Made by a program: the position numbers and the translations under genes. The notes under the pieces were generated by a model that searched no databases, had not been told where the DNA came from, and saw only the letters and a program-made list of their open reading frames with translations. From Armatimonadota bacterium (GTDB taxonomy: Bacteria; Armatimonadota; HRBIN16): a DNA stretch of 64,000 nucleotides. Location: assembly GCA_963677485.1 (NCBI GenBank), contig OY781964.1, positions 3,360,001 through 3,424,000 of the forward strand, written 5' to 3'. Below, one piece after another: positions 1 through 64,000 of this stretch (within the stretch, counting starts at the first letter, position 1; each line of letters starts with the position of its first letter).

Positions 1-1871
1 AACGCATGGATGGCTGGAGCGAGCTGTGGCTGGGGTCGCCCTCGGTCGCCTCCTCGCAATTCTACCAGGCAATAGGCAGGTTGGCGGGGGTGCATATCTA
101 TTCCGATGCTGGCAGGGTGGTCAATGCGAACGCCTCGTTCGTGTTTGTGACTGTTCCGAAGGCCTCAGATGAGGTGATCAGGCTGCAGAGTGACCAGCCA
201 GTGTATGACATCCAGAATGACAAAATGCTGCAGCCCGCCAAAGATGGTTCGCTGCATGTGCGTACCGAAGGCCCGACGACTATGGCACTATACCTGGGTA
301 ACCGTGAGAAGCTGAAGCTGCCCGCAAGCCAGTTGCTCACCACCTCCCTAGCCAGGTTGGTGATACGAACCGCTGGAGAGACCTTGCAGGAGCAGCATCT
401 GGATAGCACGACTACTCGCACCATTACTCTGGACACTGGGTCTGGCAGACAACTGGATGTGACCGGTATCACCAAAGAGGGCTACTACTTCTACCGCGAT
501 GAGATGGAAATGCCGCCATTTTGGAGCTCGGACCGTCCCGACGTGGTTACGGTCGATATCCTCGGGTATGTGAAGGCGAATCAGCCCGGAGAGGCGGTCA
601 TCACAGCCTCTGGGGTCGGTAAGTCTGCGACGATCAATCTCTCGGTAAAGGAACAGCCAAGGCAGTCCATCATCCGCGAGGTGACCGATGCAAAAGCGGT
701 ATGGTCGACGTGGTCATCGGCGCATGGTCTGAACACCTTTGCGCTTGGCAAGCCCAACAGCTATGGCACCGCCTCTGTGCTCAAGAGTGCGGTGGGTGAG
801 GATGGGCTGACTCGTCCGGAGGTGGTGCGCTTCCAGCCGTTGGTAAACGGGGAGCAGGTGGGTGTCTCCTTGAATAACGTGCCGGTACCAGCCAAAAGAA
901 GCGTCAAGCTTGTGGCCCGATTCATCTTCCCCGCCAATACCGACCCGAAGAGTGCCGCGACGGTATACATCATCGGCTACGACAAGAAACTAACTGGTGT
1001 GTTGTCCAAGCAGATAGAGGCCAAACCCACCGGCAAGGGCACCACTATAGAGGCCGACCTCTCCGCATATACAGGGCAGGAGCTTCGGCTTGACTTCCTG
1101 GTGCGGCACCAGGATGGGACGCCTGTGGAAGCTTGCCGACTCGACCTGGCTGAAGCCTACATGACATGGGACGATGCCCTTGCGCAAAGATCACACATCG
1201 GCACGGCCTTTACGGAGATGAACCTTAGTGTTGCTACAGGGGCGGAGACGCAGCTCACGGCCGCCCGGAACTACTCCAATGGCAGCTCCGAGCCATGGCA
1301 GCCTGCTCCTGGAGCCGTCTGGGAGAGCAGCCGCCCGAACATCGTGGCAGTAGGCGCTGATGGCCGCATCACCGGGCTCAAGCAGGGCGATGCGAAGATC
1401 ACACTGCTCACCCCCAAGACCTCGGTGGGTGGTCCGTTGATGCTGGAGTGCTTCGTGCATGTTGGTCAGTCGGTCGTTAATGATGCTGTAGTGAAGCCGA
1501 TGGGCTTGATTGCCTCGAAGCCGTATGTGCTGCTTCAACCCGGCCAAGCATTTCACACGGAGCTGCGCGAAATCACGAACCGCGGGTATTTTCGGTACCC
1601 ATCGGCATCCGTGAGATACACGGTTAAGCAGGGCCATGCGGTGACGGTGTCAGCCGATGGCTTGGTCAAAGCACTGCAGTCCGGGTTGGCGATCATTCAA
1701 GCTGATATGGGGATCCATCGCACGGAATACCTGGTGGAAGTGCGCAAGCCAGGGCAACGGTTGACGTGGGAAGCGCCGTTCATGTGGTCCATATTCGAGC
1801 GTATGCCCGATTACGACTACAGCAAGATTCTCGCTTACCGGTATTCGGGTTTGCGGCTGGCTGAAGACTGA
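1..1871 (+). CDS. 5'-truncated large protein: probable glycoside hydrolase C-terminal region followed by bacterial Ig-like (Big_2) domains
   Basis: The frame is open to the window edge. It has repeated Big_2-type motifs (WSSDRPDVVTVD..G.V.A..PGEAVITA; WESSRPNIVAVGADGRITGLKQGDAKITL). The N-terminal 'LAGVHIYSD' segment resembles beta-galactosidase-like C-termini. Confidence 0.6.
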   Translation, partial: RMDGWSELWLGSPSVASSQFYQAIGRLAGVHIYSDAGRVVNANASFVFVTVPKASDEVIRLQSDQPVYDIQNDKMLQPAKDGSLHVRTEGPTTMALYLGNREKLKLPASQLLTTSLARLVIRTAGETLQEQHLDSTTTRTITLDTGSGRQLDVTGITKEGYYFYRDEMEMPPFWSSDRPDVVTVDILGYVKANQPGEAVITASGVGKSATINLSVKEQPRQSIIREVTDAKAVWSTWSSAHGLNTFALGKPNSYGTASVLKSAVGEDGLTRPEVVRFQPLVNGEQVGVSLNNVPVPAKRSVKLVARFIFPANTDPKSAATVYIIGYDKKLTGVLSKQIEAKPTGKGTTIEADLSAYTGQELRLDFLVRHQDGTPVEACRLDLAEAYMTWDDALAQRSHIGTAFTEMNLSVATGAETQLTAARNYSNGSSEPWQPAPGAVWESSRPNIVAVGADGRITGLKQGDAKITLLTPKTSVGGPLMLECFVHVGQSVVNDAVVKPMGLIASKPYVLLQPGQAFHTELREITNRGYFRYPSASVRYTVKQGHAVTVSADGLVKALQSGLAIIQADMGIHRTEYLVEVRKPGQRLTWEAPFMWSIFERMPDYDYSKILAYRYSGLRLAED

Positions 1872-1880
1872 ACATCGTGT

Positions 1881-1909
1881 TTGACATCGAAATGGCGTCA
1901 GGATAGACT
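1881..1909 (+). promoter_or_regulatory. sigma70-type promoter
   Basis: TTGACA (1881-1886), 17-nt spacer, TAGACT (1904-1909), about 50 nt upstream of the GH20 start. Confidence 0.7.
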
Positions 1910-1957
1910 ACAGACAAGCGGTTCGTCGAAACCAAACTGCCGTGTTTGAGGATATAG

Positions 1958-3898
1958 ATGATTTCATGCTCCTTCGTTCGTCAGGCCCTGCTCGCGGCTG
2001 TGGGCATTTTGACGGCTGCCGTCGTCGCACCTGTGTCTGCTGGAGATAATGGATTGATAGACATCATACCGAAACCTGTGAAAGCCGAGTTGCATCAAGG
2101 CCGCTTCGAGCTCAAGCCGACCACCGTGATCAGCACGGCCAGTTCATCACGAAAGGCAAAGGCGGTGGCTGAGCTGCTGGCCGAAGCTTTCCGGCCACCT
2201 ACTGGCTATCCAATGAAGCTGGTGGTGGGAGGCAACCCGACCTCTGATGCCATCGTGCTCAGCCTCTCTGGTGCCGATAAGTCTCTAGGACCAGAGGGTT
2301 ATCAGCTTGTGGTCACACCGAAGCTGGTGACCATCAAGGCCAAGGACGCCAGAGGGCTGTTCTATGGTGTCCAGAGTTTACGGCAGCTTCTGCCCGCCCA
2401 GGTCGAGAACCCCGAGCTGGTCAAAGGCGTCACCTGGAGTGTGCCGTGTGTGAGCATCAGCGATACCCCGCGCTTCTCCTGGCGCGGCTTGATGCTGGAC
2501 ACCAGTCGCACATTTCAGCCGTTGAACTATCTGAAGCGTCAGATCGATCTGATGGCTCTCTACAAGCTGAACGTGCTGCATTTGCATCTGACGGACGACC
2601 AGGGCTGGCGGATAGAGATCAAGAAATATCCGAGGCTGACCACGGTTGGAAGCAAGTTCGATGTGCGCTATAACCAGTTTGGCGGTTACTACACACAGAA
2701 CGATATCAAAGAGTTGGTGAAATACGCGGCCAGCCGTAATGTGATGATTGTGCCCGAAATTGAGATGCCCGGTCATAGTGCGGCGGCGGTACGCGCCTAT
2801 CCATGGCTCTCCTGCAAGGGTGTGACGCCTGTGATCTTCCCCTTCATGGAGGGGCTGGTGCCAGGACTACAGCCGGATGTGTTCTGCCCAGGTCAGGATC
2901 GCACAATTCAATTCCTTGAGGATGTGCTGGCTGAGGTGGCGGAGCTGTTTCCGTCGCCCTTTATTCATATCGGCGGCGACGAGGTTGACAAAACCCGCTG
3001 GCGCGAATGTCCGCACTGCCAGGCCCGAATTAAGGCCGAAAAGCTGAAAGATGAGTTTGAGCTTCAGAGCTACTTCGTTAAGCGGATAGAGCAGTTCTTG
3101 ATCACTAAGCACAAAAGACTGATGGGCTGGGACGAGATTATGGAGGGCGGTTTGGCCCCTAATGCCGCCGTGATGTCCTGGCGCAGTATCGATTTTGGGA
3201 TGAAGGCGATAGATGAGGGGCATGATGTGGTGTTCACCCCGGTGCAGTATGGCTATTTCGACTACACCAACGCGTCTTTCAACACCGAAAATGTCTATTC
3301 GTATGAACCTGTGGGTGCTGCGATCAGCAGCAAGCAGGCGAAGCATGTTCTGGGTGCTCAAGCAAGCCTGTGGACTCACATGGCGCGTGGCGAAGACACC
3401 AGCAATCTGCAGCTGTTTCCCCGTCTGATCGCCATGGCTGAGGTCGTCTGGTCGGCACGAGAAGCCCGCAATCTCGCGGATTTTAAGGCGCGTTTAGAAC
3501 ACCATTTCCCGCGGCTCGATGAGCTTCAGGTGGCTTACAGCAGGGTCAGTTACGGCGTTGAGGTTGGTGCGTGGGATGAGAAAACCATCAAGTCCGAGTA
3601 TCAAACCAGTGAGTGGGATATCAGTTCGAATGTCGATTCGTCTGGCGTTATACTGGTGAGACCAGAGTATCGTTGGGAACGTCCCTTGACTGCTGAGTGG
3701 GTGGCTTTGCTGGAGGATGGCAGGGAGTTGGTGCGTGATACCCACGCAGGCTACACCGGACCTGACGGTGATCGGAATAACGTCTACCGATTACCGTTGA
3801 GTGATTGGAAGCCTGGGGCGAAGTATACAGTAAGGGCGAGTGTGCGTGGAGAGGGTGGGACCAACTCAAGCGGCGTGATACTTCTTGATAAGGAATAG
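1958..3898 (+). CDS. beta-N-acetylhexosaminidase, GH20, secreted
   Basis: Signal peptide; RGLMLDTSR, HLHLTDDQGWR, VPEIEMPGH and catalytic HIGGDEV motifs; extra C-terminal beta domain. Confidence 0.93.
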   Translation: MISCSFVRQALLAAVGILTAAVVAPVSAGDNGLIDIIPKPVKAELHQGRFELKPTTVISTASSSRKAKAVAELLAEAFRPPTGYPMKLVVGGNPTSDAIVLSLSGADKSLGPEGYQLVVTPKLVTIKAKDARGLFYGVQSLRQLLPAQVENPELVKGVTWSVPCVSISDTPRFSWRGLMLDTSRTFQPLNYLKRQIDLMALYKLNVLHLHLTDDQGWRIEIKKYPRLTTVGSKFDVRYNQFGGYYTQNDIKELVKYAASRNVMIVPEIEMPGHSAAAVRAYPWLSCKGVTPVIFPFMEGLVPGLQPDVFCPGQDRTIQFLEDVLAEVAELFPSPFIHIGGDEVDKTRWRECPHCQARIKAEKLKDEFELQSYFVKRIEQFLITKHKRLMGWDEIMEGGLAPNAAVMSWRSIDFGMKAIDEGHDVVFTPVQYGYFDYTNASFNTENVYSYEPVGAAISSKQAKHVLGAQASLWTHMARGEDTSNLQLFPRLIAMAEVVWSAREARNLADFKARLEHHFPRLDELQVAYSRVSYGVEVGAWDEKTIKSEYQTSEWDISSNVDSSGVILVRPEYRWERPLTAEWVALLEDGRELVRDTHAGYTGPDGDRNNVYRLPLSDWKPGAKYTVRASVRGEGGTNSSGVILLDKE

Positions 3899-3978
3899 CC
3901 TGAGCTGAAGCCAACACCAGGTGACAGTATATGAGACTGTTGCGTGGCCCGTATCGATAAACGAAAGCTGAGAGACAA

Positions 3979-5007
3979 ATGGCAAAACGAATAGATCACG
4001 TAGGGATCTGGACCTGGGGCGGACGAGTCTACAACTGGAAAAGGTTCATCGACAACATGCAGGCCGCGCGAATGGACACCGCGGTGTTCTGGCACACCGA
4101 TAAACCGACACCGGCGGCCGCCGAGATACAGAGGTATGCCCGTGAGCGTGGTGTTTCCATGCTGTGGGGCTTCAACTGGAGCTGGAACAGCCCGGTCTGT
4201 CTGAACAGCCGCGAGGATGCGCAGAAATGGGCGAAGATCGTCACGGAGCTGATTGACGAGCACTATGCGCCGCTGAACTGCGATGGTATCGTGTTTCAAG
4301 TGGGCGGCACTGAGCTGACCTCCACATGCCGCCTGGATTGCGAGGTATGTAAACATGCTTATGCCACCGGCATCGGGCCGCTGTATGTGAAGTTCGCGGG
4401 TCACATCATGGACGCTGTGCGTGCGAAACATCCCAAACTGAAGCTGTTGGCGAACATCCACGCCGGAGCCACGCGTGAGAGCTATACCGCACTGAGCGCC
4501 ATTGACCCCGCGGTGAATATCATGTGGGAGGACATTCCAGGCCCGGGTTGGAACATCCGCGTGCCGTTTGCGTATGATTGGGCGCCAGAAACCAGCGATC
4601 TCGACACCGCCACCATGACCATGGTTCGTAAGACGGCGTCACTGCGAGGCAGCCAGGAGGATGTGGCCTACATCCTGAAGGGCTTTCCCGCGCACTGGGG
4701 TGGGGATGTGCCCATGCTGATGGAGGAGTTCGAACTGGAGCTGCTGAACCAGCATCGCCAGTCTCACTGGGATGTCGCGTCAGGGTATGTGGAGCGCAAA
4801 CTCGATCAAGCCCTTCGGGTGCTGCGGGTGATCGCGGATTCGCCAGCGAGGCAGAAGACCGTGTTGATGCTGGTGGAGTGCGGTCTTTGGGAGTTGCGAC
4901 GCCGTTACCCGGTCGAATTAGTAGTGGAGGGTTGCAAGAACCCTTACCGCGAACCTGAAGAGGTGATCGCCGCCACCGTGGCCCGGCTTGGTGGTAAACC
5001 CGTGTGA
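3979..5007 (+). CDS. hypothetical protein, possible glycoside hydrolase-like TIM barrel
   Basis: 342-aa ORF with alternating beta/alpha pattern, DGIVFQ strand and a CRLDCEVC Cys cluster; co-oriented with GH genes. Confidence 0.5.
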   Translation: MAKRIDHVGIWTWGGRVYNWKRFIDNMQAARMDTAVFWHTDKPTPAAAEIQRYARERGVSMLWGFNWSWNSPVCLNSREDAQKWAKIVTELIDEHYAPLNCDGIVFQVGGTELTSTCRLDCEVCKHAYATGIGPLYVKFAGHIMDAVRAKHPKLKLLANIHAGATRESYTALSAIDPAVNIMWEDIPGPGWNIRVPFAYDWAPETSDLDTATMTMVRKTASLRGSQEDVAYILKGFPAHWGGDVPMLMEEFELELLNQHRQSHWDVASGYVERKLDQALRVLRVIADSPARQKTVLMLVECGLWELRRRYPVELVVEGCKNPYREPEEVIAATVARLGGKPV

Positions 5008-5040
5008 ATGGCAGACCCGAGAAGGCGGTATCGCAAATAA

Positions 5041-5074
5041 CGTCCTACTCGTCTTACTCATCCTACCCGTCCTA
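5041..5074 (+). repeat. 9-bp triplet module C (CGTCCTACT-like, about 3.7 copies)
   Basis: cgtcctact cgtcttact catcctacc cgtccta; 29/34 identical to the reverse complement of 16750-16783. Confidence 0.75.
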
Positions 5075-5105
5075 AAAACAATGTGCCTGAAAAAAGGGAA
5101 TAACA

Positions 5106-6002
5106 ATGGACACCACAAAACCGAAACTATACCCGCGACTGATCGGCCCATGGAAAACCGCCCGGCCGATTGTGGCCAACGGCGAATGGCACAGCGACAT
5201 GTGCATGATTGAGGATAAGCTGGGACGATGGCACTGCATCGGCATCAGCCAGCCCGACTCCAGCATGTTCCATGCGGTGGGGAGCCGGCTGGAAAGCCAG
5301 TATAAATACCTGCCACGCATCAGTTGTGATGACCCGTTGATCGACCACATGTGGGCACCATTTGCGATATGGAAAGACAAGAACACCGCCTATCTGTATT
5401 ACTCTCACATGAGCAAGGTCTCGCAGAGCATCCGGTTGTTCGTGTCCCATGACCCGAAACTGGAGAAGTGGGAGCCATACACCGGCCCTGAGCTTCAAGG
5501 CAACCTGGTCTTCTCCGAGGAGGGTGACCGCGACGCCTGTGTGTTCTACGATAAGGCCGAGAAGTGCTACCTGATGTACTATGCCAGCACCGGGCCGATC
5601 AAAGTGCGCAAGTCGCTCGATCTGTTGAAGTGGTCGGAGCCTATTGTTGTCATAGGAAACATGCCAGAGCCATATAAGTGCGGGGAGTCGCCGTTTGTGA
5701 TCAAGAAGGACGACTGGTACTACTTGTTCGTCAGCGGCTTTGATTACGGCCGTGTCTCCGTGTATGCCAGCAAGAGCCCGTACCACTTCGGTGATTCCAC
5801 CGTCGACCGGTTGTATGAGATCAGCGGTCATGCTCCCGAGATGGTGAGGGCGGGGCGGAATGACTTCGTGGTCTGCGCGGCCGTTCATAGCCGTATCGGC
5901 GGTTTACCGGGCGAGAGCGACCTGAACAGCGTCTACCTGCAGAAGCTGGAGTGGGTCAGCTGGGATAAGGCCCTGGCTGCGTCTTTGCAGGTGAAGCCGT
6001 AG
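5106..6002 (+). CDS. five-bladed beta-propeller glycoside hydrolase (GH32/GH43-like)
   Basis: MWAPF, RDACVF and GESPFV motifs typical of clan GH-J/GH-F propellers. Confidence 0.75.
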   Translation: MDTTKPKLYPRLIGPWKTARPIVANGEWHSDMCMIEDKLGRWHCIGISQPDSSMFHAVGSRLESQYKYLPRISCDDPLIDHMWAPFAIWKDKNTAYLYYSHMSKVSQSIRLFVSHDPKLEKWEPYTGPELQGNLVFSEEGDRDACVFYDKAEKCYLMYYASTGPIKVRKSLDLLKWSEPIVVIGNMPEPYKCGESPFVIKKDDWYYLFVSGFDYGRVSVYASKSPYHFGDSTVDRLYEISGHAPEMVRAGRNDFVVCAAVHSRIGGLPGESDLNSVYLQKLEWVSWDKALAASLQVKP

Positions 6003-6073
6003 GGGTGGAGTGCTATCTTCGCCCATACATACAAAATTGGGGTCGTGCGTCAAGAATCTGGACATTCGACCGT

Positions 6074-6191
6074 GCCACGCGCTAAAGCACATGGCTATTG
6101 ACTAGCCAAGCCTGCTGAAGCAGGCTCTGATCGTCAGGCCAGACTGCTTCAGCAGTCTTCATAGTCAATAGCCGAGACATTTATGTCGCGG
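6074..6191. repeat. REP/BIME-like composite palindrome
   Basis: Inverted arms ggctattgacta (6093-6104) / tagtcaatagcc (6162-6173) enclose palindromes agcctgctgaagcaggct and agactgcttcagcagtct. Its ends recur at 12376-12390, 12698-12717 and 20727-20745. Confidence 0.8.
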
Positions 6192-6318
6192 AATCGGCGG
6201 AAAATGGCTTATCTGACACACAGGGCTATCGTTCAGGGGCGAAGGCAATGCGGTATCTATACAGAAACGGCACCATGTCGCAGGTTACGGCAGATCATGA
6301 CGACACAAGGAGATATCA

Positions 6319-8532
6319 ATGAACAGCAGACTGGCAGATTACCGAGATCAAGCGGTCGCACGAGCAAGAATGCCGCACGAAAGCCCGAAAGAACGAAACT
6401 GGACCAGGGCGTTATTTGAACACTATGCCGACATGCCTCTGGCGGAGCGGCAGGCATGTTCGATGGCGTATGCACTTGCGAACGAACCCGTCTACGTGTT
6501 CCCGCTGGAAAGGCTGGCTGGGCAGATATATCAAGCCTGCCAAGGAGCGGATTCGCCGGAACTCAGCGGGTCCAGCGCCGACCTAAGGTGGGCCGAGTTT
6601 ACAGTATGCGACAACTACCGCGTGGCGGTGGACCATGCCTTTACGGACTCCGATCCCACCGATCGGCATTTTGGCAATATGGCGGGGCCGGGCCACGTGA
6701 CATGGGACTTCGGCAAAATGCTTCACTTGGGAGTGGAGGGGATGCTAAGTGAGATCGCCCAGCGGCATATCGATCACGAAGCAGATGCCAAAGCCGTGGA
6801 GTTCTATGACTGCGCGTCGATTGTTCTAGAGGGTTTCATGGTCTGGGTCAAGCGGCACGTGGAGACGTTGAGGGCGATGGCGGCGGATGAGTCGGATGAC
6901 CTGCGGCGGGCGGAGCTGTTGGATATGGCCGCGGTCTGCGGACGCGTTCCTGCCAAGCCCGCCAGCACATTCCGCGAAGCGGTTCAGAGCTTCTTGCTGC
7001 AGCATCTGGCGGTGATGTTTGAAAACCCATTTGGCGGTAACGGACCGGGAAGGCTAGACTGGTATTTGTGGCCATATCTCGAAGCCGATCTCGAGGCCGG
7101 TCGGATGTCTATGGATGAAGCCCGCGAGCTCGTGACGGAGCTCATGATCAAGCTGGACGAGAGGATTCACGATGCCGACGGATGGGTTGAGGCCGTCATG
7201 GTCGGCGGGAGGAACCCCGATGGCAGCATCGCCGTCAACCCGTTGTCATATATGATCGTGGAAGCGATGATTGAGCTCAAGAACACCCATCCATCGGTCT
7301 ACATGCGGGTTCCAGACGATTCGCCTAAGCCATTCCTCGATCTGGCCGCGCGCTACATGATCGAATCCGAGAACCGCGGCCAGGTGTACGGCGACGATGC
7401 CATCATCCGTGCGCTGGTGGAGGACGGTACCGAGATCGAGGACGCCAGACACTGGGCGGCCGGCGGGTGTATGGAAGTGGGCGTGCAGGGAGCGAGTGGT
7501 GATCTGCTTTTTGCTTTCGCCTTCAACGTGGCGCAGACCCTCGAATTGGTGCTTAACGGCGGGAAGCGGCTTGGCTCGGAGATCGCCATGGCCCCCATCA
7601 CGAAAACGCTTGGTGACTATGCGTCATTCGACGAGTTGTATGACGCCTTCCTGTCAGAGCTCAACCGGGAAGTGGCCATTTTGATGCGGCACCTCGATAT
7701 ATCGCTGGGGTGCTACGCGAAATACCGGCCCGCGTTCTTGTTGTCGACCATGGTCAATGATTGCCTCAGCAAGGGCCGGGCGATTAACGATGGTGGTGCA
7801 CGCTACCCACACTACGGAGGCTCCGGTGTGGGCATTCCGAACGTGGGCGACAGTCTGTATGCTATCAAGAGGGCAGTGTTTGATGATCAGAAATACACTG
7901 GTGCGGAGATGCTGGCGGCCCTCCAGGCGAACTATCAAGGCTTCTCGGAGATGCACACCTGCCTGAGGAACCTGCCCAAGTACGGGTGTGGATCGAACGA
8001 AGAGGTTGTCCGGCTGGTCGACCGCGTGCTGCTGGACTTCACTCATAACCTGAAGAATCACGTCAATCCTGAGGGTGGTCACTGCCGACCGATTATCCTG
8101 GGATTTGTGTGGGTGGTCAGTTTCGGGCTTGAGACTGGGGCGATGGCTGACGGACGGACCGCAGGAGCTCCGTTGGCTCATGGGCTTTCGCCACAGTGCG
8201 GCTCCGCCACAAATGGGATCACAGCATCAATCGGTGATGCCACCAGCCTGTCGCTGAACGAGATTGCGGGCGGCGCATCCATGATGTGGGACATCGATCA
8301 TACCTGGGCCAAGCCAAACATTGTGCGTCCGGTTCTGGAGACGTACATCAACGAGGGCGGGCACATTTTCCAGGGCAACATAATGTCTGTGGATAGGCTG
8401 ATCGAAGCGCAGAAGCATCCAGACGCCCATCGTGACCTGATGGTTCGAGTCGGCGGATATTCTGCCCGGTTCTGCACACTGTCGAAGGAGAGTCAGGACG
8501 AGATCATCAGCCGGCGCAAGTATTCGGGCTGA
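6319..8532 (+). CDS. glycyl radical enzyme (PFL-like family), substrate unknown
   Basis: C-terminal glycyl radical motif LMVRVGGYSARF; active-site GGCME; GRLDWYLWPY and GAMADGR motifs; RBS AAGGAG. Confidence 0.92.
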   Translation: MNSRLADYRDQAVARARMPHESPKERNWTRALFEHYADMPLAERQACSMAYALANEPVYVFPLERLAGQIYQACQGADSPELSGSSADLRWAEFTVCDNYRVAVDHAFTDSDPTDRHFGNMAGPGHVTWDFGKMLHLGVEGMLSEIAQRHIDHEADAKAVEFYDCASIVLEGFMVWVKRHVETLRAMAADESDDLRRAELLDMAAVCGRVPAKPASTFREAVQSFLLQHLAVMFENPFGGNGPGRLDWYLWPYLEADLEAGRMSMDEARELVTELMIKLDERIHDADGWVEAVMVGGRNPDGSIAVNPLSYMIVEAMIELKNTHPSVYMRVPDDSPKPFLDLAARYMIESENRGQVYGDDAIIRALVEDGTEIEDARHWAAGGCMEVGVQGASGDLLFAFAFNVAQTLELVLNGGKRLGSEIAMAPITKTLGDYASFDELYDAFLSELNREVAILMRHLDISLGCYAKYRPAFLLSTMVNDCLSKGRAINDGGARYPHYGGSGVGIPNVGDSLYAIKRAVFDDQKYTGAEMLAALQANYQGFSEMHTCLRNLPKYGCGSNEEVVRLVDRVLLDFTHNLKNHVNPEGGHCRPIILGFVWVVSFGLETGAMADGRTAGAPLAHGLSPQCGSATNGITASIGDATSLSLNEIAGGASMMWDIDHTWAKPNIVRPVLETYINEGGHIFQGNIMSVDRLIEAQKHPDAHRDLMVRVGGYSARFCTLSKESQDEIISRRKYSG

Positions 8533-8549
8533 TCGGAACCGCGCCACAC

Positions 8550-8575
8550 TAGGGGCAACCCCCCGTGGTTGCCCT
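8550..8575. repeat. REP-like hairpin between convergent genes
   Basis: taggggcaacc-cccc-gtggttgccct; resembles the GTAG-type REPs elsewhere in the window. Confidence 0.6.
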
Positions 8576-8592
8576 CTTCTGCGGTACGCCCG

Positions 8593-9723
8593 CTATTTCC
8601 TGGCTTCGCGGATCACCCTCAGCAGCTCCGGCTTCCATCGTCCGTCCAGCGTGCGAAGGCCGGTCGATGAATCTACGGTATCCTGGTAGGCCCACATCCA
8701 CCAGCCAGCGAACCGGTACTGAGCGCACTTCGCCATGTGCCACTTCAGCATCTCCGAGCCGCTCTTTCCGTCGTCCTTGATGATTGTGTCACGTAACTCG
8801 CTCTGATGCCCATCGCCCTTGAGGTCGGTAGACAGAATGCGGGTCGCACTGCCTGGCCCCAGTATGTTGATGATCGCCTTGAGGTAGTTGAAGCCGTCTG
8901 ACGCAGGATCGCAATACGGGTAGGTTGACATCACCCAGTAATCGGGCGGCAATTTCAAATCATCGACGATCCATCTCTTCAGATTGGTGAATCCGCCCAG
9001 GCGATCCAGCGGCCGTTGTCTATTCCAATACTCATTGCTGGCGAAGATCGGCAGTAGAATAGGGGCCGCTATTGGGCGTCGCCCAGCAGACAGGAACACA
9101 GGCCATACAGCCTTGATAAAACGCTCCGTCCATGTAATGATAGTCGGTCGGCCGTCGTCGTTCCACAGCACCGGTTCCGCGCCACCCCATGTGTAGTTGC
9201 CCATCATACACCACATCGCGATGCTTTCCGGGTGCCTGGTATGTGCTTCTACATACTCAATCACCTGCTTATACCAGCCAGCAGCCTCATCCCAGGGGGT
9301 TTCGTCTGCTACCGGCCACCATGGCCCTTCGGGTTTACCGATGTGGTTCGCGGAGTCCACGGAGTAAGGGATCCAACGGTTATCCGCCAGATCCAGCTCC
9401 ACAGAAAGACCCGCATCATGGCAATCATCTACGAATGCCGCCACATTATTGAGGAAGCTGGTGTTGGCCCATTGGTCTACCGATTCACCCACGCGGTTAC
9501 CCACGGCTGGCCTCTTTAGGCTGTTAGGAATCAGCACAAACACGTCGACCAGGTTCATGCCGGTTTTTGCGACCAGCTCCGCTAAGGTGGTGCGAATCCT
9601 GCTGCGGTGATCGGTGTAGAAGAGCAGCCAGGGGTAGTCTTTAGTGGCGAACTGCGGGTTGAAATAGACGCCTCGGAATGAGGGTTTTATCGTCGGCTTG
9701 GCTTTCGGTATGGGCATGTTCAT
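8593..9723 (-). CDS. hypothetical GH-A clan-like TIM barrel protein
   Basis: FRGVYF start strand and FAGWWMWAY end strand resemble GH5-like barrels, but the catalytic positions are atypical (WCMMGNY, ILSTDL). Confidence 0.5.
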   Translation of the reverse strand: MNMPIPKAKPTIKPSFRGVYFNPQFATKDYPWLLFYTDHRSRIRTTLAELVAKTGMNLVDVFVLIPNSLKRPAVGNRVGESVDQWANTSFLNNVAAFVDDCHDAGLSVELDLADNRWIPYSVDSANHIGKPEGPWWPVADETPWDEAAGWYKQVIEYVEAHTRHPESIAMWCMMGNYTWGGAEPVLWNDDGRPTIITWTERFIKAVWPVFLSAGRRPIAAPILLPIFASNEYWNRQRPLDRLGGFTNLKRWIVDDLKLPPDYWVMSTYPYCDPASDGFNYLKAIINILGPGSATRILSTDLKGDGHQSELRDTIIKDDGKSGSEMLKWHMAKCAQYRFAGWWMWAYQDTVDSSTGLRTLDGRWKPELLRVIREARK

Positions 9724-9907
9724 TCACCTTCTATGTTCGTGGGAAGGCCGCTTGAGCTCCATCGTGCTGATCACATTATAACCCTCTGCGCCATGTTGCT
9801 GGTCGCAAACCCGCTTGTCGGTGCAGGTTGGGCCGGATGGTACGTGATAGAATAAATCCGATGGCAATAAGCCCCAGATTCCAAACGCGAAAGAGAGTAA
9901 CGCCCAT

Positions 9908-12319
9908 ATGACCCGACAAACGACCCAGCTATTCAAAATCGGCTTGGGGATGGCATGTGGGTTCAATCTTGCTGTCAGCCAGCCTGTGCTGGGGACTCCT
10001 TCCGCCTCGAAAACAGCCTCGTTAAAAACATATACAGTCAAAAACATAGGACTATCTCAAAGAATGACTAACAAAAATGAACCCATAGAGAAAAAAATCA
10101 CCAGCTTGATGGCGAAGATGACGTTGGAAGAGAAGATCGGCCAGCTCACCCAGTACGGCGGTGGTCTGGACAAGAACGGTGAGGAAGACATCCGCAAGGG
10201 CAAGGTGGGCTCTTTGCTTTCGCTGGCTGGGTCGGGTGCGCAAATCCGCGACCGAGTGAACCAGTTACAGCACATCGCGGTGGAGGAATCACGGCAGCAC
10301 ATCCCGTTGATTATCGGGCATGATGTGATCCACGGCTGCCGCACCACCTTCCCGATACCGCTGGGCATCGCCGCGTCGTTTGACCCACAGTGCGCGGAAT
10401 CGGCCAGCCGCATTGCCGCCACGGAGGCACGGGCCTCGGGCATCCACTGGACTTTCGCGCCGATGATCGATATCGCCCGCGACGCCCGTTGGGGGCGCAT
10501 GGCCGAAGGATGCGGCGAGGACCCTTATTTGAACTCCGTGATGGGGGCCGCAATGGTGAAGGGCTTCCAGGGCAAAGACCTGGCAGGTCAGGACGCAGTC
10601 GCGGCTTGCGCCAAACACTTCACCGCGTATGGTGCAGCTGAAGCCGGGCGTGACTACGACACCGCGGACATCTCCAAGAGCACGCTTTACAATGTCTATC
10701 TGTATCCCTATATCGCCGCTGTGGAAGCTGGGATGCAGACCGTCATGCCTTCGTTCAATGAAATTGGCGGCATTCCGATGTCCTGTCACAAAGAGTTGTT
10801 GACTGGCTGGTTGAAGAAGAAGATGGGCTTTGACGGCTACGCGGTGAGCGACGCAAACGCCGTATACGAGCTGGTGAACCACGGCGTGGCCGCTACCCGG
10901 TCCGATGCCGCCAGGTTGGCACTGAGTGCTGGTATGGACATGGATATGGGCTCGAACTGTTTCCGGGACACGCTCGCGGAGCTGGTGAAATCGGGTGATA
11001 TCAAGATGAGCCAGATCAATGAGGCGGTGCGCAGGGTTCTGCGGGTCAAGTTCCGGCTGGGGCTGTTTGACCACCCCTACACTGACCCTACGCTGCTGGC
11101 GAAGGTGGAACGCACCCCGCAGAGCATCGCGGAAGCCCGCCGCATAGCGCAGAAGTCGCTGGTGTTGCTGAAAAACCAGGATGGACTGCTGCCGCTGGCC
11201 AAAGACACGAAGTTCATCGCGGTGATCGGTGATCTAGCGGGTGATGCCGGTTCCATGCTGGGCACATGGGCAGCTTTGGGCCGAAGCTCCGATGCCGTGA
11301 GCATACTGGACGGTGTCAAGAAGGCCGTCTCGGTCGACACGGTAGTGACCTACACCCAGGGATGCTCACTGCCTGGCCGGTATTTCGATGCTCCCAGAAA
11401 CGCTACCGCAGACAACACCGATGGCATTGCGAAGGCGGTAGAAGCCGCGCAAAAGGCTGATGTTGCCATCGTTGTGCTGGGCGAACACGCCGGCATGAAC
11501 GGCGAGGCCTCCAGCCGCAGCGAGATCGAACTGCCTGGCTTGCAGCAGCAGTTGGTTGAGGCGGTGTGTGCGGTGGGGAAACCTGTGGTTGTGGTTCTGG
11601 TGAACGGCAGGGCGTTGGCGATTCCCTGGATTGCGGAGCATGTTCCCGCCGTCCTGGACTCCTGGCACGCCGGTGACGAGGCGGGATCTGCTGTGGCTGA
11701 TGTGTTGTTTGGTGACTACAACCCGGCTGGGCGTCTGCCAGTGACCTTCCCCAAATCGACCGGCTTCTGCCCCATGTATTACAACCGGAAGAACGCTGGT
11801 CGGCCAGTGGGATCGCACCCGGTGTTTTCCGTGGGTTACATGGACACCGAGTATGCTCCTGTCTACCCGTATGGGTATGGACTGAGCTACACCAGCTTTG
11901 AGTATGGGAAGCTGAGTGTCGACCCGAAGACGGCTGACCTGAGTGCGGATATCCACGTGGCCGTTGATGTGAAGAACACAGGCTCTCGGGCCGGTGAAGA
12001 GGTAGTGCAACTCTACCTGCAGGACGTGGTCTCGCTGCCCACCCGTCCAGTGAAGGAGCTGAAGCGGTTTGAGCGTATCATGCTTCAGCCCGGCCAAACG
12101 AAGCGGGTGAAGTTCACGCTCAGCTCACGCGACATCGCCTACTTCGACGACTACGGCGATGCGGTCATCCAGCCTGGTCTGTTCAAGGTGTGGGTTGGCG
12201 GAGACTCCGTCAGCGGACTGCAAGGCGAGTTCACGCTGGCAAACGGTGCGGGGAATGCGAAAACGGAAACCGAGGATGGTAAACACAACACCGGCTATGT
12301 GGGTGGCGTGGAGAAGTAG
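9908..12319 (+). CDS. bglX: beta-glucosidase, GH3 (BglX-like)
   Basis: MTLEEKIGQL, DVIHG, RDARWGR, CAKHF and nucleophile VSD motifs; C-terminal Fn3-like domain (GEEVVQLY..RPVKELKRF); probable signal peptide. Confidence 0.93.
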   Translation: MTRQTTQLFKIGLGMACGFNLAVSQPVLGTPSASKTASLKTYTVKNIGLSQRMTNKNEPIEKKITSLMAKMTLEEKIGQLTQYGGGLDKNGEEDIRKGKVGSLLSLAGSGAQIRDRVNQLQHIAVEESRQHIPLIIGHDVIHGCRTTFPIPLGIAASFDPQCAESASRIAATEARASGIHWTFAPMIDIARDARWGRMAEGCGEDPYLNSVMGAAMVKGFQGKDLAGQDAVAACAKHFTAYGAAEAGRDYDTADISKSTLYNVYLYPYIAAVEAGMQTVMPSFNEIGGIPMSCHKELLTGWLKKKMGFDGYAVSDANAVYELVNHGVAATRSDAARLALSAGMDMDMGSNCFRDTLAELVKSGDIKMSQINEAVRRVLRVKFRLGLFDHPYTDPTLLAKVERTPQSIAEARRIAQKSLVLLKNQDGLLPLAKDTKFIAVIGDLAGDAGSMLGTWAALGRSSDAVSILDGVKKAVSVDTVVTYTQGCSLPGRYFDAPRNATADNTDGIAKAVEAAQKADVAIVVLGEHAGMNGEASSRSEIELPGLQQQLVEAVCAVGKPVVVVLVNGRALAIPWIAEHVPAVLDSWHAGDEAGSAVADVLFGDYNPAGRLPVTFPKSTGFCPMYYNRKNAGRPVGSHPVFSVGYMDTEYAPVYPYGYGLSYTSFEYGKLSVDPKTADLSADIHVAVDVKNTGSRAGEEVVQLYLQDVVSLPTRPVKELKRFERIMLQPGQTKRVKFTLSSRDIAYFDDYGDAVIQPGLFKVWVGGDSVSGLQGEFTLANGAGNAKTETEDGKHNTGYVGGVEK

Positions 12320-12390
12320 GGACAGCCCAGTTGATTACCTCAAAATGCGAAATGGGGGATGCATAATCGACCATACCACGCGCTAAAGCA

Positions 12391-12763
12391 CAGTCTATTA
12401 CCCACAAATAGGTAGCACACGATGGTTATAATCCGGACACCCACGGAGTGGGTATGATTCCTTATAGCCAGGGGTGAGCGAAGCGATACCCCTGGTTGAC
12501 GGTGGAGAGTTCCTACCCCGAAGTGGGTCGAACCGTATCAGTGAAGGCTAAAGTTCGAGAGGCCTGATCCGACCCACGTTCGTGGGTAGATATATCGGGC
12601 CCTCTTCCACGGGTTACGCTTCGCTTACCCGTGGCTATAATGAATCTTAACCACTACGTGGGTGGCCGGACTATGCGTAGCCAGTAGGTCACCTATTCCG
12701 AGACATTTATGTCGCGGCACATAGTCGATACGATCCCAATCTGGATTTGTGGGTAATAGACTG
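12391..12763. mobile_element. 373-bp non-autonomous element with perfect 19-bp terminal inverted repeats, containing a long REP-type palindrome
   Basis: cagtctattacccacaaat (12391-12409) / atttgtgggtaatagactg (12745-12763); inner imperfect palindrome 12428-12674; no ORF. Confidence 0.7.
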
Positions 12764-12788
12764 AAATTATGTCGCGGTATCGGTGCCT

Positions 12789-12835
12789 GGTCGTAGGGGC
12801 ACCCCTACGACCGTATCGGTTACAACGCAGGCTGC
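12789..12835. repeat. GTAG REP palindrome plus anchor motif
   Basis: ggtcgtaggggcacccctacgacc followed by gtatcggttacaacgcaggctgc, the same arrangement as 63170-63203. Confidence 0.7.
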
Positions 12836-12840
12836 ATGGG

Positions 12841-13524
12841 CTACTTACTTTTTAGCTTCGCGCCTTTGTGCTCATCCAGCACGATCTTCTTGCTGGGTGC
12901 GTTAAGCGTAGATAGCCAGGGATCCATCGCTTTCAATATAGCGACCACGCCGCTGCGCTCCATATGTGGAGTCTTCGGCCCGCCGCTGAACACGGTGGCA
13001 CCCATCGTGACCAGCAGGGAAGCGGCTGTTTCCCAGCTCTTCTCAATCTTGGTGCTGTCGGCCTTCACGCCTTGCGCGTTTATCACGATCTCTTGCTTGT
13101 CGGTGTCAATCACCAGCATGTCCACCGTGGCGTAGGCTTTGGTCTTGGGTCCCAGAGCGACCCACTTAGAGGTGATATCCCACTTCAGTTTGGCAGCCAT
13201 CACATATTTCGCATTAAGTTTTCGTCCGACCATCAGCATCTCTGCCGGTGTGGGTAGGGTGTCATATATCGCTTTACCCGTTTCGGATGTGTATACCGAC
13301 TTAGCGTTGGCTGGTGACATCGCCTCTATGCCCGCCTTTTCGAGGTCGGCGTTGATGGCGGCCATCACTTTGCCTTTAGCTGTGTCGTTATCGCAGGTGT
13401 CATTCTTCTCAAGGAAGATGACGGGCATGATGGCGCACTTAGGAAGTGATGGTTCCTTTGACCAGGCTGACGGGCTGATGGCGGCCAGTATCAGGCCGGC
13501 CGCGAGAATTTTGCTTACGTTCAT
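12841..13524 (-). CDS. exported hypothetical protein (CsgG/TolB-N-like alpha/beta fold)
   Basis: Signal peptide; 'AIMP' strand and 'VGRKLNAKYVM' motif typical of this fold. Confidence 0.55.
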   Translation of the reverse strand: MNVSKILAAGLILAAISPSAWSKEPSLPKCAIMPVIFLEKNDTCDNDTAKGKVMAAINADLEKAGIEAMSPANAKSVYTSETGKAIYDTLPTPAEMLMVGRKLNAKYVMAAKLKWDITSKWVALGPKTKAYATVDMLVIDTDKQEIVINAQGVKADSTKIEKSWETAASLLVTMGATVFSGGPKTPHMERSGVVAILKAMDPWLSTLNAPSKKIVLDEHKGAKLKSK

Positions 13525-13693
13525 GAGATGCTCCTATACCAATTGATATTGCGTCTATACACATTATACGACTTTGATGAGCGACGTTTTGTAACCCCAT
13601 ATGTCAATGGGAACCCACACTCTGTACAATAATCTCAGTAGAAGTAATAATCCTGATGGCCTGCTTACCATCGAGCATATTGAGGTGTCTGTC

Positions 13694-15358
13694 ATGAAAC
13701 CTGTCTCATTTTCGCATATTAAGATTTCTGGCGATATATTAAGCCGCGCGCTGTGCAGTTTTGACCGGATGGAGCGTGAGGAATATCAACCCCCTCAAGT
13801 GTTCCATACCGACCCTGACGGCCTCAGCTATGAGTGGCCCGCTGACTGGGAGGGCCGTACCATCCTGGCACTGGTACTGTTGACTCAGGCAACCGGACGC
13901 TCACCTGTCTATCTAGATGCAATCATGTCCGAGCTGCCCAAATACTTCAACAAAGCCGGATACATGGGGAAGGTGCTGGAGGACGGCATCATCGATGAGC
14001 AGCAGCTTTCGGGTAACTCCTGGCTGCTAAGAGCCTTGTGTGAGCTCTACCTCTGGCGAAAAGAACCATCGGTCTTGCTGACGATAGAGGGGATGGTACG
14101 CGGCCTCTATCTGCCTGCCCGAAGCGGATACACCACATACCCCACCAAGCCTGAGCAGCGCAAATATGATGGGGAGGCGATCGGTAGTCTGGCGGCTGAT
14201 GTTGAGGGCAACTGGATATCCTCCTCGGACATCGGCTGTGCCTTCATCGCACTGGATGGCGTGACACAGGCCTATGGCATTCTGCGTTGGCCGGAGCTGA
14301 AAGAGCTGATCGATGTGATGGTCGCGAAGTATCTTGAGGTAGACTTCATGGGTATCTCAGCGCAGACCCATGCCACGCTGAGCGGTCTGCGTGGGGTGAT
14401 GCGTATGGCCGAATATACCCAGAACGAGGAGTATCTGGCTCAAGCGGTGCGAATATACAAACTGTATATGGACTACGGCGTGACCGAGAACTACGAGAAC
14501 TACAACTGGTTCGGTCGGCCTCATTGGACGGAGCCGTGCGCGGTGGTCGATTCCTATATACTGGCCATCTGGTTGTGGCAGGCCACGGGCGAGCCCGAAT
14601 ATCTGGCGGATGCGCACCGTATATACTACAGCGGATTGGGTTACGGCCAGAGGCCTAACGGCGGGTTTGGCACCAATACCTGCGCAGGGGCCGACACCCA
14701 AATTCTTGCGCCGAAGGAGGCCACCTACGAGGCCTTCTGGTGCTGCACCATGCGCGGTGGTGAGGGGATGAGTAAAGCGACCGAGTATACGCTCTTCCAG
14801 GACGAGCACAGCCTGTGGGTCACCATGCTAAACAGCATCCAGGCGGATGTTGACTTCTCTGACGGCACTATGAAGCTGGAGATAGAGACCGACTACCCCT
14901 CAGAATCTCACTGGCGGATGCGAGTGCTATCAAACAACACCTCCAACAGCCATACCCTGAAAGTCTACATGCCATACTGGGTGCTGACACCGAAGGTTAA
15001 GCTGGATGGTGAGTTCATATCAACACCAGTCGATCGAGGGTTTGTGTCGGTCGTAATCCCTGCCGGAAGCTGCCTGGCAGTGGAGATCACATGGGAGAAC
15101 TATCTGCGTGAGGAATCGCCGCGGAACACCCTTCATGACAGCAACTTGCGCAGCCTGTGGCACGGTCCGTTAATGCTGGGGGTGCAGGGCGTGCAGGGTC
15201 CGATGGGGTTGCCGGCATCCACTAAGCTTCAATACGAGGGGAATGGGCATTATCGATGGGCTGGTGTCGATGTACCGCTCAAGCCCGTCCGCGACCTGAT
15301 CTCAATGGAAAACACCAAGGCGATTCATGACAGTCGGCTGGTGTTGTTTAAGGCATAA
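13694..15358 (+). CDS. GH127 family beta-L-arabinofuranosidase-like protein
   Basis: WTEPCA and FWCC Zn/Cys motifs, C-terminal ETDYP and GPLML; ATG at 13694 follows RBS GAGGTG. Confidence 0.8.
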   Translation: MKPVSFSHIKISGDILSRALCSFDRMEREEYQPPQVFHTDPDGLSYEWPADWEGRTILALVLLTQATGRSPVYLDAIMSELPKYFNKAGYMGKVLEDGIIDEQQLSGNSWLLRALCELYLWRKEPSVLLTIEGMVRGLYLPARSGYTTYPTKPEQRKYDGEAIGSLAADVEGNWISSSDIGCAFIALDGVTQAYGILRWPELKELIDVMVAKYLEVDFMGISAQTHATLSGLRGVMRMAEYTQNEEYLAQAVRIYKLYMDYGVTENYENYNWFGRPHWTEPCAVVDSYILAIWLWQATGEPEYLADAHRIYYSGLGYGQRPNGGFGTNTCAGADTQILAPKEATYEAFWCCTMRGGEGMSKATEYTLFQDEHSLWVTMLNSIQADVDFSDGTMKLEIETDYPSESHWRMRVLSNNTSNSHTLKVYMPYWVLTPKVKLDGEFISTPVDRGFVSVVIPAGSCLAVEITWENYLREESPRNTLHDSNLRSLWHGPLMLGVQGVQGPMGLPASTKLQYEGNGHYRWAGVDVPLKPVRDLISMENTKAIHDSRLVLFKA

Positions 15359-15598
15359 CCCTTGGTTAAGCTGCGTCGAGGCCGCTGACAGTGATGTTTG
15401 CGGCCTTAATATCCCAATCATTTCAAAAACACCCTTAACAAACTACTAATTCCATGCTATGATTATAATACTGGCCCCGATGCTACCTGTAAATATTACT
15501 GTAACCAAGTCTGTCGCTGATGTATCTAACAATATATCGAGCTCATTATATCGAAGTAATAACCCTCGCAATTGAAGCGATGATAAGGAGGAGACGAA

Positions 15599-16621
15599 AT
15601 GGCAAACAAAGCCAAAGATCCCCGAGCCGCGGAGACATCGTCCTTAGATCAAGATGCGCAAAATGTCAGTCTGGATGTAACGAATGGTGATGATAACGAC
15701 GACGATTTGGCTGCAGTTGCCGATTTAGGCGAAGATATTGACATCGAAAACCTGGCGACGACGACCGATAAAGATTTGGATGAAATCGCTCGCGAAACCC
15801 ATGGAAAAGACGAAGAGCTCTCCATGTGGATGCATCAAGCCCGGCGCAGCAAGCTGCTTAACTTTGAAGAGGAAGTGGAGCTATCTAAGCGTGTGGAAGC
15901 CGGTGACGAAGATGCCAAGACACGCTTAATTGAAAGCAATCTGCGTTTAGTGGTCTCCATCGCACGCCGTTACGCTTCACGGGGCATCACCCTGCCTGAC
16001 CTAATACAAGAGGGTAACCTTGGACTTATCCGCGCCGTTGAGAAATTCGACTGGAAACGCGGTTTCCGTTTCAGCACCTACGCCACCTGGTGGATTCGCC
16101 GTGCGATTGCACGCGCCATCATCAACCAGGGGCGGACCATCCGAATCCCTGTTTATGTGGCTGAAATCATCCAAAAAGTGGTCAAAACCAGCAACCAGTT
16201 GCGCCAGGACTTGAACCGCGACCCCACCACCGAAGAGGTGGCCACAGCCATGGAGATGGCCCCAGAGCGCGTCCATGAGGTGATGAGGGTCAGCACGGAA
16301 CCCGTCTCACTGGAAACCCCGGTGGGCGAGAAGGATAACTCCAGCTTGGCGGACTTCATGGAAGACGACACCGTCATGCTTCCCACCGACATCGTGAACA
16401 CCATGATCCAGCGGGATCAGATCAACGCTATGCTGGTCAAACTGGCCAAGCGAGAACAGCAGGTGGTTCGGTTGAGGTTCGGGCTCGAAGACGGGCAGTC
16501 CCACACTTTGGAAGAGGTGGGGGTCATCCTTGGCGTCACACGGGAGCGCGTGCGTCAGGTGGAGCTTCGGGCACTGAAGAAACTGCGGCTGATCGGCGCC
16601 ACCCAGGGCCGGTTTGGGTAG
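15599..16621 (+). CDS. RNA polymerase sigma-70 family factor (RpoD/SigA-like, probably non-primary)
   Basis: [40 protein letters not shown] and region 4.2 [18 protein letters not shown]; strong RBS AAGGAGG. Confidence 0.93.
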
Positions 16622-16635
16622 GCCGGTGAATGGAT

Positions 16636-16811
16636 GGGGCACGAAAACAGTGCCCCTACAAACGCCCCACACATACCTAATCTGTGTAATCTGCGTAATC
16701 TGTGGATGATCCTCTCCCCTTCGCGCCCTCGCGCGCGATAAACCTGGTATACGACCGGTATGATGAGTATGACGAGGAGGACGGATTTTCTCCTGTTCTC
16801 CTGCTCTCCTT
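16636..16811. repeat. mosaic of five short repeat modules
   Basis: REP half (16636-16659), module B (16675-16707), module A (16716-16738), module C (16750-16783) and module D (ttctcctg-like x3, 16788-16811). Confidence 0.75.
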
Positions 16812-16893
16812 AACTCCGATCTCCTCCCCCCACGCAGGATTTCAACACCCCCATACCGAAACTATATCCATAATCACAACTTGAGGTGGCTAC

Positions 16894-19800
16894 ATGAGGT
16901 CTCTCATCGCTGCGTTGACGGGGGTCATAGCAATGTCTACCATAGCACAGGCTGAAATCCAGCCGATTTTCCAGAAGGACACCGGACTTTGGATCGGGAT
17001 ATCCCAGGGCTCCAAAACCATCAAGGCCACGGGTGCGGTGCGGCCCGATGTGCGCATCAACACCAGCATGGGATGGTCGCTGGATGGCAAGGGCTCTCAC
17101 AATGCGAACATCACCCACACAGGCAACACATGGGTGGTGACCCGCGAGGAGGGCGACTGGCAGATATCCAGCAGCCTCACCGTCGACGCGGATGAGATAA
17201 GCCGATATGCCACGATCACATACAAGGGCACCAAGCCGCTGGATTTGTGGGGTGTGTCGCTCTACACTCCGGAGCTTTCGCTCGCTAATGATGCCAAGCA
17301 GTATGCGCTGATCCCCGGCGAATACCCGGTGCAGCCGATGATGCAAAACAGTTGGCGCCCAGGTCAGGACCGCATGGAGATCGGCTGGACGCGCGCGGAA
17401 TACAATATCGCATTCCTCCACTCCCCGAAAGCCAAGCTGTCATTGATTTGCGGCTACAAATTCATCGAAGATCAGGCCCGCGTGGGCGTGCATGAGGGCG
17501 ACAAAGCCGTCAGCCTGTTTCACCAGTTCGATACCGCGAAGCACATGAAGACCGGTGACAGTGTCACCATCGGAGAGCAGCGTATCCGGTTGGTCTCTGG
17601 CTCCGAGGATGTGATCATGAACGCCACCATGAGCCTGGTGAACAGCCTGGACCATGGTCCGGCGGCCAACCCACCCTCCTGGCTGTTTGGCGGCACAGTA
17701 TACGAGCTGCACCCCTGGGGACCGCTTGAGATATGGATGAGCGGCGACAACGGTCAGCGATACGACCGTCTGCAACGCCAGATGCCGTATTACAAATCGC
17801 TGGGCGTGAATATTCTGTGGCATCTGCCCACCCAAACCACTCCGCCATGGGTGTATACCACCATGGGTCAGGGACTGGTGCATGAAGCCAACGGCACGAA
17901 GCAGCAGCTTAAGGACATGATCGCTGCGGGCCACAAGATCGGCATCAAGTCGATCGCGGACCTGGTGGTCTACGGTATGCATCCCGACGCACCTGATGCG
18001 AAAACACTCCCCGACGAGGTATGGTGCCGCAACCCAAAAGGTGACATAGACCTGGTTTGGAGCGGAAGCATCAAACCGGCCGATGCGAGTTCTATCCCGT
18101 GGCAGCAATACATCAAGAAGGCCTCACACAACTGGGCGGCTGAGTATGGTTTCGACGGTGCCCGGCTTGATGTGGGCGGCTGGGGGCAGATTCACAACTG
18201 GAACAACCCCGACCGCGCCAATGCCGCCATGGCGAAAGGTGGGATCGAGCTGAACAAGGCGGTGCGTGACGGCTTCCGCGAGGTAATTCCCGATGCCATG
18301 ATCCTGCCCGAGATCGGCAAGCCGATCGCTTTCAAACAAAGCGACCTGCAGTTTGATTACCCTTGGTATCTGGTGATGCGTGACCTGCTGACTACCTCGG
18401 ATATTCCTACCTGGATCACCAACGCCAAGCTCTGGCTGGACTGGCAGCGCGCCACCAACCCCACTCTGGCGATGCACGGATGGGGCCGTTTTACGGACAA
18501 CCACGACACCGTAGCACCTGACTGCTTCTTTGGTGCAGGAATCAACCAGGCGATGCTGGCCATCTGCAGTCTTATGGAAGGTACGCCTATTCTGTACCAG
18601 GAGCAGGAGACCGGCTTCAGCGAGGAGCTGGCACTTTGGCTAGCCTTGCGTCAGAAGTGGGACTGCTTCTCCCACGGCAGCGCTCAGTATACCAGCGTGA
18701 AGAGCTCAGACCCCCGCGTGTTCAGTTTCCTGCGGGTTGGGCCCACATCAGCCGCTGTGGTGGCGGTGAACCTGAGCAACGAAACCATCAAGACGCGCAT
18801 CACCATCCCTGGTGATATGCTGAGCAAGTATCCCTTCTCCGCATCAGCTTTACCAGGCTGCAGCGTGAAGGTGGTCAAGCCTGGGACGGCGGCTATCACC
18901 GTGCCAGCCTATCGGCCAGCCGTGGTTTTGTTGACGAAACAAGCGGTCGTCCTTCCGGCCATCGCGGTGGTTCCACCAAGACCGGTCGATGCCCTGCAGA
19001 ACGGATATAACTCCGAAACGGGTGAGCTGGTCGTGGCGAATGCCACACACTGGACGATGCAGACGCCAGATGGTGATCTACGCGAGAAATTTTGGGATTG
19101 GGGTATGGATCTCAGCAAAACCAACGACCCCATGAAGAGCCTGCCTGTGCTCAAGCGCATGTGGTCACCTCTTGAGACCGGCATACTAGATGGCAGTCAT
19201 CGGGCCGTGATTGGTCTGCAGACAGCCGACAACAAGCTGATCTCCGCTGCGTTTGATCCCTCCAAGGCCACCGAGGTGCGGATTGAAGATGAGCGGCTGG
19301 ACGGTAAGCAGGTGAAGCTCATCATCAAACCCGCCAGTGCGATGCTGCCTCTGACCTCGCTGGCACCGACACCACACCCTGAGATGAACGTGAGTGCCAC
19401 TCATCTCAGAATGGCGATTGGCAAGAGCAGTGTGAAGGCAGTGCGGCGACAGGGCGGCATCCCGATGAACATCACGATCGCCGGCCAACCGATCAATACT
19501 CAGGCATGCATGGCATATACCGACTTCGGCTTCTACAAAAAGGGCGAATTGGTCTCCATCAACGGTGAGACCAACCCGCGCTTGTTCACCATGGAAGCCG
19601 ATGGAAAGTCGATCGCCAGGTTCACCGGGAAGATGCACAGCCAAAGCTGGAACGGCGTGCAGACCTGCGGGTTGGCTGGTCCAGTGCTGGAGTATGAGCT
19701 GGTATACGAACTGCGGCCGAACGGCGAGCTGGCCATCACCTTCAGTGTCATCGCTACGCAAGACGTCGCTGAGGGATCAGCCTTTGCAGGTTTAACCATC

Positions 19801-20061
19801 CCTCTGCATGATGCAACCCTGGTGCAGCAAGGATCTGACAAAATCGGTCAGGGACGGAACGCGTTGCTCAAAGCCCCCGGCAGCATCAAGCTGCACGGTG
19901 GGAAAGCGCCGTTTGAGGTGGCTTGGAGCAAGGGCAACGGAACGGTGTTTACCATTGGACAGGGACAGCAAGCCGCCAACCTGTACATCTGTGCGGTAGA
20001 CGGTCCGCTTCCGGCCATGAAGAAGGGTGATAAGCTTTCACAACAGGCTGTCATCCGATAG
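16894..20061 (+). CDS. secreted multidomain alpha-amylase family (GH13-like) protein
   Basis: Signal peptide; IADLVV, FDGARLDV, ILPE and FTDNHD catalytic regions, GTPILYQEQE; long N- and C-terminal beta domains. Confidence 0.82.
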   Translation: MRSLIAALTGVIAMSTIAQAEIQPIFQKDTGLWIGISQGSKTIKATGAVRPDVRINTSMGWSLDGKGSHNANITHTGNTWVVTREEGDWQISSSLTVDADEISRYATITYKGTKPLDLWGVSLYTPELSLANDAKQYALIPGEYPVQPMMQNSWRPGQDRMEIGWTRAEYNIAFLHSPKAKLSLICGYKFIEDQARVGVHEGDKAVSLFHQFDTAKHMKTGDSVTIGEQRIRLVSGSEDVIMNATMSLVNSLDHGPAANPPSWLFGGTVYELHPWGPLEIWMSGDNGQRYDRLQRQMPYYKSLGVNILWHLPTQTTPPWVYTTMGQGLVHEANGTKQQLKDMIAAGHKIGIKSIADLVVYGMHPDAPDAKTLPDEVWCRNPKGDIDLVWSGSIKPADASSIPWQQYIKKASHNWAAEYGFDGARLDVGGWGQIHNWNNPDRANAAMAKGGIELNKAVRDGFREVIPDAMILPEIGKPIAFKQSDLQFDYPWYLVMRDLLTTSDIPTWITNAKLWLDWQRATNPTLAMHGWGRFTDNHDTVAPDCFFGAGINQAMLAICSLMEGTPILYQEQETGFSEELALWLALRQKWDCFSHGSAQYTSVKSSDPRVFSFLRVGPTSAAVVAVNLSNETIKTRITIPGDMLSKYPFSASALPGCSVKVVKPGTAAITVPAYRPAVVLLTKQAVVLPAIAVVPPRPVDALQNGYNSETGELVVANATHWTMQTPDGDLREKFWDWGMDLSKTNDPMKSLPVLKRMWSPLETGILDGSHRAVIGLQTADNKLISAAFDPSKATEVRIEDERLDGKQVKLIIKPASAMLPLTSLAPTPHPEMNVSATHLRMAIGKSSVKAVRRQGGIPMNITIAGQPINTQACMAYTDFGFYKKGELVSINGETNPRLFTMEADGKSIARFTGKMHSQSWNGVQTCGLAGPVLEYELVYELRPNGELAITFSVIATQDVAEGSAFAGLTIPLHDATLVQQGSDKIGQGRNALLKAPGSIKLHGGKAPFEVAWSKGNGTVFTIGQGQQAANLYICAVDGPLPAMKKGDKLSQQAVIR

Positions 20062-20089
20062 CACACTATCATCCGATAGCATAGAACCT

Positions 20090-20124
20090 GCGGGGATGTG
20101 GCGTTGCCACATCCCCGCTTTTTT
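20090..20124 (+). terminator. rho-independent terminator
   Basis: Perfect 13-bp stem gcggggatgtggc/gccacatccccgc followed by T6, 28 nt after the GH13 stop. Confidence 0.9.
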
Positions 20125-20189
20125 ATGGGATTGTTGACGGGGTGTTGTCTGAACCACGGATTACGCGGATGACACGGATGGGGAGGATG

Positions 20190-20317
20190 GGGACGGGGAA
20201 GATAGGGACGGGGAAGATAGGGACGGGGAAGATAGGGACGGGGAAGATAGGGACGGGGAAGATAGGGACGGGGAAGATAGGGACGGGGAAGATAGGGACG
20301 GGGAAGATAGGGACGGG
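20190..20317 (+). repeat. 15-bp tandem repeat (GGGACGGGGAAGATA) x8.5
   Basis: Eight perfect copies plus a partial copy, read directly. Confidence 0.97.
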
Positions 20318-20331
20318 CCGCCATGCGTCGC

Positions 20332-20398
20332 AGCCATTGTAGGGGCATGGCGGGCCGTGCCCAAGAGCCATTGTAGGGGCAGGCCCCCGTGCCTGCCC
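20332..20398 (+). repeat. two tandem GTAG-type REP hairpins
   Basis: agccattgtaggggca at 20332 and 20366, each followed by a gggca...tgccc stem. Confidence 0.75.
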
Positions 20399-20476
20399 CC
20401 AGCCAGTAACCGCATACGACCCCCGTCCGGGGTAGGTTTATGGCTGCCTTCCAGGGGTTGCGCACCGCTTGGCTGC

Positions 20477-20651
20477 AACTCGATTGGCCATGTCCGGGGC
20501 GGTCTGTCATTACGCCTGCGGAAGCCACTGTCTATAGACCGCGCCGGTCTGGTTCCTGACACAAATCGTTCAGGGCTATCCGCCAGACCGGCGCGGTCTT
20601 GAGCCTTCTGCATCCGCTAGCCTACGCACAGACCGCCCCGGACATAGGCAA
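20477..20651 (-). mobile_element. 175-bp MITE-like element, copy 1, with 11-bp flanking direct repeat
   Basis: IR tgtccggggcggtctgt / acagaccgccccggaca; homologous to 26069-26243 and 43283-43457; flanked by cgcttggctgc at 20466-20476 and 20652-20662. Confidence 0.85.
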
Positions 20652-20765
20652 CGCTTGGCTGCAATAGAGGCGAACGGTCAATTCGCATATCTCTCTGTCG
20701 CCTCAGTGTGACGCGTAAGTTACAGCCGTGGCATTTATGCCGCGGGGGACGGTCAGGACAGGGTT

Positions 20766-23750
20766 CTAGTCACCTTTTGCGCCGAAACTCTGGTCAATCA
20801 CCACGTAGTCAAACAGGTTCACGCTGCCGTCGCCATTAAGGTCAGCCATTGAGTCATTGCTGCCGAAGTGGGTATCCAGCTCCACCAGGTCGAACAAGTT
20901 AATTTGCCCATCGCCATCGGCATCACCGTTGACCAGCGACACATTCAGACTGGTGTCAGTTGCGATGTTCGTGGTGTTCAATGACAGGAAGTGGGGGCTG
21001 CTGATCCGTATATCGTAGGGCGGCTGCAGATAGCTTGAAAGCGTGAACCGACCGTCCTGTTGAGGGAATAGGCTGATGGTCTGGCTCACTGCGGGGTCGA
21101 TGTTGCTATTGATGGCGGCTGTGATCCGCTGTTCGGTCGTATTGCCCGTGAAGCTGTTCAACTGAACCTGACCGCTGATACCATGTACTCCACGGATGCC
21201 GGAAATCCGTTTGCCATCTGTCGCTACGGACAGAAAGCCACTATTCGGTGCTGGCACGTCACTAAGTCCAGCGGCACCACTGTCCCATACCAGCACAGAC
21301 CCGTCACGCTTTACGCCGATCGATGTGTTTTCTTTCGCTGCTATCGCGATGAAATCCTGGTTGGGAGCAGGCACGCTGCACTGGCCCAGGGTGTTATATC
21401 CCCAGCATACTACAGAACCATTGTTCTTAAGTCCCACACTGTGCGATAAGCCTGCGGCGACATCGGTGTAGTCCTGGTTCGGCAAGGGCACCTTGGTTGC
21501 GAGATTGGCAGAATAGCCGCCACATCCCACTGAACCATCGCGGGTGAGTGCGACAACATGGTAAAGGCCAGCAGCCACCTTCACATAATCCGGGTTGTCA
21601 GAAGGCACCACACACTGGCCGTAGTAGTTCTGACCCCATCCAATGATGGAGCCGTCACGTTTTAGACCGAATGTGTCGTAATCACCCGCCACAACGGCCA
21701 CGAAGTCTGAATTCGGGGCCGGTACGTTGCACTGGCCCTCACTGTTTCTACCCCAGCAAACAATAGAGCCATCCGTTTTTAAGACGGCGGCATGACGGTC
21801 ACCAGCAGACACCGCGATGACATCGTGGCTTACGTCAGGTGTACCGCTTTGGTCGGTTATGTATCCCCATGTCATGACCGATCCATCCGACTTGAGGCCT
21901 AATGCAAAATCCGAACTCGCAGCGATGGCAGTAAAGGCGTTGTTGGGAACAGGATCCACAATGACCTCCATCCTTCTACCCCATTGGACGACGGTGCCGT
22001 TGCTCTTCAGACCTAAAGTATAACAATTACCTGCAGCGACTGACACAAAACCGCTGTTGGGGGAAGGCACATCCAATTGTCCTGCCCTGTTATCTCCCCA
22101 GCCCACCAAGCTGCCATCTTGTTTCAGGGTGAAGGCATGTATATTTCCTGCGGAGACGGCAGTGATATTGCTGTTCACGGCAGGCCCGTTGCACTGTCCA
22201 TACTGGTTGTCGCCCCAGCAGACAACAGAACCATCGCTCTTCAAACCGACAGTGTATTGAGAGTTTGAGTCGATCGCGGTGAAGTTTTGATTCGGTGTGG
22301 GTATATCGATCTGTCCGTAATAGTTGCGCCCCCAAGCCACTAGTGTCCCATTGAGTCGCAATCCAATAGTAAAATCTTCACCGGCTCCCACACTCATAAA
22401 GTCATGCTCGGGTGGACGCGTGTAGTTCATCGGATAGGCGTTTACACCTTCAGTTTTGGTCCACCTGACCACTGTACTGTCTCGTTTGACTCCTACCATC
22501 ACTCCTTCATTTGCTGAGATGGCTACGAAGTCCTGGTTTGGGAAGGGAATGTTGGCCCAGCTCCCTCCCCAGTTATAGAATCCTGGCTTACCCCAGAACG
22601 CCAGCACACCGTCCTTTTTCAATCCGATGCTAAAAGCATCTCCTGCGGCCACGGCTGTGAAGTCTGTATTGGGCTGAGGTATGTCACACTCACCGCTATT
22701 GTTCTGACCCCATCCGACCACGGAACCATCTTCTTTCAACGCAAGGCTGTGTGCAGTTCCGATTGCCAGTGCGCTGATCTGCTTGTTCTCCCCGGGTATA
22801 CCGCTTTGGCCGTACTGATTACGCCCAGTGGAGATCACAGAGCCGTCGTGCTTCAGGAAGAGATTGTGGTATTCCCCGGCGGCGGCAGCTGTGATTCCCT
22901 CATTGGGCAAAGGCAGGCTGCACTCACCATAGATGTTTCGTCCCCAGCTCACCACGGAGCCGTTACGTTTGATCGCCACAGTGTGTTCGGATCCAGCCGT
23001 GACAGAAGTGAAATCCTGGTTGGGTGAAGGTATGTCAGAACACTGGCTATGGTCATCCATACCCCAGCACACAACGGAACCATCACGCTTTAGCCCAACT
23101 GTATGGTAGTTGCCTGCGGATATGGCCACAAAGCCGGTGTTTGGTGAGGGTGTGACATACTGGCCGAATGTGTCGTCTCCCCAGCTGACCACGGACCCAT
23201 CGCGCGTCAGTCCTACAGTATGACATGCACCGGCTGAAATGGCCACAAAGTCCCCATTGGGAGCTGGCACGCTGCACTGACCGTAGTCATTGTTACCCCA
23301 GCACACCACAGACCCATCGCGTTTGAGCCCGACGGTATGTTGGCTGCCTGCAGCCACTGCAATGAAGTCCTGGTTAGGAGCCGGTACACTGCACTGGCCG
23401 TAGTCGTTGTTTCCCCAGCACTGAATAGAGCCATTCAGTTTCAAGCCTGCGGTATACATACCGCCAGCGGATACCGCATCGAACCCGGAATTTGGTGCAG
23501 GTATGTTGCACTGCCCATCGCTGTTGTCACCCCAGCAGCCTATGGTGCCATCAACCCTGACCCCTACCGAATGCCTGTCTCCTGCATCAACCGAGGTGTA
23601 TCCTGACAACGAGCCGGGCAGTGTGCGCTGGCTTCCCCAGACCTCAACCGTCCCCCCTTGAGTGTATCCAGCGGCGCTGCATATCAGCAGAATGAGCGCT
23701 ACCAGCCAATGATGACTTTTAGGAATCACAACGTCTCGATTTACTTTCAT
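20766..23750 (-). CDS. secreted RCC1/BLIP-II repeat protein with C-terminal dockerin-like (EF-hand pair) domain
   Basis: Signal peptide; about 21 repeats of V.CWG.N..GQC.VP.PN..F.A..AG..H..GLK.DG; C-terminal GDADGDGQINLFD...ADLNGDGSVNLFD. Confidence 0.9.
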   Translation of the reverse strand: MKVNRDVVIPKSHHWLVALILLICSAAGYTQGGTVEVWGSQRTLPGSLSGYTSVDAGDRHSVGVRVDGTIGCWGDNSDGQCNIPAPNSGFDAVSAGGMYTAGLKLNGSIQCWGNNDYGQCSVPAPNQDFIAVAAGSQHTVGLKRDGSVVCWGNNDYGQCSVPAPNGDFVAISAGACHTVGLTRDGSVVSWGDDTFGQYVTPSPNTGFVAISAGNYHTVGLKRDGSVVCWGMDDHSQCSDIPSPNQDFTSVTAGSEHTVAIKRNGSVVSWGRNIYGECSLPLPNEGITAAAAGEYHNLFLKHDGSVISTGRNQYGQSGIPGENKQISALAIGTAHSLALKEDGSVVGWGQNNSGECDIPQPNTDFTAVAAGDAFSIGLKKDGVLAFWGKPGFYNWGGSWANIPFPNQDFVAISANEGVMVGVKRDSTVVRWTKTEGVNAYPMNYTRPPEHDFMSVGAGEDFTIGLRLNGTLVAWGRNYYGQIDIPTPNQNFTAIDSNSQYTVGLKSDGSVVCWGDNQYGQCNGPAVNSNITAVSAGNIHAFTLKQDGSLVGWGDNRAGQLDVPSPNSGFVSVAAGNCYTLGLKSNGTVVQWGRRMEVIVDPVPNNAFTAIAASSDFALGLKSDGSVMTWGYITDQSGTPDVSHDVIAVSAGDRHAAVLKTDGSIVCWGRNSEGQCNVPAPNSDFVAVVAGDYDTFGLKRDGSIIGWGQNYYGQCVVPSDNPDYVKVAAGLYHVVALTRDGSVGCGGYSANLATKVPLPNQDYTDVAAGLSHSVGLKNNGSVVCWGYNTLGQCSVPAPNQDFIAIAAKENTSIGVKRDGSVLVWDSGAAGLSDVPAPNSGFLSVATDGKRISGIRGVHGISGQVQLNSFTGNTTEQRITAAINSNIDPAVSQTISLFPQQDGRFTLSSYLQPPYDIRISSPHFLSLNTTNIATDTSLNVSLVNGDADGDGQINLFDLVELDTHFGSNDSMADLNGDGSVNLFDYVVIDQSFGAKGD

Positions 23751-23761
23751 TATAATCTCCG

Positions 23762-25894
23762 CTAGTTACCCTTCGCGCCGAAATTCTGGTCGATCACGAC
23801 ATAGTCAAACAGGTTCACGCTGCCATCACCGTCAAGGTCAGCCATACCATCGGCACTGCCAAAGTGGGCATCAAGCACCACGATATCGAACAGGTTAATC
23901 TGTCCATCTCCATCGGCATCGCCGTTGACCAGCGAGAGATTCAAACTCTGAGCAGGATCAACATCATTCACTTTAAGGGTCAGGAAGTGAGGGCTGCTCA
24001 TCCGGATGGCGTAAGGAGGCAGCAGGTATGTGGTAAAGCTGTACTGGCCGTCACTACCTGGATGGATATTTATGTCTTGTGTCGCCCCGAAATAGGAGCT
24101 GCTGGAAAGAGTGCTCGTGACCTGTCGCGTTGCGGGATCGCCTTTGAAATCACCAAACTGCATCAGTCCTGTTAGTTGATACGTCGGGCGAATCGCGATA
24201 GTATGTAGCCCACAAGCGGCGATGGCAAGAAATCCTCTGTTTGGGGCGACCATGTTATCTTGCACCACATCGCCGTTACCCCAGCTTACCACGGTACCAT
24301 CATCCTTAAGCCCTACCGAATGTCCATATCCTGCGGCCACAGCGACAAAGTGCGAATTAGGGGACGGCACGTTGAGCTGGCCGTTGTCGTTATTGCCCCA
24401 GCATACGACACTGCCATCATTTTTCAGTCCAACTGTATGCAGATATCCGCCTGCCACGGCTTTGAAGTTCTGATTCGGTGCCGGCACAATGCATTGCCCG
24501 AAGTCTCGCTTTAGCCACCCCTTGTCCAACCCGCCCCAGCACTGCACACTCCCGTCACTCTTTAGTCCGACAGTATGATATGCTCCAGCAGCTATTGCGG
24601 TGAACACCTGTGAAATGACGGTTCCGCTAGAACTGTAGTTTTCGCCCCATATCACTATGTTGCCATTCTTTTTAAGGCCAATAGTATTAATGTATCCCGC
24701 GGCTACGGCTTTGAAATCGGCATTGGGAGCTGGCACGGTGCTCATGTTATTGGCATTACTGCCCCAGCATACCAGTGTGCCGTTTTGTTTTAAACCTACC
24801 GAATGATCCTGCCCAGCGGAAACATCAATGAAACCTTGGTTCGGTGCAGGAATGGTGCTTTCACCAGAGTAGTTCCATCCATATAAAGGAACCAGGGAGC
24901 CGTCGCTCTTCAGTCCAATAGCATGGGAATCTCCCACGGCCACCTTGGTAAAATCTTCATTCGGTTGGATGACATTGCACGCGGCATCGCCACGATATCC
25001 CCAACAGACCACTGTTCCATCTTTCTTTAGGCCTGCGGTGTGATAATCCCCGGCTACTATTGCAGTGAAGTCATAATTTGGGGTGGGTATATCAGCTTGA
25101 CCATCGCTGTTGTCTCCCCAGACCACGAGGGAGCCATCTCGCTTCAGACCGACGGTTTGATACCGTCCTGCCGTCACAGAGGCGAAATCCGCATTGGGTG
25201 AGGGGACATCGCATTGAGCATCATCATTCTCGCCCCAGCAGACCACGGAGCCATCACGCTTGAGCCCAACTGTATAGTTGGCACCCGCGTCAATGGCAAC
25301 GAAATCCTGGTTGGGAAGGGGGATATCGCACTGACCGTATGAGTTATCACCCCAGCAGACAATGGAACCATCTTGTTTTAACCCAACCGAATGGTAGTCG
25401 CCTGCTGATACGGAACCAAAGTTGCTGTTAGGGGCTGGTACATTGGTGTCGCCGTAGTAGTTCCGGCCCCAGCATACCACGGTGCCGTTATTTTTCAACC
25501 CAATCGTATGCTCAGAGCCTGCCGCTACAGCCTTGAAATCAATATTGAGCACTGGCGGGGTACACTGCCCGTAGTCATTTCTGCCCCAACAATAAACCGT
25601 GCTGTCGCGCTTGATACCGACTGTATGGTAACCTCCAGCAGATATCGCTTGAAAGACCGGGCTTGGTGTAGGAAGTGTGCATTGGCCATCACTATTATCG
25701 CCCCAACAACTTACCGTGCCATCTTGCTTAAGCCCAGCGGTATGAGCTGCACCAGCAGCGACGGCGGTAAATCCTGAGAGATCGCCTGGCAGCAGGCGTT
25801 GCCGTCCCCATGCCTCAATAGTTCCGGCATGCGCGCCTGCTGAATATCCGGTAAACAGCAGCAATGCAATCATGATATAGGTGCAGCTTCTCAT
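23762..25894 (-). CDS. secreted RCC1/BLIP-II repeat protein with C-terminal dockerin-like domain (tandem paralog)
   Basis: About 14 repeats with the same consensus and a near-identical C-terminal module; the start at MRSCTYIMIALLLF gives a signal peptide. Confidence 0.9.
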   Translation of the reverse strand: MRSCTYIMIALLLFTGYSAGAHAGTIEAWGRQRLLPGDLSGFTAVAAGAAHTAGLKQDGTVSCWGDNSDGQCTLPTPSPVFQAISAGGYHTVGIKRDSTVYCWGRNDYGQCTPPVLNIDFKAVAAGSEHTIGLKNNGTVVCWGRNYYGDTNVPAPNSNFGSVSAGDYHSVGLKQDGSIVCWGDNSYGQCDIPLPNQDFVAIDAGANYTVGLKRDGSVVCWGENDDAQCDVPSPNADFASVTAGRYQTVGLKRDGSLVVWGDNSDGQADIPTPNYDFTAIVAGDYHTAGLKKDGTVVCWGYRGDAACNVIQPNEDFTKVAVGDSHAIGLKSDGSLVPLYGWNYSGESTIPAPNQGFIDVSAGQDHSVGLKQNGTLVCWGSNANNMSTVPAPNADFKAVAAGYINTIGLKKNGNIVIWGENYSSSGTVISQVFTAIAAGAYHTVGLKSDGSVQCWGGLDKGWLKRDFGQCIVPAPNQNFKAVAGGYLHTVGLKNDGSVVCWGNNDNGQLNVPSPNSHFVAVAAGYGHSVGLKDDGTVVSWGNGDVVQDNMVAPNRGFLAIAACGLHTIAIRPTYQLTGLMQFGDFKGDPATRQVTSTLSSSSYFGATQDINIHPGSDGQYSFTTYLLPPYAIRMSSPHFLTLKVNDVDPAQSLNLSLVNGDADGDGQINLFDIVVLDAHFGSADGMADLDGDGSVNLFDYVVIDQNFGAKGN

Positions 25895-26011
25895 GACTGC
25901 ATTTCGCTTCACGTGACCAGATGTTCTTACCAAAATATTACCATGCCAATCTGAGCTCAACTTTGCCGTGCTCGTGTATCGATTTTGTCAAGCTCATTAT
26001 AACACACAAAC

Positions 26012-26055
26012 AAGCAACTGCCCGTGCTGACACGGCAGCCCAGGCTGTAACTGAT
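26012..26055 (+). repeat. 44-bp double-hairpin anchor motif
   Basis: 38/44 identical to the reverse complement of 63183-63226. Confidence 0.75.
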
Positions 26056-26068
26056 TCGTACCCTTCAA

Positions 26069-26243
26069 TTGCCTAAGTCCGGGGCGGTCTGTGCGCAGGA
26101 TAGCGGCTGCAGAAGGTTCAAGACCGCGCCGGTCTGGCGGTTAGCCACGAAAGATATGTGTCGGGAACAAGACCGGCGCGGTCCATAGACAGTGGCCCCC
26201 GCTGGTTTACTGACAGACCGCCCCGGACATAGCCAACCGAGTT
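26069..26243 (+). mobile_element. 175-bp MITE-like element, copy 2
   Basis: Colinear homolog of copies 1 and 3 with the same terminal and internal inverted repeats. Confidence 0.85.
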
Positions 26244-26361
26244 ATTTACAAGCGATGGCCCGCCAACGCACACTAAAACAAACAGGCACAGAAAACCACG
26301 CAGATATGCAGTACTTGCTTCTGCTGATAATCAGTCAGGCATTGTACGGGATCGCTTTCGG

Positions 26362-27330
26362 CTACACCAACAGCACTTTACCCATGCGTCCGCATTTCAT
26401 GCTGTGGCGAACCGCCTCATGAATCTGTGTCAGGGGGTAGCTGGCCTCTACACGCGGCTCAAAGCGGTGATCAAGCAGCAGGTTCATGACGTCACTCACC
26501 ATCTGGCTGCCATACCGGGCGGAGTTGCTTCGGGCCCAACTTGTCATCCAAAATCCCTTCACCGTCAAGCTTTTGAATATCATCTGGCCGTTATTGATGG
26601 GGGTATTATCACCGCTCAAAAGGCCGTAGACCAGCATAGTGCCTCCCGTGGCCAGCGCATTGATGGCCTCAACACCGCAAAAGCCTCCGACGGCATCTAT
26701 CGCCGCATCTACACCGCGACCATCGGTGATTTCCAGGGCTCGTTTGGCAAACCCTTCGCCAAAGGTGACCACCACCTCGGTCGCACCGAGTTCCTTGAGG
26801 TAGTCCGCCTGGTCTTTTCGTCGCACCACGCAGATGGTGTTGATGCCTCTTTGTGAGGCCAGCCGAACGATCATTTGGCAGAGAGTGCTTCCCCCGGCGG
26901 TCATGGCAAGCCATTGGCCAGGTTTCAGGTTTAGTTCTTGAAGCATCGCCCAGGCACTGCATGGGTTGACGAACATCTGACAGGCGGTGGCATCATTCAT
27001 CTCGTCAGGGATGGGTATGACGGCACTGCTGGGGACGCAAATCCGCTGCTGCCAACTTCCCAGGCCCGTGAAGCTGACCCTCTGGCCTGGCATCAACGGG
27101 CTGTCCTGAGGAGCTGACACAATCCGCCCCATGCCCTCAAACCCGCAAGGCGATGGTAATGGCGGTTTGATGCCGTAGTTTCCTTGGAAAAAGTGCAGAT
27201 CAGATGGATTGATGGGGCGTGCCATCACTTCCACAAGCACCTCGTTGGCCCCCGGTGTTGGTTCGGGCATTTCATTCACCTGAAGACCGGTGAATGGGTC
27301 ACCATATGATATCAACTGCACAGACAGCAT
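26362..27330 (-). CDS. MDR-family NADPH oxidoreductase (enoyl-reductase/quinone reductase-like)
   Basis: PINPSDL, GFEGMG, FVNP, GRGVDAAIDAVGG and GKVLL motifs; no Zn ligands; RBS GAGGAGG before ATG 27330. Confidence 0.88.
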   Translation of the reverse strand: MLSVQLISYGDPFTGLQVNEMPEPTPGANEVLVEVMARPINPSDLHFFQGNYGIKPPLPSPCGFEGMGRIVSAPQDSPLMPGQRVSFTGLGSWQQRICVPSSAVIPIPDEMNDATACQMFVNPCSAWAMLQELNLKPGQWLAMTAGGSTLCQMIVRLASQRGINTICVVRRKDQADYLKELGATEVVVTFGEGFAKRALEITDGRGVDAAIDAVGGFCGVEAINALATGGTMLVYGLLSGDNTPINNGQMIFKSLTVKGFWMTSWARSNSARYGSQMVSDVMNLLLDHRFEPRVEASYPLTQIHEAVRHSMKCGRMGKVLLV

Positions 27331-27404
27331 GTAGGTACCTCCTCGAAAGTAACGCGACAGCTTTCGGCCGCAGGGCACAACCACTGATACAGCCAGGGAT
27401 GCCG

Positions 27405-27800
27405 TTATCCTTCTATATGCTTGAGGTCAATCTCTGTGGGCGTGACTTTGATCATCGCAAACTCAGGGTGTTTGACTCCTTCTGGGAACACGTTGATGAA
27501 TTCGGGATCGAAGTGAACAGATGCCTCTTTCGGAGTGGCCACAGTGGCTGTACCCCATATGCGCAGGTTGAGGCCATTAGCCCATGCGACGACACAGACT
27601 TTATTGTTCGCCATGATCTCTTTCATCTTCGGTGAACTGCGATGCAGTACATACCAGATGGTGCCGTCGTCGTCCACTTCGGCTGTGCGCATTACACGCA
27701 GATTGGGGCGATCACCATCTACCGTAGCGAGGTAACTAAACATAGAGGCACGTAAATGATTTATGGCCTCTTGCAGCAGCTTAGTCTCAAACATGCTCAT
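27405..27800 (-). CDS. pyridoxamine 5'-phosphate oxidase family (FMN-binding split barrel) protein
   Basis: YLATVDGDRPNLRVM, SPKMKEIMANNKV and LRIWGTA motifs. Confidence 0.85.
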   Translation of the reverse strand: MSMFETKLLQEAINHLRASMFSYLATVDGDRPNLRVMRTAEVDDDGTIWYVLHRSSPKMKEIMANNKVCVVAWANGLNLRIWGTATVATPKEASVHFDPEFINVFPEGVKHPEFAMIKVTPTEIDLKHIEG

Positions 27801-27819
27801 CACTCCTATCGGCAACTAG

Positions 27820-28359
27820 TTATTTTGAGGGCAGCACTTCTACTGGCACAGTGACGTGGTATTTATGAACAAGAGTCGCACCCAGATGGCCCGCCTGGGC
27901 GATTTTGATGGCACCCAGGCTCCATAAGGCAACGAAGATCAGCGCAATCACGACCGCTGCGACTCGGGACATCTCACGTTTAGAGACGAGTGCAAAAATC
28001 ACAAACAGCGAAAACAGAGCGGTGATGGCCGTGAAAATGTTACGTGCCGATTCAGCAAGTGAAGAATGGGTCTCCAGCGTATCGTCGATCACCTTGCTTA
28101 CGTCAGGCTGGGCTGCCATCGCGGCAGCCACCAGTCCTGCCTTTTCACTGGCTTCACCGCTCATGGTGGCGGCCCATGCTCCCAGGGTGCCCAATATCAG
28201 TATCACCGCTGCTGCACCCCACCAGGCTATCGTGCAGCGTTTGGTAGATAAACCGAGAACTACCAGCACTGGCGCGACCAGCAACAGTGCGATTGGGAAA
28301 TGCACGATGAGAGGATGCAACCCTTCAACTGGTGGCGGTGGCGGCAATAAAAACATCAT
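27820..28359 (-). CDS. DUF2231-family membrane protein
   Basis: LHPLIVHFPIALL and GHLGATLV motifs; four hydrophobic helices. Confidence 0.8.
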   Translation of the reverse strand: MMFLLPPPPPVEGLHPLIVHFPIALLLVAPVLVVLGLSTKRCTIAWWGAAAVILILGTLGAWAATMSGEASEKAGLVAAAMAAQPDVSKVIDDTLETHSSLAESARNIFTAITALFSLFVIFALVSKREMSRVAAVVIALIFVALWSLGAIKIAQAGHLGATLVHKYHVTVPVEVLPSK

Positions 28360-28380
28360 TTGGGCGTTTCTCCTGTGTGG

Positions 28381-28983
28381 TTACTTAACCTTGATGAACT
28401 CTGCTTTCGGTTCGGCGCATATGGGGCAGGTGTTGAATGTGATTTTCGTCACCGCATAGCCGCATCGAGGGCACACATAGTACACCTGCGCTGTCGTCCA
28501 ACCCTTCTTGTTCGCCGTTACACCGCTGATCAGGGTCACCAGATACTTGTCAGTGACCGCCGAACCGCCAAAGGCTATGTTGGCTGACTTTGCACCTTCT
28601 TGAGCCGCGATCTTAAGGTAGGCTGGGTAGTCTTTCTTTACCAGCTTGTTGAGCTGGGCGGTGATGGATTTCATGATTTTGCCCGCATTAGTCTCTGAAG
28701 GTGGCAGGCTGGGCATCATGGTAGCTGTTTTTCCGCCCAGATCCTTGATCGCCTTTTGAATCTTCTTGACATGGACTTGAGCACTGGTGTTGACGGCTTT
28801 CATCACTGAAGCGACACCAAGATTCTTTTGACGTTGTGCGATCATCGCGCAATATGATGAATCCATCAGCACTTGCTTCTCAGAATTCAAGGCCCCTTCC
28901 AGGTTTATTAATGTCTTTACAGGAGCAGCATATGCAGGAATAGTCAGCACGAGTGCTGCGGATACGATCGCCAAGAATTTCAT
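28381..28983 (-). CDS. exported rubrerythrin-like protein with degenerate diiron site and intact rubredoxin domain
   Basis: Signal peptide; KTLINL..A...E and YP.Y...A..EG pattern; C-terminal YVCPRCGY...CPIC. Confidence 0.75.
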   Translation of the reverse strand: MKFLAIVSAALVLTIPAYAAPVKTLINLEGALNSEKQVLMDSSYCAMIAQRQKNLGVASVMKAVNTSAQVHVKKIQKAIKDLGGKTATMMPSLPPSETNAGKIMKSITAQLNKLVKKDYPAYLKIAAQEGAKSANIAFGGSAVTDKYLVTLISGVTANKKGWTTAQVYYVCPRCGYAVTKITFNTCPICAEPKAEFIKVK

Positions 28984-29038
28984 ATTGGTCCTCCACGGAA
29001 TGTTGTAAGTTTATATACCCTTATGTTACCCGATATGA

Positions 29039-29095
29039 ACAAGCGACTTCTCTATGCCGGGTATTGAACATAGAAAAGCCGCTTGTCCTTTTCAA
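29039..29095 (-). promoter_or_regulatory. 18-bp inverted repeat overlapping a sigma70-like promoter
   Basis: Arms at 29039-29056 and 29069-29086; minus-strand TTGAAA-17-TATGTT (29095-29067). Confidence 0.5.
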
Positions 29096-29129
29096 GACAC
29101 TCATGCAGATAGGAAAAGAAACACGGCAT

Positions 29130-30536
29130 TTATTGGACCGTGATACCTGCCGCTTCACGCCACGGTGCAAACTGCTTCCATATCTCGTTCTGTGCTTTAC
29201 GTTCGAACTCCACCTTGTGCCACTCGTTAGGTCGGAAGGCATCACGCATTTGAATCATAATCTCGTTCTTGGGGTAGAACAACATGGGGTCATATTCGTA
29301 AGTGCCTGCCGTCGCGCTGTCTTCTGTATCGACATACAGCGTGCTTAAAGAAAAAATGGAGCTCATCTGGTAGCTGTCGATACCGACGGAATGCCTGAAC
29401 CGGCGGATAGGCGGCACCAGCTTCCCATTGACATACAACTCCATGTCAAGGAAGTCAGCTCTATATTTCATCTTCGCCACATTGGGTGTTTTGATGCCGA
29501 TGACTGCCGTGGCGGCTGTGCCAAGAACCCGTTTCACCACGCTGGAACCTTGTTCCTTAAGCTGAGGGGTGAAGCTGATGCTGACCGTGGCCCGGCGTGC
29601 CTCATAGTCGCGGATGGTGAAATCTTCGGTGCTGGCTCTTGCCCCGCCTTTTCGCTTGCCACGCTCTTTATCGTGTAAGCGCCGCGCTTCGCCAGTCTGC
29701 CAGGCGTATACAAACGGGGTGCTGATGGTCAGGTTGAAGTTTTTCACCCCCTGCATCCAAATCGGCTCCAGCTTTTTGCCTTTAGCGGCCGATTCGAGCA
29801 TTGGGGCGGTGATGAGTTGCGTAGGGGCATCTGGCAGCGGGTTAACCGACGGTGGTTCGGCATAGCCAAGCATACCACGGGCGGCGTCGATGACGGGAAT
29901 CGCTTTTGCGATGCTGATCACGCCGCCATACCCCTGCTCAGAGCTTTCGCTGACTAAGAAGGTGCATATGCCGGCGACTTTTTTGTCCATATTCACCAGC
30001 GGACCGCCGCTGTTGCCCGGGTTGATTTGAGCATCGGTCATGATCATATTGCCGTCATATTTGCTGACCACACCTACTGCCAGGCTTTTGTCCTGGTCTA
30101 GCGGGCTGCCGATCACCAGCACACGTTCACCCTCAAAGGCCACCGTTTCCGATTTTGGATTGATCAGCGGTAGTTGGGCTGGCTTGTATTGAATCTGAGG
30201 GTTGTAGCGCAGAATGGCGATGTCGCTGGCTACATCCTGGTGGATGAGCTGGGCGAGGTAGCTGTGGCCGGTGTCAAAGCGGATCGCATACCACATGGCG
30301 CGGCCAACCACATGGCTGTTGGTCACCACCAGTCCACCTTGAGCATCTACCACAAAGCCGCTGCCTCGGCCTGTGTCGGTCATCACCGTCACGACGCCAG
30401 ATTTCAGTTCGTTGAAGATAATCGTCTCATCGCTGACCCTACGAGAACTCTGCGCATGGGCGGTCAGGCACCCAAAAAGCATGACTAAAGCCAGGGTCGC
30501 TGCCTGAAGATGAATGCGAGGTATCGGCCAGTTCAT
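29130..30536 (-). CDS. secreted trypsin-like (S1C) serine protease without PDZ domain
   Basis: GSGF, VTNSHVV, DIAIL and INPGNSGGPL catalytic triad motifs; signal peptide; unrecognised C-terminal domain. Confidence 0.88.
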   Translation of the reverse strand: MNWPIPRIHLQAATLALVMLFGCLTAHAQSSRRVSDETIIFNELKSGVVTVMTDTGRGSGFVVDAQGGLVVTNSHVVGRAMWYAIRFDTGHSYLAQLIHQDVASDIAILRYNPQIQYKPAQLPLINPKSETVAFEGERVLVIGSPLDQDKSLAVGVVSKYDGNMIMTDAQINPGNSGGPLVNMDKKVAGICTFLVSESSEQGYGGVISIAKAIPVIDAARGMLGYAEPPSVNPLPDAPTQLITAPMLESAAKGKKLEPIWMQGVKNFNLTISTPFVYAWQTGEARRLHDKERGKRKGGARASTEDFTIRDYEARRATVSISFTPQLKEQGSSVVKRVLGTAATAVIGIKTPNVAKMKYRADFLDMELYVNGKLVPPIRRFRHSVGIDSYQMSSIFSLSTLYVDTEDSATAGTYEYDPMLFYPKNEIMIQMRDAFRPNEWHKVEFERKAQNEIWKQFAPWREAAGITVQ

Positions 30537-30673
30537 GGAACACACTCCTGTATTACGGATATATCACTGCCTATATTGTACTGCTGAAAAGGCGGGCAGT
30601 GTCTATGCATATTAGTAGACCGCAACGGAGGGGCAAATGGTACACCAGCGAAGTATGTATGAAAGGGATTGAT

Positions 30674-30794
30674 CTCACGCGAAGACGCGAAGACGCGAAG
30701 GGGTGATGACCGGCGCAGGGAAGGCTGTCCATATTGATCCACAGATTACGCAGATTACACAGATTAGGTCATGACCGGCGCAGGGGAGGCCGTC
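30674..30794 (+). repeat. triplet modules A and B separated by a 24-bp direct repeat
   Basis: (cgcgaaga)x3 at 30674-30703; module B at 30737-30769; atgaccggcgcaggg(a/g)aggc(t/c)gtc at 30706-30729 and 30771-30794. Confidence 0.8.
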
Positions 30795-30897
30795 GACGCC
30801 CGCCGCACGAATCGCCGCAGTTCCGTCGTTTTGGGCATCCGCTGACCGCCAGTCTGCTACAATGAGTTCAGACAACCTGTCTGCAGGGGGGCTCCGT

Positions 30898-32175
30898 ATG
30901 AACAAGCTGAGTCATAGTTACGATGTCGTCGTAGTGGGTGCCGGACCGGCTGGAAGCGTGGCGGCGATACAGGCTGCGCGGGCGGGTGCTAAGACTCTGC
31001 TGGTGGAACAGAGCAGCCTGCCTGGCGGAACCACCACCCTGTGCGGGGTCGACTTCCCCGGGTTGTTCCATGCCTGGGGTAAGCAGGTTATCGCCGGAAT
31101 CGGCTGGGAGCTGGTCACATCCGCGGTGAAAGAGGCAAACAGCACGCTGCCGGATTTCACCCGCTACGATCTACCGCACCCCATGCTGCAGGTGAAGCTG
31201 AACGCGTCGATCTACGCATGCCTGCTGGATGAGGCCTTCACGGCCAGCGGCGTTGATGTGCTGTATCATGCGATGCCGCTGAGTGTGCTCGAAAAGCACG
31301 ACAAGCTGGAGTTGACCTTGGCGACGAAACAGGGCAGCCGGAAGTTGAGATGCCAGGTGGCGATTGATGCCACGGGGGACGCCAATCTAGTGGCGAAAGC
31401 GGGATACAAGCTCAAGCCGAGTGAGGAAAAGCAGCCTGGAACACCCATCATCCGACTAAGCGGTTATGACCCGGCGAAACTCAACTTGGCTGAGATCGAG
31501 ACCGCTTATCGCGCGGCTGTTGCTTCAGGCGATATGGAGTGGCTCGACACCGGCATGTCGCGTTCGATGGCTCACCTTCTTCAAAGCCGCGGTGAGAACT
31601 GCATCCATGTGCCGGTATCCGAGGCGGATACCAGTGAGGGCAAGTCTGAGGTGGAGCGGCTGGGACGCGCCGCGGTGCTGCGTATCTACCGGTTCTTGAA
31701 GGGGTTCCCTGGGCTGGAGAAGCTGGAGGTCAGCAGTATGGCCCCTCAATGCGGGGTGCGTGAGTCCTCGATAGTGGATGGTGAGCTGAGTATCAGTGTG
31801 GCGGACTACACCTCTGGGCGTTACTGGCCGGATTCACTGTGCAACGCCTTTTACCAGATCGACCTGCATCAGCGGGATAAAGAGAGCGGGCTGATGGCCC
31901 GTCCCTTGGTGTTTGGCACCGTGCCGACCGTGCCTAGACGAGCACTGATCCCGAAGGGGAGCCGCAGGCTGCTAGTGGCAGGACGCTGCGTCTCAAGCGA
32001 CCGGCTGGCAAATTCGGCACTTCGGGTTCAGGCCTCTTGCATGGCGATGGGGCAGTCGGCAGGTGCTCTGGCGGCGCTGTCGGTCGATAAGCAGCGGATA
32101 CCGGCTGATCTGGAGCTTGCTGATGTGCGGAAGCTGCTGCTGGCCCATCATGCGATCCTGCCCGAATCGCGGTAG
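30898..32175 (+). CDS. FAD-dependent oxidoreductase (FAD_oxidored family)
   Basis: DVVVVGAGPAG Rossmann motif, IDATGDA, GVRES, LLVAGRCVS and CMAMGQSAG. Confidence 0.9.
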   Translation: MNKLSHSYDVVVVGAGPAGSVAAIQAARAGAKTLLVEQSSLPGGTTTLCGVDFPGLFHAWGKQVIAGIGWELVTSAVKEANSTLPDFTRYDLPHPMLQVKLNASIYACLLDEAFTASGVDVLYHAMPLSVLEKHDKLELTLATKQGSRKLRCQVAIDATGDANLVAKAGYKLKPSEEKQPGTPIIRLSGYDPAKLNLAEIETAYRAAVASGDMEWLDTGMSRSMAHLLQSRGENCIHVPVSEADTSEGKSEVERLGRAAVLRIYRFLKGFPGLEKLEVSSMAPQCGVRESSIVDGELSISVADYTSGRYWPDSLCNAFYQIDLHQRDKESGLMARPLVFGTVPTVPRRALIPKGSRRLLVAGRCVSSDRLANSALRVQASCMAMGQSAGALAALSVDKQRIPADLELADVRKLLLAHHAILPESR

Positions 32176-32230
32176 TGTATCCATATATTAAGTGTATGGT
32201 CTTTACAAGACTACTGGAGGTATACCCAAA

Positions 32231-33007
32231 ATGAAGATCGGTTGTTGCGCAGGGCTAGAGTGTATGCAGACCGTCCAGGATGCAGGCTATGACTACATCG
32301 AGCTTGGGGTTGGCACGGTGAAGCCCGAATCTGCGCGTTCAGAGTTCGATCCAATTGTGGAACAGCTGCGGAAGATTAGTATCAAACCGGAGGCGTGGAA
32401 CTGCCTGCTGCCGGGTGATCTGCGTATCACCGGGCCTGGGACTGACGTAGATAGACAAAGGAGGTATCTGCGCACAGCTTTTGAACGGATTGAGGAGCTG
32501 GACGGAAAAATAGTGGTGTTCGGCAGCGGCGGAGCGAGGCGAATACCCGAAGGATTTCCGCCTGAAGAGGCATGGCAGCAGTTGCTTGATTTTGTCACTT
32601 TGGCTGGTCGGATCGCTGACGGACATGGGATCACTTTTGTGATTGAGCCCCTGAATAAGAACGAGACCAACGTGATAAACTCGGTGGAAGAGGGTATGAA
32701 GCTGGTGATGGCTGTTCAGCATCCCTCAGTCAAGTGCCTTGCAGACCTCTATCACATCATGGAAGAACACGAGCCGCTCCAACACATCATCGAGGCCGGT
32801 GGTGATCTTCGTCATACCCACATCGCCGACACCGGACGGTTCAGCCCCGGAACCGGCAGTTATCCAACACGGGAGTTTTTCGAGGCTCTGAAAAGTGCGG
32901 GATATCACGGCATGATGAGCGTGGAATGCCGATGGACGGATTTCGGTACCGAGTGCAAACCCGCGTTGGAATACCTCAGAAAAATCGATACGGAAGTGAA
33001 CGGGTGA
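32231..33007 (+). CDS. sugar phosphate isomerase/epimerase (xylose isomerase-like TIM barrel, ketose 3-epimerase-like)
   Basis: GYDYIEL, VFGSGGAR, IEPLNKNE, DLYH, HTHIAD and SVEC metal ligands. Confidence 0.88.
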   Translation: MKIGCCAGLECMQTVQDAGYDYIELGVGTVKPESARSEFDPIVEQLRKISIKPEAWNCLLPGDLRITGPGTDVDRQRRYLRTAFERIEELDGKIVVFGSGGARRIPEGFPPEEAWQQLLDFVTLAGRIADGHGITFVIEPLNKNETNVINSVEEGMKLVMAVQHPSVKCLADLYHIMEEHEPLQHIIEAGGDLRHTHIADTGRFSPGTGSYPTREFFEALKSAGYHGMMSVECRWTDFGTECKPALEYLRKIDTEVNG

Positions 33008-33077
33008 TTTGGTTGAGTTTTTGGTCTGAATACGCCGGTCTGGTTCTATTGAGTAGTCACACCTGCCTATCGTCATC

Positions 33078-33115
33078 GGTCTCCCGCTCCGGCAGCGGCT
33101 GCCGGAGCGGAGACC
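33078..33115. terminator. GC-rich hairpin between convergent genes
   Basis: ggtctcccgctccggcagc-g-gctgccggagcggagacc; no strong U tract. Confidence 0.5.
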
Positions 33116-33121
33116 CGAATT

Positions 33122-35158
33122 CTACCAGTCGCTGGGTTTGACCCCCGCCCAGGCTGATTGCGCTGCGGCGGTGAGGCCATCCCATCGCTTCTCGGGGAGG
33201 TCGCCCCAAGCGGTATAGAACAGTCCCAGAATCTGCTTGTTACCTTTGTTCTTGATGAGCTGCTCTGACCAGAACTTGCAATTGTTGGGGTCAAACCACG
33301 GTGAGCCGGTGATGTCAAAACCCTGTTTCAGCCAAAAGTCGATAGACTTCTGAATCTTCTCATTGTCGGCGGGATAACTGTATGCCCAGGCGTTCATGAT
33401 GATGTCCTTGGGAAGCCGTTCCGCCGTTTTCTCCAGTTGGAAGATGGGAGCATTCGAGAACGGGTTGAGCGCATCGTCCCACATCATCATACGGCAGTGC
33501 GGATCGGCTTCCCGCAGATACTGCCTCATGCGGATGATGTCATCGGCGACAATCTCCACATTGCTCATATGGCGGGCTTTACAACGCGCGTCCTGGTTTA
33601 GTATCTGCGGTTCGTCATGGCCGATGTGCAGGTATTTGGGTTTCATACACTTGATGACATTCCTGATGGCCTTGCGCATGAGGTTGCGGTAAAGCGGCTC
33701 GGAGGGGCAGCATGTGATGGAGCCTTCGTAGATCGCGTCGAAACTGAGAAGCAGTTCCTCACGATTCTTGATTCGACTGTAGCTAGTGATCACCAGGCTG
33801 GATGATGATGGGCTCTTCATGATGGTGGGCTCTAGTATTTTGAAGTCTTTACCTTCTTCGTAGCTGATGCGTCCTGTTTTGTCGGTGAGCACGACAGGCC
33901 CAGTTATCAGCCCCGACAGCAGCCGCGTGTCGTGACTTACGCCAGTCACCGCGACCTCATCGAACCAGATGGTGCCTGAGGCATCCTGCATCCGTATATA
34001 GACTCGGAGTTTCGTGTATCCATCTGTGAAGAACTGTGCCGACAGCTTCGTCCAGTCATTTGTGCCCACGAGGTTTTTCGTGTAGCGAAGAGGGGCAGGC
34101 GATAATCCGCCATCCTCTTTGATGCCGTAGAGCTCGATGTAGGCACCAACGATCGTATCACGGGTAGCTTTCACGTCCTGTGTTTTTACAAAGCTGCTGA
34201 GCTCATAAATACAATGCGGCTGGCAAGGCACAGTTTGCCATGCCCTGAGCATACCTGAGCTCGATCGAGAGATACGCAGACTGCTTGCCCCCTCGTGTTT
34301 AACCGTCTGGTCTACCGCAACCTCACCATTTTTGTCGAACTCCCAGCCGATCGGTTTGCCTTGCTCGGACTGCTCAAAACCAGGATTGTTGACTGATAGT
34401 GCTGGGACAGCACTGTCTGGCACTTGAACCTTGCCATTGCGGGCCACAACGGGCAGATTAATTAGCGGTATGGCCTCGGCACAGCGCGGTTCGATGCTCA
34501 ACACCGCGTTCCCATGGCCAAAACTCTGGAGTTCAGGAATGGGCTCAACGAAGTGTTTTCGGCACTCATCCGCTATCTTCTTCCAGCGAGCGTTAGCGGC
34601 GGGCTTATCCAGCATATACAGCTCAGGATATTCAAACACGATGAAGTTCAACTTCATCGAGGCAAGATACTCTATCTTCTGTTCTGGATTGGCATCACAT
34701 ATATAAGTACCCCGAAGTTTCAGCTCAGGCCAGTCGGATATCTTCAGCATGGGCACGCTGCCATCGGATTGCACAAGCTGCATCATCGTCATAAGCCCGT
34801 AGTAGAGGCCCTGCACATCCTTACCCTGAATCACCACCCAGTCTATACCGACCATCAATCGGTACCCTTGCTCCTTCGGCATGGGCATGCCTGTGAACAT
34901 GTTGTCTAGCTTGGCACTCGGCTTTACCCCAAGCCAGAGTGTGCAAGGCGTACCCGGCTGCTTTGCGGCTGTAGATTTGGGGATCGGGGCCATTCGCTTG
35001 GTCTTGAGGGCGGCGTTCAACTGCTCGATCCCAGTTATCGCTTTAGTACTATCCCGTTCCAGCACGTAATTTTTGATCTGTTCGATCCGTAGTGAGCCGT
35101 CTATACCCATCGGACTCATATACTGTGGTGTCGGTAATAACTCTGGCATGCATGCCAC
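33122..35158 (-). CDS. GH20-like hydrolase with carbohydrate-binding domain inserted in the catalytic barrel
   Basis: GH20 N-domain (QGYRL..GLYYGLMT..ISDWP..RG), PIPELQSFGH, then a CBM4/9-like insert (NPGFE...WFDEV), then LHIGHDEP and MMWDD. Confidence 0.72.
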   Translation of the reverse strand: MACMPELLPTPQYMSPMGIDGSLRIEQIKNYVLERDSTKAITGIEQLNAALKTKRMAPIPKSTAAKQPGTPCTLWLGVKPSAKLDNMFTGMPMPKEQGYRLMVGIDWVVIQGKDVQGLYYGLMTMMQLVQSDGSVPMLKISDWPELKLRGTYICDANPEQKIEYLASMKLNFIVFEYPELYMLDKPAANARWKKIADECRKHFVEPIPELQSFGHGNAVLSIEPRCAEAIPLINLPVVARNGKVQVPDSAVPALSVNNPGFEQSEQGKPIGWEFDKNGEVAVDQTVKHEGASSLRISRSSSGMLRAWQTVPCQPHCIYELSSFVKTQDVKATRDTIVGAYIELYGIKEDGGLSPAPLRYTKNLVGTNDWTKLSAQFFTDGYTKLRVYIRMQDASGTIWFDEVAVTGVSHDTRLLSGLITGPVVLTDKTGRISYEEGKDFKILEPTIMKSPSSSSLVITSYSRIKNREELLLSFDAIYEGSITCCPSEPLYRNLMRKAIRNVIKCMKPKYLHIGHDEPQILNQDARCKARHMSNVEIVADDIIRMRQYLREADPHCRMMMWDDALNPFSNAPIFQLEKTAERLPKDIIMNAWAYSYPADNEKIQKSIDFWLKQGFDITGSPWFDPNNCKFWSEQLIKNKGNKQILGLFYTAWGDLPEKRWDGLTAAAQSAWAGVKPSDW

Positions 35159-35392
35159 CCCTCTATCTGACGCTGGTGTTGCTATCTCTACTAAAGGATA
35201 CCATCAATATTCTTGTAACTGGTCGTATGGGCGTCCACGACCGTATAAATAACGGTGTGGGATGCCATGAACTCAAGTGCGGTGCTATTTGGTAGTCATA
35301 TGAGGCAATATGATATATGCCTGCACGCCTGTTATACAATATCACTGTGTCGGAATTCGATCATGAATGTGTCTGTCAAGAGGTGTGCGTAA

Positions 35393-36658
35393 GTGGTGTC
35401 CGCTCCAGAGCAAAAGTCATATAAGCTGACGATCTATGCCTGCTATTTAGGCTTTTTCGCCCAGGCGATAGTCATCAACCTCACCCCGATCTTGTTCATC
35501 CCACTGCGGAGGCTGTATGGGCTGTCCTACGAGCAGCTTGGCTTGCTGGTGTTCATCAACTTCACCACCCAGGTGATCTGTGATTTGGCATTCCACCGCG
35601 TGGTCGACAAATACGGGTACAGGCCATTCATCCTTGCCGCCAATGTTCTGAAGGTGATCGGATTTTTGGTCTTCGCCACGGCACCCAGCCTATTCAGCCA
35701 CCCCTACACGGGCTTCATCATCGGCACGATCATCTTCTCGGGAGCAGGCGGCCTGTTCGAGGTGCTGCTGAGCCCCATCGTGAATTCCATACCCACCGAT
35801 GAGAAGGCGACGGCGATGAGTGTGCTCCATTCCTTCTACGCGTGGGGGCAACTATCGGTCATACTTTTTACCACATTGATGGTCTATTACCTTGGCATCC
35901 ATTCCTGGCAATTAATCATCCTGATGTGGTTGATCGTGCCGTCTGTCAACTTTGTGATGTTTTTGAAGGCCCCGTTGGGACCGCTGGTGCCTGATGATGT
36001 CAGGCTGAGCAACCGATCGCTTGTGCGGAAGCCGTTCTTCGTGCTGGCTTTCCTGGCGATTATTTTTGGTGGAGCCTCGGAGCAGGTCGCGGCCCAATGG
36101 ACTTCTGCATTCCTTGAGATGGGGCTGAACATCCCCAAGGTGGTTGGTGATGTGGCAGGCGTCTGTTCATTTGCATTTTGCCTGGGTGTCACGCGGCTGC
36201 TGTATGGAATATTCGGCCAGAAGATTAACCTGCGGAAGGTGATGGTCTACGGTTCTCTGGTGGCGATGGGCTGTTATGTGGTCATCGCCTTCTCGCACAG
36301 TGCGGTGCTTTCATTCGCAGCCTGCATGGTGTGTGGATTTTCGGTCAGCTTGTTGTGGCCTGGCACGCTGGTCATCACCGCCGAACGGTACCCGCTGGCT
36401 GGGACCGGGCTGTTCGCCATGCTGGCCGCCGGTGGGGATGTGGGCTGCGCTTTGGGCCCCTGGATGACTGGTGTGGTGATAGAAACCTCTCAACGCACGC
36501 AATGGCTGCAGAACCTGGCCAAAGCCGGCGGTGACAACCTGGAGCAGCTTGGGCTGCGTTCGGGAATGCTGGCCGCAGCGATCATCCCGCTGGTGGCTTT
36601 CATTTGCATGTCTCGGCTGAGCAAGATCAAGCTGAAGGCAGAGCAAGTATCTGGATAG
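35393..36658 (+). CDS. MFS transporter (fucose permease-like)
   Basis: About 12 transmembrane helices; MFS motif VDKYGYR. Confidence 0.88.
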   Translation: MVSAPEQKSYKLTIYACYLGFFAQAIVINLTPILFIPLRRLYGLSYEQLGLLVFINFTTQVICDLAFHRVVDKYGYRPFILAANVLKVIGFLVFATAPSLFSHPYTGFIIGTIIFSGAGGLFEVLLSPIVNSIPTDEKATAMSVLHSFYAWGQLSVILFTTLMVYYLGIHSWQLIILMWLIVPSVNFVMFLKAPLGPLVPDDVRLSNRSLVRKPFFVLAFLAIIFGGASEQVAAQWTSAFLEMGLNIPKVVGDVAGVCSFAFCLGVTRLLYGIFGQKINLRKVMVYGSLVAMGCYVVIAFSHSAVLSFAACMVCGFSVSLLWPGTLVITAERYPLAGTGLFAMLAAGGDVGCALGPWMTGVVIETSQRTQWLQNLAKAGGDNLEQLGLRSGMLAAAIIPLVAFICMSRLSKIKLKAEQVSG

Positions 36659-36734
36659 TTACCGATCGTCACGAATAAATGCATCAAACCAGCAATCACA
36701 ATAGTTGGCTGGAGTAAAATAAACGGAGTTATCA

Positions 36735-38816
36735 ATGCAGTTTGAGTCACAGTTCGATTTCTTCCCTTTCGGCACCCAGTATTACCGCGAGCCAACCCCG
36801 TTGCCGGAGGAGTGGGAGCATGACCTTAGCGAAATCGCCAGAGCAGGGTATACCCACATCCAGTTGCGCCCGCAGTGGATCTGCCACGAGCGGATTCGCG
36901 GGCAAGAAACCTGGGATGACATCGACCAACTGTTTGACCTTGCGCAGAAATACAACCTTAAGGTGATCTTGAAGCCCATGATGGAGTGCGCTCCCGACTG
37001 GGTCTACACCGAGCTTAATGGCTATCGGATTGGGTTTGGCGGAGAACGAATCTCGCCCGAAGGTCATGGCGCGTTCTACGCGGGCGGCTGGCTGCCGTGC
37101 TTCGACAACCCGCTGGTGCGGGAAGCCGCTTCAAGTTTCGTGCAGCACATGGCAGAGCGTTACCGAAATCACCCCGCACTGTGGTTCTACAACGCCTGGA
37201 ATGAGCCTCGCAGCCGTCCGTTGGGTCAGTGCCAGTGTGAGCATTCGGTGCGCAGCTATCGGCAGTGGCTGCAGCAGCGGTTCGGAAGCATCGAACAACT
37301 GAACACAGCCCTGGGCAAATACTGGACATCATACGACACGCTCAATCCTCCGCAGACAGCATGGGATTATGTGCAAATGTATATGTGGCGTCAGTGGGCT
37401 GCCGATGCTGTGGCCACTCATGTTAAACTGGTGACCGATGCCATCAAATGCGGTGATCCGAAAGCATTTGTGATGACACACGTAGGTGGCTGTTCTGTCA
37501 TTCAAGATCCTTGCTGCGATGCCAGTGATGATCTGGCGAATGCTCGCATGGTCGACCGTTACGGTACCAGCTACCCCGTGAACCTGCGCCCCCATTCCAT
37601 CGCCGACAACCACGGTGGCGATCTGATCTCTGACTGGTTGCGGCGGGTCGATGCCAACTACTGGTGCCATGAGTTCTACACGAATGAGGGTAACTGGTCT
37701 GTGCCGCCCACGCCGGAGGCGTTGAACCGGCTTGTTTGGCTTGCCGTTTCTGGCGGAACAGTCGGCTTTACTTTCTGGCAGTATCGCAGTGAGCGTGTGG
37801 GCAACGAGACCAACGGGTTTGGGATGCGCAACATCGACGGTACCGAGACGGAGCGCAGTATAGTTTGCGACGATATCGCCGAGATACTCCGAGACAAAGG
37901 TGCTGCCTTGGTAGACACCCATCGTGCGGAATCCAAGCTGAAGCTGATGTATAACCGTCATGCCGATGTGATGGCACGCGTGCAAAGCCTGACTAAAGAC
38001 GAGGTGACGGTACTAGGTAACTGCCTTGAGAATGGGGGAGGCAGCTTCTACAAACAGGCGCTGCACGGTGCTCACCGTTCCTACATGCTGGCAGGTGAGT
38101 GTTTAGATTTCGTTGTTCCGGGTGACCACCTGGACAGCGGTGATATGCTTCACGTGACAGCCGATGAGATGTGTGACCAAGCCACCGCGGATTGGCTGAT
38201 GCAGTTTGTGGCCGACGGGGGACGGTTGGTGGTCGAAATGCCATTTGCCTGCCGCGATGCCAACACCTGGGTGAGCGCCGCTCGGCCAAACCACGGTCTG
38301 GGGCGCCTACTTGGCTGCACTGAGATCGAGCGAATCCAGAGCCGGCATTCGAGCGCAGACACAGTCACGTTCGATGACGGCACCCAGATCACTGCAAGCC
38401 ACTGGAAGGTGGAGTTGCAGCCCACAGACGGTCAGGTGCTTGCCACCTGGGGTGATGGCTCCGCTGCGGTGGTGCTCAACCGGTATGGCAAGGGGCAGGT
38501 TCTCACCTGCGGCATCAACCTGAGCATGGCCTGCGGAGAACAACCAGACGATCCTGCGGTGCAGACGTTGCACAGGTTGATACGCGAGCATCTTGGTGTG
38601 CCCATCGGTGCTGCGAAGCTGCCCGTTGGCGTGTGGGTCAGGCGGCGCGTGGCTGAGGGACGCGAGGTGTGGTTCGTGTTTAACCTCACGAGCGATGAGC
38701 AGCATGTGGATCTGGCTTGCACCCCCGCGGACATCTGGCAGAATGGGGGATGCAGCCTGGATGGAGGCTGCTTGACGATGCCACCGCAATCGACCTGGGT
38801 GGCGAAGATGCGGTGA
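36735..38816 (+). CDS. beta-galactosidase, GH42-like
   Basis: FGTQYYREP, WNEP acid/base, Cys cluster, WCHE nucleophile region and a trimerisation-type C-terminal domain. Confidence 0.85.
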   Translation: MQFESQFDFFPFGTQYYREPTPLPEEWEHDLSEIARAGYTHIQLRPQWICHERIRGQETWDDIDQLFDLAQKYNLKVILKPMMECAPDWVYTELNGYRIGFGGERISPEGHGAFYAGGWLPCFDNPLVREAASSFVQHMAERYRNHPALWFYNAWNEPRSRPLGQCQCEHSVRSYRQWLQQRFGSIEQLNTALGKYWTSYDTLNPPQTAWDYVQMYMWRQWAADAVATHVKLVTDAIKCGDPKAFVMTHVGGCSVIQDPCCDASDDLANARMVDRYGTSYPVNLRPHSIADNHGGDLISDWLRRVDANYWCHEFYTNEGNWSVPPTPEALNRLVWLAVSGGTVGFTFWQYRSERVGNETNGFGMRNIDGTETERSIVCDDIAEILRDKGAALVDTHRAESKLKLMYNRHADVMARVQSLTKDEVTVLGNCLENGGGSFYKQALHGAHRSYMLAGECLDFVVPGDHLDSGDMLHVTADEMCDQATADWLMQFVADGGRLVVEMPFACRDANTWVSAARPNHGLGRLLGCTEIERIQSRHSSADTVTFDDGTQITASHWKVELQPTDGQVLATWGDGSAAVVLNRYGKGQVLTCGINLSMACGEQPDDPAVQTLHRLIREHLGVPIGAAKLPVGVWVRRRVAEGREVWFVFNLTSDEQHVDLACTPADIWQNGGCSLDGGCLTMPPQSTWVAKMR

Positions 38817-38839
38817 TACGCCTGCACATCAACGATGTG

Positions 38840-38876
38840 TTAATCCCGTCTTGGTTGTATGACCAAGGCGGGTTAA
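38840..38876. terminator. hairpin downstream of GH42
   Basis: ttaatcccgtcttggt-tgtatg-accaaggcgggttaa. Confidence 0.45.
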
Positions 38877-38980
38877 TCACTGTGGGTTCTTTCCAGACTG
38901 TGGGATGACTGCTCGTGGGTCTCTGTCACCCACACAGGGCTCAAGCGGTTGAACGATCATGACGATAAAGGAGTGGTCAT

Positions 38981-41900
38981 ATGAAAAAGTTCGCGTATGT
39001 GCTCGTGGTTGTCTCGCTGGTATCGATGGCGGTCACGCTATCAGCATACGGCAGTGATTGTGCTTGTGAGGGCAGTATCTGCAGTCAGACCACCGATGGC
39101 AGTCTCAGGTTTGACTTCGAAACGGGGTGTATGCAGGGATGGCAGATCATGGAGGGCACGCTAGATAGCCCCGTGACCAGCATCGAGATGACCCGAAACC
39201 AGCCTTCTCAAAAGAGGAACAAGCAAGGGATATTCTATCTCAATACCGTCGAACTTCAAGATGGCGGATATGATGATAAAATGACCGGAGTTATTGAGTC
39301 ACCTGTCTTCACCTTGAAGTCACGTCAGGTCTCTTTCTTGATCGGAGGCGGATCATTTCCGGCCAGCACCTATGTGGCGTTGTGCGATATCAACGGTGAT
39401 GAACTGTTAAAAGCCACTGGTAGTAACTCGGAGATGATGACCGGGATCGTATGGGATACCAGCAGATATTTGAACAAAAAGCTGTTCTTACAATTGGTAG
39501 ACCGGAATACCGGGTCGTGGGGACACATCACCTTTGATGATTTCATCGCCGATGGAAAAGTGGATCTGAAAGCCACTCTGGCTGTCAGGAAGTCGTATGA
39601 CACTCGAGAACAAGGGCGGGAGCAACGCCGTCAAGCGCAACTTAAGAAGTGGGAGGATCAGAGGATGAAGCGTATAAAGAAACTCACATCACCAGACTAC
39701 CTTGTCATGGGGGGTAAAACAAAGGTATACAAGGGGGCTGAACTAGAAGCCATCAGTATTCCCATCGGGGGAATCGGTGCTGGGAATATCCAAATGGATG
39801 GCAAAGCACAGCGAGCCATCTGGCAGATTTTCAACAACTTCAAGTGCGTATCTCTTCCGAATAGCTTCTTTGCGGTTAGGGCTGAGGCTGAGCCCGGCCA
39901 ACCTGTCGTCAGAGTGCTTCAAACTGCGGCTGCTGCTGGATTTGCTCCCATGCGCAGCCTGACTTTTAAGGGTGAATTCCCCTATGGTTGGTATGATTTT
40001 CGCGATTCGAAGTTGCCTGTGTCCGTTAGTATGGAGGTGTTCAACCCGCTGATACCGCTGAATGCTAAAGATTCTGCCATTCCTTGTGCGATATTTAACA
40101 TCACCGCGAAGAACAAAGGGCCGAAGACAGTTGATGTCAGCTTGATGGCAACCCAACGGAACGCGGTGGGATACACCGCCGCGAAGGCATTCTCGATGAG
40201 CGGTCTGGCGGTTGAGCCAGGGGCTGTCACAGGCGAAGAGCTGGGTGGCAACCGGAACCAGATCATCAAGTCACCTGACAGCTCTATTCTCCATATGACC
40301 GCAGATATCCCGCAAGAGGCAGCAGGCTACGGTGATATGGCGCTGCTGGCTGTCTCGCCTGATGCGATAGGCTCCACGGATTTTGGTGATGTCAATGAGA
40401 TGCACAAGCAGTATTCCGAAAATGGCCTGATCACTGGGTCCGACCATGCGGGGCCATCCGCCAAAGGCAAGACTCTAGATGGGTTTTTGGCGGTACCATT
40501 CAAGCTGAAGCCAGGGGAGTCGAGGACTATCAGCTTTGTGCTCACGTGGTATTTTCCGAACGCCAGCCACGGTACAGAGAACTGGAGCGGCTCAGGCAAT
40601 ATGTATCAGAACTGGTATTCCAGCGCACTCGATGTGGCACAGGATGTGAAGACACGGCTGACAGAGCTGTCTCAACAGACCGATATTTATCATGACAGCT
40701 TCTACTCGTCGAATCTACCTCGCTGGATACTGGATAGAATCAGTTCGCAGGTATCGATCATGCGAACGCAAACCTGCTTTTGGGCGAAAGATGGCTATTT
40801 CGGTGGATGGGAAGGATCTGGCACCGGTGAGGGGTGTTGTGAGGGCAACTGCACCCATGTATGGCATTATGCACAAAGCCATGCGCGTTTGTTTCCCGAA
40901 ATTGGCCGGCGGATGCGTGAGCAAGAGTATGCGGTGCAGAACGAGGATGGCAGCATCGGTCACCGGCTGAGCAAAGGGTTCGCGAAATGGGTCGCTGCCG
41001 ATGGTCTTCTGGGCGACATACTCTCAACCTACCGAGAACACCAACTCAGTGCCGACAACAAGTGGCTTGACCAGTACTGGCCAAACTGCCGAAAGGCGAT
41101 GGAATACTGCATCAAGACCTGGGATGCAGATGAAGATGGTGTGCTCACAGGATACCAGTGGGATACACTCGACAGCGCACTGGAAGGCAACACCACCTGG
41201 ATTGGTTCGCTCTATCTGGCCTCTCTCGCTGCTTGTGAGAGGATGGCGAATGTTGAGAACAGTGCGACCGATGCTCAGCGATATGCCCGCATACTCCAGT
41301 CGGGAAAAGACAAGCAGAATGCCGAATTATGGGATGGCGAATACTACATCCAAAAACCTGATGTTGAGCCACCTGCTTATACTTACCCTGAACCTCGTGA
41401 AGATTATCTTACGGGTTGCGATACCGACCAGTTGCTAGGGCAATGGTGGGCACATCAGTTGGATTTGGGCTGGCTATACCCGTCTGAGCGTGTACGTAAG
41501 TCGATGCAGTCGCTTATGAAATACAACTTCCATGCGGATTTCCGTGGATATGAGCAGAAACCGCGCAAATTCGTAGACGAGCTTGACTCCGGACTGCAAC
41601 TGATCAGCTACCCGAAAGAGGGCAGGCCGGCTCCTGGTAAGGAGTTCCACAGCTCTTCCGAAATCATGTCAGGTTTTGAATATCCCGCCGCGGCCACTAT
41701 GATACAGGCCGGACTACTGAAAGAGGGGTTCGCACTGACACGGGCCATCTACGAGAGATACGACGGCAAGCTGCGCACCGGACAGTCAGCTCTGGATATC
41801 GGCAACTGGGGCTACACGGGCAACCCATTTGGTGATGACGAATGCGGGAAGTTTTACGCCCGAGCGATGAGCGTTTGGAGTATTCTGCTCGCCTGCCAGG

Positions 41901-42244
41901 GGTTCATCTATGATGGCCCTGCCGGCAAAATCGGGTTTCGACCTGTGTGGCAGCCAACTAATCACATGTCATTCTTTACAGCGGCGGAAGGATATGGGTT
42001 TTTTGTCCAAAATCGGTCGCAATACGGGCAGTCTGATGCGATCAGTATCAGCTCAGGCCTGTTGTCTATTAACACGATTGTGCTTGAGTATAAGTCCAAC
42101 CGTCCGTCATTCAAGGTCACCGTGTCGGTCGACGGCAAAGAGGTACCGTCATCGTTCAAGGTTGTGGATGGCGTGTTCACCATCTCACTGGATAAACGGT
42201 TAGTACTCACCGCAGAACAAATAGCCATGATACTCATCCGATAG
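38981..42244 (+). CDS. secreted GH116 family glycosidase with extra N-terminal domain
   Basis: Signal peptide; PIGGIGAG, NPLIP, GWEG..CCEGNCTHVWHYAQ, DQLLGQWW and DDECGKFYARAMS motifs. Confidence 0.88.
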   Translation: MKKFAYVLVVVSLVSMAVTLSAYGSDCACEGSICSQTTDGSLRFDFETGCMQGWQIMEGTLDSPVTSIEMTRNQPSQKRNKQGIFYLNTVELQDGGYDDKMTGVIESPVFTLKSRQVSFLIGGGSFPASTYVALCDINGDELLKATGSNSEMMTGIVWDTSRYLNKKLFLQLVDRNTGSWGHITFDDFIADGKVDLKATLAVRKSYDTREQGREQRRQAQLKKWEDQRMKRIKKLTSPDYLVMGGKTKVYKGAELEAISIPIGGIGAGNIQMDGKAQRAIWQIFNNFKCVSLPNSFFAVRAEAEPGQPVVRVLQTAAAAGFAPMRSLTFKGEFPYGWYDFRDSKLPVSVSMEVFNPLIPLNAKDSAIPCAIFNITAKNKGPKTVDVSLMATQRNAVGYTAAKAFSMSGLAVEPGAVTGEELGGNRNQIIKSPDSSILHMTADIPQEAAGYGDMALLAVSPDAIGSTDFGDVNEMHKQYSENGLITGSDHAGPSAKGKTLDGFLAVPFKLKPGESRTISFVLTWYFPNASHGTENWSGSGNMYQNWYSSALDVAQDVKTRLTELSQQTDIYHDSFYSSNLPRWILDRISSQVSIMRTQTCFWAKDGYFGGWEGSGTGEGCCEGNCTHVWHYAQSHARLFPEIGRRMREQEYAVQNEDGSIGHRLSKGFAKWVAADGLLGDILSTYREHQLSADNKWLDQYWPNCRKAMEYCIKTWDADEDGVLTGYQWDTLDSALEGNTTWIGSLYLASLAACERMANVENSATDAQRYARILQSGKDKQNAELWDGEYYIQKPDVEPPAYTYPEPREDYLTGCDTDQLLGQWWAHQLDLGWLYPSERVRKSMQSLMKYNFHADFRGYEQKPRKFVDELDSGLQLISYPKEGRPAPGKEFHSSSEIMSGFEYPAAATMIQAGLLKEGFALTRAIYERYDGKLRTGQSALDIGNWGYTGNPFGDDECGKFYARAMSVWSILLACQGFIYDGPAGKIGFRPVWQPTNHMSFFTAAEGYGFFVQNRSQYGQSDAISISSGLLSINTIVLEYKSNRPSFKVTVSVDGKEVPSSFKVVDGVFTISLDKRLVLTAEQIAMILIR

Positions 42245-42299
42245 TCTAGGCGACGCGTGATGATACGTACTATCGCCACCAACATTCATAGGAAATGAC

Positions 42300-43241
42300 A
42301 TGATAATAGACGTCCACACACATATATTTCGGCGCGTTCACGGGCAGATCGCCTCTGGGCCGACCCGCAGCATGGGGCAGGGACTCATCCAGATGGGAGA
42401 TCATCCACATCGGCTGATGCCACCTGGTGATGCGGAGACCACACATCCGGTGGAGGCCCTTATTGCGAAGATGGACGCTGCCGGTGTCGATAAGGCGATG
42501 CTTTTACAGGGTTCGCTCTACGGTGAGTGCAATGAGCTGGTGCTGCAGGCACTTGATGCCTATCCTGACCGCCTCTGGGCTGCCGCCTTCCTCGATATCT
42601 TCGTGTCAGACGCCCAGGCAGCCTATGAGCGTGCGTTCCAAGGCAAGGGGTTTCGTGCATTGAAGCTGGAGCTGTCTATGGAAACCGGGCTGATCGGACT
42701 GCATCCGGGTGCCTCCCTTGCCGACCACAACCTTGAGTGGCTCTGGAGTGCTTTGGAGGCGTCTGGGCAGGTGCTGGTGCTGGATATGGGCGGGGTGGGC
42801 AGCGAATCATACCAAACCGCCGCGGTCCGTCAGATAGCGCAAACGCATCCGGCACTGAACATCGTGATCGCCCACCTGGCTCAACCGAACTGGCAGGTGC
42901 TGCATGATCCTGCGTTGTGCTCCGAGTGGGCTGCACAGATTGAGCTGGGGCTGTTATCAAACGTCTGGTTTGATATGGCCGCGTTGCCGCTCTATCTACC
43001 AGCGGAAGCATACCCGTTCGCTTCGGCTTCCGAGTATCTCAAAAGAGCTGTGGATGTGATCGGCACCGACCGGCTGATGTGGGGCAGTGATATCCCGGGG
43101 CTATTGACCCGCGCGGATTACACCCATCTGTTAAGTTCCGCAGAACAACAGTTGGCATTTTTAGGTGAGGCCGAACGGCAGCGGGTGATGGGTGGGAACG
43201 CCTGGCGGTTGTATGGCGCTACCGGTAAGTGGAAGGGTTGA
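42300..43241 (+). CDS. amidohydrolase family 2 protein
   Basis: IIDVHTH, IVIAHL and LMWGSDIP motifs. Confidence 0.88.
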   Translation: MIIDVHTHIFRRVHGQIASGPTRSMGQGLIQMGDHPHRLMPPGDAETTHPVEALIAKMDAAGVDKAMLLQGSLYGECNELVLQALDAYPDRLWAAAFLDIFVSDAQAAYERAFQGKGFRALKLELSMETGLIGLHPGASLADHNLEWLWSALEASGQVLVLDMGGVGSESYQTAAVRQIAQTHPALNIVIAHLAQPNWQVLHDPALCSEWAAQIELGLLSNVWFDMAALPLYLPAEAYPFASASEYLKRAVDVIGTDRLMWGSDIPGLLTRADYTHLLSSAEQQLAFLGEAERQRVMGGNAWRLYGATGKWKG

Positions 43242-43282
43242 TGCCACTGCAGCTCAGATAGTAACTGATGCGGTTGCTTTCA

Positions 43283-43457
43283 TTGCCTATGTCCGGGGCG
43301 GTCTGTGCGCAGGCTAGCGGTTGCAGATGGCTCGAGACCGCGCCGGTCTGGCGGACAGCCATGAAAGATTTGTTTCGGGAACAAGACCGGCGCGGTCTAT
43401 ACACAGTGGCCTCCGTAGGCGTATTGACAGACCGCCCCGGACATAGCCAATCAAGTT
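43283..43457 (+). mobile_element. 175-bp MITE-like element, copy 3
   Basis: Colinear with copy 2, including outer flanks (gtaactgat ... gttacttaca); lies between convergent genes. Confidence 0.85.
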
Positions 43458-43494
43458 ACTTACAGGGGCATCACATGACATGCCCCCGTGTAGA

Positions 43495-45438
43495 CTAGAT
43501 AAATATCTTGTACAGTGACACACCCGTCATAGGACCGAGTATGGCCAGGATGCAGCCCACGGTGTAGTCACCTAACACCAACCCGAGGAAGAAGGGCACC
43601 GCTTTCTTGTATAGCTTCATCCCGCCGATCTGGATCATAGAACCTTTAATGACCCAGGCGATGAGGAAGCTGAACCAGAAATAGTCCATCGCGAAACTGA
43701 CGGCCAGCGCATATCCCGCCGGATGCAACGGCCACCAGGGAAGGGCTGTTCTGGCCACGCGTAAAATGCCCACAATCGCCGCACCCACCGCCATCGCCAC
43801 GTTGCTGTCCATCCGCCAGGGTTGGCTGATAGATATCCAGTTGTTCAGTTTGTTGAAGGACTCACCACCGACCCACGATTTGAACCCAATGGCTGCCTTG
43901 GCGGTGCCTCCATATATGAAGGTTACATGCAGGTTCGCCCAGCAGGCACTGACGTATCCCACCACAGTGGCCAGCAGGATCAGCCAGATCAGTGTACTCA
44001 TCACGCCCACGCGCTCATACATCTTCATCGCCTCTAGCTGGTTGGGCATGGGGTGCGCACGGTAACCGCGGTTAAACCAGTAGAAGCTGCTCATGGCGGT
44101 CAGGTCCTGGTTTTTGAAGCCGGACTTGCCAATAAATGTGCCCATGATGTCCTGCGGATGCACAAAATAGATCTCATGCGGGGTTCCCAGTTCTGCTCGG
44201 ACGCGGGTGATAGCCAGCGCGAGTATCAAGTATATCCCGAAGAACGCCGTGGCGATGCCTGCTCCAAACCCGGCCATCTTAGCGAACAACCCGATCACAA
44301 TACAGCAGACCAGAAAAGTGATGAAGGCGGTGCGGTATTGGCTCACCTCCTCGCGATTACTACCAGCTCCTCGCCAGGCGATGCGCCAGGAATCGCGGAT
44401 GGCATGTCTTGCTGCGAAGGCTAACGCGATACCCATCGCCATCCAGGCACCGCTGCCCTGCTCAATGAACCAGGGGAAGGTGCTCTGACCAGAAGCAAAA
44501 CCTTGTGTCACACCCCATACCTGGAACAGCCGTCGGGCGATGTAGAAGAACCAGCAGGAAAAGCCAAGGTCCAAAGGGGTGAAGAACGCCAGTCCAATCG
44601 CAAAGGGATACATATTAAACTGTGTGTCTGCGATCACATTCCACGGAGGCGATTGCGTGAAGTCCTGCATCTTCAGCCCTTTGACGAATGTGAGATAGGG
44701 CACGTTCGGGATGAAATCATGCAGACCATTGATGCCCGATATCGTGGCAGCTAATGCAAATCCCGCCCAGAGCAGCGGCATCTTGTAGAGCGACTGCCCG
44801 TCGATACCGGCACACATCGCCATCGGAAGTTGGATCAGCGGGAAGGTGAGCTTCTCCTGCTCACTCCATAGCCGCCTCACAAGCAGGTTCATGCTGAGTG
44901 CAATCCCCACAAGAGCGAACACCAGTATCGACCAGAGCGCGAGCGGTGCGATGAACGGCATGAACAGCTTGGGGTTGTTGGGGTCGGCGTTGCCGTTGTA
45001 GAGCGCTTTGACCGCCAGCGGGTCATCGACAAACAGGTGGGGAGGCAGGTATTTATACCAGGTGTCCCAGCTGGGGTTCATCGGCTTGAAATGGGCGGGA
45101 TGGGCGATCACACCAAACAGGTTCTGCACCATATCGTGCGCGGCCATTGAGGCACCGATCACCACAAGGATGTAAAGAGTGATCAGCTCCCCAGGGCTCA
45201 TGGCGAGCGATGGTTTCAGACGCTTGACCAGCAGATTGAACAGAGTCACCAGGAAAAGAATGAAAATAGGAGTGATGAAAAGCGGCAAACAGGAGCCGTC
45301 AAGAGAGTAATATCTTATCTCAATTAACGTGATCCAGTAGTTGTTGATCAGTATCAACACTATCCCAAGAAGCACGGTGCGCAAGCTTGCAGGGGAGCGG
45401 TGGCCGGGTTCAATGGAAGCCGAGGAACTTTTCGACAT
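43495..45438 (-). CDS. DUF6785/DUF6784-type polytopic membrane protein (putative transporter)
   Basis: Many TM helices; WSEQEKLTFPL, TRVRAELG, WWPLHPAGY and PFFLGLVLGD motifs. Confidence 0.7.
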   Translation of the reverse strand: MSKSSSASIEPGHRSPASLRTVLLGIVLILINNYWITLIEIRYYSLDGSCLPLFITPIFILFLVTLFNLLVKRLKPSLAMSPGELITLYILVVIGASMAAHDMVQNLFGVIAHPAHFKPMNPSWDTWYKYLPPHLFVDDPLAVKALYNGNADPNNPKLFMPFIAPLALWSILVFALVGIALSMNLLVRRLWSEQEKLTFPLIQLPMAMCAGIDGQSLYKMPLLWAGFALAATISGINGLHDFIPNVPYLTFVKGLKMQDFTQSPPWNVIADTQFNMYPFAIGLAFFTPLDLGFSCWFFYIARRLFQVWGVTQGFASGQSTFPWFIEQGSGAWMAMGIALAFAARHAIRDSWRIAWRGAGSNREEVSQYRTAFITFLVCCIVIGLFAKMAGFGAGIATAFFGIYLILALAITRVRAELGTPHEIYFVHPQDIMGTFIGKSGFKNQDLTAMSSFYWFNRGYRAHPMPNQLEAMKMYERVGVMSTLIWLILLATVVGYVSACWANLHVTFIYGGTAKAAIGFKSWVGGESFNKLNNWISISQPWRMDSNVAMAVGAAIVGILRVARTALPWWPLHPAGYALAVSFAMDYFWFSFLIAWVIKGSMIQIGGMKLYKKAVPFFLGLVLGDYTVGCILAILGPMTGVSLYKIFI

Positions 45439-45604
45439 GCCAAACCTCAGTATATGAACAACCTAATCACAATTGTACACCAATACCTGGAAATCCTTCA
45501 GTTGACCATCCGGCCTAGCCTATCATTGCGGATACGGGCGGTCCGGGTGAAGCTGAGCCTAGAACACTGTATAATAAGCCAATAGGTCAAGGAGAACGCC
45601 AGCC

Positions 45605-48421
45605 ATGCAATCAGCACAATTGAACAAAAATCTACTATCGCAATTCGGTATCACAGCTTCAGAGCTGTGTGGCTACTGGCGGTTTTTTGAGGCTGGCGAT
45701 GTGAAGGGGCTTCGCAAGTCGATGACGGCCGACAAGCTGACTCCAGGCATGAGCACACTGAGCTTGAGATCAAAAGAGAGTGTGGAGTTCGCAAACCGCG
45801 ATGGGCTGTGGGGGCATGATCGCTTCACCATCAACTTCTGGCTGAGGCTGCGCACAGAGCCTGGTGATCATGTCGCGCTGATCACCAAGGGTTCGGTGGC
45901 GCCATACGAGTTTCGCATCCATTTTGGTATCAACTCCAAGTTTACCTTCGGCTCTGAGAAGATTAGCTGGTACGGTGCCCACTCATCGCAGTCGGTGTGG
46001 ACAGGGCTGGATGCGACCACTCTGTGTGACAAATGGACGATGCTCTCACTGAGCATGGATAACGGCACCATACGCTCATATATAGACGGTCAGATAGACA
46101 CCGAGAGTATGGCCTATGACACCGGCAAAATGAACAGCACCACATCGCCGATTATTGTGGGAGCCGAAACGCTATATAAAATCCCCGGGATTGACGGCTG
46201 GATCGGTGAGCTCGCGATTATCAAGCGCGCCCTCCCGGAAGTTGAGCTACAAGGCCTCTACGCGAAATACTGCGAGCAGGTTCCTGAGCTTAAGCCGCCA
46301 GTGCCACGTCCGGCTGGTCTGGCGACCCTGCAAACCCGTTCTGTCACCCCTCTTAAAGGTGTGGATCCGGTGTTTGAGCAGCCAGGCCCTGAGTATCGGT
46401 TGACGCAGTTCGCGCAGGGGTGGGTGCCGCCGCTGGTCAACCTGGAAGACTACGGCATCGGCAACATCCAATTGGGTGTCGCTCACGAAAACTATCTGCG
46501 CGATGAAACAGCCTGGGATGATGTACTCACGCTTTACGATCAGGCCAAGAAGCGTGGCATTGGCTTCTGGCTGGCAGACGATGATCAGTATCCGGGTTCT
46601 GCAGCCGGTGGACTGACAGTAGACGGCCATCCTGAGTTGGCTTCCATAGGCGTTTACCAGCATGTGGAATACGGAACTGGGTTGATTGCCATCACGGTGA
46701 AGCTGCCGAAAGAGGCACTCCGAATTGTGGCGGCGGTGCTGTACCCCATGGAAAAGGGTGGTATTCAATACAAGAAGGGCGTGGTCTTTCAAACCGACGG
46801 ACAAACCGCTGCCACAAACGGGATGAACGGCCGTTGGGCCTTCTGTGTCTATATCTCTAAGAAGATGCTGGGTTACTCGGAGCGGCGCGAATACTGGCTG
46901 AACAAGGGCGAGATGCCCAACCTGTTGAACCCAAAGGCCATCAAGCGGTTTATCGAACTCACTTATGATACTTATAAGCAGCGTTTGGGCAGCCGGTTCC
47001 GTGATGTGATCGCCTTCTACACCGGCGAGACCTCGCTGGACACCACTGTGACCCTATTTGGTGCGCCGTGGCCGAAGAACCCCGAGGCCTACATCCCGTG
47101 GGAGGACGGCCTCCAGAATACATTCCGGTCTGACCACGGTTATGAACTGGCTCCATGCCTTGCGGCCTTGTTTGCTCCGAAGTCCGACGAGGGCAATATC
47201 ATCCGACACCACTTCTGGCAGAGCGTGGGCAATATGGTCTCAAAAAACTGCTTTGGTCAGATGGAGGCCTGGTGTAAAAAGAACGGCGCGGGCCTGTCGG
47301 GTCACCTGGTCGATGAGGAGGTCATGACCCATCATGTATGCATGTATGGCGACTTCATGCAGCAGATGTCTCACTTCAAGATACCGGGATATGACCATTA
47401 TATGTATAAGCACGGGCTAAGCCAGACCACCAACCTGATGATCCAGCGGTATGCCTATTCCGAAGGCCGTGCTCGCGGTGTGCATGTCGCTCAGTCGTTG
47501 ATTGAGCCGATTGTGACAGGCTGGTTCGACTTCGAATCCGGCAAGATGCGTAAAATACCCATCAGCGTGCTGCGTCGCAACATGAACATGATGTTCGCAG
47601 GCGGTGCCAGCATCATCAACAGCTATCTGTATTGGGGCATGTATCCAGCGCACATATACCGTGAGTTGACCGACTACGCCGCGAGGCTTTCATACCTGCT
47701 GCGCGGTGCCCGTGATCTTGCGAAGGTGGCGGTATACTACCCCATCGAGACATTCCAGGGACGCTACCGGCCGACGGTCAATGATGCCTTCAGCTTCGTG
47801 AATGATTCGGAATACAGCACGCTGCAGTCAAGGCAAAACGCGCTGTGTGAGGAACTCTTCAAGCACAATATCAGCTTCAACTATCTGAACGCAGAGGCCA
47901 TCGGAAAAGCGGTGCCGGCAGGACGGTCTTTGCGGATCGCCGGTTATGATTATCGTGTGATGATCATGCCTGATATGGACATCATCCCACTATCGGTACT
48001 GGAGAAGCTGAAGAGATTCCAATCGCATGGGGGAACGCTCATCTGGGCAGGCAAGCTGCCGCATCTTGGCGATAGTGACACGGAGACACCTCAGGTGAAG
48101 CGGATGCTGGCAGATGCGGTGTGCATCAACGACCCCAAACGACTTGCAGACAAGTTGCGGGGAGTGGGTGAGGGGGAACTGACAGTAAAGGCTTCGGTGC
48201 CCGAAAAACTCCACCATGTGCCTTTTGAACGCATGGTCGACAGGCATATGAGGAATATCCACCTTCTGGTCAATGATCACAGCGGCACGAATGAGGTGGA
48301 AATACGCGGGAGTGGTCAAGGGGCGCTCTACGATCCCTGGAAGGGCGACTACGCCACCGTCAGCCTGCCTCTGACCGTAAGCATCGGTGAGTATTACGCG
48401 CTGGTACTGGTGACCGGCTAG
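45605..48421 (+). CDS. LamG-like domain plus GH106-like (alpha-L-rhamnosidase-like) hydrolase, paralog 1
   Basis: N-terminal concanavalin/LamG pattern (FTINFW..YIDG..G.IGEL); WLADDDQYPGSAAGG, FYTGE, LSGHLVDEE and VAVYYPIE. Confidence 0.7.
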   Translation: MQSAQLNKNLLSQFGITASELCGYWRFFEAGDVKGLRKSMTADKLTPGMSTLSLRSKESVEFANRDGLWGHDRFTINFWLRLRTEPGDHVALITKGSVAPYEFRIHFGINSKFTFGSEKISWYGAHSSQSVWTGLDATTLCDKWTMLSLSMDNGTIRSYIDGQIDTESMAYDTGKMNSTTSPIIVGAETLYKIPGIDGWIGELAIIKRALPEVELQGLYAKYCEQVPELKPPVPRPAGLATLQTRSVTPLKGVDPVFEQPGPEYRLTQFAQGWVPPLVNLEDYGIGNIQLGVAHENYLRDETAWDDVLTLYDQAKKRGIGFWLADDDQYPGSAAGGLTVDGHPELASIGVYQHVEYGTGLIAITVKLPKEALRIVAAVLYPMEKGGIQYKKGVVFQTDGQTAATNGMNGRWAFCVYISKKMLGYSERREYWLNKGEMPNLLNPKAIKRFIELTYDTYKQRLGSRFRDVIAFYTGETSLDTTVTLFGAPWPKNPEAYIPWEDGLQNTFRSDHGYELAPCLAALFAPKSDEGNIIRHHFWQSVGNMVSKNCFGQMEAWCKKNGAGLSGHLVDEEVMTHHVCMYGDFMQQMSHFKIPGYDHYMYKHGLSQTTNLMIQRYAYSEGRARGVHVAQSLIEPIVTGWFDFESGKMRKIPISVLRRNMNMMFAGGASIINSYLYWGMYPAHIYRELTDYAARLSYLLRGARDLAKVAVYYPIETFQGRYRPTVNDAFSFVNDSEYSTLQSRQNALCEELFKHNISFNYLNAEAIGKAVPAGRSLRIAGYDYRVMIMPDMDIIPLSVLEKLKRFQSHGGTLIWAGKLPHLGDSDTETPQVKRMLADAVCINDPKRLADKLRGVGEGELTVKASVPEKLHHVPFERMVDRHMRNIHLLVNDHSGTNEVEIRGSGQGALYDPWKGDYATVSLPLTVSIGEYYALVLVTG

Positions 48422-48482
48422 GTTATCGAGCATACCGCAGTTTACATAAGGTATAAAGGGTATGTGAATACGGAGGATCATC

Positions 48483-50123
48483 ATGAAACCACTTGACCAA
48501 AACACAGCATCCGACGGCTATACGCTCTTCGTCAAGCCTGTCGATATCCTGCAGACGCCTGACAAGAAGGCTTGGGCGAACTACACCATCTATGACACCG
48601 TGGACAGCTGCTATTATGCGCTGTTCTGCACGGGACGAAAGTCAGAGCAGAACCCCAGCGCATACCCGTATGGGTTGGATGTTGCCTCGTCCACCGACGG
48701 GGTCCACTGGAAGTTCATCTCCCGAGATGCGGTCGAAATCCCAGGGGCCCATGCAGGCTTCGGCATCAAGCGGATCGGTGAATACTTCTACTACTACCCC
48801 ACGTGCTCCAACCCGGATCAGGGGGTACATTTCAAGGTCTACCGCACACGGAACTTCAAACAATGGGAGTATGTGGGCCAGCAGTTTGATGTGGCACCCG
48901 ACCGCAGCCTGTATCACGAACGCTGGGACGAAATGCACGTGATAGAGGAGGTGGAGGACGGCGATACCATCTACTACGGCTACATCTCCTCGGAGACCAG
49001 GGAGGATATCGGCGAACCCGGCGTCGCGATGCTGAAAAGCCGCGACGGCATCTCCTGGCAGGTGCTGCCGCCCGTCACCATTGAGTGGGGAGAGCTTCCA
49101 TCACACCACATGGAGCTGAACTTCGTGGAGAAGATTGATGGCCGATACTACCTCAATGCCTCTGGCCGGATGTATCTCGATAGCTATGGGTATGCCATCT
49201 ACACCTTCATCGGTGACTCACCAGCCGGACCGTTCAGACCGGATCGCGAGATGTTCCGACTTGCCGGTCACTCGCGGGCCTGCATCACCTGGCTCGGACA
49301 CACGCTTGATACACCCGACGGATTTCTGGTGGCACTCTGGCTCAGCCATGATCGTAACCCGGATATCCCCAGCCAAAGCTTCGCCATCGGCCCGTTGAAG
49401 CGGCTGAACTGCGAGAATGGCCACCTTCGCCTTGGATACTGGAAGAAGAATGACGCGGCGAAGGGACGTGGTTTGGCGCTTGATATGCAAAAATGCGTGT
49501 TGGCCCACCCTGCTGCTGCGGTGAAGACTGTTCGCGACACACTCCATGCGCTGGGTACCGGAAACCTGGTGCTTTCCGCATCGCGCGACGGGGGCGTTGT
49601 TCTGCTGGATATGCCATTCGATCGGCAAAAAGGCTTCATCATTGAGGGCTGTATGAAAGTCAGCGAGAACCGTGGGCACATCGCCACTCACCAGCATGCC
49701 GCTGCCGCCGGATTCTATTTCGAAGCTGAGCCTGGGAGTGGCGTCGCGATGGTACTCGACACTCTGGGTGTGACGAGAAGCGGCAATTTGCGATACGCCG
49801 ACCATAAGATCACAGATCAGAATATCTACGCCGATTCCGGTGATGGTATGGTTCAGGCCCGCTCAGGCGAGCTTCAGGGCACCCTTGCGTTTGACTTCAA
49901 TGACACCGTGGGACCTTTTGGGCACGCCTCATATGGCGGTGTTCGCCATATGAAGATGCACCACTTCCGGCTGATTGCACAGGGCGACTACTTCGAGCTC
50001 TACATCGACGATCTGTATGTGCAGACCTACTTGCTGCCTGAAACCATGACAGGCAGGGTAGGGTTGATGGGCTTCGATGGGGTGTGCGAATACACGGAAG
50101 TCACAGCCTGGGAGATCAATTAG
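48483..50123 (+). CDS. GH32/GH43-like beta-propeller hydrolase with C-terminal beta-sandwich
   Basis: Asp-box-like SSTDGVHW and SRDGISW, HMELNFVEKIDGRYYL, C-terminal ELYIDD. Confidence 0.65.
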   Translation: MKPLDQNTASDGYTLFVKPVDILQTPDKKAWANYTIYDTVDSCYYALFCTGRKSEQNPSAYPYGLDVASSTDGVHWKFISRDAVEIPGAHAGFGIKRIGEYFYYYPTCSNPDQGVHFKVYRTRNFKQWEYVGQQFDVAPDRSLYHERWDEMHVIEEVEDGDTIYYGYISSETREDIGEPGVAMLKSRDGISWQVLPPVTIEWGELPSHHMELNFVEKIDGRYYLNASGRMYLDSYGYAIYTFIGDSPAGPFRPDREMFRLAGHSRACITWLGHTLDTPDGFLVALWLSHDRNPDIPSQSFAIGPLKRLNCENGHLRLGYWKKNDAAKGRGLALDMQKCVLAHPAAAVKTVRDTLHALGTGNLVLSASRDGGVVLLDMPFDRQKGFIIEGCMKVSENRGHIATHQHAAAAGFYFEAEPGSGVAMVLDTLGVTRSGNLRYADHKITDQNIYADSGDGMVQARSGELQGTLAFDFNDTVGPFGHASYGGVRHMKMHHFRLIAQGDYFELYIDDLYVQTYLLPETMTGRVGLMGFDGVCEYTEVTAWEIN

Positions 50124-50145
50124 TAGCCATCAGTGACTATTCAAC

Positions 50146-50219
50146 CTCACGCGAAGCCGCGAAGACGCGACGGTAATGACCACGCGGTTTGTCCGTTAGG
50201 GAAATTCGCGAATCGCCCT
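50146..50219 (+). repeat. triplet module A plus degenerate REP
   Basis: ctcacgcgaagccgcgaagacgcgacggtaatgacc matches 30674-30711; followed by agggaaattcgcgaatcgccct. Confidence 0.7.
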
Positions 50220-50290
50220 GGGTCACGGAGTTCTAAGGATATCTATCATTACTATACAGCCGTCAACATAAACCAAGGAGTTACCAAATA

Positions 50291-53152
50291 GTGCAAACAC
50301 AACCTTCAGCACGCATTCCCCTGCTTGAGCAATTCGGTATCACCAAGGCTGATCTTGGCGGGTATTGGAACTTCGCCGATGTTAAGGGCAACGCCGTTGT
50401 CGACCTATCGGGCCATGGTAACACCATCAAGCTGACTGACAAACGGATGCAGGCTGAAGGTCCGACGCCGGGCACCAAGGCACTCTCGCTGAGCCCAAAG
50501 CAGTTCGTGGAGATCGCCAACCGTGAGCAGTTGTGGGGACACGAGAAGTTCACCATCAACTTTTGGATGCGGATGCGGGAACAACAGAACAACACCGGTT
50601 CGCTGATTACCAAATGTGCGTTAGGCCCATTCGATTTCCGAATTCAGATCGGGCCCGCCCCGAACTTCGTACTGGCGTCTCAGAAGATTAGCTGGTACGG
50701 CGCGAACTCGGCCCAGATGGTCTGGTCGAATCTCGACAATTCTGACCTGACAGATAGATGGATGATGCTCACCATCAGCTTTGACGGCCAGCGGATCCGC
50801 TCCTATATAGATGGCAAACTGGATACCGAGAGCTCCGTTCTCGACACAGGCAAGTGGAACAACACCGCATCACCTATGCGGATCGGCAGTGAGCCGGCCT
50901 ACAACATCCCTGGTTTTGATGGATCGATCACGGAGCTTGCGGTGATCAAACACGCTCTGAGCGGAGATGAGCTGGCTTCGTTTTACGCAAAATACTGCCA
51001 GCAGCTTCCCCTGTTAGCACCCACGGTTGATAAGACACCTTCAGGAATCGCAAGCATATCAAGCGCAAAAGTGTCGCTTCTGAAGGGCACCGATCCAGTT
51101 TTCGAGCAGCCTGGTCCTGAGTATCGGCTAGTGCAGTACATCATGGGATTCCGAGCGAACTTCGATGAACTGCAGAAATACGGCATTGGCTCCGTCGTGC
51201 TCGGATTGCCTCACGAGAACTATCTGCACAATGACCGTGCGTGGGCTGATGTGGAGGCCAACCTCGATGATGCGATCAAGCGCAAAATGGGTGCCTGGGT
51301 TTACGATGAAGATGCTTACCCCAGCGGTGCTGCCGGAGGCCTGACTGTAGACGGCCATCCTGAGTATGTCTCTTACGGTGTTTGTCAAGTTACTCACTTG
51401 GGTAAAGGGCGTAAGTCGCTTACCGTGAATCTTCCGAAAGATGCGATGCGGTTTGTGGCTGCCGTATTGTATCCGGTGGTGAATGGAAAGATGCGCTACA
51501 AGAACGGCAGTGCGGTGGCCTGTAGTGCAGCGTCCGCCACCACCGATGGTATGGATGGCGACTGGGCGTTCTGTGTTTACGTCGCGAAGAAGATGCTGGG
51601 GCACCCGGAACGGCGCAAAACATGGTTCAACCACGGGGAGTATCCCAACCTGCTGAATGCCGATGCGGTGAAGCGCTACATCGCGATCACCCATGCGGCC
51701 TATCAGCAGCATTTTGGCAGCCGGTTTCGCTATCTGACCGCCTTCTACACCGGTGAACCCTCGTTGGCGACCGTGGCCAACTTCGAGTTCACGGAAGCCG
51801 TTCGGGCCAGCGGTGAGTCCTATCTGCCCTGGGATGACAGCATCCAGCAGGCTTTCCGTGCCGACCACGGGTATGAGCTGCTCCCCTGTCTCGCGGCGAT
51901 GTACCTGCCGCAATCCGATGAGGGTAACATCATCCGGCGGCATTTCTGGCAGACCGTGGGCAACCTGATGTCCAAAAACTTCTTCGGGCAGATCGCCGAG
52001 TGGTGTGCAAAGAACGGCAGCTCCCTTTCCGGTCACCTGCTGCTCGAGGAGTGGATGTCGTGCCACGTCAGCCTGTATGGCAACTTCATGCAGTCTATGG
52101 AGCACTTCAAGATTGCGGGTTACGACCACTATTTCAACCGCCACGGTATCAGTCAGGCCAATAATCTGGTGATGCAGAAATACTCCTTCTCAGGGAACCG
52201 CGCCCATGGTAACTTCGTGGCGCAAGCCTTGATTGAGCCGATCTTGTCAGGTTACCTGGATACGGTGACGCAGCAGTTGCGAATGATCCCGATCAGCGTG
52301 TATCGCCAGAACATTAATATGATGTGCGCGGGTGGGGCCAGTATCATCAACAGCTACGTGAACTACAACGCCTACCCGGTGGATGAGTTCCGCAACGTGA
52401 CGGACTATGCGGCCCGGCTCTGCTACTTCCTGCGCGGTACTCGTGATGTGGCGAAGGTGGCGGTCTACTACCCGATCGAGACCTTCCAGGGGCGCTATCG
52501 GCCTACGCCGCAGAATGTGTTCACCAGCTCAGGTAATCCCGAATACCAAACTCTGCAAAAGAGGCAAGATGCCCTTTTTGAGACGCTGTTCCGGCAGAAC
52601 ATCGACTTCAATCTGCTGGATGCCGACGCCATTGGTCGCGCTCAGTTAGCCGATGGTGCCATCAAGATTGCCGGTTACGAATACAAAGCGATGATCATGC
52701 CAGACATGGACATCATCCCGTTGGCGACCCTCCAGAAGCTGCTTCGGTTCGTCTCGCAGGGAGGTGTGTTGATCTGGTCAGGCAAAATCCCGGCACTGGG
52801 TGACAGCGAGGCCGAAACACCGCAGGTCAAGAAACTGCTAGCAGGCGCACACACCACCGGTGACCTTAAGAAACTTGTGAGTAACGTCAGTAAGATTGGG
52901 GCCGGTGGGCTGACGGTGACCGCTACACGGCCCGACCGCTTCTATTTTGTGCCGTATACCCGCAATATCGAGGGACGGCCAAAGAAGATTTTCCTGCTGG
53001 TCAATGACCACAGCCGCACGAACACCCTGAAGATCGGCGGCCGTGGCCATGGGGTGCTCTACGACCCATGGAAGGGCGAGTATGCCGTGGTTACATTGCC
53101 CTTGAGCGTAGGCGTAGAGGCGTATTCCGCCATGGTACTGGCGATGGAGTAG
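50291..53152 (+). CDS. LamG-like domain plus GH106-like hydrolase, paralog 2
   Basis: Colinear with 45605..48421; WVYDEDAYPSGAAGG, FYTGEP and LSGHLLLEE. Confidence 0.72.
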   Translation: MQTQPSARIPLLEQFGITKADLGGYWNFADVKGNAVVDLSGHGNTIKLTDKRMQAEGPTPGTKALSLSPKQFVEIANREQLWGHEKFTINFWMRMREQQNNTGSLITKCALGPFDFRIQIGPAPNFVLASQKISWYGANSAQMVWSNLDNSDLTDRWMMLTISFDGQRIRSYIDGKLDTESSVLDTGKWNNTASPMRIGSEPAYNIPGFDGSITELAVIKHALSGDELASFYAKYCQQLPLLAPTVDKTPSGIASISSAKVSLLKGTDPVFEQPGPEYRLVQYIMGFRANFDELQKYGIGSVVLGLPHENYLHNDRAWADVEANLDDAIKRKMGAWVYDEDAYPSGAAGGLTVDGHPEYVSYGVCQVTHLGKGRKSLTVNLPKDAMRFVAAVLYPVVNGKMRYKNGSAVACSAASATTDGMDGDWAFCVYVAKKMLGHPERRKTWFNHGEYPNLLNADAVKRYIAITHAAYQQHFGSRFRYLTAFYTGEPSLATVANFEFTEAVRASGESYLPWDDSIQQAFRADHGYELLPCLAAMYLPQSDEGNIIRRHFWQTVGNLMSKNFFGQIAEWCAKNGSSLSGHLLLEEWMSCHVSLYGNFMQSMEHFKIAGYDHYFNRHGISQANNLVMQKYSFSGNRAHGNFVAQALIEPILSGYLDTVTQQLRMIPISVYRQNINMMCAGGASIINSYVNYNAYPVDEFRNVTDYAARLCYFLRGTRDVAKVAVYYPIETFQGRYRPTPQNVFTSSGNPEYQTLQKRQDALFETLFRQNIDFNLLDADAIGRAQLADGAIKIAGYEYKAMIMPDMDIIPLATLQKLLRFVSQGGVLIWSGKIPALGDSEAETPQVKKLLAGAHTTGDLKKLVSNVSKIGAGGLTVTATRPDRFYFVPYTRNIEGRPKKIFLLVNDHSRTNTLKIGGRGHGVLYDPWKGEYAVVTLPLSVGVEAYSAMVLAME

Positions 53153-53285
53153 GGTTGAACGTTGCCCTAGTATATTGCGAGCTATCGAATAAACCCCACC
53201 AATCTTGATGAAAACGGCATTGTATTCATCGTAGAGTGAGCGTACAATCCAAGTCGGTAAACAAACCGCGCATATAGATGAAGGG

Positions 53286-54101
53286 GTGAGTGTCTTGACA
53301 AAGTCACAGGTAATAAGAGTTGTAATCGTCGCGATCGCGGTGGTAATATTTGTGATCGCGGGTTTCTGGTACAAAAGCGGCATCATTGCACTGAAGAGAC
53401 TCGACGGCTCCATCATTATATCCGGTTATTACCCCAATCTGAAGGCCGCTCTGCAGGAAAATAAAAGGGACTTGCGAACATTGAGCCTGGAAACAATAGA
53501 AAGTGTGTCCATTCTTGGCCTGAAGATTCATGACAATAGCAACCTAAAAGGTATTGACCTACAAGGTGCCGATCTGCAAGGTGCTCTTATATGCATGAAG
53601 AGCATGCAAGGCGCCAATCTGAGAGGCGCCAATCTGCAAGGGGCCGATATCATTTCCGATTCTCTTGAGGGTGCTGATCTACGTGCGGCGAACTTGAACT
53701 GTGCAGATTTGGGTATGTGCAATCTAGACAATGCCAATCTGTCCGGAGCCTCGCTTATCCAGACGAGTCTGTTCGCTGTAAAGCTACATGGTGCATCACT
53801 GAGTAATGCAAATATGCGAAATGCTTATCTGATAGGTACAAAGCTGCAGGGTGCCAATTTAAAGAATGCGAATCTATCTGGTGCCTTTTTAAACGTCTCC
53901 TTCTTTACCGGTGCCAACATGATCTCAACTAATCTTGACGGTGCTTACGTGAAGGGTTGTGAAATGGATGGTGTCCAAATGCAGGGGATGAGCACAAATT
54001 CAACTCACTGGAACGAGATGCCGTGTAACTTGGATGATTTGATGGCGCAGTCAAAGGTGACAGGTAAACAACTTCTTACTGCGATTCGACAGGGTTATTA
54101 A
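53286..54101 (+). CDS. membrane-anchored pentapeptide repeat protein
   Basis: N-terminal TM helix followed by an A(D/N)LxG pentapeptide run (LQGADLQGA...ANLKNANLSGA). Confidence 0.88.
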   Translation: MSVLTKSQVIRVVIVAIAVVIFVIAGFWYKSGIIALKRLDGSIIISGYYPNLKAALQENKRDLRTLSLETIESVSILGLKIHDNSNLKGIDLQGADLQGALICMKSMQGANLRGANLQGADIISDSLEGADLRAANLNCADLGMCNLDNANLSGASLIQTSLFAVKLHGASLSNANMRNAYLIGTKLQGANLKNANLSGAFLNVSFFTGANMISTNLDGAYVKGCEMDGVQMQGMSTNSTHWNEMPCNLDDLMAQSKVTGKQLLTAIRQGY

Positions 54102-54134
54102 TGACTTGGACCAGTCAAGCGAGGTGCGGAAACT

Positions 54135-54845
54135 ATGACTCCTCAAGAGGCTTATGATGCATATAAAGCCGAATGCACGGCTATATGGCGATTAAAAGAT
54201 TATACGCAACGCTATACCGAGTGCAAGAAGCTAAGGGAGCGCTGGAATGATGCGGAAAAGCTGATGCCATTGTTGAAATCGGACAAGATGGATGGTTTGA
54301 ACTGGTATCTGCTGCTATCGATATCCTTAGAATACATGATGAAGAAGAAGGTCAAGCTAGCACAGATTGAACCCATGATACATGACAAAAAGTTCCACGA
54401 CTACTTTGTTCATGCTCTGCCGTGTTTAGCTCGATTCTCTGAGAAGCGGAACGATGCAGCATTGTTAGGCAAATCCATGGGCTCATTTCTACAAGCGTTC
54501 AATGTTGCGATAAGCGGTGAAGTGTTGACACCACATATGATGAAGGCCTTGCACTATTACCGAAAGAACCGATTGATGGTAGTGATCGCCATTCAACCTT
54601 TCATGAAGTCAGTGTATGATGTTTTATGTAACTTTTCATATATGGCAGATCCGAAAGCCACACCATTAATCCAGGCATATAAACAGTTTCGCAACGAACC
54701 TTGGTGCCGTGACATGGTTGTATCCTGCATGTTGGAGTATCCATCAGATAGCCGCGAGGTGCGTGCGCTGATGAAGCAGATCGCCTATAATGACCCTGAC
54801 CAGAATGTGAGGCGCACGGCCAAATACTTCTTTCAGAAGGACTAG
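54135..54845 (+). CDS. hypothetical helical protein with C-terminal HEAT-like motif
   Basis: 236-aa ORF with RBS GAGGTG; ends in AYNDPDQNVRRTA; AT-richer than its neighbours. Confidence 0.55.
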   Translation: MTPQEAYDAYKAECTAIWRLKDYTQRYTECKKLRERWNDAEKLMPLLKSDKMDGLNWYLLLSISLEYMMKKKVKLAQIEPMIHDKKFHDYFVHALPCLARFSEKRNDAALLGKSMGSFLQAFNVAISGEVLTPHMMKALHYYRKNRLMVVIAIQPFMKSVYDVLCNFSYMADPKATPLIQAYKQFRNEPWCRDMVVSCMLEYPSDSREVRALMKQIAYNDPDQNVRRTAKYFFQKD

Positions 54846-54921
54846 GTGAAGCGCAGTGAGCTTTGCGCGATGGCTGTGCTTCGCGATGTATAAGTGATGT
54901 GAACGCATTGGAGGATCCCAA

Positions 54922-56955
54922 TTGTCTCGTATCTATCTTCTCGTGGTTTCCGTTCTGTGGATGATCTGCGCACCAGTATGGGCGGCAGATCATCTGTTGT
55001 TTTCAGACGGCTTTGAGTCGAAAACGCTCGGCAAATCCAGTGGTGTGAGTTTCGCGGCGGGGAAAGACGGGCTTGCCGCCTCGTTTGATGCCCCCGAGCA
55101 GACGATCGAGTATCCCGAAGAGTGCTTTTCGCTGGTCGCAGGTCGTGTTGAGTTTGATGTGCAGCTGAAAAAGCCACTCAGCACGAAACGACCGATCTGG
55201 TGCCTATTTTCGGATATCGGTGCGGCGGGATCGCACACTGGGGCCGTGACCTGCCGCTGGATGCCCACGAGCGGTGATCTGGACTACGGCATATACGAGT
55301 CCAACGTGGGACACCACTGGATTCAATCGAAGGGCTTCGACTGGCAGCCAGGTCGCTGGTACAAAATCGGGTTGGTATATGGCCTCACCGGTATGAAACT
55401 CGAAGTCGACGGTCAGGTGGTGGCTTCCAATGACTATCGAGGCGGACTGGGAGCTGGCCCGAAGAAGCTGGGTTATTATGATGCCTACTTCTCGACCGCG
55501 CCGATGCTGGTCGACAACTTCAAAACATACCGCACAGACGCATACGACCTTCGGGTGAGTGAGCCCCTGGTTTGTCCCCACAAAGACGGGTTCCTTGACC
55601 GCACGGTGATATCCTATGAAGTAGCCGAGTCATGCACCGTCACGCTGGAGGTGCTTGGCTCCACAGGATCCGTGTTGAAGACTATCCAACCCATAAAACC
55701 GACTAAACCGGGCCAAGTGCAGACGCATACCTGGAATGGCAGCGGTCTACCCACCGGCGACTACCAAATCCGTATGATCGCCGCGTCACCATCTGGCCGG
55801 ATAGAGAAGACGCTGCCAATCAGCATCAATCAGCAAGCGAAATGGCGTGAACCCAGAAATGTCTGCAAGGACTATTACCCCCGCGGTGTGTTCTATATGT
55901 GGGAAGATGACTTCTGGATATCGGGCACTCATGTGGATGATGAAGTGAAAGCCAGGGTCTACTACGAACGCACTCTTGGTGATCTGGCAAAGCAGGGCTT
56001 CAACACGGTCTTCGCCGTGTGGACCCCCACGGATCATCGCAAAATGGTGCTGGACATCGCGCAGGAACACGGCATCAAGGTGGTGGTCTACCTGCACGAA
56101 ATCTACCAGTGGATATCGGGCGATGGCAAGGCGAATATCATTAATCTGGCTGCTCAGACGGTGAAAGAGATAAAAGATCATCCCGCCGTGGCTGGATACT
56201 ACATCATCGATGAGCCGGGCGGTGAGCCGACCATGCTGAAACGAACCTTGAATGCTCGCAAGGCACTTGAGGTTGCGGACCCTAAACACCCCAGTTTCTA
56301 CTGCTTCATTGGTCAGACACAGTATGATCTCTCGCTCAAGACCGTGGGTGGACAGGCGTTGTTCATCGACCTGTATCCCGTGTATACCAACTGGAACGGC
56401 GACCTGAACGGGTATATCGGTGCGCTGGCATATGGACAGAAAAATGCAGAGCAGTATCATATACCTCTGTGGATGGCCACTCAGATATTTGGCAAGCCGA
56501 ATGCCTGGAAAATACCCACACCGGAAGAGATACGAGCTCAGGTTTGGCTGTCTCTGGCTTACGGCACCAAGGGCTTCATCCATTTCGTCTACCAGTCCAC
56601 CACCAGTATTCAAAGTGAATGGCTGCAGGGCGTGCTGTATATGGATCTGAAAGTGCTGGACCACCGGCTGGATGAGCTCCAACGAATCAACGGTGTGATC
56701 AAAAGGTTGGAGCCGTTATTGCTGTTACTGCGACCCGCTGAGATCAAGCTTCCTGCCGCGCCAGACAGCGTGGTCGTAAAGACATTTACCGCTCCGAAGG
56801 GTGGTAGAGTTGCGATCATCGCGAACAAGAGCACCACACAGAGTGTGCAGTGGCCGTGGCACGTGAAGGCGGTAGACGCTTTAACCGGAGATGCGCTTGG
56901 TCCCGTCGTCACGCTGCTGCCGGGTGATGGAAAAGTTCTGAGACTTGAGAAATGA
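54922..56955 (+). CDS. secreted LamG + FlgD-Ig + glycoside hydrolase-like TIM barrel protein
   Basis: Signal peptide; WQPGRWY LamG motif; FlgD-like HTWNG..LPTGDY; HPAVAGYYIIDEP and AYGTKGFIHF. Confidence 0.7.
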   Translation: MSRIYLLVVSVLWMICAPVWAADHLLFSDGFESKTLGKSSGVSFAAGKDGLAASFDAPEQTIEYPEECFSLVAGRVEFDVQLKKPLSTKRPIWCLFSDIGAAGSHTGAVTCRWMPTSGDLDYGIYESNVGHHWIQSKGFDWQPGRWYKIGLVYGLTGMKLEVDGQVVASNDYRGGLGAGPKKLGYYDAYFSTAPMLVDNFKTYRTDAYDLRVSEPLVCPHKDGFLDRTVISYEVAESCTVTLEVLGSTGSVLKTIQPIKPTKPGQVQTHTWNGSGLPTGDYQIRMIAASPSGRIEKTLPISINQQAKWREPRNVCKDYYPRGVFYMWEDDFWISGTHVDDEVKARVYYERTLGDLAKQGFNTVFAVWTPTDHRKMVLDIAQEHGIKVVVYLHEIYQWISGDGKANIINLAAQTVKEIKDHPAVAGYYIIDEPGGEPTMLKRTLNARKALEVADPKHPSFYCFIGQTQYDLSLKTVGGQALFIDLYPVYTNWNGDLNGYIGALAYGQKNAEQYHIPLWMATQIFGKPNAWKIPTPEEIRAQVWLSLAYGTKGFIHFVYQSTTSIQSEWLQGVLYMDLKVLDHRLDELQRINGVIKRLEPLLLLLRPAEIKLPAAPDSVVVKTFTAPKGGRVAIIANKSTTQSVQWPWHVKAVDALTGDALGPVVTLLPGDGKVLRLEK

Positions 56956-59462
56956 AAGAGGATACGATCTTGACATCTGACCATACCGAATACGGGAAAA
57001 TCTACGTACTGCCCTTTGCCCATCTCGACCTGTTCTGACTGGGCAACCGAGAGGAGTGCCTCTCACGAGCATATGACGGCATATTCAAGGCGATGGAGCT
57101 TTGTCGTCGATACCCGGACTTTCGGTATTTGATTGAGGATGTGGTGGTGCTGTCTGAGTTCGTTCAGACCTATCCTGATGCGAAGCCGGAGCTGCTGGGT
57201 ATGATATCCAGGGGGCAGGTGGAGGTAGGTGCGAAGTGGGCAGCCACCACCATCACGCAGACCAACGGTGAGACGATCCTTCGCAACCTGATGATCGGCC
57301 TAAGGGAAGCGGAGGCGATCTGTGGGAAACGTCCTGAGGTGATTCACCTGGGTGATATCCCCGGTATGACTCCGCAGTTCCCTCAGATGCTGGCGAAGAG
57401 CGGGATCCGCTACGCCGTCATCTCACGTGGCGGACCGAAGAAGACCCCTCTGTTTCACTGGAAAGCGCTAGACGGGTCGAGTGTGCTGACCTGGTATAGC
57501 CCATACTGCTACTCCTGGGGTATGCCGTTGGCCAACTCGCCTCTGTCCTTTGAGAGTATGGACATTCCCAGGTTCGAAGCCGAAGCCGATACGCTCCATC
57601 TGACCTCACCATTCAACATACTCATGCACTACGGCATGGACCTGTCTTTGCCCCGAGAGGAAGCGCTGCAGAATCTACAGGCCTGGAACAAGAGCTCGAA
57701 ATACCATATCCAGTTTGGCACGCAGGCTGAGTTCTTCCACTCCGTCGCTGCGTCGGACGGTGTGCCGACGCTGACCGGCGAAATCCCAACGGTGTGGGGA
57801 GCATGGCCAGACTGCGCATTCCTTGATGTGACCATTCACCACGCAGCCGCGGAGCGTGCTTTGCTCTGGGCTGAACAGATGGCCGCGACTGACCAACTGG
57901 CGGGCCGATTGGTGCAGAAAGCTGACATCACCGCCTTGTGGAAGCCTCTACTGGAGTCGCTTGATCACAACTACTCTGGCAACGCTCCAGAGGAGTATCA
58001 CGCCACCAAGAACCGGTTGACCACGCTGTCTTATCAGCAAGCGGAGAACATCAGCTTGCGCTCCATGACACGCATCGCCAGTGAGGTGGAACGGCCAGAT
58101 AACTCCATACCTGTGGTGGTGTTCAATCCTTCATCGTATGTGCGCACGGACCGGATTCGTCGGCGAGTCATGCTGTTCGGTGATTCGGTGGCTGCGACCA
58201 CACCGGAGTGGGCGGAGTTCCATTTGGAGGATGAGACCGGTGCGGTCGTGCAGATGCAGATGCCTCAACGTCGGTTTGGACCCACGAAAGAGGCCGATAT
58301 CGAGTTCCTGGCCACCGATGTGCCTGCCTTGGGTTACAAAAGCTATTACCTTCGCCCAGGCACGGCAGAAATCGTGGTTAATGCCGGTCATTCAGAATTG
58401 GATGCGCAGAGTATCACCCTGTCGGCTGAAGGTTTGAGTGTGGGCGTGTGCCAGCAAACGGGTGCCGTGCGTGTCTGCCAGTCTGACGGTACGCCGATCA
58501 TAGACAGAATCGAGCTTCGGGCCGTGGAGACGCTGCAGACCAACCAGACGATGCAGCTTAACTCCACCGGTCGCAGCTTCCCATTCCTACCGGAGCATTG
58601 TGAGCTGCTGAGGGAAGGGGAGGTGTGCTCCGAAGTGCTGATGAAGGGTACGATCGCCGGGGTGCCTGTGCAGACCACCATCACCATCACTCACAATTTG
58701 CCACGGGTGGATGTCAACTGCAGTATCCATTGGCCAGGTCATGGGTATCTGAGGGTGCAAGCGTATCTGAGGCTGCCATGCGAACGCGACGAACCCGTAT
58801 ACACCGGCGTGCCGTTCGGAGCGAACGGTTTTGAGAACATCATGCCGGGCTCGGGCCCAAGCCTGGGTGATGAGGTGACGGCTGACACCTGGGTGCGCAC
58901 ACGGGAAGCTCAAGACTGGCTGTTGATGGCAGCTAAGGGGTCTGACCACGCCGTGGCGGTGGCGACCGACCGCAAGCTGGTGGAGTTCTTTGACGATGGC
59001 TGCGCCATCAACTTCTTGTCCAGCATGAGCCCCAAATGGATGCAGCCTGAGATATTCCATCCCTTCGCTGGACACTACGAGACGGGTTTCTCTGTGTGCA
59101 GTATGGCTAGGGGAGATATCGACGCGGCGGCTCGGTTTGGCGAAGGACGGTTCATGCCGCTGAGGGCCATCTGCTCCTATAACCGCTCGATGTCTGAGCC
59201 GAAGCCATCGAAGGACGCAGGTATTACGTTGATCGGCGATGGTGTCCGGCTGAGCTGCATCAAGCCTTCGGAAGATGGCAACGGGGTGATCGTTCGGCTG
59301 CTGGAGTGCCGCGGTCTAGAAGCCACCGCGTCTGTCTCGTTGAAAGGCGCAGGCCAGACCGTGTGGGAGTGCAGTCTCATGGAGCAGAACCTTTCTGTGG
59401 TGGATGCGGCCAGCTTGAGTTTTGGACCGTTTGAGATCAAAACCCTGCGGTTTTGCTGTTGA
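56952..59462 (+). pseudogene. GH38 alpha-mannosidase family gene with in-frame TGA at 57036-57038
   Basis: From ATG 56952 the frame reads MKEDTILTSDHTEYGKIYVLPFAHLDLF*LGNREECLSRAYDGIFKAMELC and continues into the 57093 ORF (GETILRNL, FHWKALDGS, VFNP, KPSEDG..VRLLE, FEIKT). Confidence 0.8.
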
Positions 59463-59579
59463 AGTGACGATACATTCGGTCGGTGAATGATGGGCAGCCG
59501 GTGTTATTTGTGGGTGCCATACAAACGTCGGTTGAAAGTTTACGGTATACTACACTAAATTCTGTTCGAGGTGATTTTC

Positions 59580-59894
59580 ATGAAACGCATCCTTGCAATG
59601 GTTATCTGCGTCTCGATTCTCGGCGTTCTGGTTGGCTGCGGCCCTAAGGTTGAAGGCAAATGGTCGGCTAAGCTTGGGCAGGCTGACACCACTTGGGAGT
59701 TCAAGTCGGATAAAGTGTTCAATCTCACAATTGCAGGCAACACTTTGGCCGGCACATGGGAGCTTAAGGGCGACAAACTTAAGATGACTCTCCGTGGGAA
59801 AGCCGAAGAAATGGCTATGAAGATGGACAAAGATACTATGACCCTTACCCCGCCTAACGCCTCAATGGCATTAGTGCTGACACGCATCAAATAG
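59580..59894 (+). CDS. small lipoprotein
   Basis: Lipobox LVGC after a hydrophobic leader; RBS GAGGTG; beta-rich GKW/GTW pattern. Confidence 0.8.
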   Translation: MKRILAMVICVSILGVLVGCGPKVEGKWSAKLGQADTTWEFKSDKVFNLTIAGNTLAGTWELKGDKLKMTLRGKAEEMAMKMDKDTMTLTPPNASMALVLTRIK

Positions 59895-59912
59895 TAAGCG
59901 GTTACGTATTGT

Positions 59913-59965
59913 AGAGCTGGGGATCGGCCAAGTGAAGTAAACCATGGCGGTGTCCGGCTCTTTTT
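59913..59965 (+). terminator. possible terminator
   Basis: agagctgg...ccggctct stem followed by a T run, between convergent genes. Confidence 0.4.
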
Positions 59966-60440
59966 ACTGTACGAGATACTTGTTTGGCTTGTGGCTATGT
60001 CGGTGGATGAGATATAACACGCCGATTCCGATAATGGCCCCAGCGGCATCGATCATCACGTCCCAAATGGACGGTGTTCGACTGGCCGAAAAGCTTTGGT
60101 GATACTCATCGAGCATCGCAAATACAATAGAAAATGCGACTGTAGCACGAAACGCGTGGGTCATTTTGCGCTGATAGCCCTGGTGCAGCGCTCGGTAGAG
60201 CAGCACAGCCAGGATAGCATACTCGGTCAGATGCGCGCACTTACGGGCCACCGCGTTCATATGTTCGATTATTTTGGGTGTGATTTCTGGATCCCATAGG
60301 TGCAGGAATTTTAACAGTATGTGTTCCGAGACAACACTCGAACCAGCCGATGTCGACAACATAAACATCAGACACATCCACAAAATCAATGGCAATATAT
60401 ACCGTACGAACCTGTTAATAGTCTTCCCCCTGTAATTCAT
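59964..60440 (-). CDS. VanZ family protein
   Basis: RKCAHLTEYAIL and DEYHQSF..SRTPSIWDVMID motifs. Confidence 0.9.
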   Translation of the reverse strand: MNYRGKTINRFVRYILPLILWMCLMFMLSTSAGSSVVSEHILLKFLHLWDPEITPKIIEHMNAVARKCAHLTEYAILAVLLYRALHQGYQRKMTHAFRATVAFSIVFAMLDEYHQSFSASRTPSIWDVMIDAAGAIIGIGVLYLIHRHSHKPNKYLVQ

Positions 60441-60565
60441 GGCACGCTGCCTGCACCACATTTATCAATGCATCATTTATAGCTTACCGAATTGACGGAG
60501 CGTTACCTAACGTTCTGAACGGATATAATAGTAGTTGAATAGTAAATTACGATCGGGAGGCACCG

Positions 60566-61849
60566 ATGAGGAGCATCAACACCGCAGAAGCGACACCACA
60601 AGCTGTCAGGGCTTTTCTGGCAAGGCCACTCGCCCAACATCATCCGGAAGTTGAACAGCGTGTGAAGGAGATTCTGCAGCTCGTTCAGGATCGGGGTGAT
60701 GCGGCTCTTAAAGAGCTGACCGCCAAGTTCGACGGAGCGGTGCTCGATGACCTTCGCGTAAGTGAACAAGAGTTCGATGACGCGATCGCCTCGCTGCCCG
60801 AAGAGGCGTTGGCTGCGATCCGCGTGGCCGCACAGCGTATCCGCAGCTTCCATATGAAACACCGCCGCGAGACCTGGATCGACTTCCAGCCAGGCGAGGC
60901 GATGGGGCAGATGATCATCCCGCTACGCAGTGCCGGTTTATATGTGCCGGGCGGTTTAGCCGCGTATCCCAGCAGTGTTCTGATGTGCGCCATACCAGCC
61001 AAAGTCGCTGGCGTGAAGCGCCTGGTGATGTGCAGCCCATGCGGGCCGGACGGCAAGCTGCCGGCTCTGGTGCTGGCGGCTGCGCGCGAGGCGGGCATTG
61101 ATACCATCTACAAGATCGGTGGAGCACAAGCCATCGCCGCCATGGCCTACGGCACAGAGACCATCATGGCTGTCGATAAAATCGCTGGCCCGGGTAACCT
61201 CTATGTCACCTATGCCAAGAAGCTGCTGTATGGTGTGGTCGGCATCGACATGCTGGCAGGTCCCAGCGAAGTGGGTATCGTGGCTGATGATACGGCCAAC
61301 CCGAAGTTCGTGGCTCTGGACTTGCTGTCTCAGGCGGAGCACGACTCGCACACCGCAGCCTTCCTGATCACCCCCAGCCAGAAAATGGCGGATGCCGTTG
61401 TGGCCGCGATCGCCGAGATTGCTCCGACGCTGCCACGCCATGAGATACTGGCACAGACACTGGCTGAGAACGGCGGTGTGGTGGTGACCCGGGACATGGC
61501 TGAGGCGGTAGAATACGCGAATGAGTGCGCGCCGGAGCACCTGGCGCTGATGGTTGCCGACCCATGGTCGCTGCTCCCGCAGATCACCTGCGCTGGGGCG
61601 GTGCTGCTGGGACATTACGCGCCGCAATCACTGGGTGACTATGTGGCGGGCCCGAGCCACACGCTGCCAACGGCTGGCACCGCACGGTTCAGCTCACCGC
61701 TAAATGTGGATGACTTCGTGAAAAAGACCAGTGTGATCAGCTTCACCAAAGAGGCGTTGCTGCCTTTGATTGGCACCATCGAAACACTGGCTGAGTTGGA
61801 GCACCTCGAAGCTCACAAAATCGCCGCATCGATCAGACGAGAGGAATAG
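60566..61849 (+). CDS. hisD: histidinol dehydrogenase
   Basis: GLYVPGG, GGAQAIAAMAYGT, GPGN, IDMLAGPSE, QAEHD, APEHL and GPSHTLPT. Confidence 0.98.
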   Translation: MRSINTAEATPQAVRAFLARPLAQHHPEVEQRVKEILQLVQDRGDAALKELTAKFDGAVLDDLRVSEQEFDDAIASLPEEALAAIRVAAQRIRSFHMKHRRETWIDFQPGEAMGQMIIPLRSAGLYVPGGLAAYPSSVLMCAIPAKVAGVKRLVMCSPCGPDGKLPALVLAAAREAGIDTIYKIGGAQAIAAMAYGTETIMAVDKIAGPGNLYVTYAKKLLYGVVGIDMLAGPSEVGIVADDTANPKFVALDLLSQAEHDSHTAAFLITPSQKMADAVVAAIAEIAPTLPRHEILAQTLAENGGVVVTRDMAEAVEYANECAPEHLALMVADPWSLLPQITCAGAVLLGHYAPQSLGDYVAGPSHTLPTAGTARFSSPLNVDDFVKKTSVISFTKEALLPLIGTIETLAELEHLEAHKIAASIRREE

Positions 61850-61852
61850 GCT

Positions 61853-62443
61853 ATGAACAACCGAACCGCATGTGTTGAGCGCAAGACTACCGAGACGGAG
61901 ATCAGCATTGAGTTGAATCTCGATGGCACCGGCCTTTCGACGATTGAGACCGGCGTAGGCTTTTTCGACCACATGCTGACTCATGTAGCACGGCATGGCC
62001 TGTTTGATCTACGCGTGAAGTGCGTGGGTGACCTTCAGATCGATGCGCACCACACCGTAGAGGATGTGGGCATCTGTCTAGGACAGGCGTTCGCGAAAGC
62101 GATTGGCGACAAGCGCGGGATCAATCGGTATGGCAGTGGTCTGGTTCCGATGGACGAAAGTCTGGTTCAGGTGGCCCTGGATATTTCCGGTCGACCCTTC
62201 CTGGCGAGTAATCTGATGCTGCCCCCAGCCATCATCGGCACGATGAGCGCGGAGCTGGTGGATGAGTTCCTGCGGGCGTTCAGTCTGCACGCTGGTTTGA
62301 CCCTGCACGTGAACAAGATGGCGGGAACCAACCTGCACCACATCGCGGAGGCGGCATTCAAAGCATTGGGACGCGCGCTGGCGGATGCCGTTCAGATGCG
62401 CGCCGGTGAAACGGGACTTCCGAGCACAAAAGGGGCGTTATAG
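61853..62443 (+). CDS. hisB: imidazoleglycerol-phosphate dehydratase
   Basis: FFDHML, DAHHTVED, PMDE, NLHHIAEA and PSTKG. Confidence 0.98.
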   Translation: MNNRTACVERKTTETEISIELNLDGTGLSTIETGVGFFDHMLTHVARHGLFDLRVKCVGDLQIDAHHTVEDVGICLGQAFAKAIGDKRGINRYGSGLVPMDESLVQVALDISGRPFLASNLMLPPAIIGTMSAELVDEFLRAFSLHAGLTLHVNKMAGTNLHHIAEAAFKALGRALADAVQMRAGETGLPSTKGAL

Positions 62444-63076
62444 ATGATCGAGATCGTGGACTACGGCATGGGAAATCTGCGCAGCGTGGAGAAGGCGTTC
62501 CACAAAATCGGGGTAGATGCGGCCATCTGCAACGACCCCGAACGCATCCTTCATGCCGACCGCGTGGTGCTGCCCGGCGTAGGGGCATTCGGTGCTGCGA
62601 TTGATAATCTGCGGACCTCAGGTTTGCTGGATGCTGTCAGGCAGTTCATCGAGACTGGCAAGCCGTTCCTGGGGATATGCCTGGGATTGCAGCTGCTATT
62701 CGATGAGAGCGAAGAGAGCTTCAACGGGTTCACACCGGGTGGTCTTGGGGTGATCCCGGGCAACGTGATCAAGTTCCCTTCTGAGATGACGGGTCCGGAT
62801 GGCTTGCCTCTGAAGGTGCCTCAGATCGGCTGGAATGTGCTGAAACCCTGCGTAGAGGACGCGCTGTTTGCAGGTGTTCTCGAAGGATCGTATGTCTATT
62901 TCGTGCATAGCTATTACGGTGCTCCCAGTCAGCGAGAGAATGTTCTGGCCGAAAGTGAATATGGCATACCGTTCTGCTGTGCGGTGCGTAAGGGGAATGT
63001 GCGGGCGGTGCAGTTCCACCCCGAGAAGAGCAGTGCGGTGGGTATGACCATGCTGCGCAATTTTTCGCAGCTCTAG
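62444..63076 (+). CDS. hisH: imidazole glycerol phosphate synthase glutaminase subunit
   Basis: DYGMGNLRS, LPGVG, GICLG, YFVHSY and QFHPEKS. Confidence 0.98.
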   Translation: MIEIVDYGMGNLRSVEKAFHKIGVDAAICNDPERILHADRVVLPGVGAFGAAIDNLRTSGLLDAVRQFIETGKPFLGICLGLQLLFDESEESFNGFTPGGLGVIPGNVIKFPSEMTGPDGLPLKVPQIGWNVLKPCVEDALFAGVLEGSYVYFVHSYYGAPSQRENVLAESEYGIPFCCAVRKGNVRAVQFHPEKSSAVGMTMLRNFSQL

Positions 63077-63091
63077 CGGCATTGTGGGTTT

Positions 63092-63180
63092 AGTCGTAGA
63101 GGCGTCCCTTGTGGGCGCCCTAAACTAGAACTGTCGATTGAACAACGATTAGGGCGCCCACAAGGGACGCCCCTACGACT
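63092..63180. repeat. GTAG-type REP doublet (REPIN)
   Basis: 32-bp inverted arms at 63092-63123 and 63149-63180, one mismatch. Confidence 0.88.
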
Positions 63181-63182
63181 GT

Positions 63183-63226
63183 ATCAGTTACAGCCGGGGC
63201 TGCCGTGCATGCACGGGCGGGTGCTT
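63183..63226 (-). repeat. 44-bp double-hairpin anchor motif
   Basis: Reverse-complement homolog of 26012-26055 (38/44). Confidence 0.75.
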
Positions 63227-63263
63227 ACCTGTGGCCTCGGGTTGAAAGCCCTGCGTTGTTCAT

Positions 63264-63382
63264 TCGTAGGGATGGCCCTTGTGGCCATCCGCAAATAGCG
63301 ACGGTATAAAGATTTGGTCGCAGGCGGTAACAGACCGGTGGACATTAATGTGAGCGGATGACCACAAGGGTCATCCCTACGA
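63264..63382. repeat. second GTAG-type REP doublet
   Basis: 29-bp inverted arms at 63264-63292 and 63354-63382. Confidence 0.88.
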
Positions 63383-63475
63383 CATGCGTTTGCAGGCTTA
63401 ACATCCGAACCGCCCATATTGCACGATGTGCTAACACATAACGGAAATCACAACACATACACAGGATACAAACAC

Positions 63476-64000
63476 ATGAGCATATTCAATATATACCCCG
63501 CGATTGACTTAAGAAACGGCAAATGCGTTCGACTTCTTCAAGGTGACTTCGAACAGGAGACGGTGTTCGGCGAGGATCCGGTAGAGATGGCACTGCAGTG
63601 GCAAAGCCAGGGAGCCAAGTGGCTTCACATGGTAGACCTGGATGGAGCCAAAAGCGGTGAGCCGAAACAGCTGGAGATCATCAAACGGGTGAGCCAGGCC
63701 ATCAGCATACCCATCCAGTTGGGCGGAGGGATCCGCAGCCTTGAATCCGCAGGAGCAGCTCTAGCGGCTGGTGCCAGCCGTATTGTGATAGGCAGTGCTG
63801 CTGTGCGCGATCCAGCGTTCGCGGGCAAGGCATTCGCCGAGTTCGGCGAGCAAGTTGCCTTGGGTGTCGATGGACGGCATCGTATGGTGGCGATTGATGG
63901 TTGGCAGAGTCAGACCGAAATCCCCGCCATTGAGCTGATTCAACAGATGGCTGCAATAGGCGCGAAGCGCGTGATCTACACAGAGATCAGCCGTGACGGC
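63476..64000 (+). CDS. hisA: HisA isomerase (3'-truncated by the window edge; absent from the ORF track)
   Basis: Translates MSIFNIYPAIDLRNGKCVRLLQG...LHMVDLDGA...IQLGGGIRS...VIYTEISRDG. Confidence 0.97.
   Translation, partial: MSIFNIYPAIDLRNGKCVRLLQGDFEQETVFGEDPVEMALQWQSQGAKWLHMVDLDGAKSGEPKQLEIIKRVSQAISIPIQLGGGIRSLESAGAALAAGASRIVIGSAAVRDPAFAGKAFAEFGEQVALGVDGRHRMVAIDGWQSQTEIPAIELIQQMAAIGAKRVIYTEISRDG

What the first reader, a model, noticed from the sequence alone, without database searches (positions are those of the whole stretch)
16636..16811. Intergenic spacer built from reusable triplet-repeat modules that recur across the window
Seen: the 270-bp spacer after the sigma gene packs different modules of about 25-35 bp, each a roughly 3x tandem of an 8- or 9-mer. 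Module B (16675-16707) is a 33/33 exact reverse-complement match to 30737-30769 and is degenerate at 20154-20179. Module A (16716-16738) recurs at 30674-30703 and 50146-50170. Module C (16750-16783) matches 5041-5074 at 29/34. Module D is ttctcctg-like x3. They are non-palindromic, occur in both orientations and in different combinations. Inference: a family of tiny, independently mobile, iteron-like cassettes that stack at shared sites, distinct from REPs, MITEs and CRISPR. I recall similar triplets beside GxxExxY or four-helix-bundle genes in other genomes but cannot verify this; no such gene is in the window.
Basis: partly seen in the sequence, partly recalled or inferred. Interest (0 to 1): 0.8.

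Follow-up and report, generated by a model that had tools for sequence, protein, structure and literature searches.

The report
Stacked single arms of word-array repeats
The spacer after the sigma-factor gene is a pile of about 33-base repeat modules, each made of three copies of a short word, which belong to a genome-wide and cross-phylum repeat class that elsewhere forms the inverted arms around small nuclease genes of unknown function.

Summary
The 272-bp spacer holds one GTAG-type REP hairpin and four non-palindromic modules. Each module is a 3-5-base cap, about three tandem 8-10-base units and a GG end.

They belong to about 670 such modules in this 5.2-Mb genome, which is 10-15 times a Markov expectation; 619 of 767 arrays are intergenic.

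The same word grammar (CRCRRAG or CRCRRAT) forms inverted arms around this genome's own GxxExxY (PDDEXK_3) gene. An AGGAG-type word does the same around its four-helix-bundle (23S-rRNA-IVP) gene.

The exact 24-mer of module A occurs in at least 119 stretches from many phyla and in 18 viral stretches. There it often pairs in a fixed left-then-right polarity and sometimes encloses PDDEXK_3 genes.

What is unusual here is that about 89% of arms are single and stacked in the same orientation. The orthologous spacer of a congener has module B only.

Best reading: these are arms of selfish hairpin-armed cassettes, recognised by a protein. How single arms spread is unsolved.

This scan has noted the class before on other DNA (884 notes). 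I found no paper describing it; cyanobacterial STRR repeats are the closest published kind.

The parts
16636..16659 (-). GTAG-tagged REP-like hairpin. On the minus strand it reads GTAG, then a GGGGCAC stem, a 7-base loop and a GTGCCCC stem.
   Evidence: Read directly. The class is described in the abstract of PMC3733652. Similar GTAGGGGC...GCCCC hairpins lie at 20336-20400.
16675..16707 (-). Module B, a single arm. On the minus strand: cap ATC, then CACAGATTA, CGCAGATTA, CACAGATTA, then GGT.
   Evidence: TRF 16678-16704, 3.0 copies. It matches 30737-30769 at 33 of 33. The genome-wide profile shows the cap ATCCA and the GG end. It is retained, diverged, in the orthologous G001 spacer.
16716..16738 (-). 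Module A, a degenerate single arm with two words (CGCGAGG, CGCGAAG on the minus strand) and a GGGG end.
   Evidence: Read and compared with 30674-30703. It is missing from the G001 ortholog.
16750..16783 (-). Module C, a single arm of about four 9-base units. The left-arm form CGTCCTACT-like lies on the minus strand.
   Evidence: TRF 16758-16776. It matches 5041-5074 at 29 of 34 as reverse complement (hand count). It is missing from the G001 ortholog.
16788..16810 (-). Module D, TTCTCCTG x2.9 on the plus strand (CAGGAGAA on the minus strand). Its word type is the one that forms the arms around the genome's four-helix-bundle gene.
   Evidence: TRF. AGGAGAC x4.7 and CTCCTGA x7.7 flank the TIGR02436 gene at G000 2741126-2741428. 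It is missing from the G001 ortholog.
30674..30703 (+). Module A, full copy: cap CTC, ACGCGAAG x3, then GGGG.
   Evidence: The exact 24-mer occurs in at least 119 stretches of other genomes and in 18 viral stretches.
30737..30769 (+). Module B, full copy, the exact reverse complement of 16675-16707.
50146..50170 (+). Module A copy (ACGCGAAG, CCGCGAAG, ACGCGA).
5041..5074 (+). Module C in left-arm form, CGTCCTACT x3.8.
   Evidence: It is present but diverged in G001.
20147..20181 (+). B/E-type module with the cap GTCTGAAC, then CACGGATTA, CGCGGATGA, CACGGATGG.
   Evidence: The block that holds it is missing from the G001 ortholog spacer.

Best explanation
The four modules are single arms (half-sites) of a widespread class of selfish repeat elements.

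A complete element has two arms in inverted orientation. Each arm is an outer cap, then about three tandem 7-base words separated by 1-3 free bases, then GG. The two arms bracket either a short loop or one small gene: a GxxExxY/PDDEXK_3 nuclease-fold protein or a four-helix-bundle 23S-rRNA-IVP protein.

The words, rather than base pairing between the arms, are what is conserved. I therefore infer that they are recognition sites for a multimeric protein, most likely the cassette's own nuclease, which acts on the arms in trans on the many gene-less copies.

In this lineage the class has expanded to hundreds of copies, mostly as single arms. These stack head to tail in intergenic DNA, beside REP hairpins, and are gained and lost faster than the flanking genes diverge.

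Shown: the anatomy, the copy number, the gene association, the polarity, the turnover and the cross-phylum identity.

Inferred: protein recognition of the words, mobilisation in trans, and a single-strand or replication-linked step (from the link to GC skew).
For: Abundance and location:
- Period 8, 9 and 10 arrays with at least 2.5 copies number 251, 342 and 132, against 28, 22 and 12 in an order-3 Markov genome.
- 619 of 767 merged arrays lie outside ORF cores.
- Conservation profiles drop to zero within 5 bases outside the cap and 3 bases after the GG end. Two exact variants of the strict 23-mer core of module A have 33 and 32 copies.
- Variation inside units is almost only A/G at fixed positions. 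Identity within a module is close to identity between modules (0.82 against 0.77 for B).

Gene association:
- ACGCAAAG x4 and CTTTGCGT x4 bracket the PDDEXK_3 gene at 4809839. AGGAGAC and CTCCTGA arrays bracket the 23S_rRNA_IVP gene at 2741126.
- Of 41 GxxExxY loci, 32 have CRCRR-type word arrays within 350 bp. Left sides are purine-form in 27 and pyrimidine-form in 7; right sides are pyrimidine-form in 26 and purine-form in 4.
- Of 9 loci from other phyla where ACGCGAAG x3 has a partner 200-1400 bp away, 4 enclose PDDEXK_3.
- 4 of 6 relatives with 10 or more CRCRRAG x3 arrays carry the gene, against 2 of 25 with fewer.

Polarity:
- In G000, same-family neighbours closer than 1 kb are left-then-right 50 times and the reverse 6 times.
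- Across 137 loci of other genomes and viral contigs, the partner lies on the proper side in 67 and on the wrong side in 12.

Turnover:
- The G001 ortholog of this spacer has B only.
- Of 68 collinear spacers, 33 have arrays in neither genome, 13 in both, 12 in G001 only and 10 in G000 only.
- CRGATKA x3 counts are 41 in G000, 33 in G001, 2 in G023 and 0 in the other 28 relatives.

Spread and strand:
- The exact 24-mer occurs in at least 119 stretches from many phyla and in 18 viral stretches.
- Orientation follows local GC skew. Where |skew| is 0.02 or more: 75 plus and 34 minus in positive skew, 19 plus and 31 minus in negative skew, Fisher 4e-4.
- Orientation does not follow transcription (A: 48 same, 45 opposite; B: 33, 38).
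Against: - Only 15 of 135 strict A arrays in G000 and 3 of 21 in the G001 sample have a partner arm. Here the hairpin form is the exception, and decay of hairpins does not simply yield precisely bounded single arms.
- Mirrored nested stacks are rare (1 case).
- G000 has only 2 GxxExxY genes and 1 four-helix-bundle gene for about 670 modules, and no gene with B, C, E or F arms.
- G022 has 65 arrays and no GxxExxY gene.
- The link between protein tree and word type is weak: 18 changes against a shuffle mean of 21.1, with 12 of 500 shuffles as low. It is also confounded by descent.
- No binding, cleavage or movement has been observed.
- No clean single-module insertion with a target duplication was found.
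- Family counts rest on TRF and a crude ORF caller and include some chance arrays. The rows at window 6377-6398 and 15174-15198 look like chance.
Confidence: 0.55

Rival explanations
1. Immobile debris. The modules are relics of decayed hairpin elements, now spread only by local tandem duplication and recombination of intergenic DNA. Single arms are not units of movement.
For: - Paired arms with strict polarity exist and dominate elsewhere. By my reading of the first 100 places listed, about two thirds of the G020 arrays are plus-then-minus pairs. Across other genomes, 67 of 137 loci have a partner on the proper side.
- Composite units are tandemly duplicated, for example about 145 bp x5 at G000 3494890-3495640 and 40 bp x4 at 3613738.
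- Module C at 5041 is conserved but diverged in G001, so arms can persist passively.
Against: - About 89% of arms are single yet sharply bounded at both ends.
- Two exact variants of the strict 23-mer core of module A have 33 and 32 copies at unrelated sites.
- Linkers between stacked modules vary in length and sequence.
- Repeated precise loss of loop plus partner arm at hundreds of sites is not a known decay route.
Confidence: 0.2
2. BIME-like partners of REP hairpins, mobilised by the genome's Y1 (IS200/RAYT-type) transposases through single-stranded DNA at the replication fork.
For: - The modules sit in a mosaic with GTAG-type and other palindromic repeats.
- One of three Y1_Tnp genes (4121913) lies inside A arms and B-type arms; TRF did not call its right-hand B-type arm, I read it from the sequence.
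- Orientation follows GC skew, as expected for elements that use the lagging-strand template. That expectation for IS200/IS605 rests on the abstract of PMC6006769 seen in the listing.
Against: - The other 2 of 3 Y1 genes have their own hairpins and no word arrays.
- The word arrays are not palindromic and carry no GTAG or CGTC tag.
- The cross-phylum association is with PDDEXK_3 genes.
Confidence: 0.1
3. Host-useful, strand-oriented protein-binding sites, such as chromosome-organising or replication-polar signals, kept by selection rather than by selfish spread.
For: - The modules are intergenic and their orientation is linked to GC skew.
- Density falls from 91 to 5 islands per 300-kb distance bin with distance from the cumulative-skew minimum.
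- Three phased words look like sites for an oligomer.
Against: - No CRCRRAG x3 array was found in 17 of 31 relatives.
- Turnover between congeners is rapid.
- Identical words occur in unrelated phyla and in viral contigs.
- The skew link is only moderate (odds ratio 3.6) and vanishes where skew is weak.
Confidence: 0.08
4. RNA-level elements: terminators, stabilisers, RNase III substrates or small RNAs.
For: - Paired arms would fold as long RNA stems, as in the ORF-bearing 23S rRNA intervening sequences that carry the same protein family (PMC4990558, abstract seen in the listing).
- STRR hairpins have been proposed to affect transcript stability (passage of PMC2670836).
Against: - There is no orientation bias to transcription.
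- The modules of this spacer have no partner arm.
- There is no Rfam match at 16000-21000.
- There is no terminator-like site on the gene strand in the spacer.
Confidence: 0.05

Closest known systems
STRR (short tandemly repeated repetitive) sequences of filamentous cyanobacteria
   Same: Short tandem units in intergenic DNA, present in many copies, able to form hairpins, and of unknown function (passage of PMC2670836). A 1997 title says they also sit inside the RNase P RNA gene (seen only in the reference list of PMC2858038).
   Different: STRR units are usually 7 bp and are described for cyanobacteria. Here the units are 8-10 bp with about three copies, a defined cap and a GG end, mostly as single arms, in another phylum. 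I found no paper linking STRR to GxxExxY or 23S_rRNA_IVP genes. The original STRR papers are not held.
REP / BIME / REPIN elements with RAYT transposases
   Same: High-copy intergenic repeats. The autonomous gene is flanked by inverted copies, with far more gene-less copies. Inverted doublets are the likely mobile form and singlets are common. They form mosaic intergenic clusters (abstracts of PMC3116915 and PMC3337134 in the listing; abstract of PMC3733652).
   Different: A REP unit is itself a palindrome with a GTAG or CGTC tag, and its enzyme is a Y1 HUH transposase. Here a unit is a non-palindromic array of direct words, and the associated genes are PDDEXK_3 and 23S_rRNA_IVP. Only the hairpin at 16636-16659 is REP-like.
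ORF-bearing intervening sequences of 23S rRNA (for example the Coxiella burnetii helix-45 IVS encoding S23p)
   Same: A small selfish element whose stem brackets an ORF of the 23S_rRNA_IVP family (abstract of PMC4990558 in the listing). The G000 gene at 2741090-2741464 is a member of that family (PF05635, 2.6e-36) and is bracketed by inverted arrays.
   Different: The modules here lie in intergenic DNA, not in rRNA. Most have no ORF and no partner arm. Whether IVS stems are built of tandem words was not checked.
Hairpin-armed GxxExxY cassettes noted earlier by this scan (AI notes, unpublished)
   Same: Inverted arrays of about 7-base words around a GxxExxY gene, with many gene-less copies in many phyla (notes e1-5128797, e1-5096326 and e1-1507546). 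I re-derived this here.
   Different: In this genome about 89% of arms are single and stacked. Synteny breakpoints are not enriched at modules (11 of 43 breakpoints against 25 of 68 collinear junctions), unlike the reshuffling suggested in e1-5096326.
Plasmid and phage iterons
   Same: Tandem direct repeats that look like phased protein-binding sites.
   Different: Iterons are about 17-22 bp, lie at replication origins next to a rep gene, and are not dispersed in hundreds of copies (from my own knowledge). No origin context is present here.

Membership tests
REP / REPIN-RAYT | The unit is a 20-40 bp imperfect palindrome that folds on its own. | tested here: not met
   Modules B, A, C and D are direct tandem words with no internal inverted repeat. 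Only 16636-16659 is palindromic.
REP / REPIN-RAYT | An unpaired GTAG or CGTC tag at one end. | tested here: not met
   The caps are TCTCA, ATCCA and TTAAC or TGAAC. A GTAG tag is present only on the hairpin at 16636-16659. The criterion comes from the abstract of PMC3733652.
REP / REPIN-RAYT | A Y1 (RAYT) transposase gene flanked by the same repeats. | tested here: inconclusive
   1 of 3 Y1_Tnp genes lies inside A arms and B-type arms, but has its own inner hairpins; TRF did not call the right-hand B-type arm, I read it from the sequence. The other 2 have no word arrays.
REP / REPIN-RAYT | Most copies occur as inverted doublets. | tested here: not met
   118 of 674 modules are in proper pairs. 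15 of 135 strict A arrays have a partner.
STRR | Short tandemly repeated units, dispersed in many intergenic copies. | tested here: met
   767 arrays of period 7-11, of which 619 are intergenic, and 10-15 times the Markov expectation.
STRR | A heptamer unit, in heterocystous or filamentous cyanobacteria. | tested here: not met
   Units are mostly 8, 9 or 10 bp. The genome is Armatimonadota according to earlier notes, which I did not check.
Hairpin-armed GxxExxY / four-helix-bundle cassettes (informal class) | Inverted arrays of tandem words bracket a PDDEXK_3 or 23S_rRNA_IVP gene. | tested here: met
   In G000, 2 of 3 such genes have both arms and the third has arrays on one side only. In relatives, 18 of 41 loci have arrays on both sides and 14 on one side. 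In other phyla, 4 of 9 loci with long gaps enclose the gene.
Hairpin-armed GxxExxY / four-helix-bundle cassettes (informal class) | The window's modules use the same word grammar, cap and polarity as the gene-bearing arms. | tested here: met
   The A word CGCGAAG is identical to the arms of PDDEXK_3 cassettes in L030, L088, L091 and L095. The D word matches the arms of the four-helix-bundle gene. B and E words (CRCRRAT) match L190 and L215. For C, no gene-bearing copy was seen.
MITE | Terminal inverted repeats plus a target-site duplication, and a related autonomous transposon. | tested here: inconclusive
   Paired arms act as terminal inverted repeats. No target duplication could be read from the G000 and G001 alignments. 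The spacer's modules have no second end.
CRISPR array | Repeats of 25-40 bp separated by unique spacers of similar size, with cas genes. | tested here: not met
   The words abut with 1-3 free bases and there are about three copies only. I did not search for cas genes.
Iterons of a replication origin | Direct repeats beside a rep or dnaA gene and an AT-rich unwinding region. | tested here: not met
   The flanks are a sigma-70 gene and a glycoside-hydrolase gene. dnaA is at 1.20 Mb. There are hundreds of dispersed copies.

The most novel reading that the evidence does not exclude
A single capped arm of about 33 bp (cap, three words, GG) is itself a unit of insertion. On this reading it is the smallest mobile DNA known in bacteria. 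It would be placed next to earlier arms with a strand preference tied to replication, by a trans-acting enzyme (the GxxExxY nuclease or an unidentified partner), without needing a second end. Intergenic spacers would then grow as ordered stacks of arms.
Probability: 0.2. Interest if true: 0.85.

Novelty: new variant of a known kind. Interest (0 to 1): 0.6.

Why it matters
Three long-standing orphans may be parts of one system:
- short tandem intergenic repeats of the STRR type, whose function is still unknown;
- the large PDDEXK_3/GxxExxY family, listed as function unknown with many transfers between divisions (Table 1 of PMC3424549);
- the 23S-rRNA-IVP protein family of ribosomal intervening sequences.

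This genome gives a tractable case. It is a closed chromosome with about 670 arms, only three candidate genes, and a closed congener for comparison.

The repeats also matter in practice. Short-read contigs of 4 public runs end exactly at the modules, so such repeats fragment metagenome assemblies and are likely under-counted in draft genomes.

Tried and rejected
- RNA evidence: no RNA holder was listed for window 15600-18600.
- Laying contigs of 4 DNA runs from 2 studies on 4500-21500 showed no variant of the target spacer. Contigs simply end at 16704 and start at 16678. The joint 16708 to 20585 carries 39 foreign letters and a 21-base side, so I read it as another locus sharing module B.
- Synteny breakpoints between G000 and G001 are not enriched for modules: 11 of 43 breakpoints against 25 of 68 collinear junctions.
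- Nested mirrored stacks as the source of co-oriented stacks: only 1 case.
- Genes as cargo between distant arms: at 1-10 kb the reverse polarity is the commoner one (50 against 26).
- Replication slippage as the origin is rejected, because the same 24-mer with the same cap occurs across phyla.
- Protein tree against word type gave a weak signal, confounded by descent. 9 of 46 fetched loci were dropped by my ORF filter, and 4 rows were pre-selected by their arms.
- Distance from the origin: dnaA is at 1.20 Mb but the cumulative skew minimum is at 2.15 Mb. I therefore re-did the orientation test against local skew and treat the density gradient as descriptive only.
- Promoter, terminator and Rfam scans of the spacer gave nothing.
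- Literal repeat strings gave no paper.
- Look-up of earlier findings by sequence gave nothing.

Full report
**Observation**

The window is G000:C1:3360001-3424000 of a closed 5.22-Mb, 54% G+C chromosome. Earlier notes of this scan call it Armatimonadota; I did not check this.

The spacer at 16622-16893 lies between a sigma-70 gene and a glycoside-hydrolase gene.
- B at 16675-16707: TAATCTGTG x3.0.
- A at 16716-16738: a degenerate two-word copy.
- C at 16750-16783.
- D at 16788-16810: TTCTCCTG x2.9.

B is the exact reverse complement of 30737-30769 (33 of 33). Its 27-mer has 2 hits in the window, against 0 hits in each of 100 shuffles. C matches 5041-5074 at 29 of 34 (my hand count). Full A copies lie at 30674-30703 and 50146-50170.

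The first 24 bases of the flagged stretch (16636-16659) are a different thing. They form a hairpin that on the minus strand begins with GTAG, the tag of one REP super-family (abstract of PMC3733652).

**Genome-wide picture**

TRF on the whole genome gives 2172 rows with a sharp excess at periods 8-10. With at least 2.5 copies there are 251, 342 and 132 arrays of period 8, 9 and 10, against 28, 22 and 12 in an order-3 Markov genome.

After merging there are 767 arrays of period 7-11, and 579 of the 799 unmerged rows have about three copies. 619 of the 767 lie outside ORF cores by a crude ORF caller.

Units fall into a few families:

| Family | Unit type | Arrays |
|---|---|---|
| A | ACGCGAAG-like | 238 |
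| B | CACAGATTA-like | 204 |
| E | CACGAATGGA-like | 100 |
| D | CAGGAG-like | 52 |
| C | AGTAGGACG-like | 45 |
| F | GGACGGATC-like | 35 |
| unassigned | | 93 |

Some assignments are chance. Two of the nine rows in the window look so.

A, B and E share one grammar, C-R-C-R-R-A followed by G or T. Their variation is almost only A/G at fixed positions. Units within a module are barely more alike than units of different modules.

Conservation profiles show that a module is a sharply bounded unit: a 4-5-base cap (TCTCA, ATCCA, TTAAC or TGAAC), three words and GG(G), with no conservation beyond. Two exact variants of the strict 23-mer core of module A have 33 and 32 copies.

**Link to genes**

The genome has two TIGR04256 genes and one TIGR02436 gene. 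By Pfam they are PDDEXK_3 and 23S_rRNA_IVP.
- The gene at 4809839 is bracketed by ACGCAAAG x4 and CTTTGCGT x4.
- The gene at 2741126 is bracketed by AGGAGAC x4.7 and CTCCTGA x7.7.
- The gene at 554460 has CGCGGAG arrays on one side only.

In 251 genomes of the phylum, 93 have a TIGR04256 match. Of 41 loci analysed, 32 have CRCRR-type arrays within 350 bp and 18 have them on both sides. The polarity is fixed: the purine form lies on the left in 27 and the pyrimidine form in 7; on the right it is 26 pyrimidine and 4 purine. For this count, 37 of 46 fetched loci passed my ORF filter and 4 rows were pre-selected by their arms.

Among the 31 relatives, 4 of 6 genomes with 10 or more CRCRRAG x3 arrays carry the gene, against 2 of 25 with fewer. 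G022 is an exception, with 65 arrays and no gene.

**Spread beyond the lineage**

The record titles name Chloroflexota, Alpha-, Delta- and Gammaproteobacteria, Acidobacteriota, Planctomycetota, Verrucomicrobiota, Streptomyces and a Methanoculleus. It also occurs in 18 stretches of viral contigs.

The cap (C)TC and the following G or A recur there. Of 137 such loci, 67 have a complementary array downstream within 1400 bp, 57 of them within 200 bp. Only 12 have one upstream. Of 9 loci with gaps of 200-1400 bp, 4 enclose a PDDEXK_3 gene, in Sphingomonas, Blastomonas, an uncultured alphaproteobacterium and a Syntrophobacteraceae genome.

So module A of this window is the same arm that brackets PDDEXK_3 cassettes in other phyla.

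**What is special here**

In G000 only 118 of 674 modules are in proper pairs, and only 15 of 135 strict A arrays have even a two-word partner on the proper side, with 0 on the wrong side. In the G001 sample it is 3 of 21. In G020, by my reading of the first 100 places listed, about two thirds of the arrays are plus-then-minus pairs.

Neighbouring modules are strongly co-oriented: for gaps under 100 bp, 86 plus-plus and 92 minus-minus against 14 minus-plus. They form stacks of up to nine arms without mirrored partners. Part of this comes from tandem duplication of composite units.

The four modules of the flagged spacer are all in right-arm orientation, and no left arms lie upstream.

**Turnover**

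G001 is a closed congener whose flanking genes are 84-88% identical. At this site it has a diverged B only. A, C and D (about 105 bp) are missing, and the REP hairpins differ.

The spacer at 20061-20766 is 625 bp in G000 against 135 bp in G001, while module C at 5041 is shared.

In a 400-kb sample of G001, the 68 collinear spacers split as follows: 33 with arrays in neither genome, 13 in both, 12 in G001 only and 10 in G000 only. Different modules can occupy the same site.

CRGATKA x3 arrays number 41 in G000 and 33 in G001, 2 in one other relative and 0 in the remaining 28. Contigs of short-read runs end exactly at modules, so draft genomes may under-report them. Two well-assembled relatives (7 and 30 contigs) still have none.

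**Strand and position**

Orientation is unrelated to the direction of flanking genes. It does follow local GC skew. Where |skew| is 0.02 or more, islands are 75 plus and 34 minus in positive skew and 19 plus and 31 minus in negative skew (Fisher 4e-4). Where skew is weak there is no link.

Density is highest at 1-3 Mb. The origin is not pinned: dnaA is at 1.20 Mb and the skew minimum is at 2.15 Mb.

Synteny between G000 and G001 is heavily broken in this region, but breakpoints are not enriched for modules (11 of 43 against 25 of 68).

**Interpretation**

The words are conserved, while the bases between them and the match between arms are not. This points to recognition by a protein rather than to a structural stem. 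The fixed polarity, the caps, the gene association, the patchy taxonomic spread and the fast turnover point to selfish elements whose autonomous form is a small-gene cassette. The skew link hints at a single-strand or replication-coupled step.

I cannot explain how precisely bounded single arms arise.

One of the three Y1 transposase genes lies nested inside A arms and B-type arms (I read its right-hand B-type arm from the sequence, TRF did not call it). This keeps a REP/RAYT-type mobiliser alive as a rival.

**Literature**

- Literal repeat strings found no paper.
- 'GxxExxY' is held in 3 papers, 2 of them listed. I read the one passage of PMC8934634, which is not about repeats; I did not open the other.
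- PDDEXK_3 is listed as function unknown, in prokaryotes and viruses, with multiple transfers (Table 1 of PMC3424549).
- STRR repeats are described as usually 7-bp repeats able to form hairpins, of unknown function (passage of PMC2670836).
- Supplements were not consulted.

This scan has noted the class many times on other DNA: 884 notes mention GxxExxY, two of them on this genome.

Noticed in passing
window 20176-20317: A tandem array of the 15-mer GGACGGGGAAGATAG, 9.5 copies at 97% matches, directly after a B-type module. The whole block is missing from the G001 orthologous spacer.
   Followed up: partly
window 6100-6200, 12410-12802, 20536-20657, 26069-26183, 43283-43398: A high-copy repeat of about 110 bp containing a GCCGAGACATTTATGTCGCGG hairpin. 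It matches several places in G001 and gives depth spikes of 200-5600 in the laid runs. The same hairpin flanks the Y1 transposase gene at G000 2992049 on both sides, so it is probably a REPIN-type family of that gene.
   Followed up: partly
window 20336-20400: Two GTAG-tagged REP hairpins (GTAGGGGC...GCCCC). One of them is conserved in G001.
   Followed up: no
G000 1.0-3.0 Mb compared with G001 1.30-1.70 Mb: Synteny between the two congeners is broken at 43 of 111 junctions in the sample, in blocks of a few genes. GC skew is weak in the same region of G000.
   Followed up: partly
G000 2024014-2025165: A hemerythrin-domain gene (PF01814) lies between A-type arms in left-then-right polarity, so arms can bracket ordinary genes too. 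Among other-phylum loci, one pair encloses a type I restriction S-subunit fragment (L086).
   Followed up: no
G000, nine places (for example 830587, 2670195, 4770288, 5199258): Nine 262-aa reading frames score about 53 bits against the DnaA ATPase region (seven at 52.8, two at 52.5). They are probably the helper ATPase of a multi-copy insertion sequence.
   Followed up: no
G000 1203628-1204950: dnaA lies about 0.95 Mb from the cumulative GC-skew minimum (2.15 Mb).
   Followed up: no
window 16678-16704, 5043-5070, 20145-20180: Contigs of four public short-read runs end or start exactly inside these modules. Such repeats fragment assemblies and may be under-counted in draft genomes.
   Followed up: yes
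G000 3494890-3495640 and many other spacers: A further recurrent module, CTGGGAACGCCAATC-NCC-GATTGGC (a CCAAT...ATTGG palindrome), and a GACCGGCGCGGT-type palindrome often follow word arrays.
   Followed up: no
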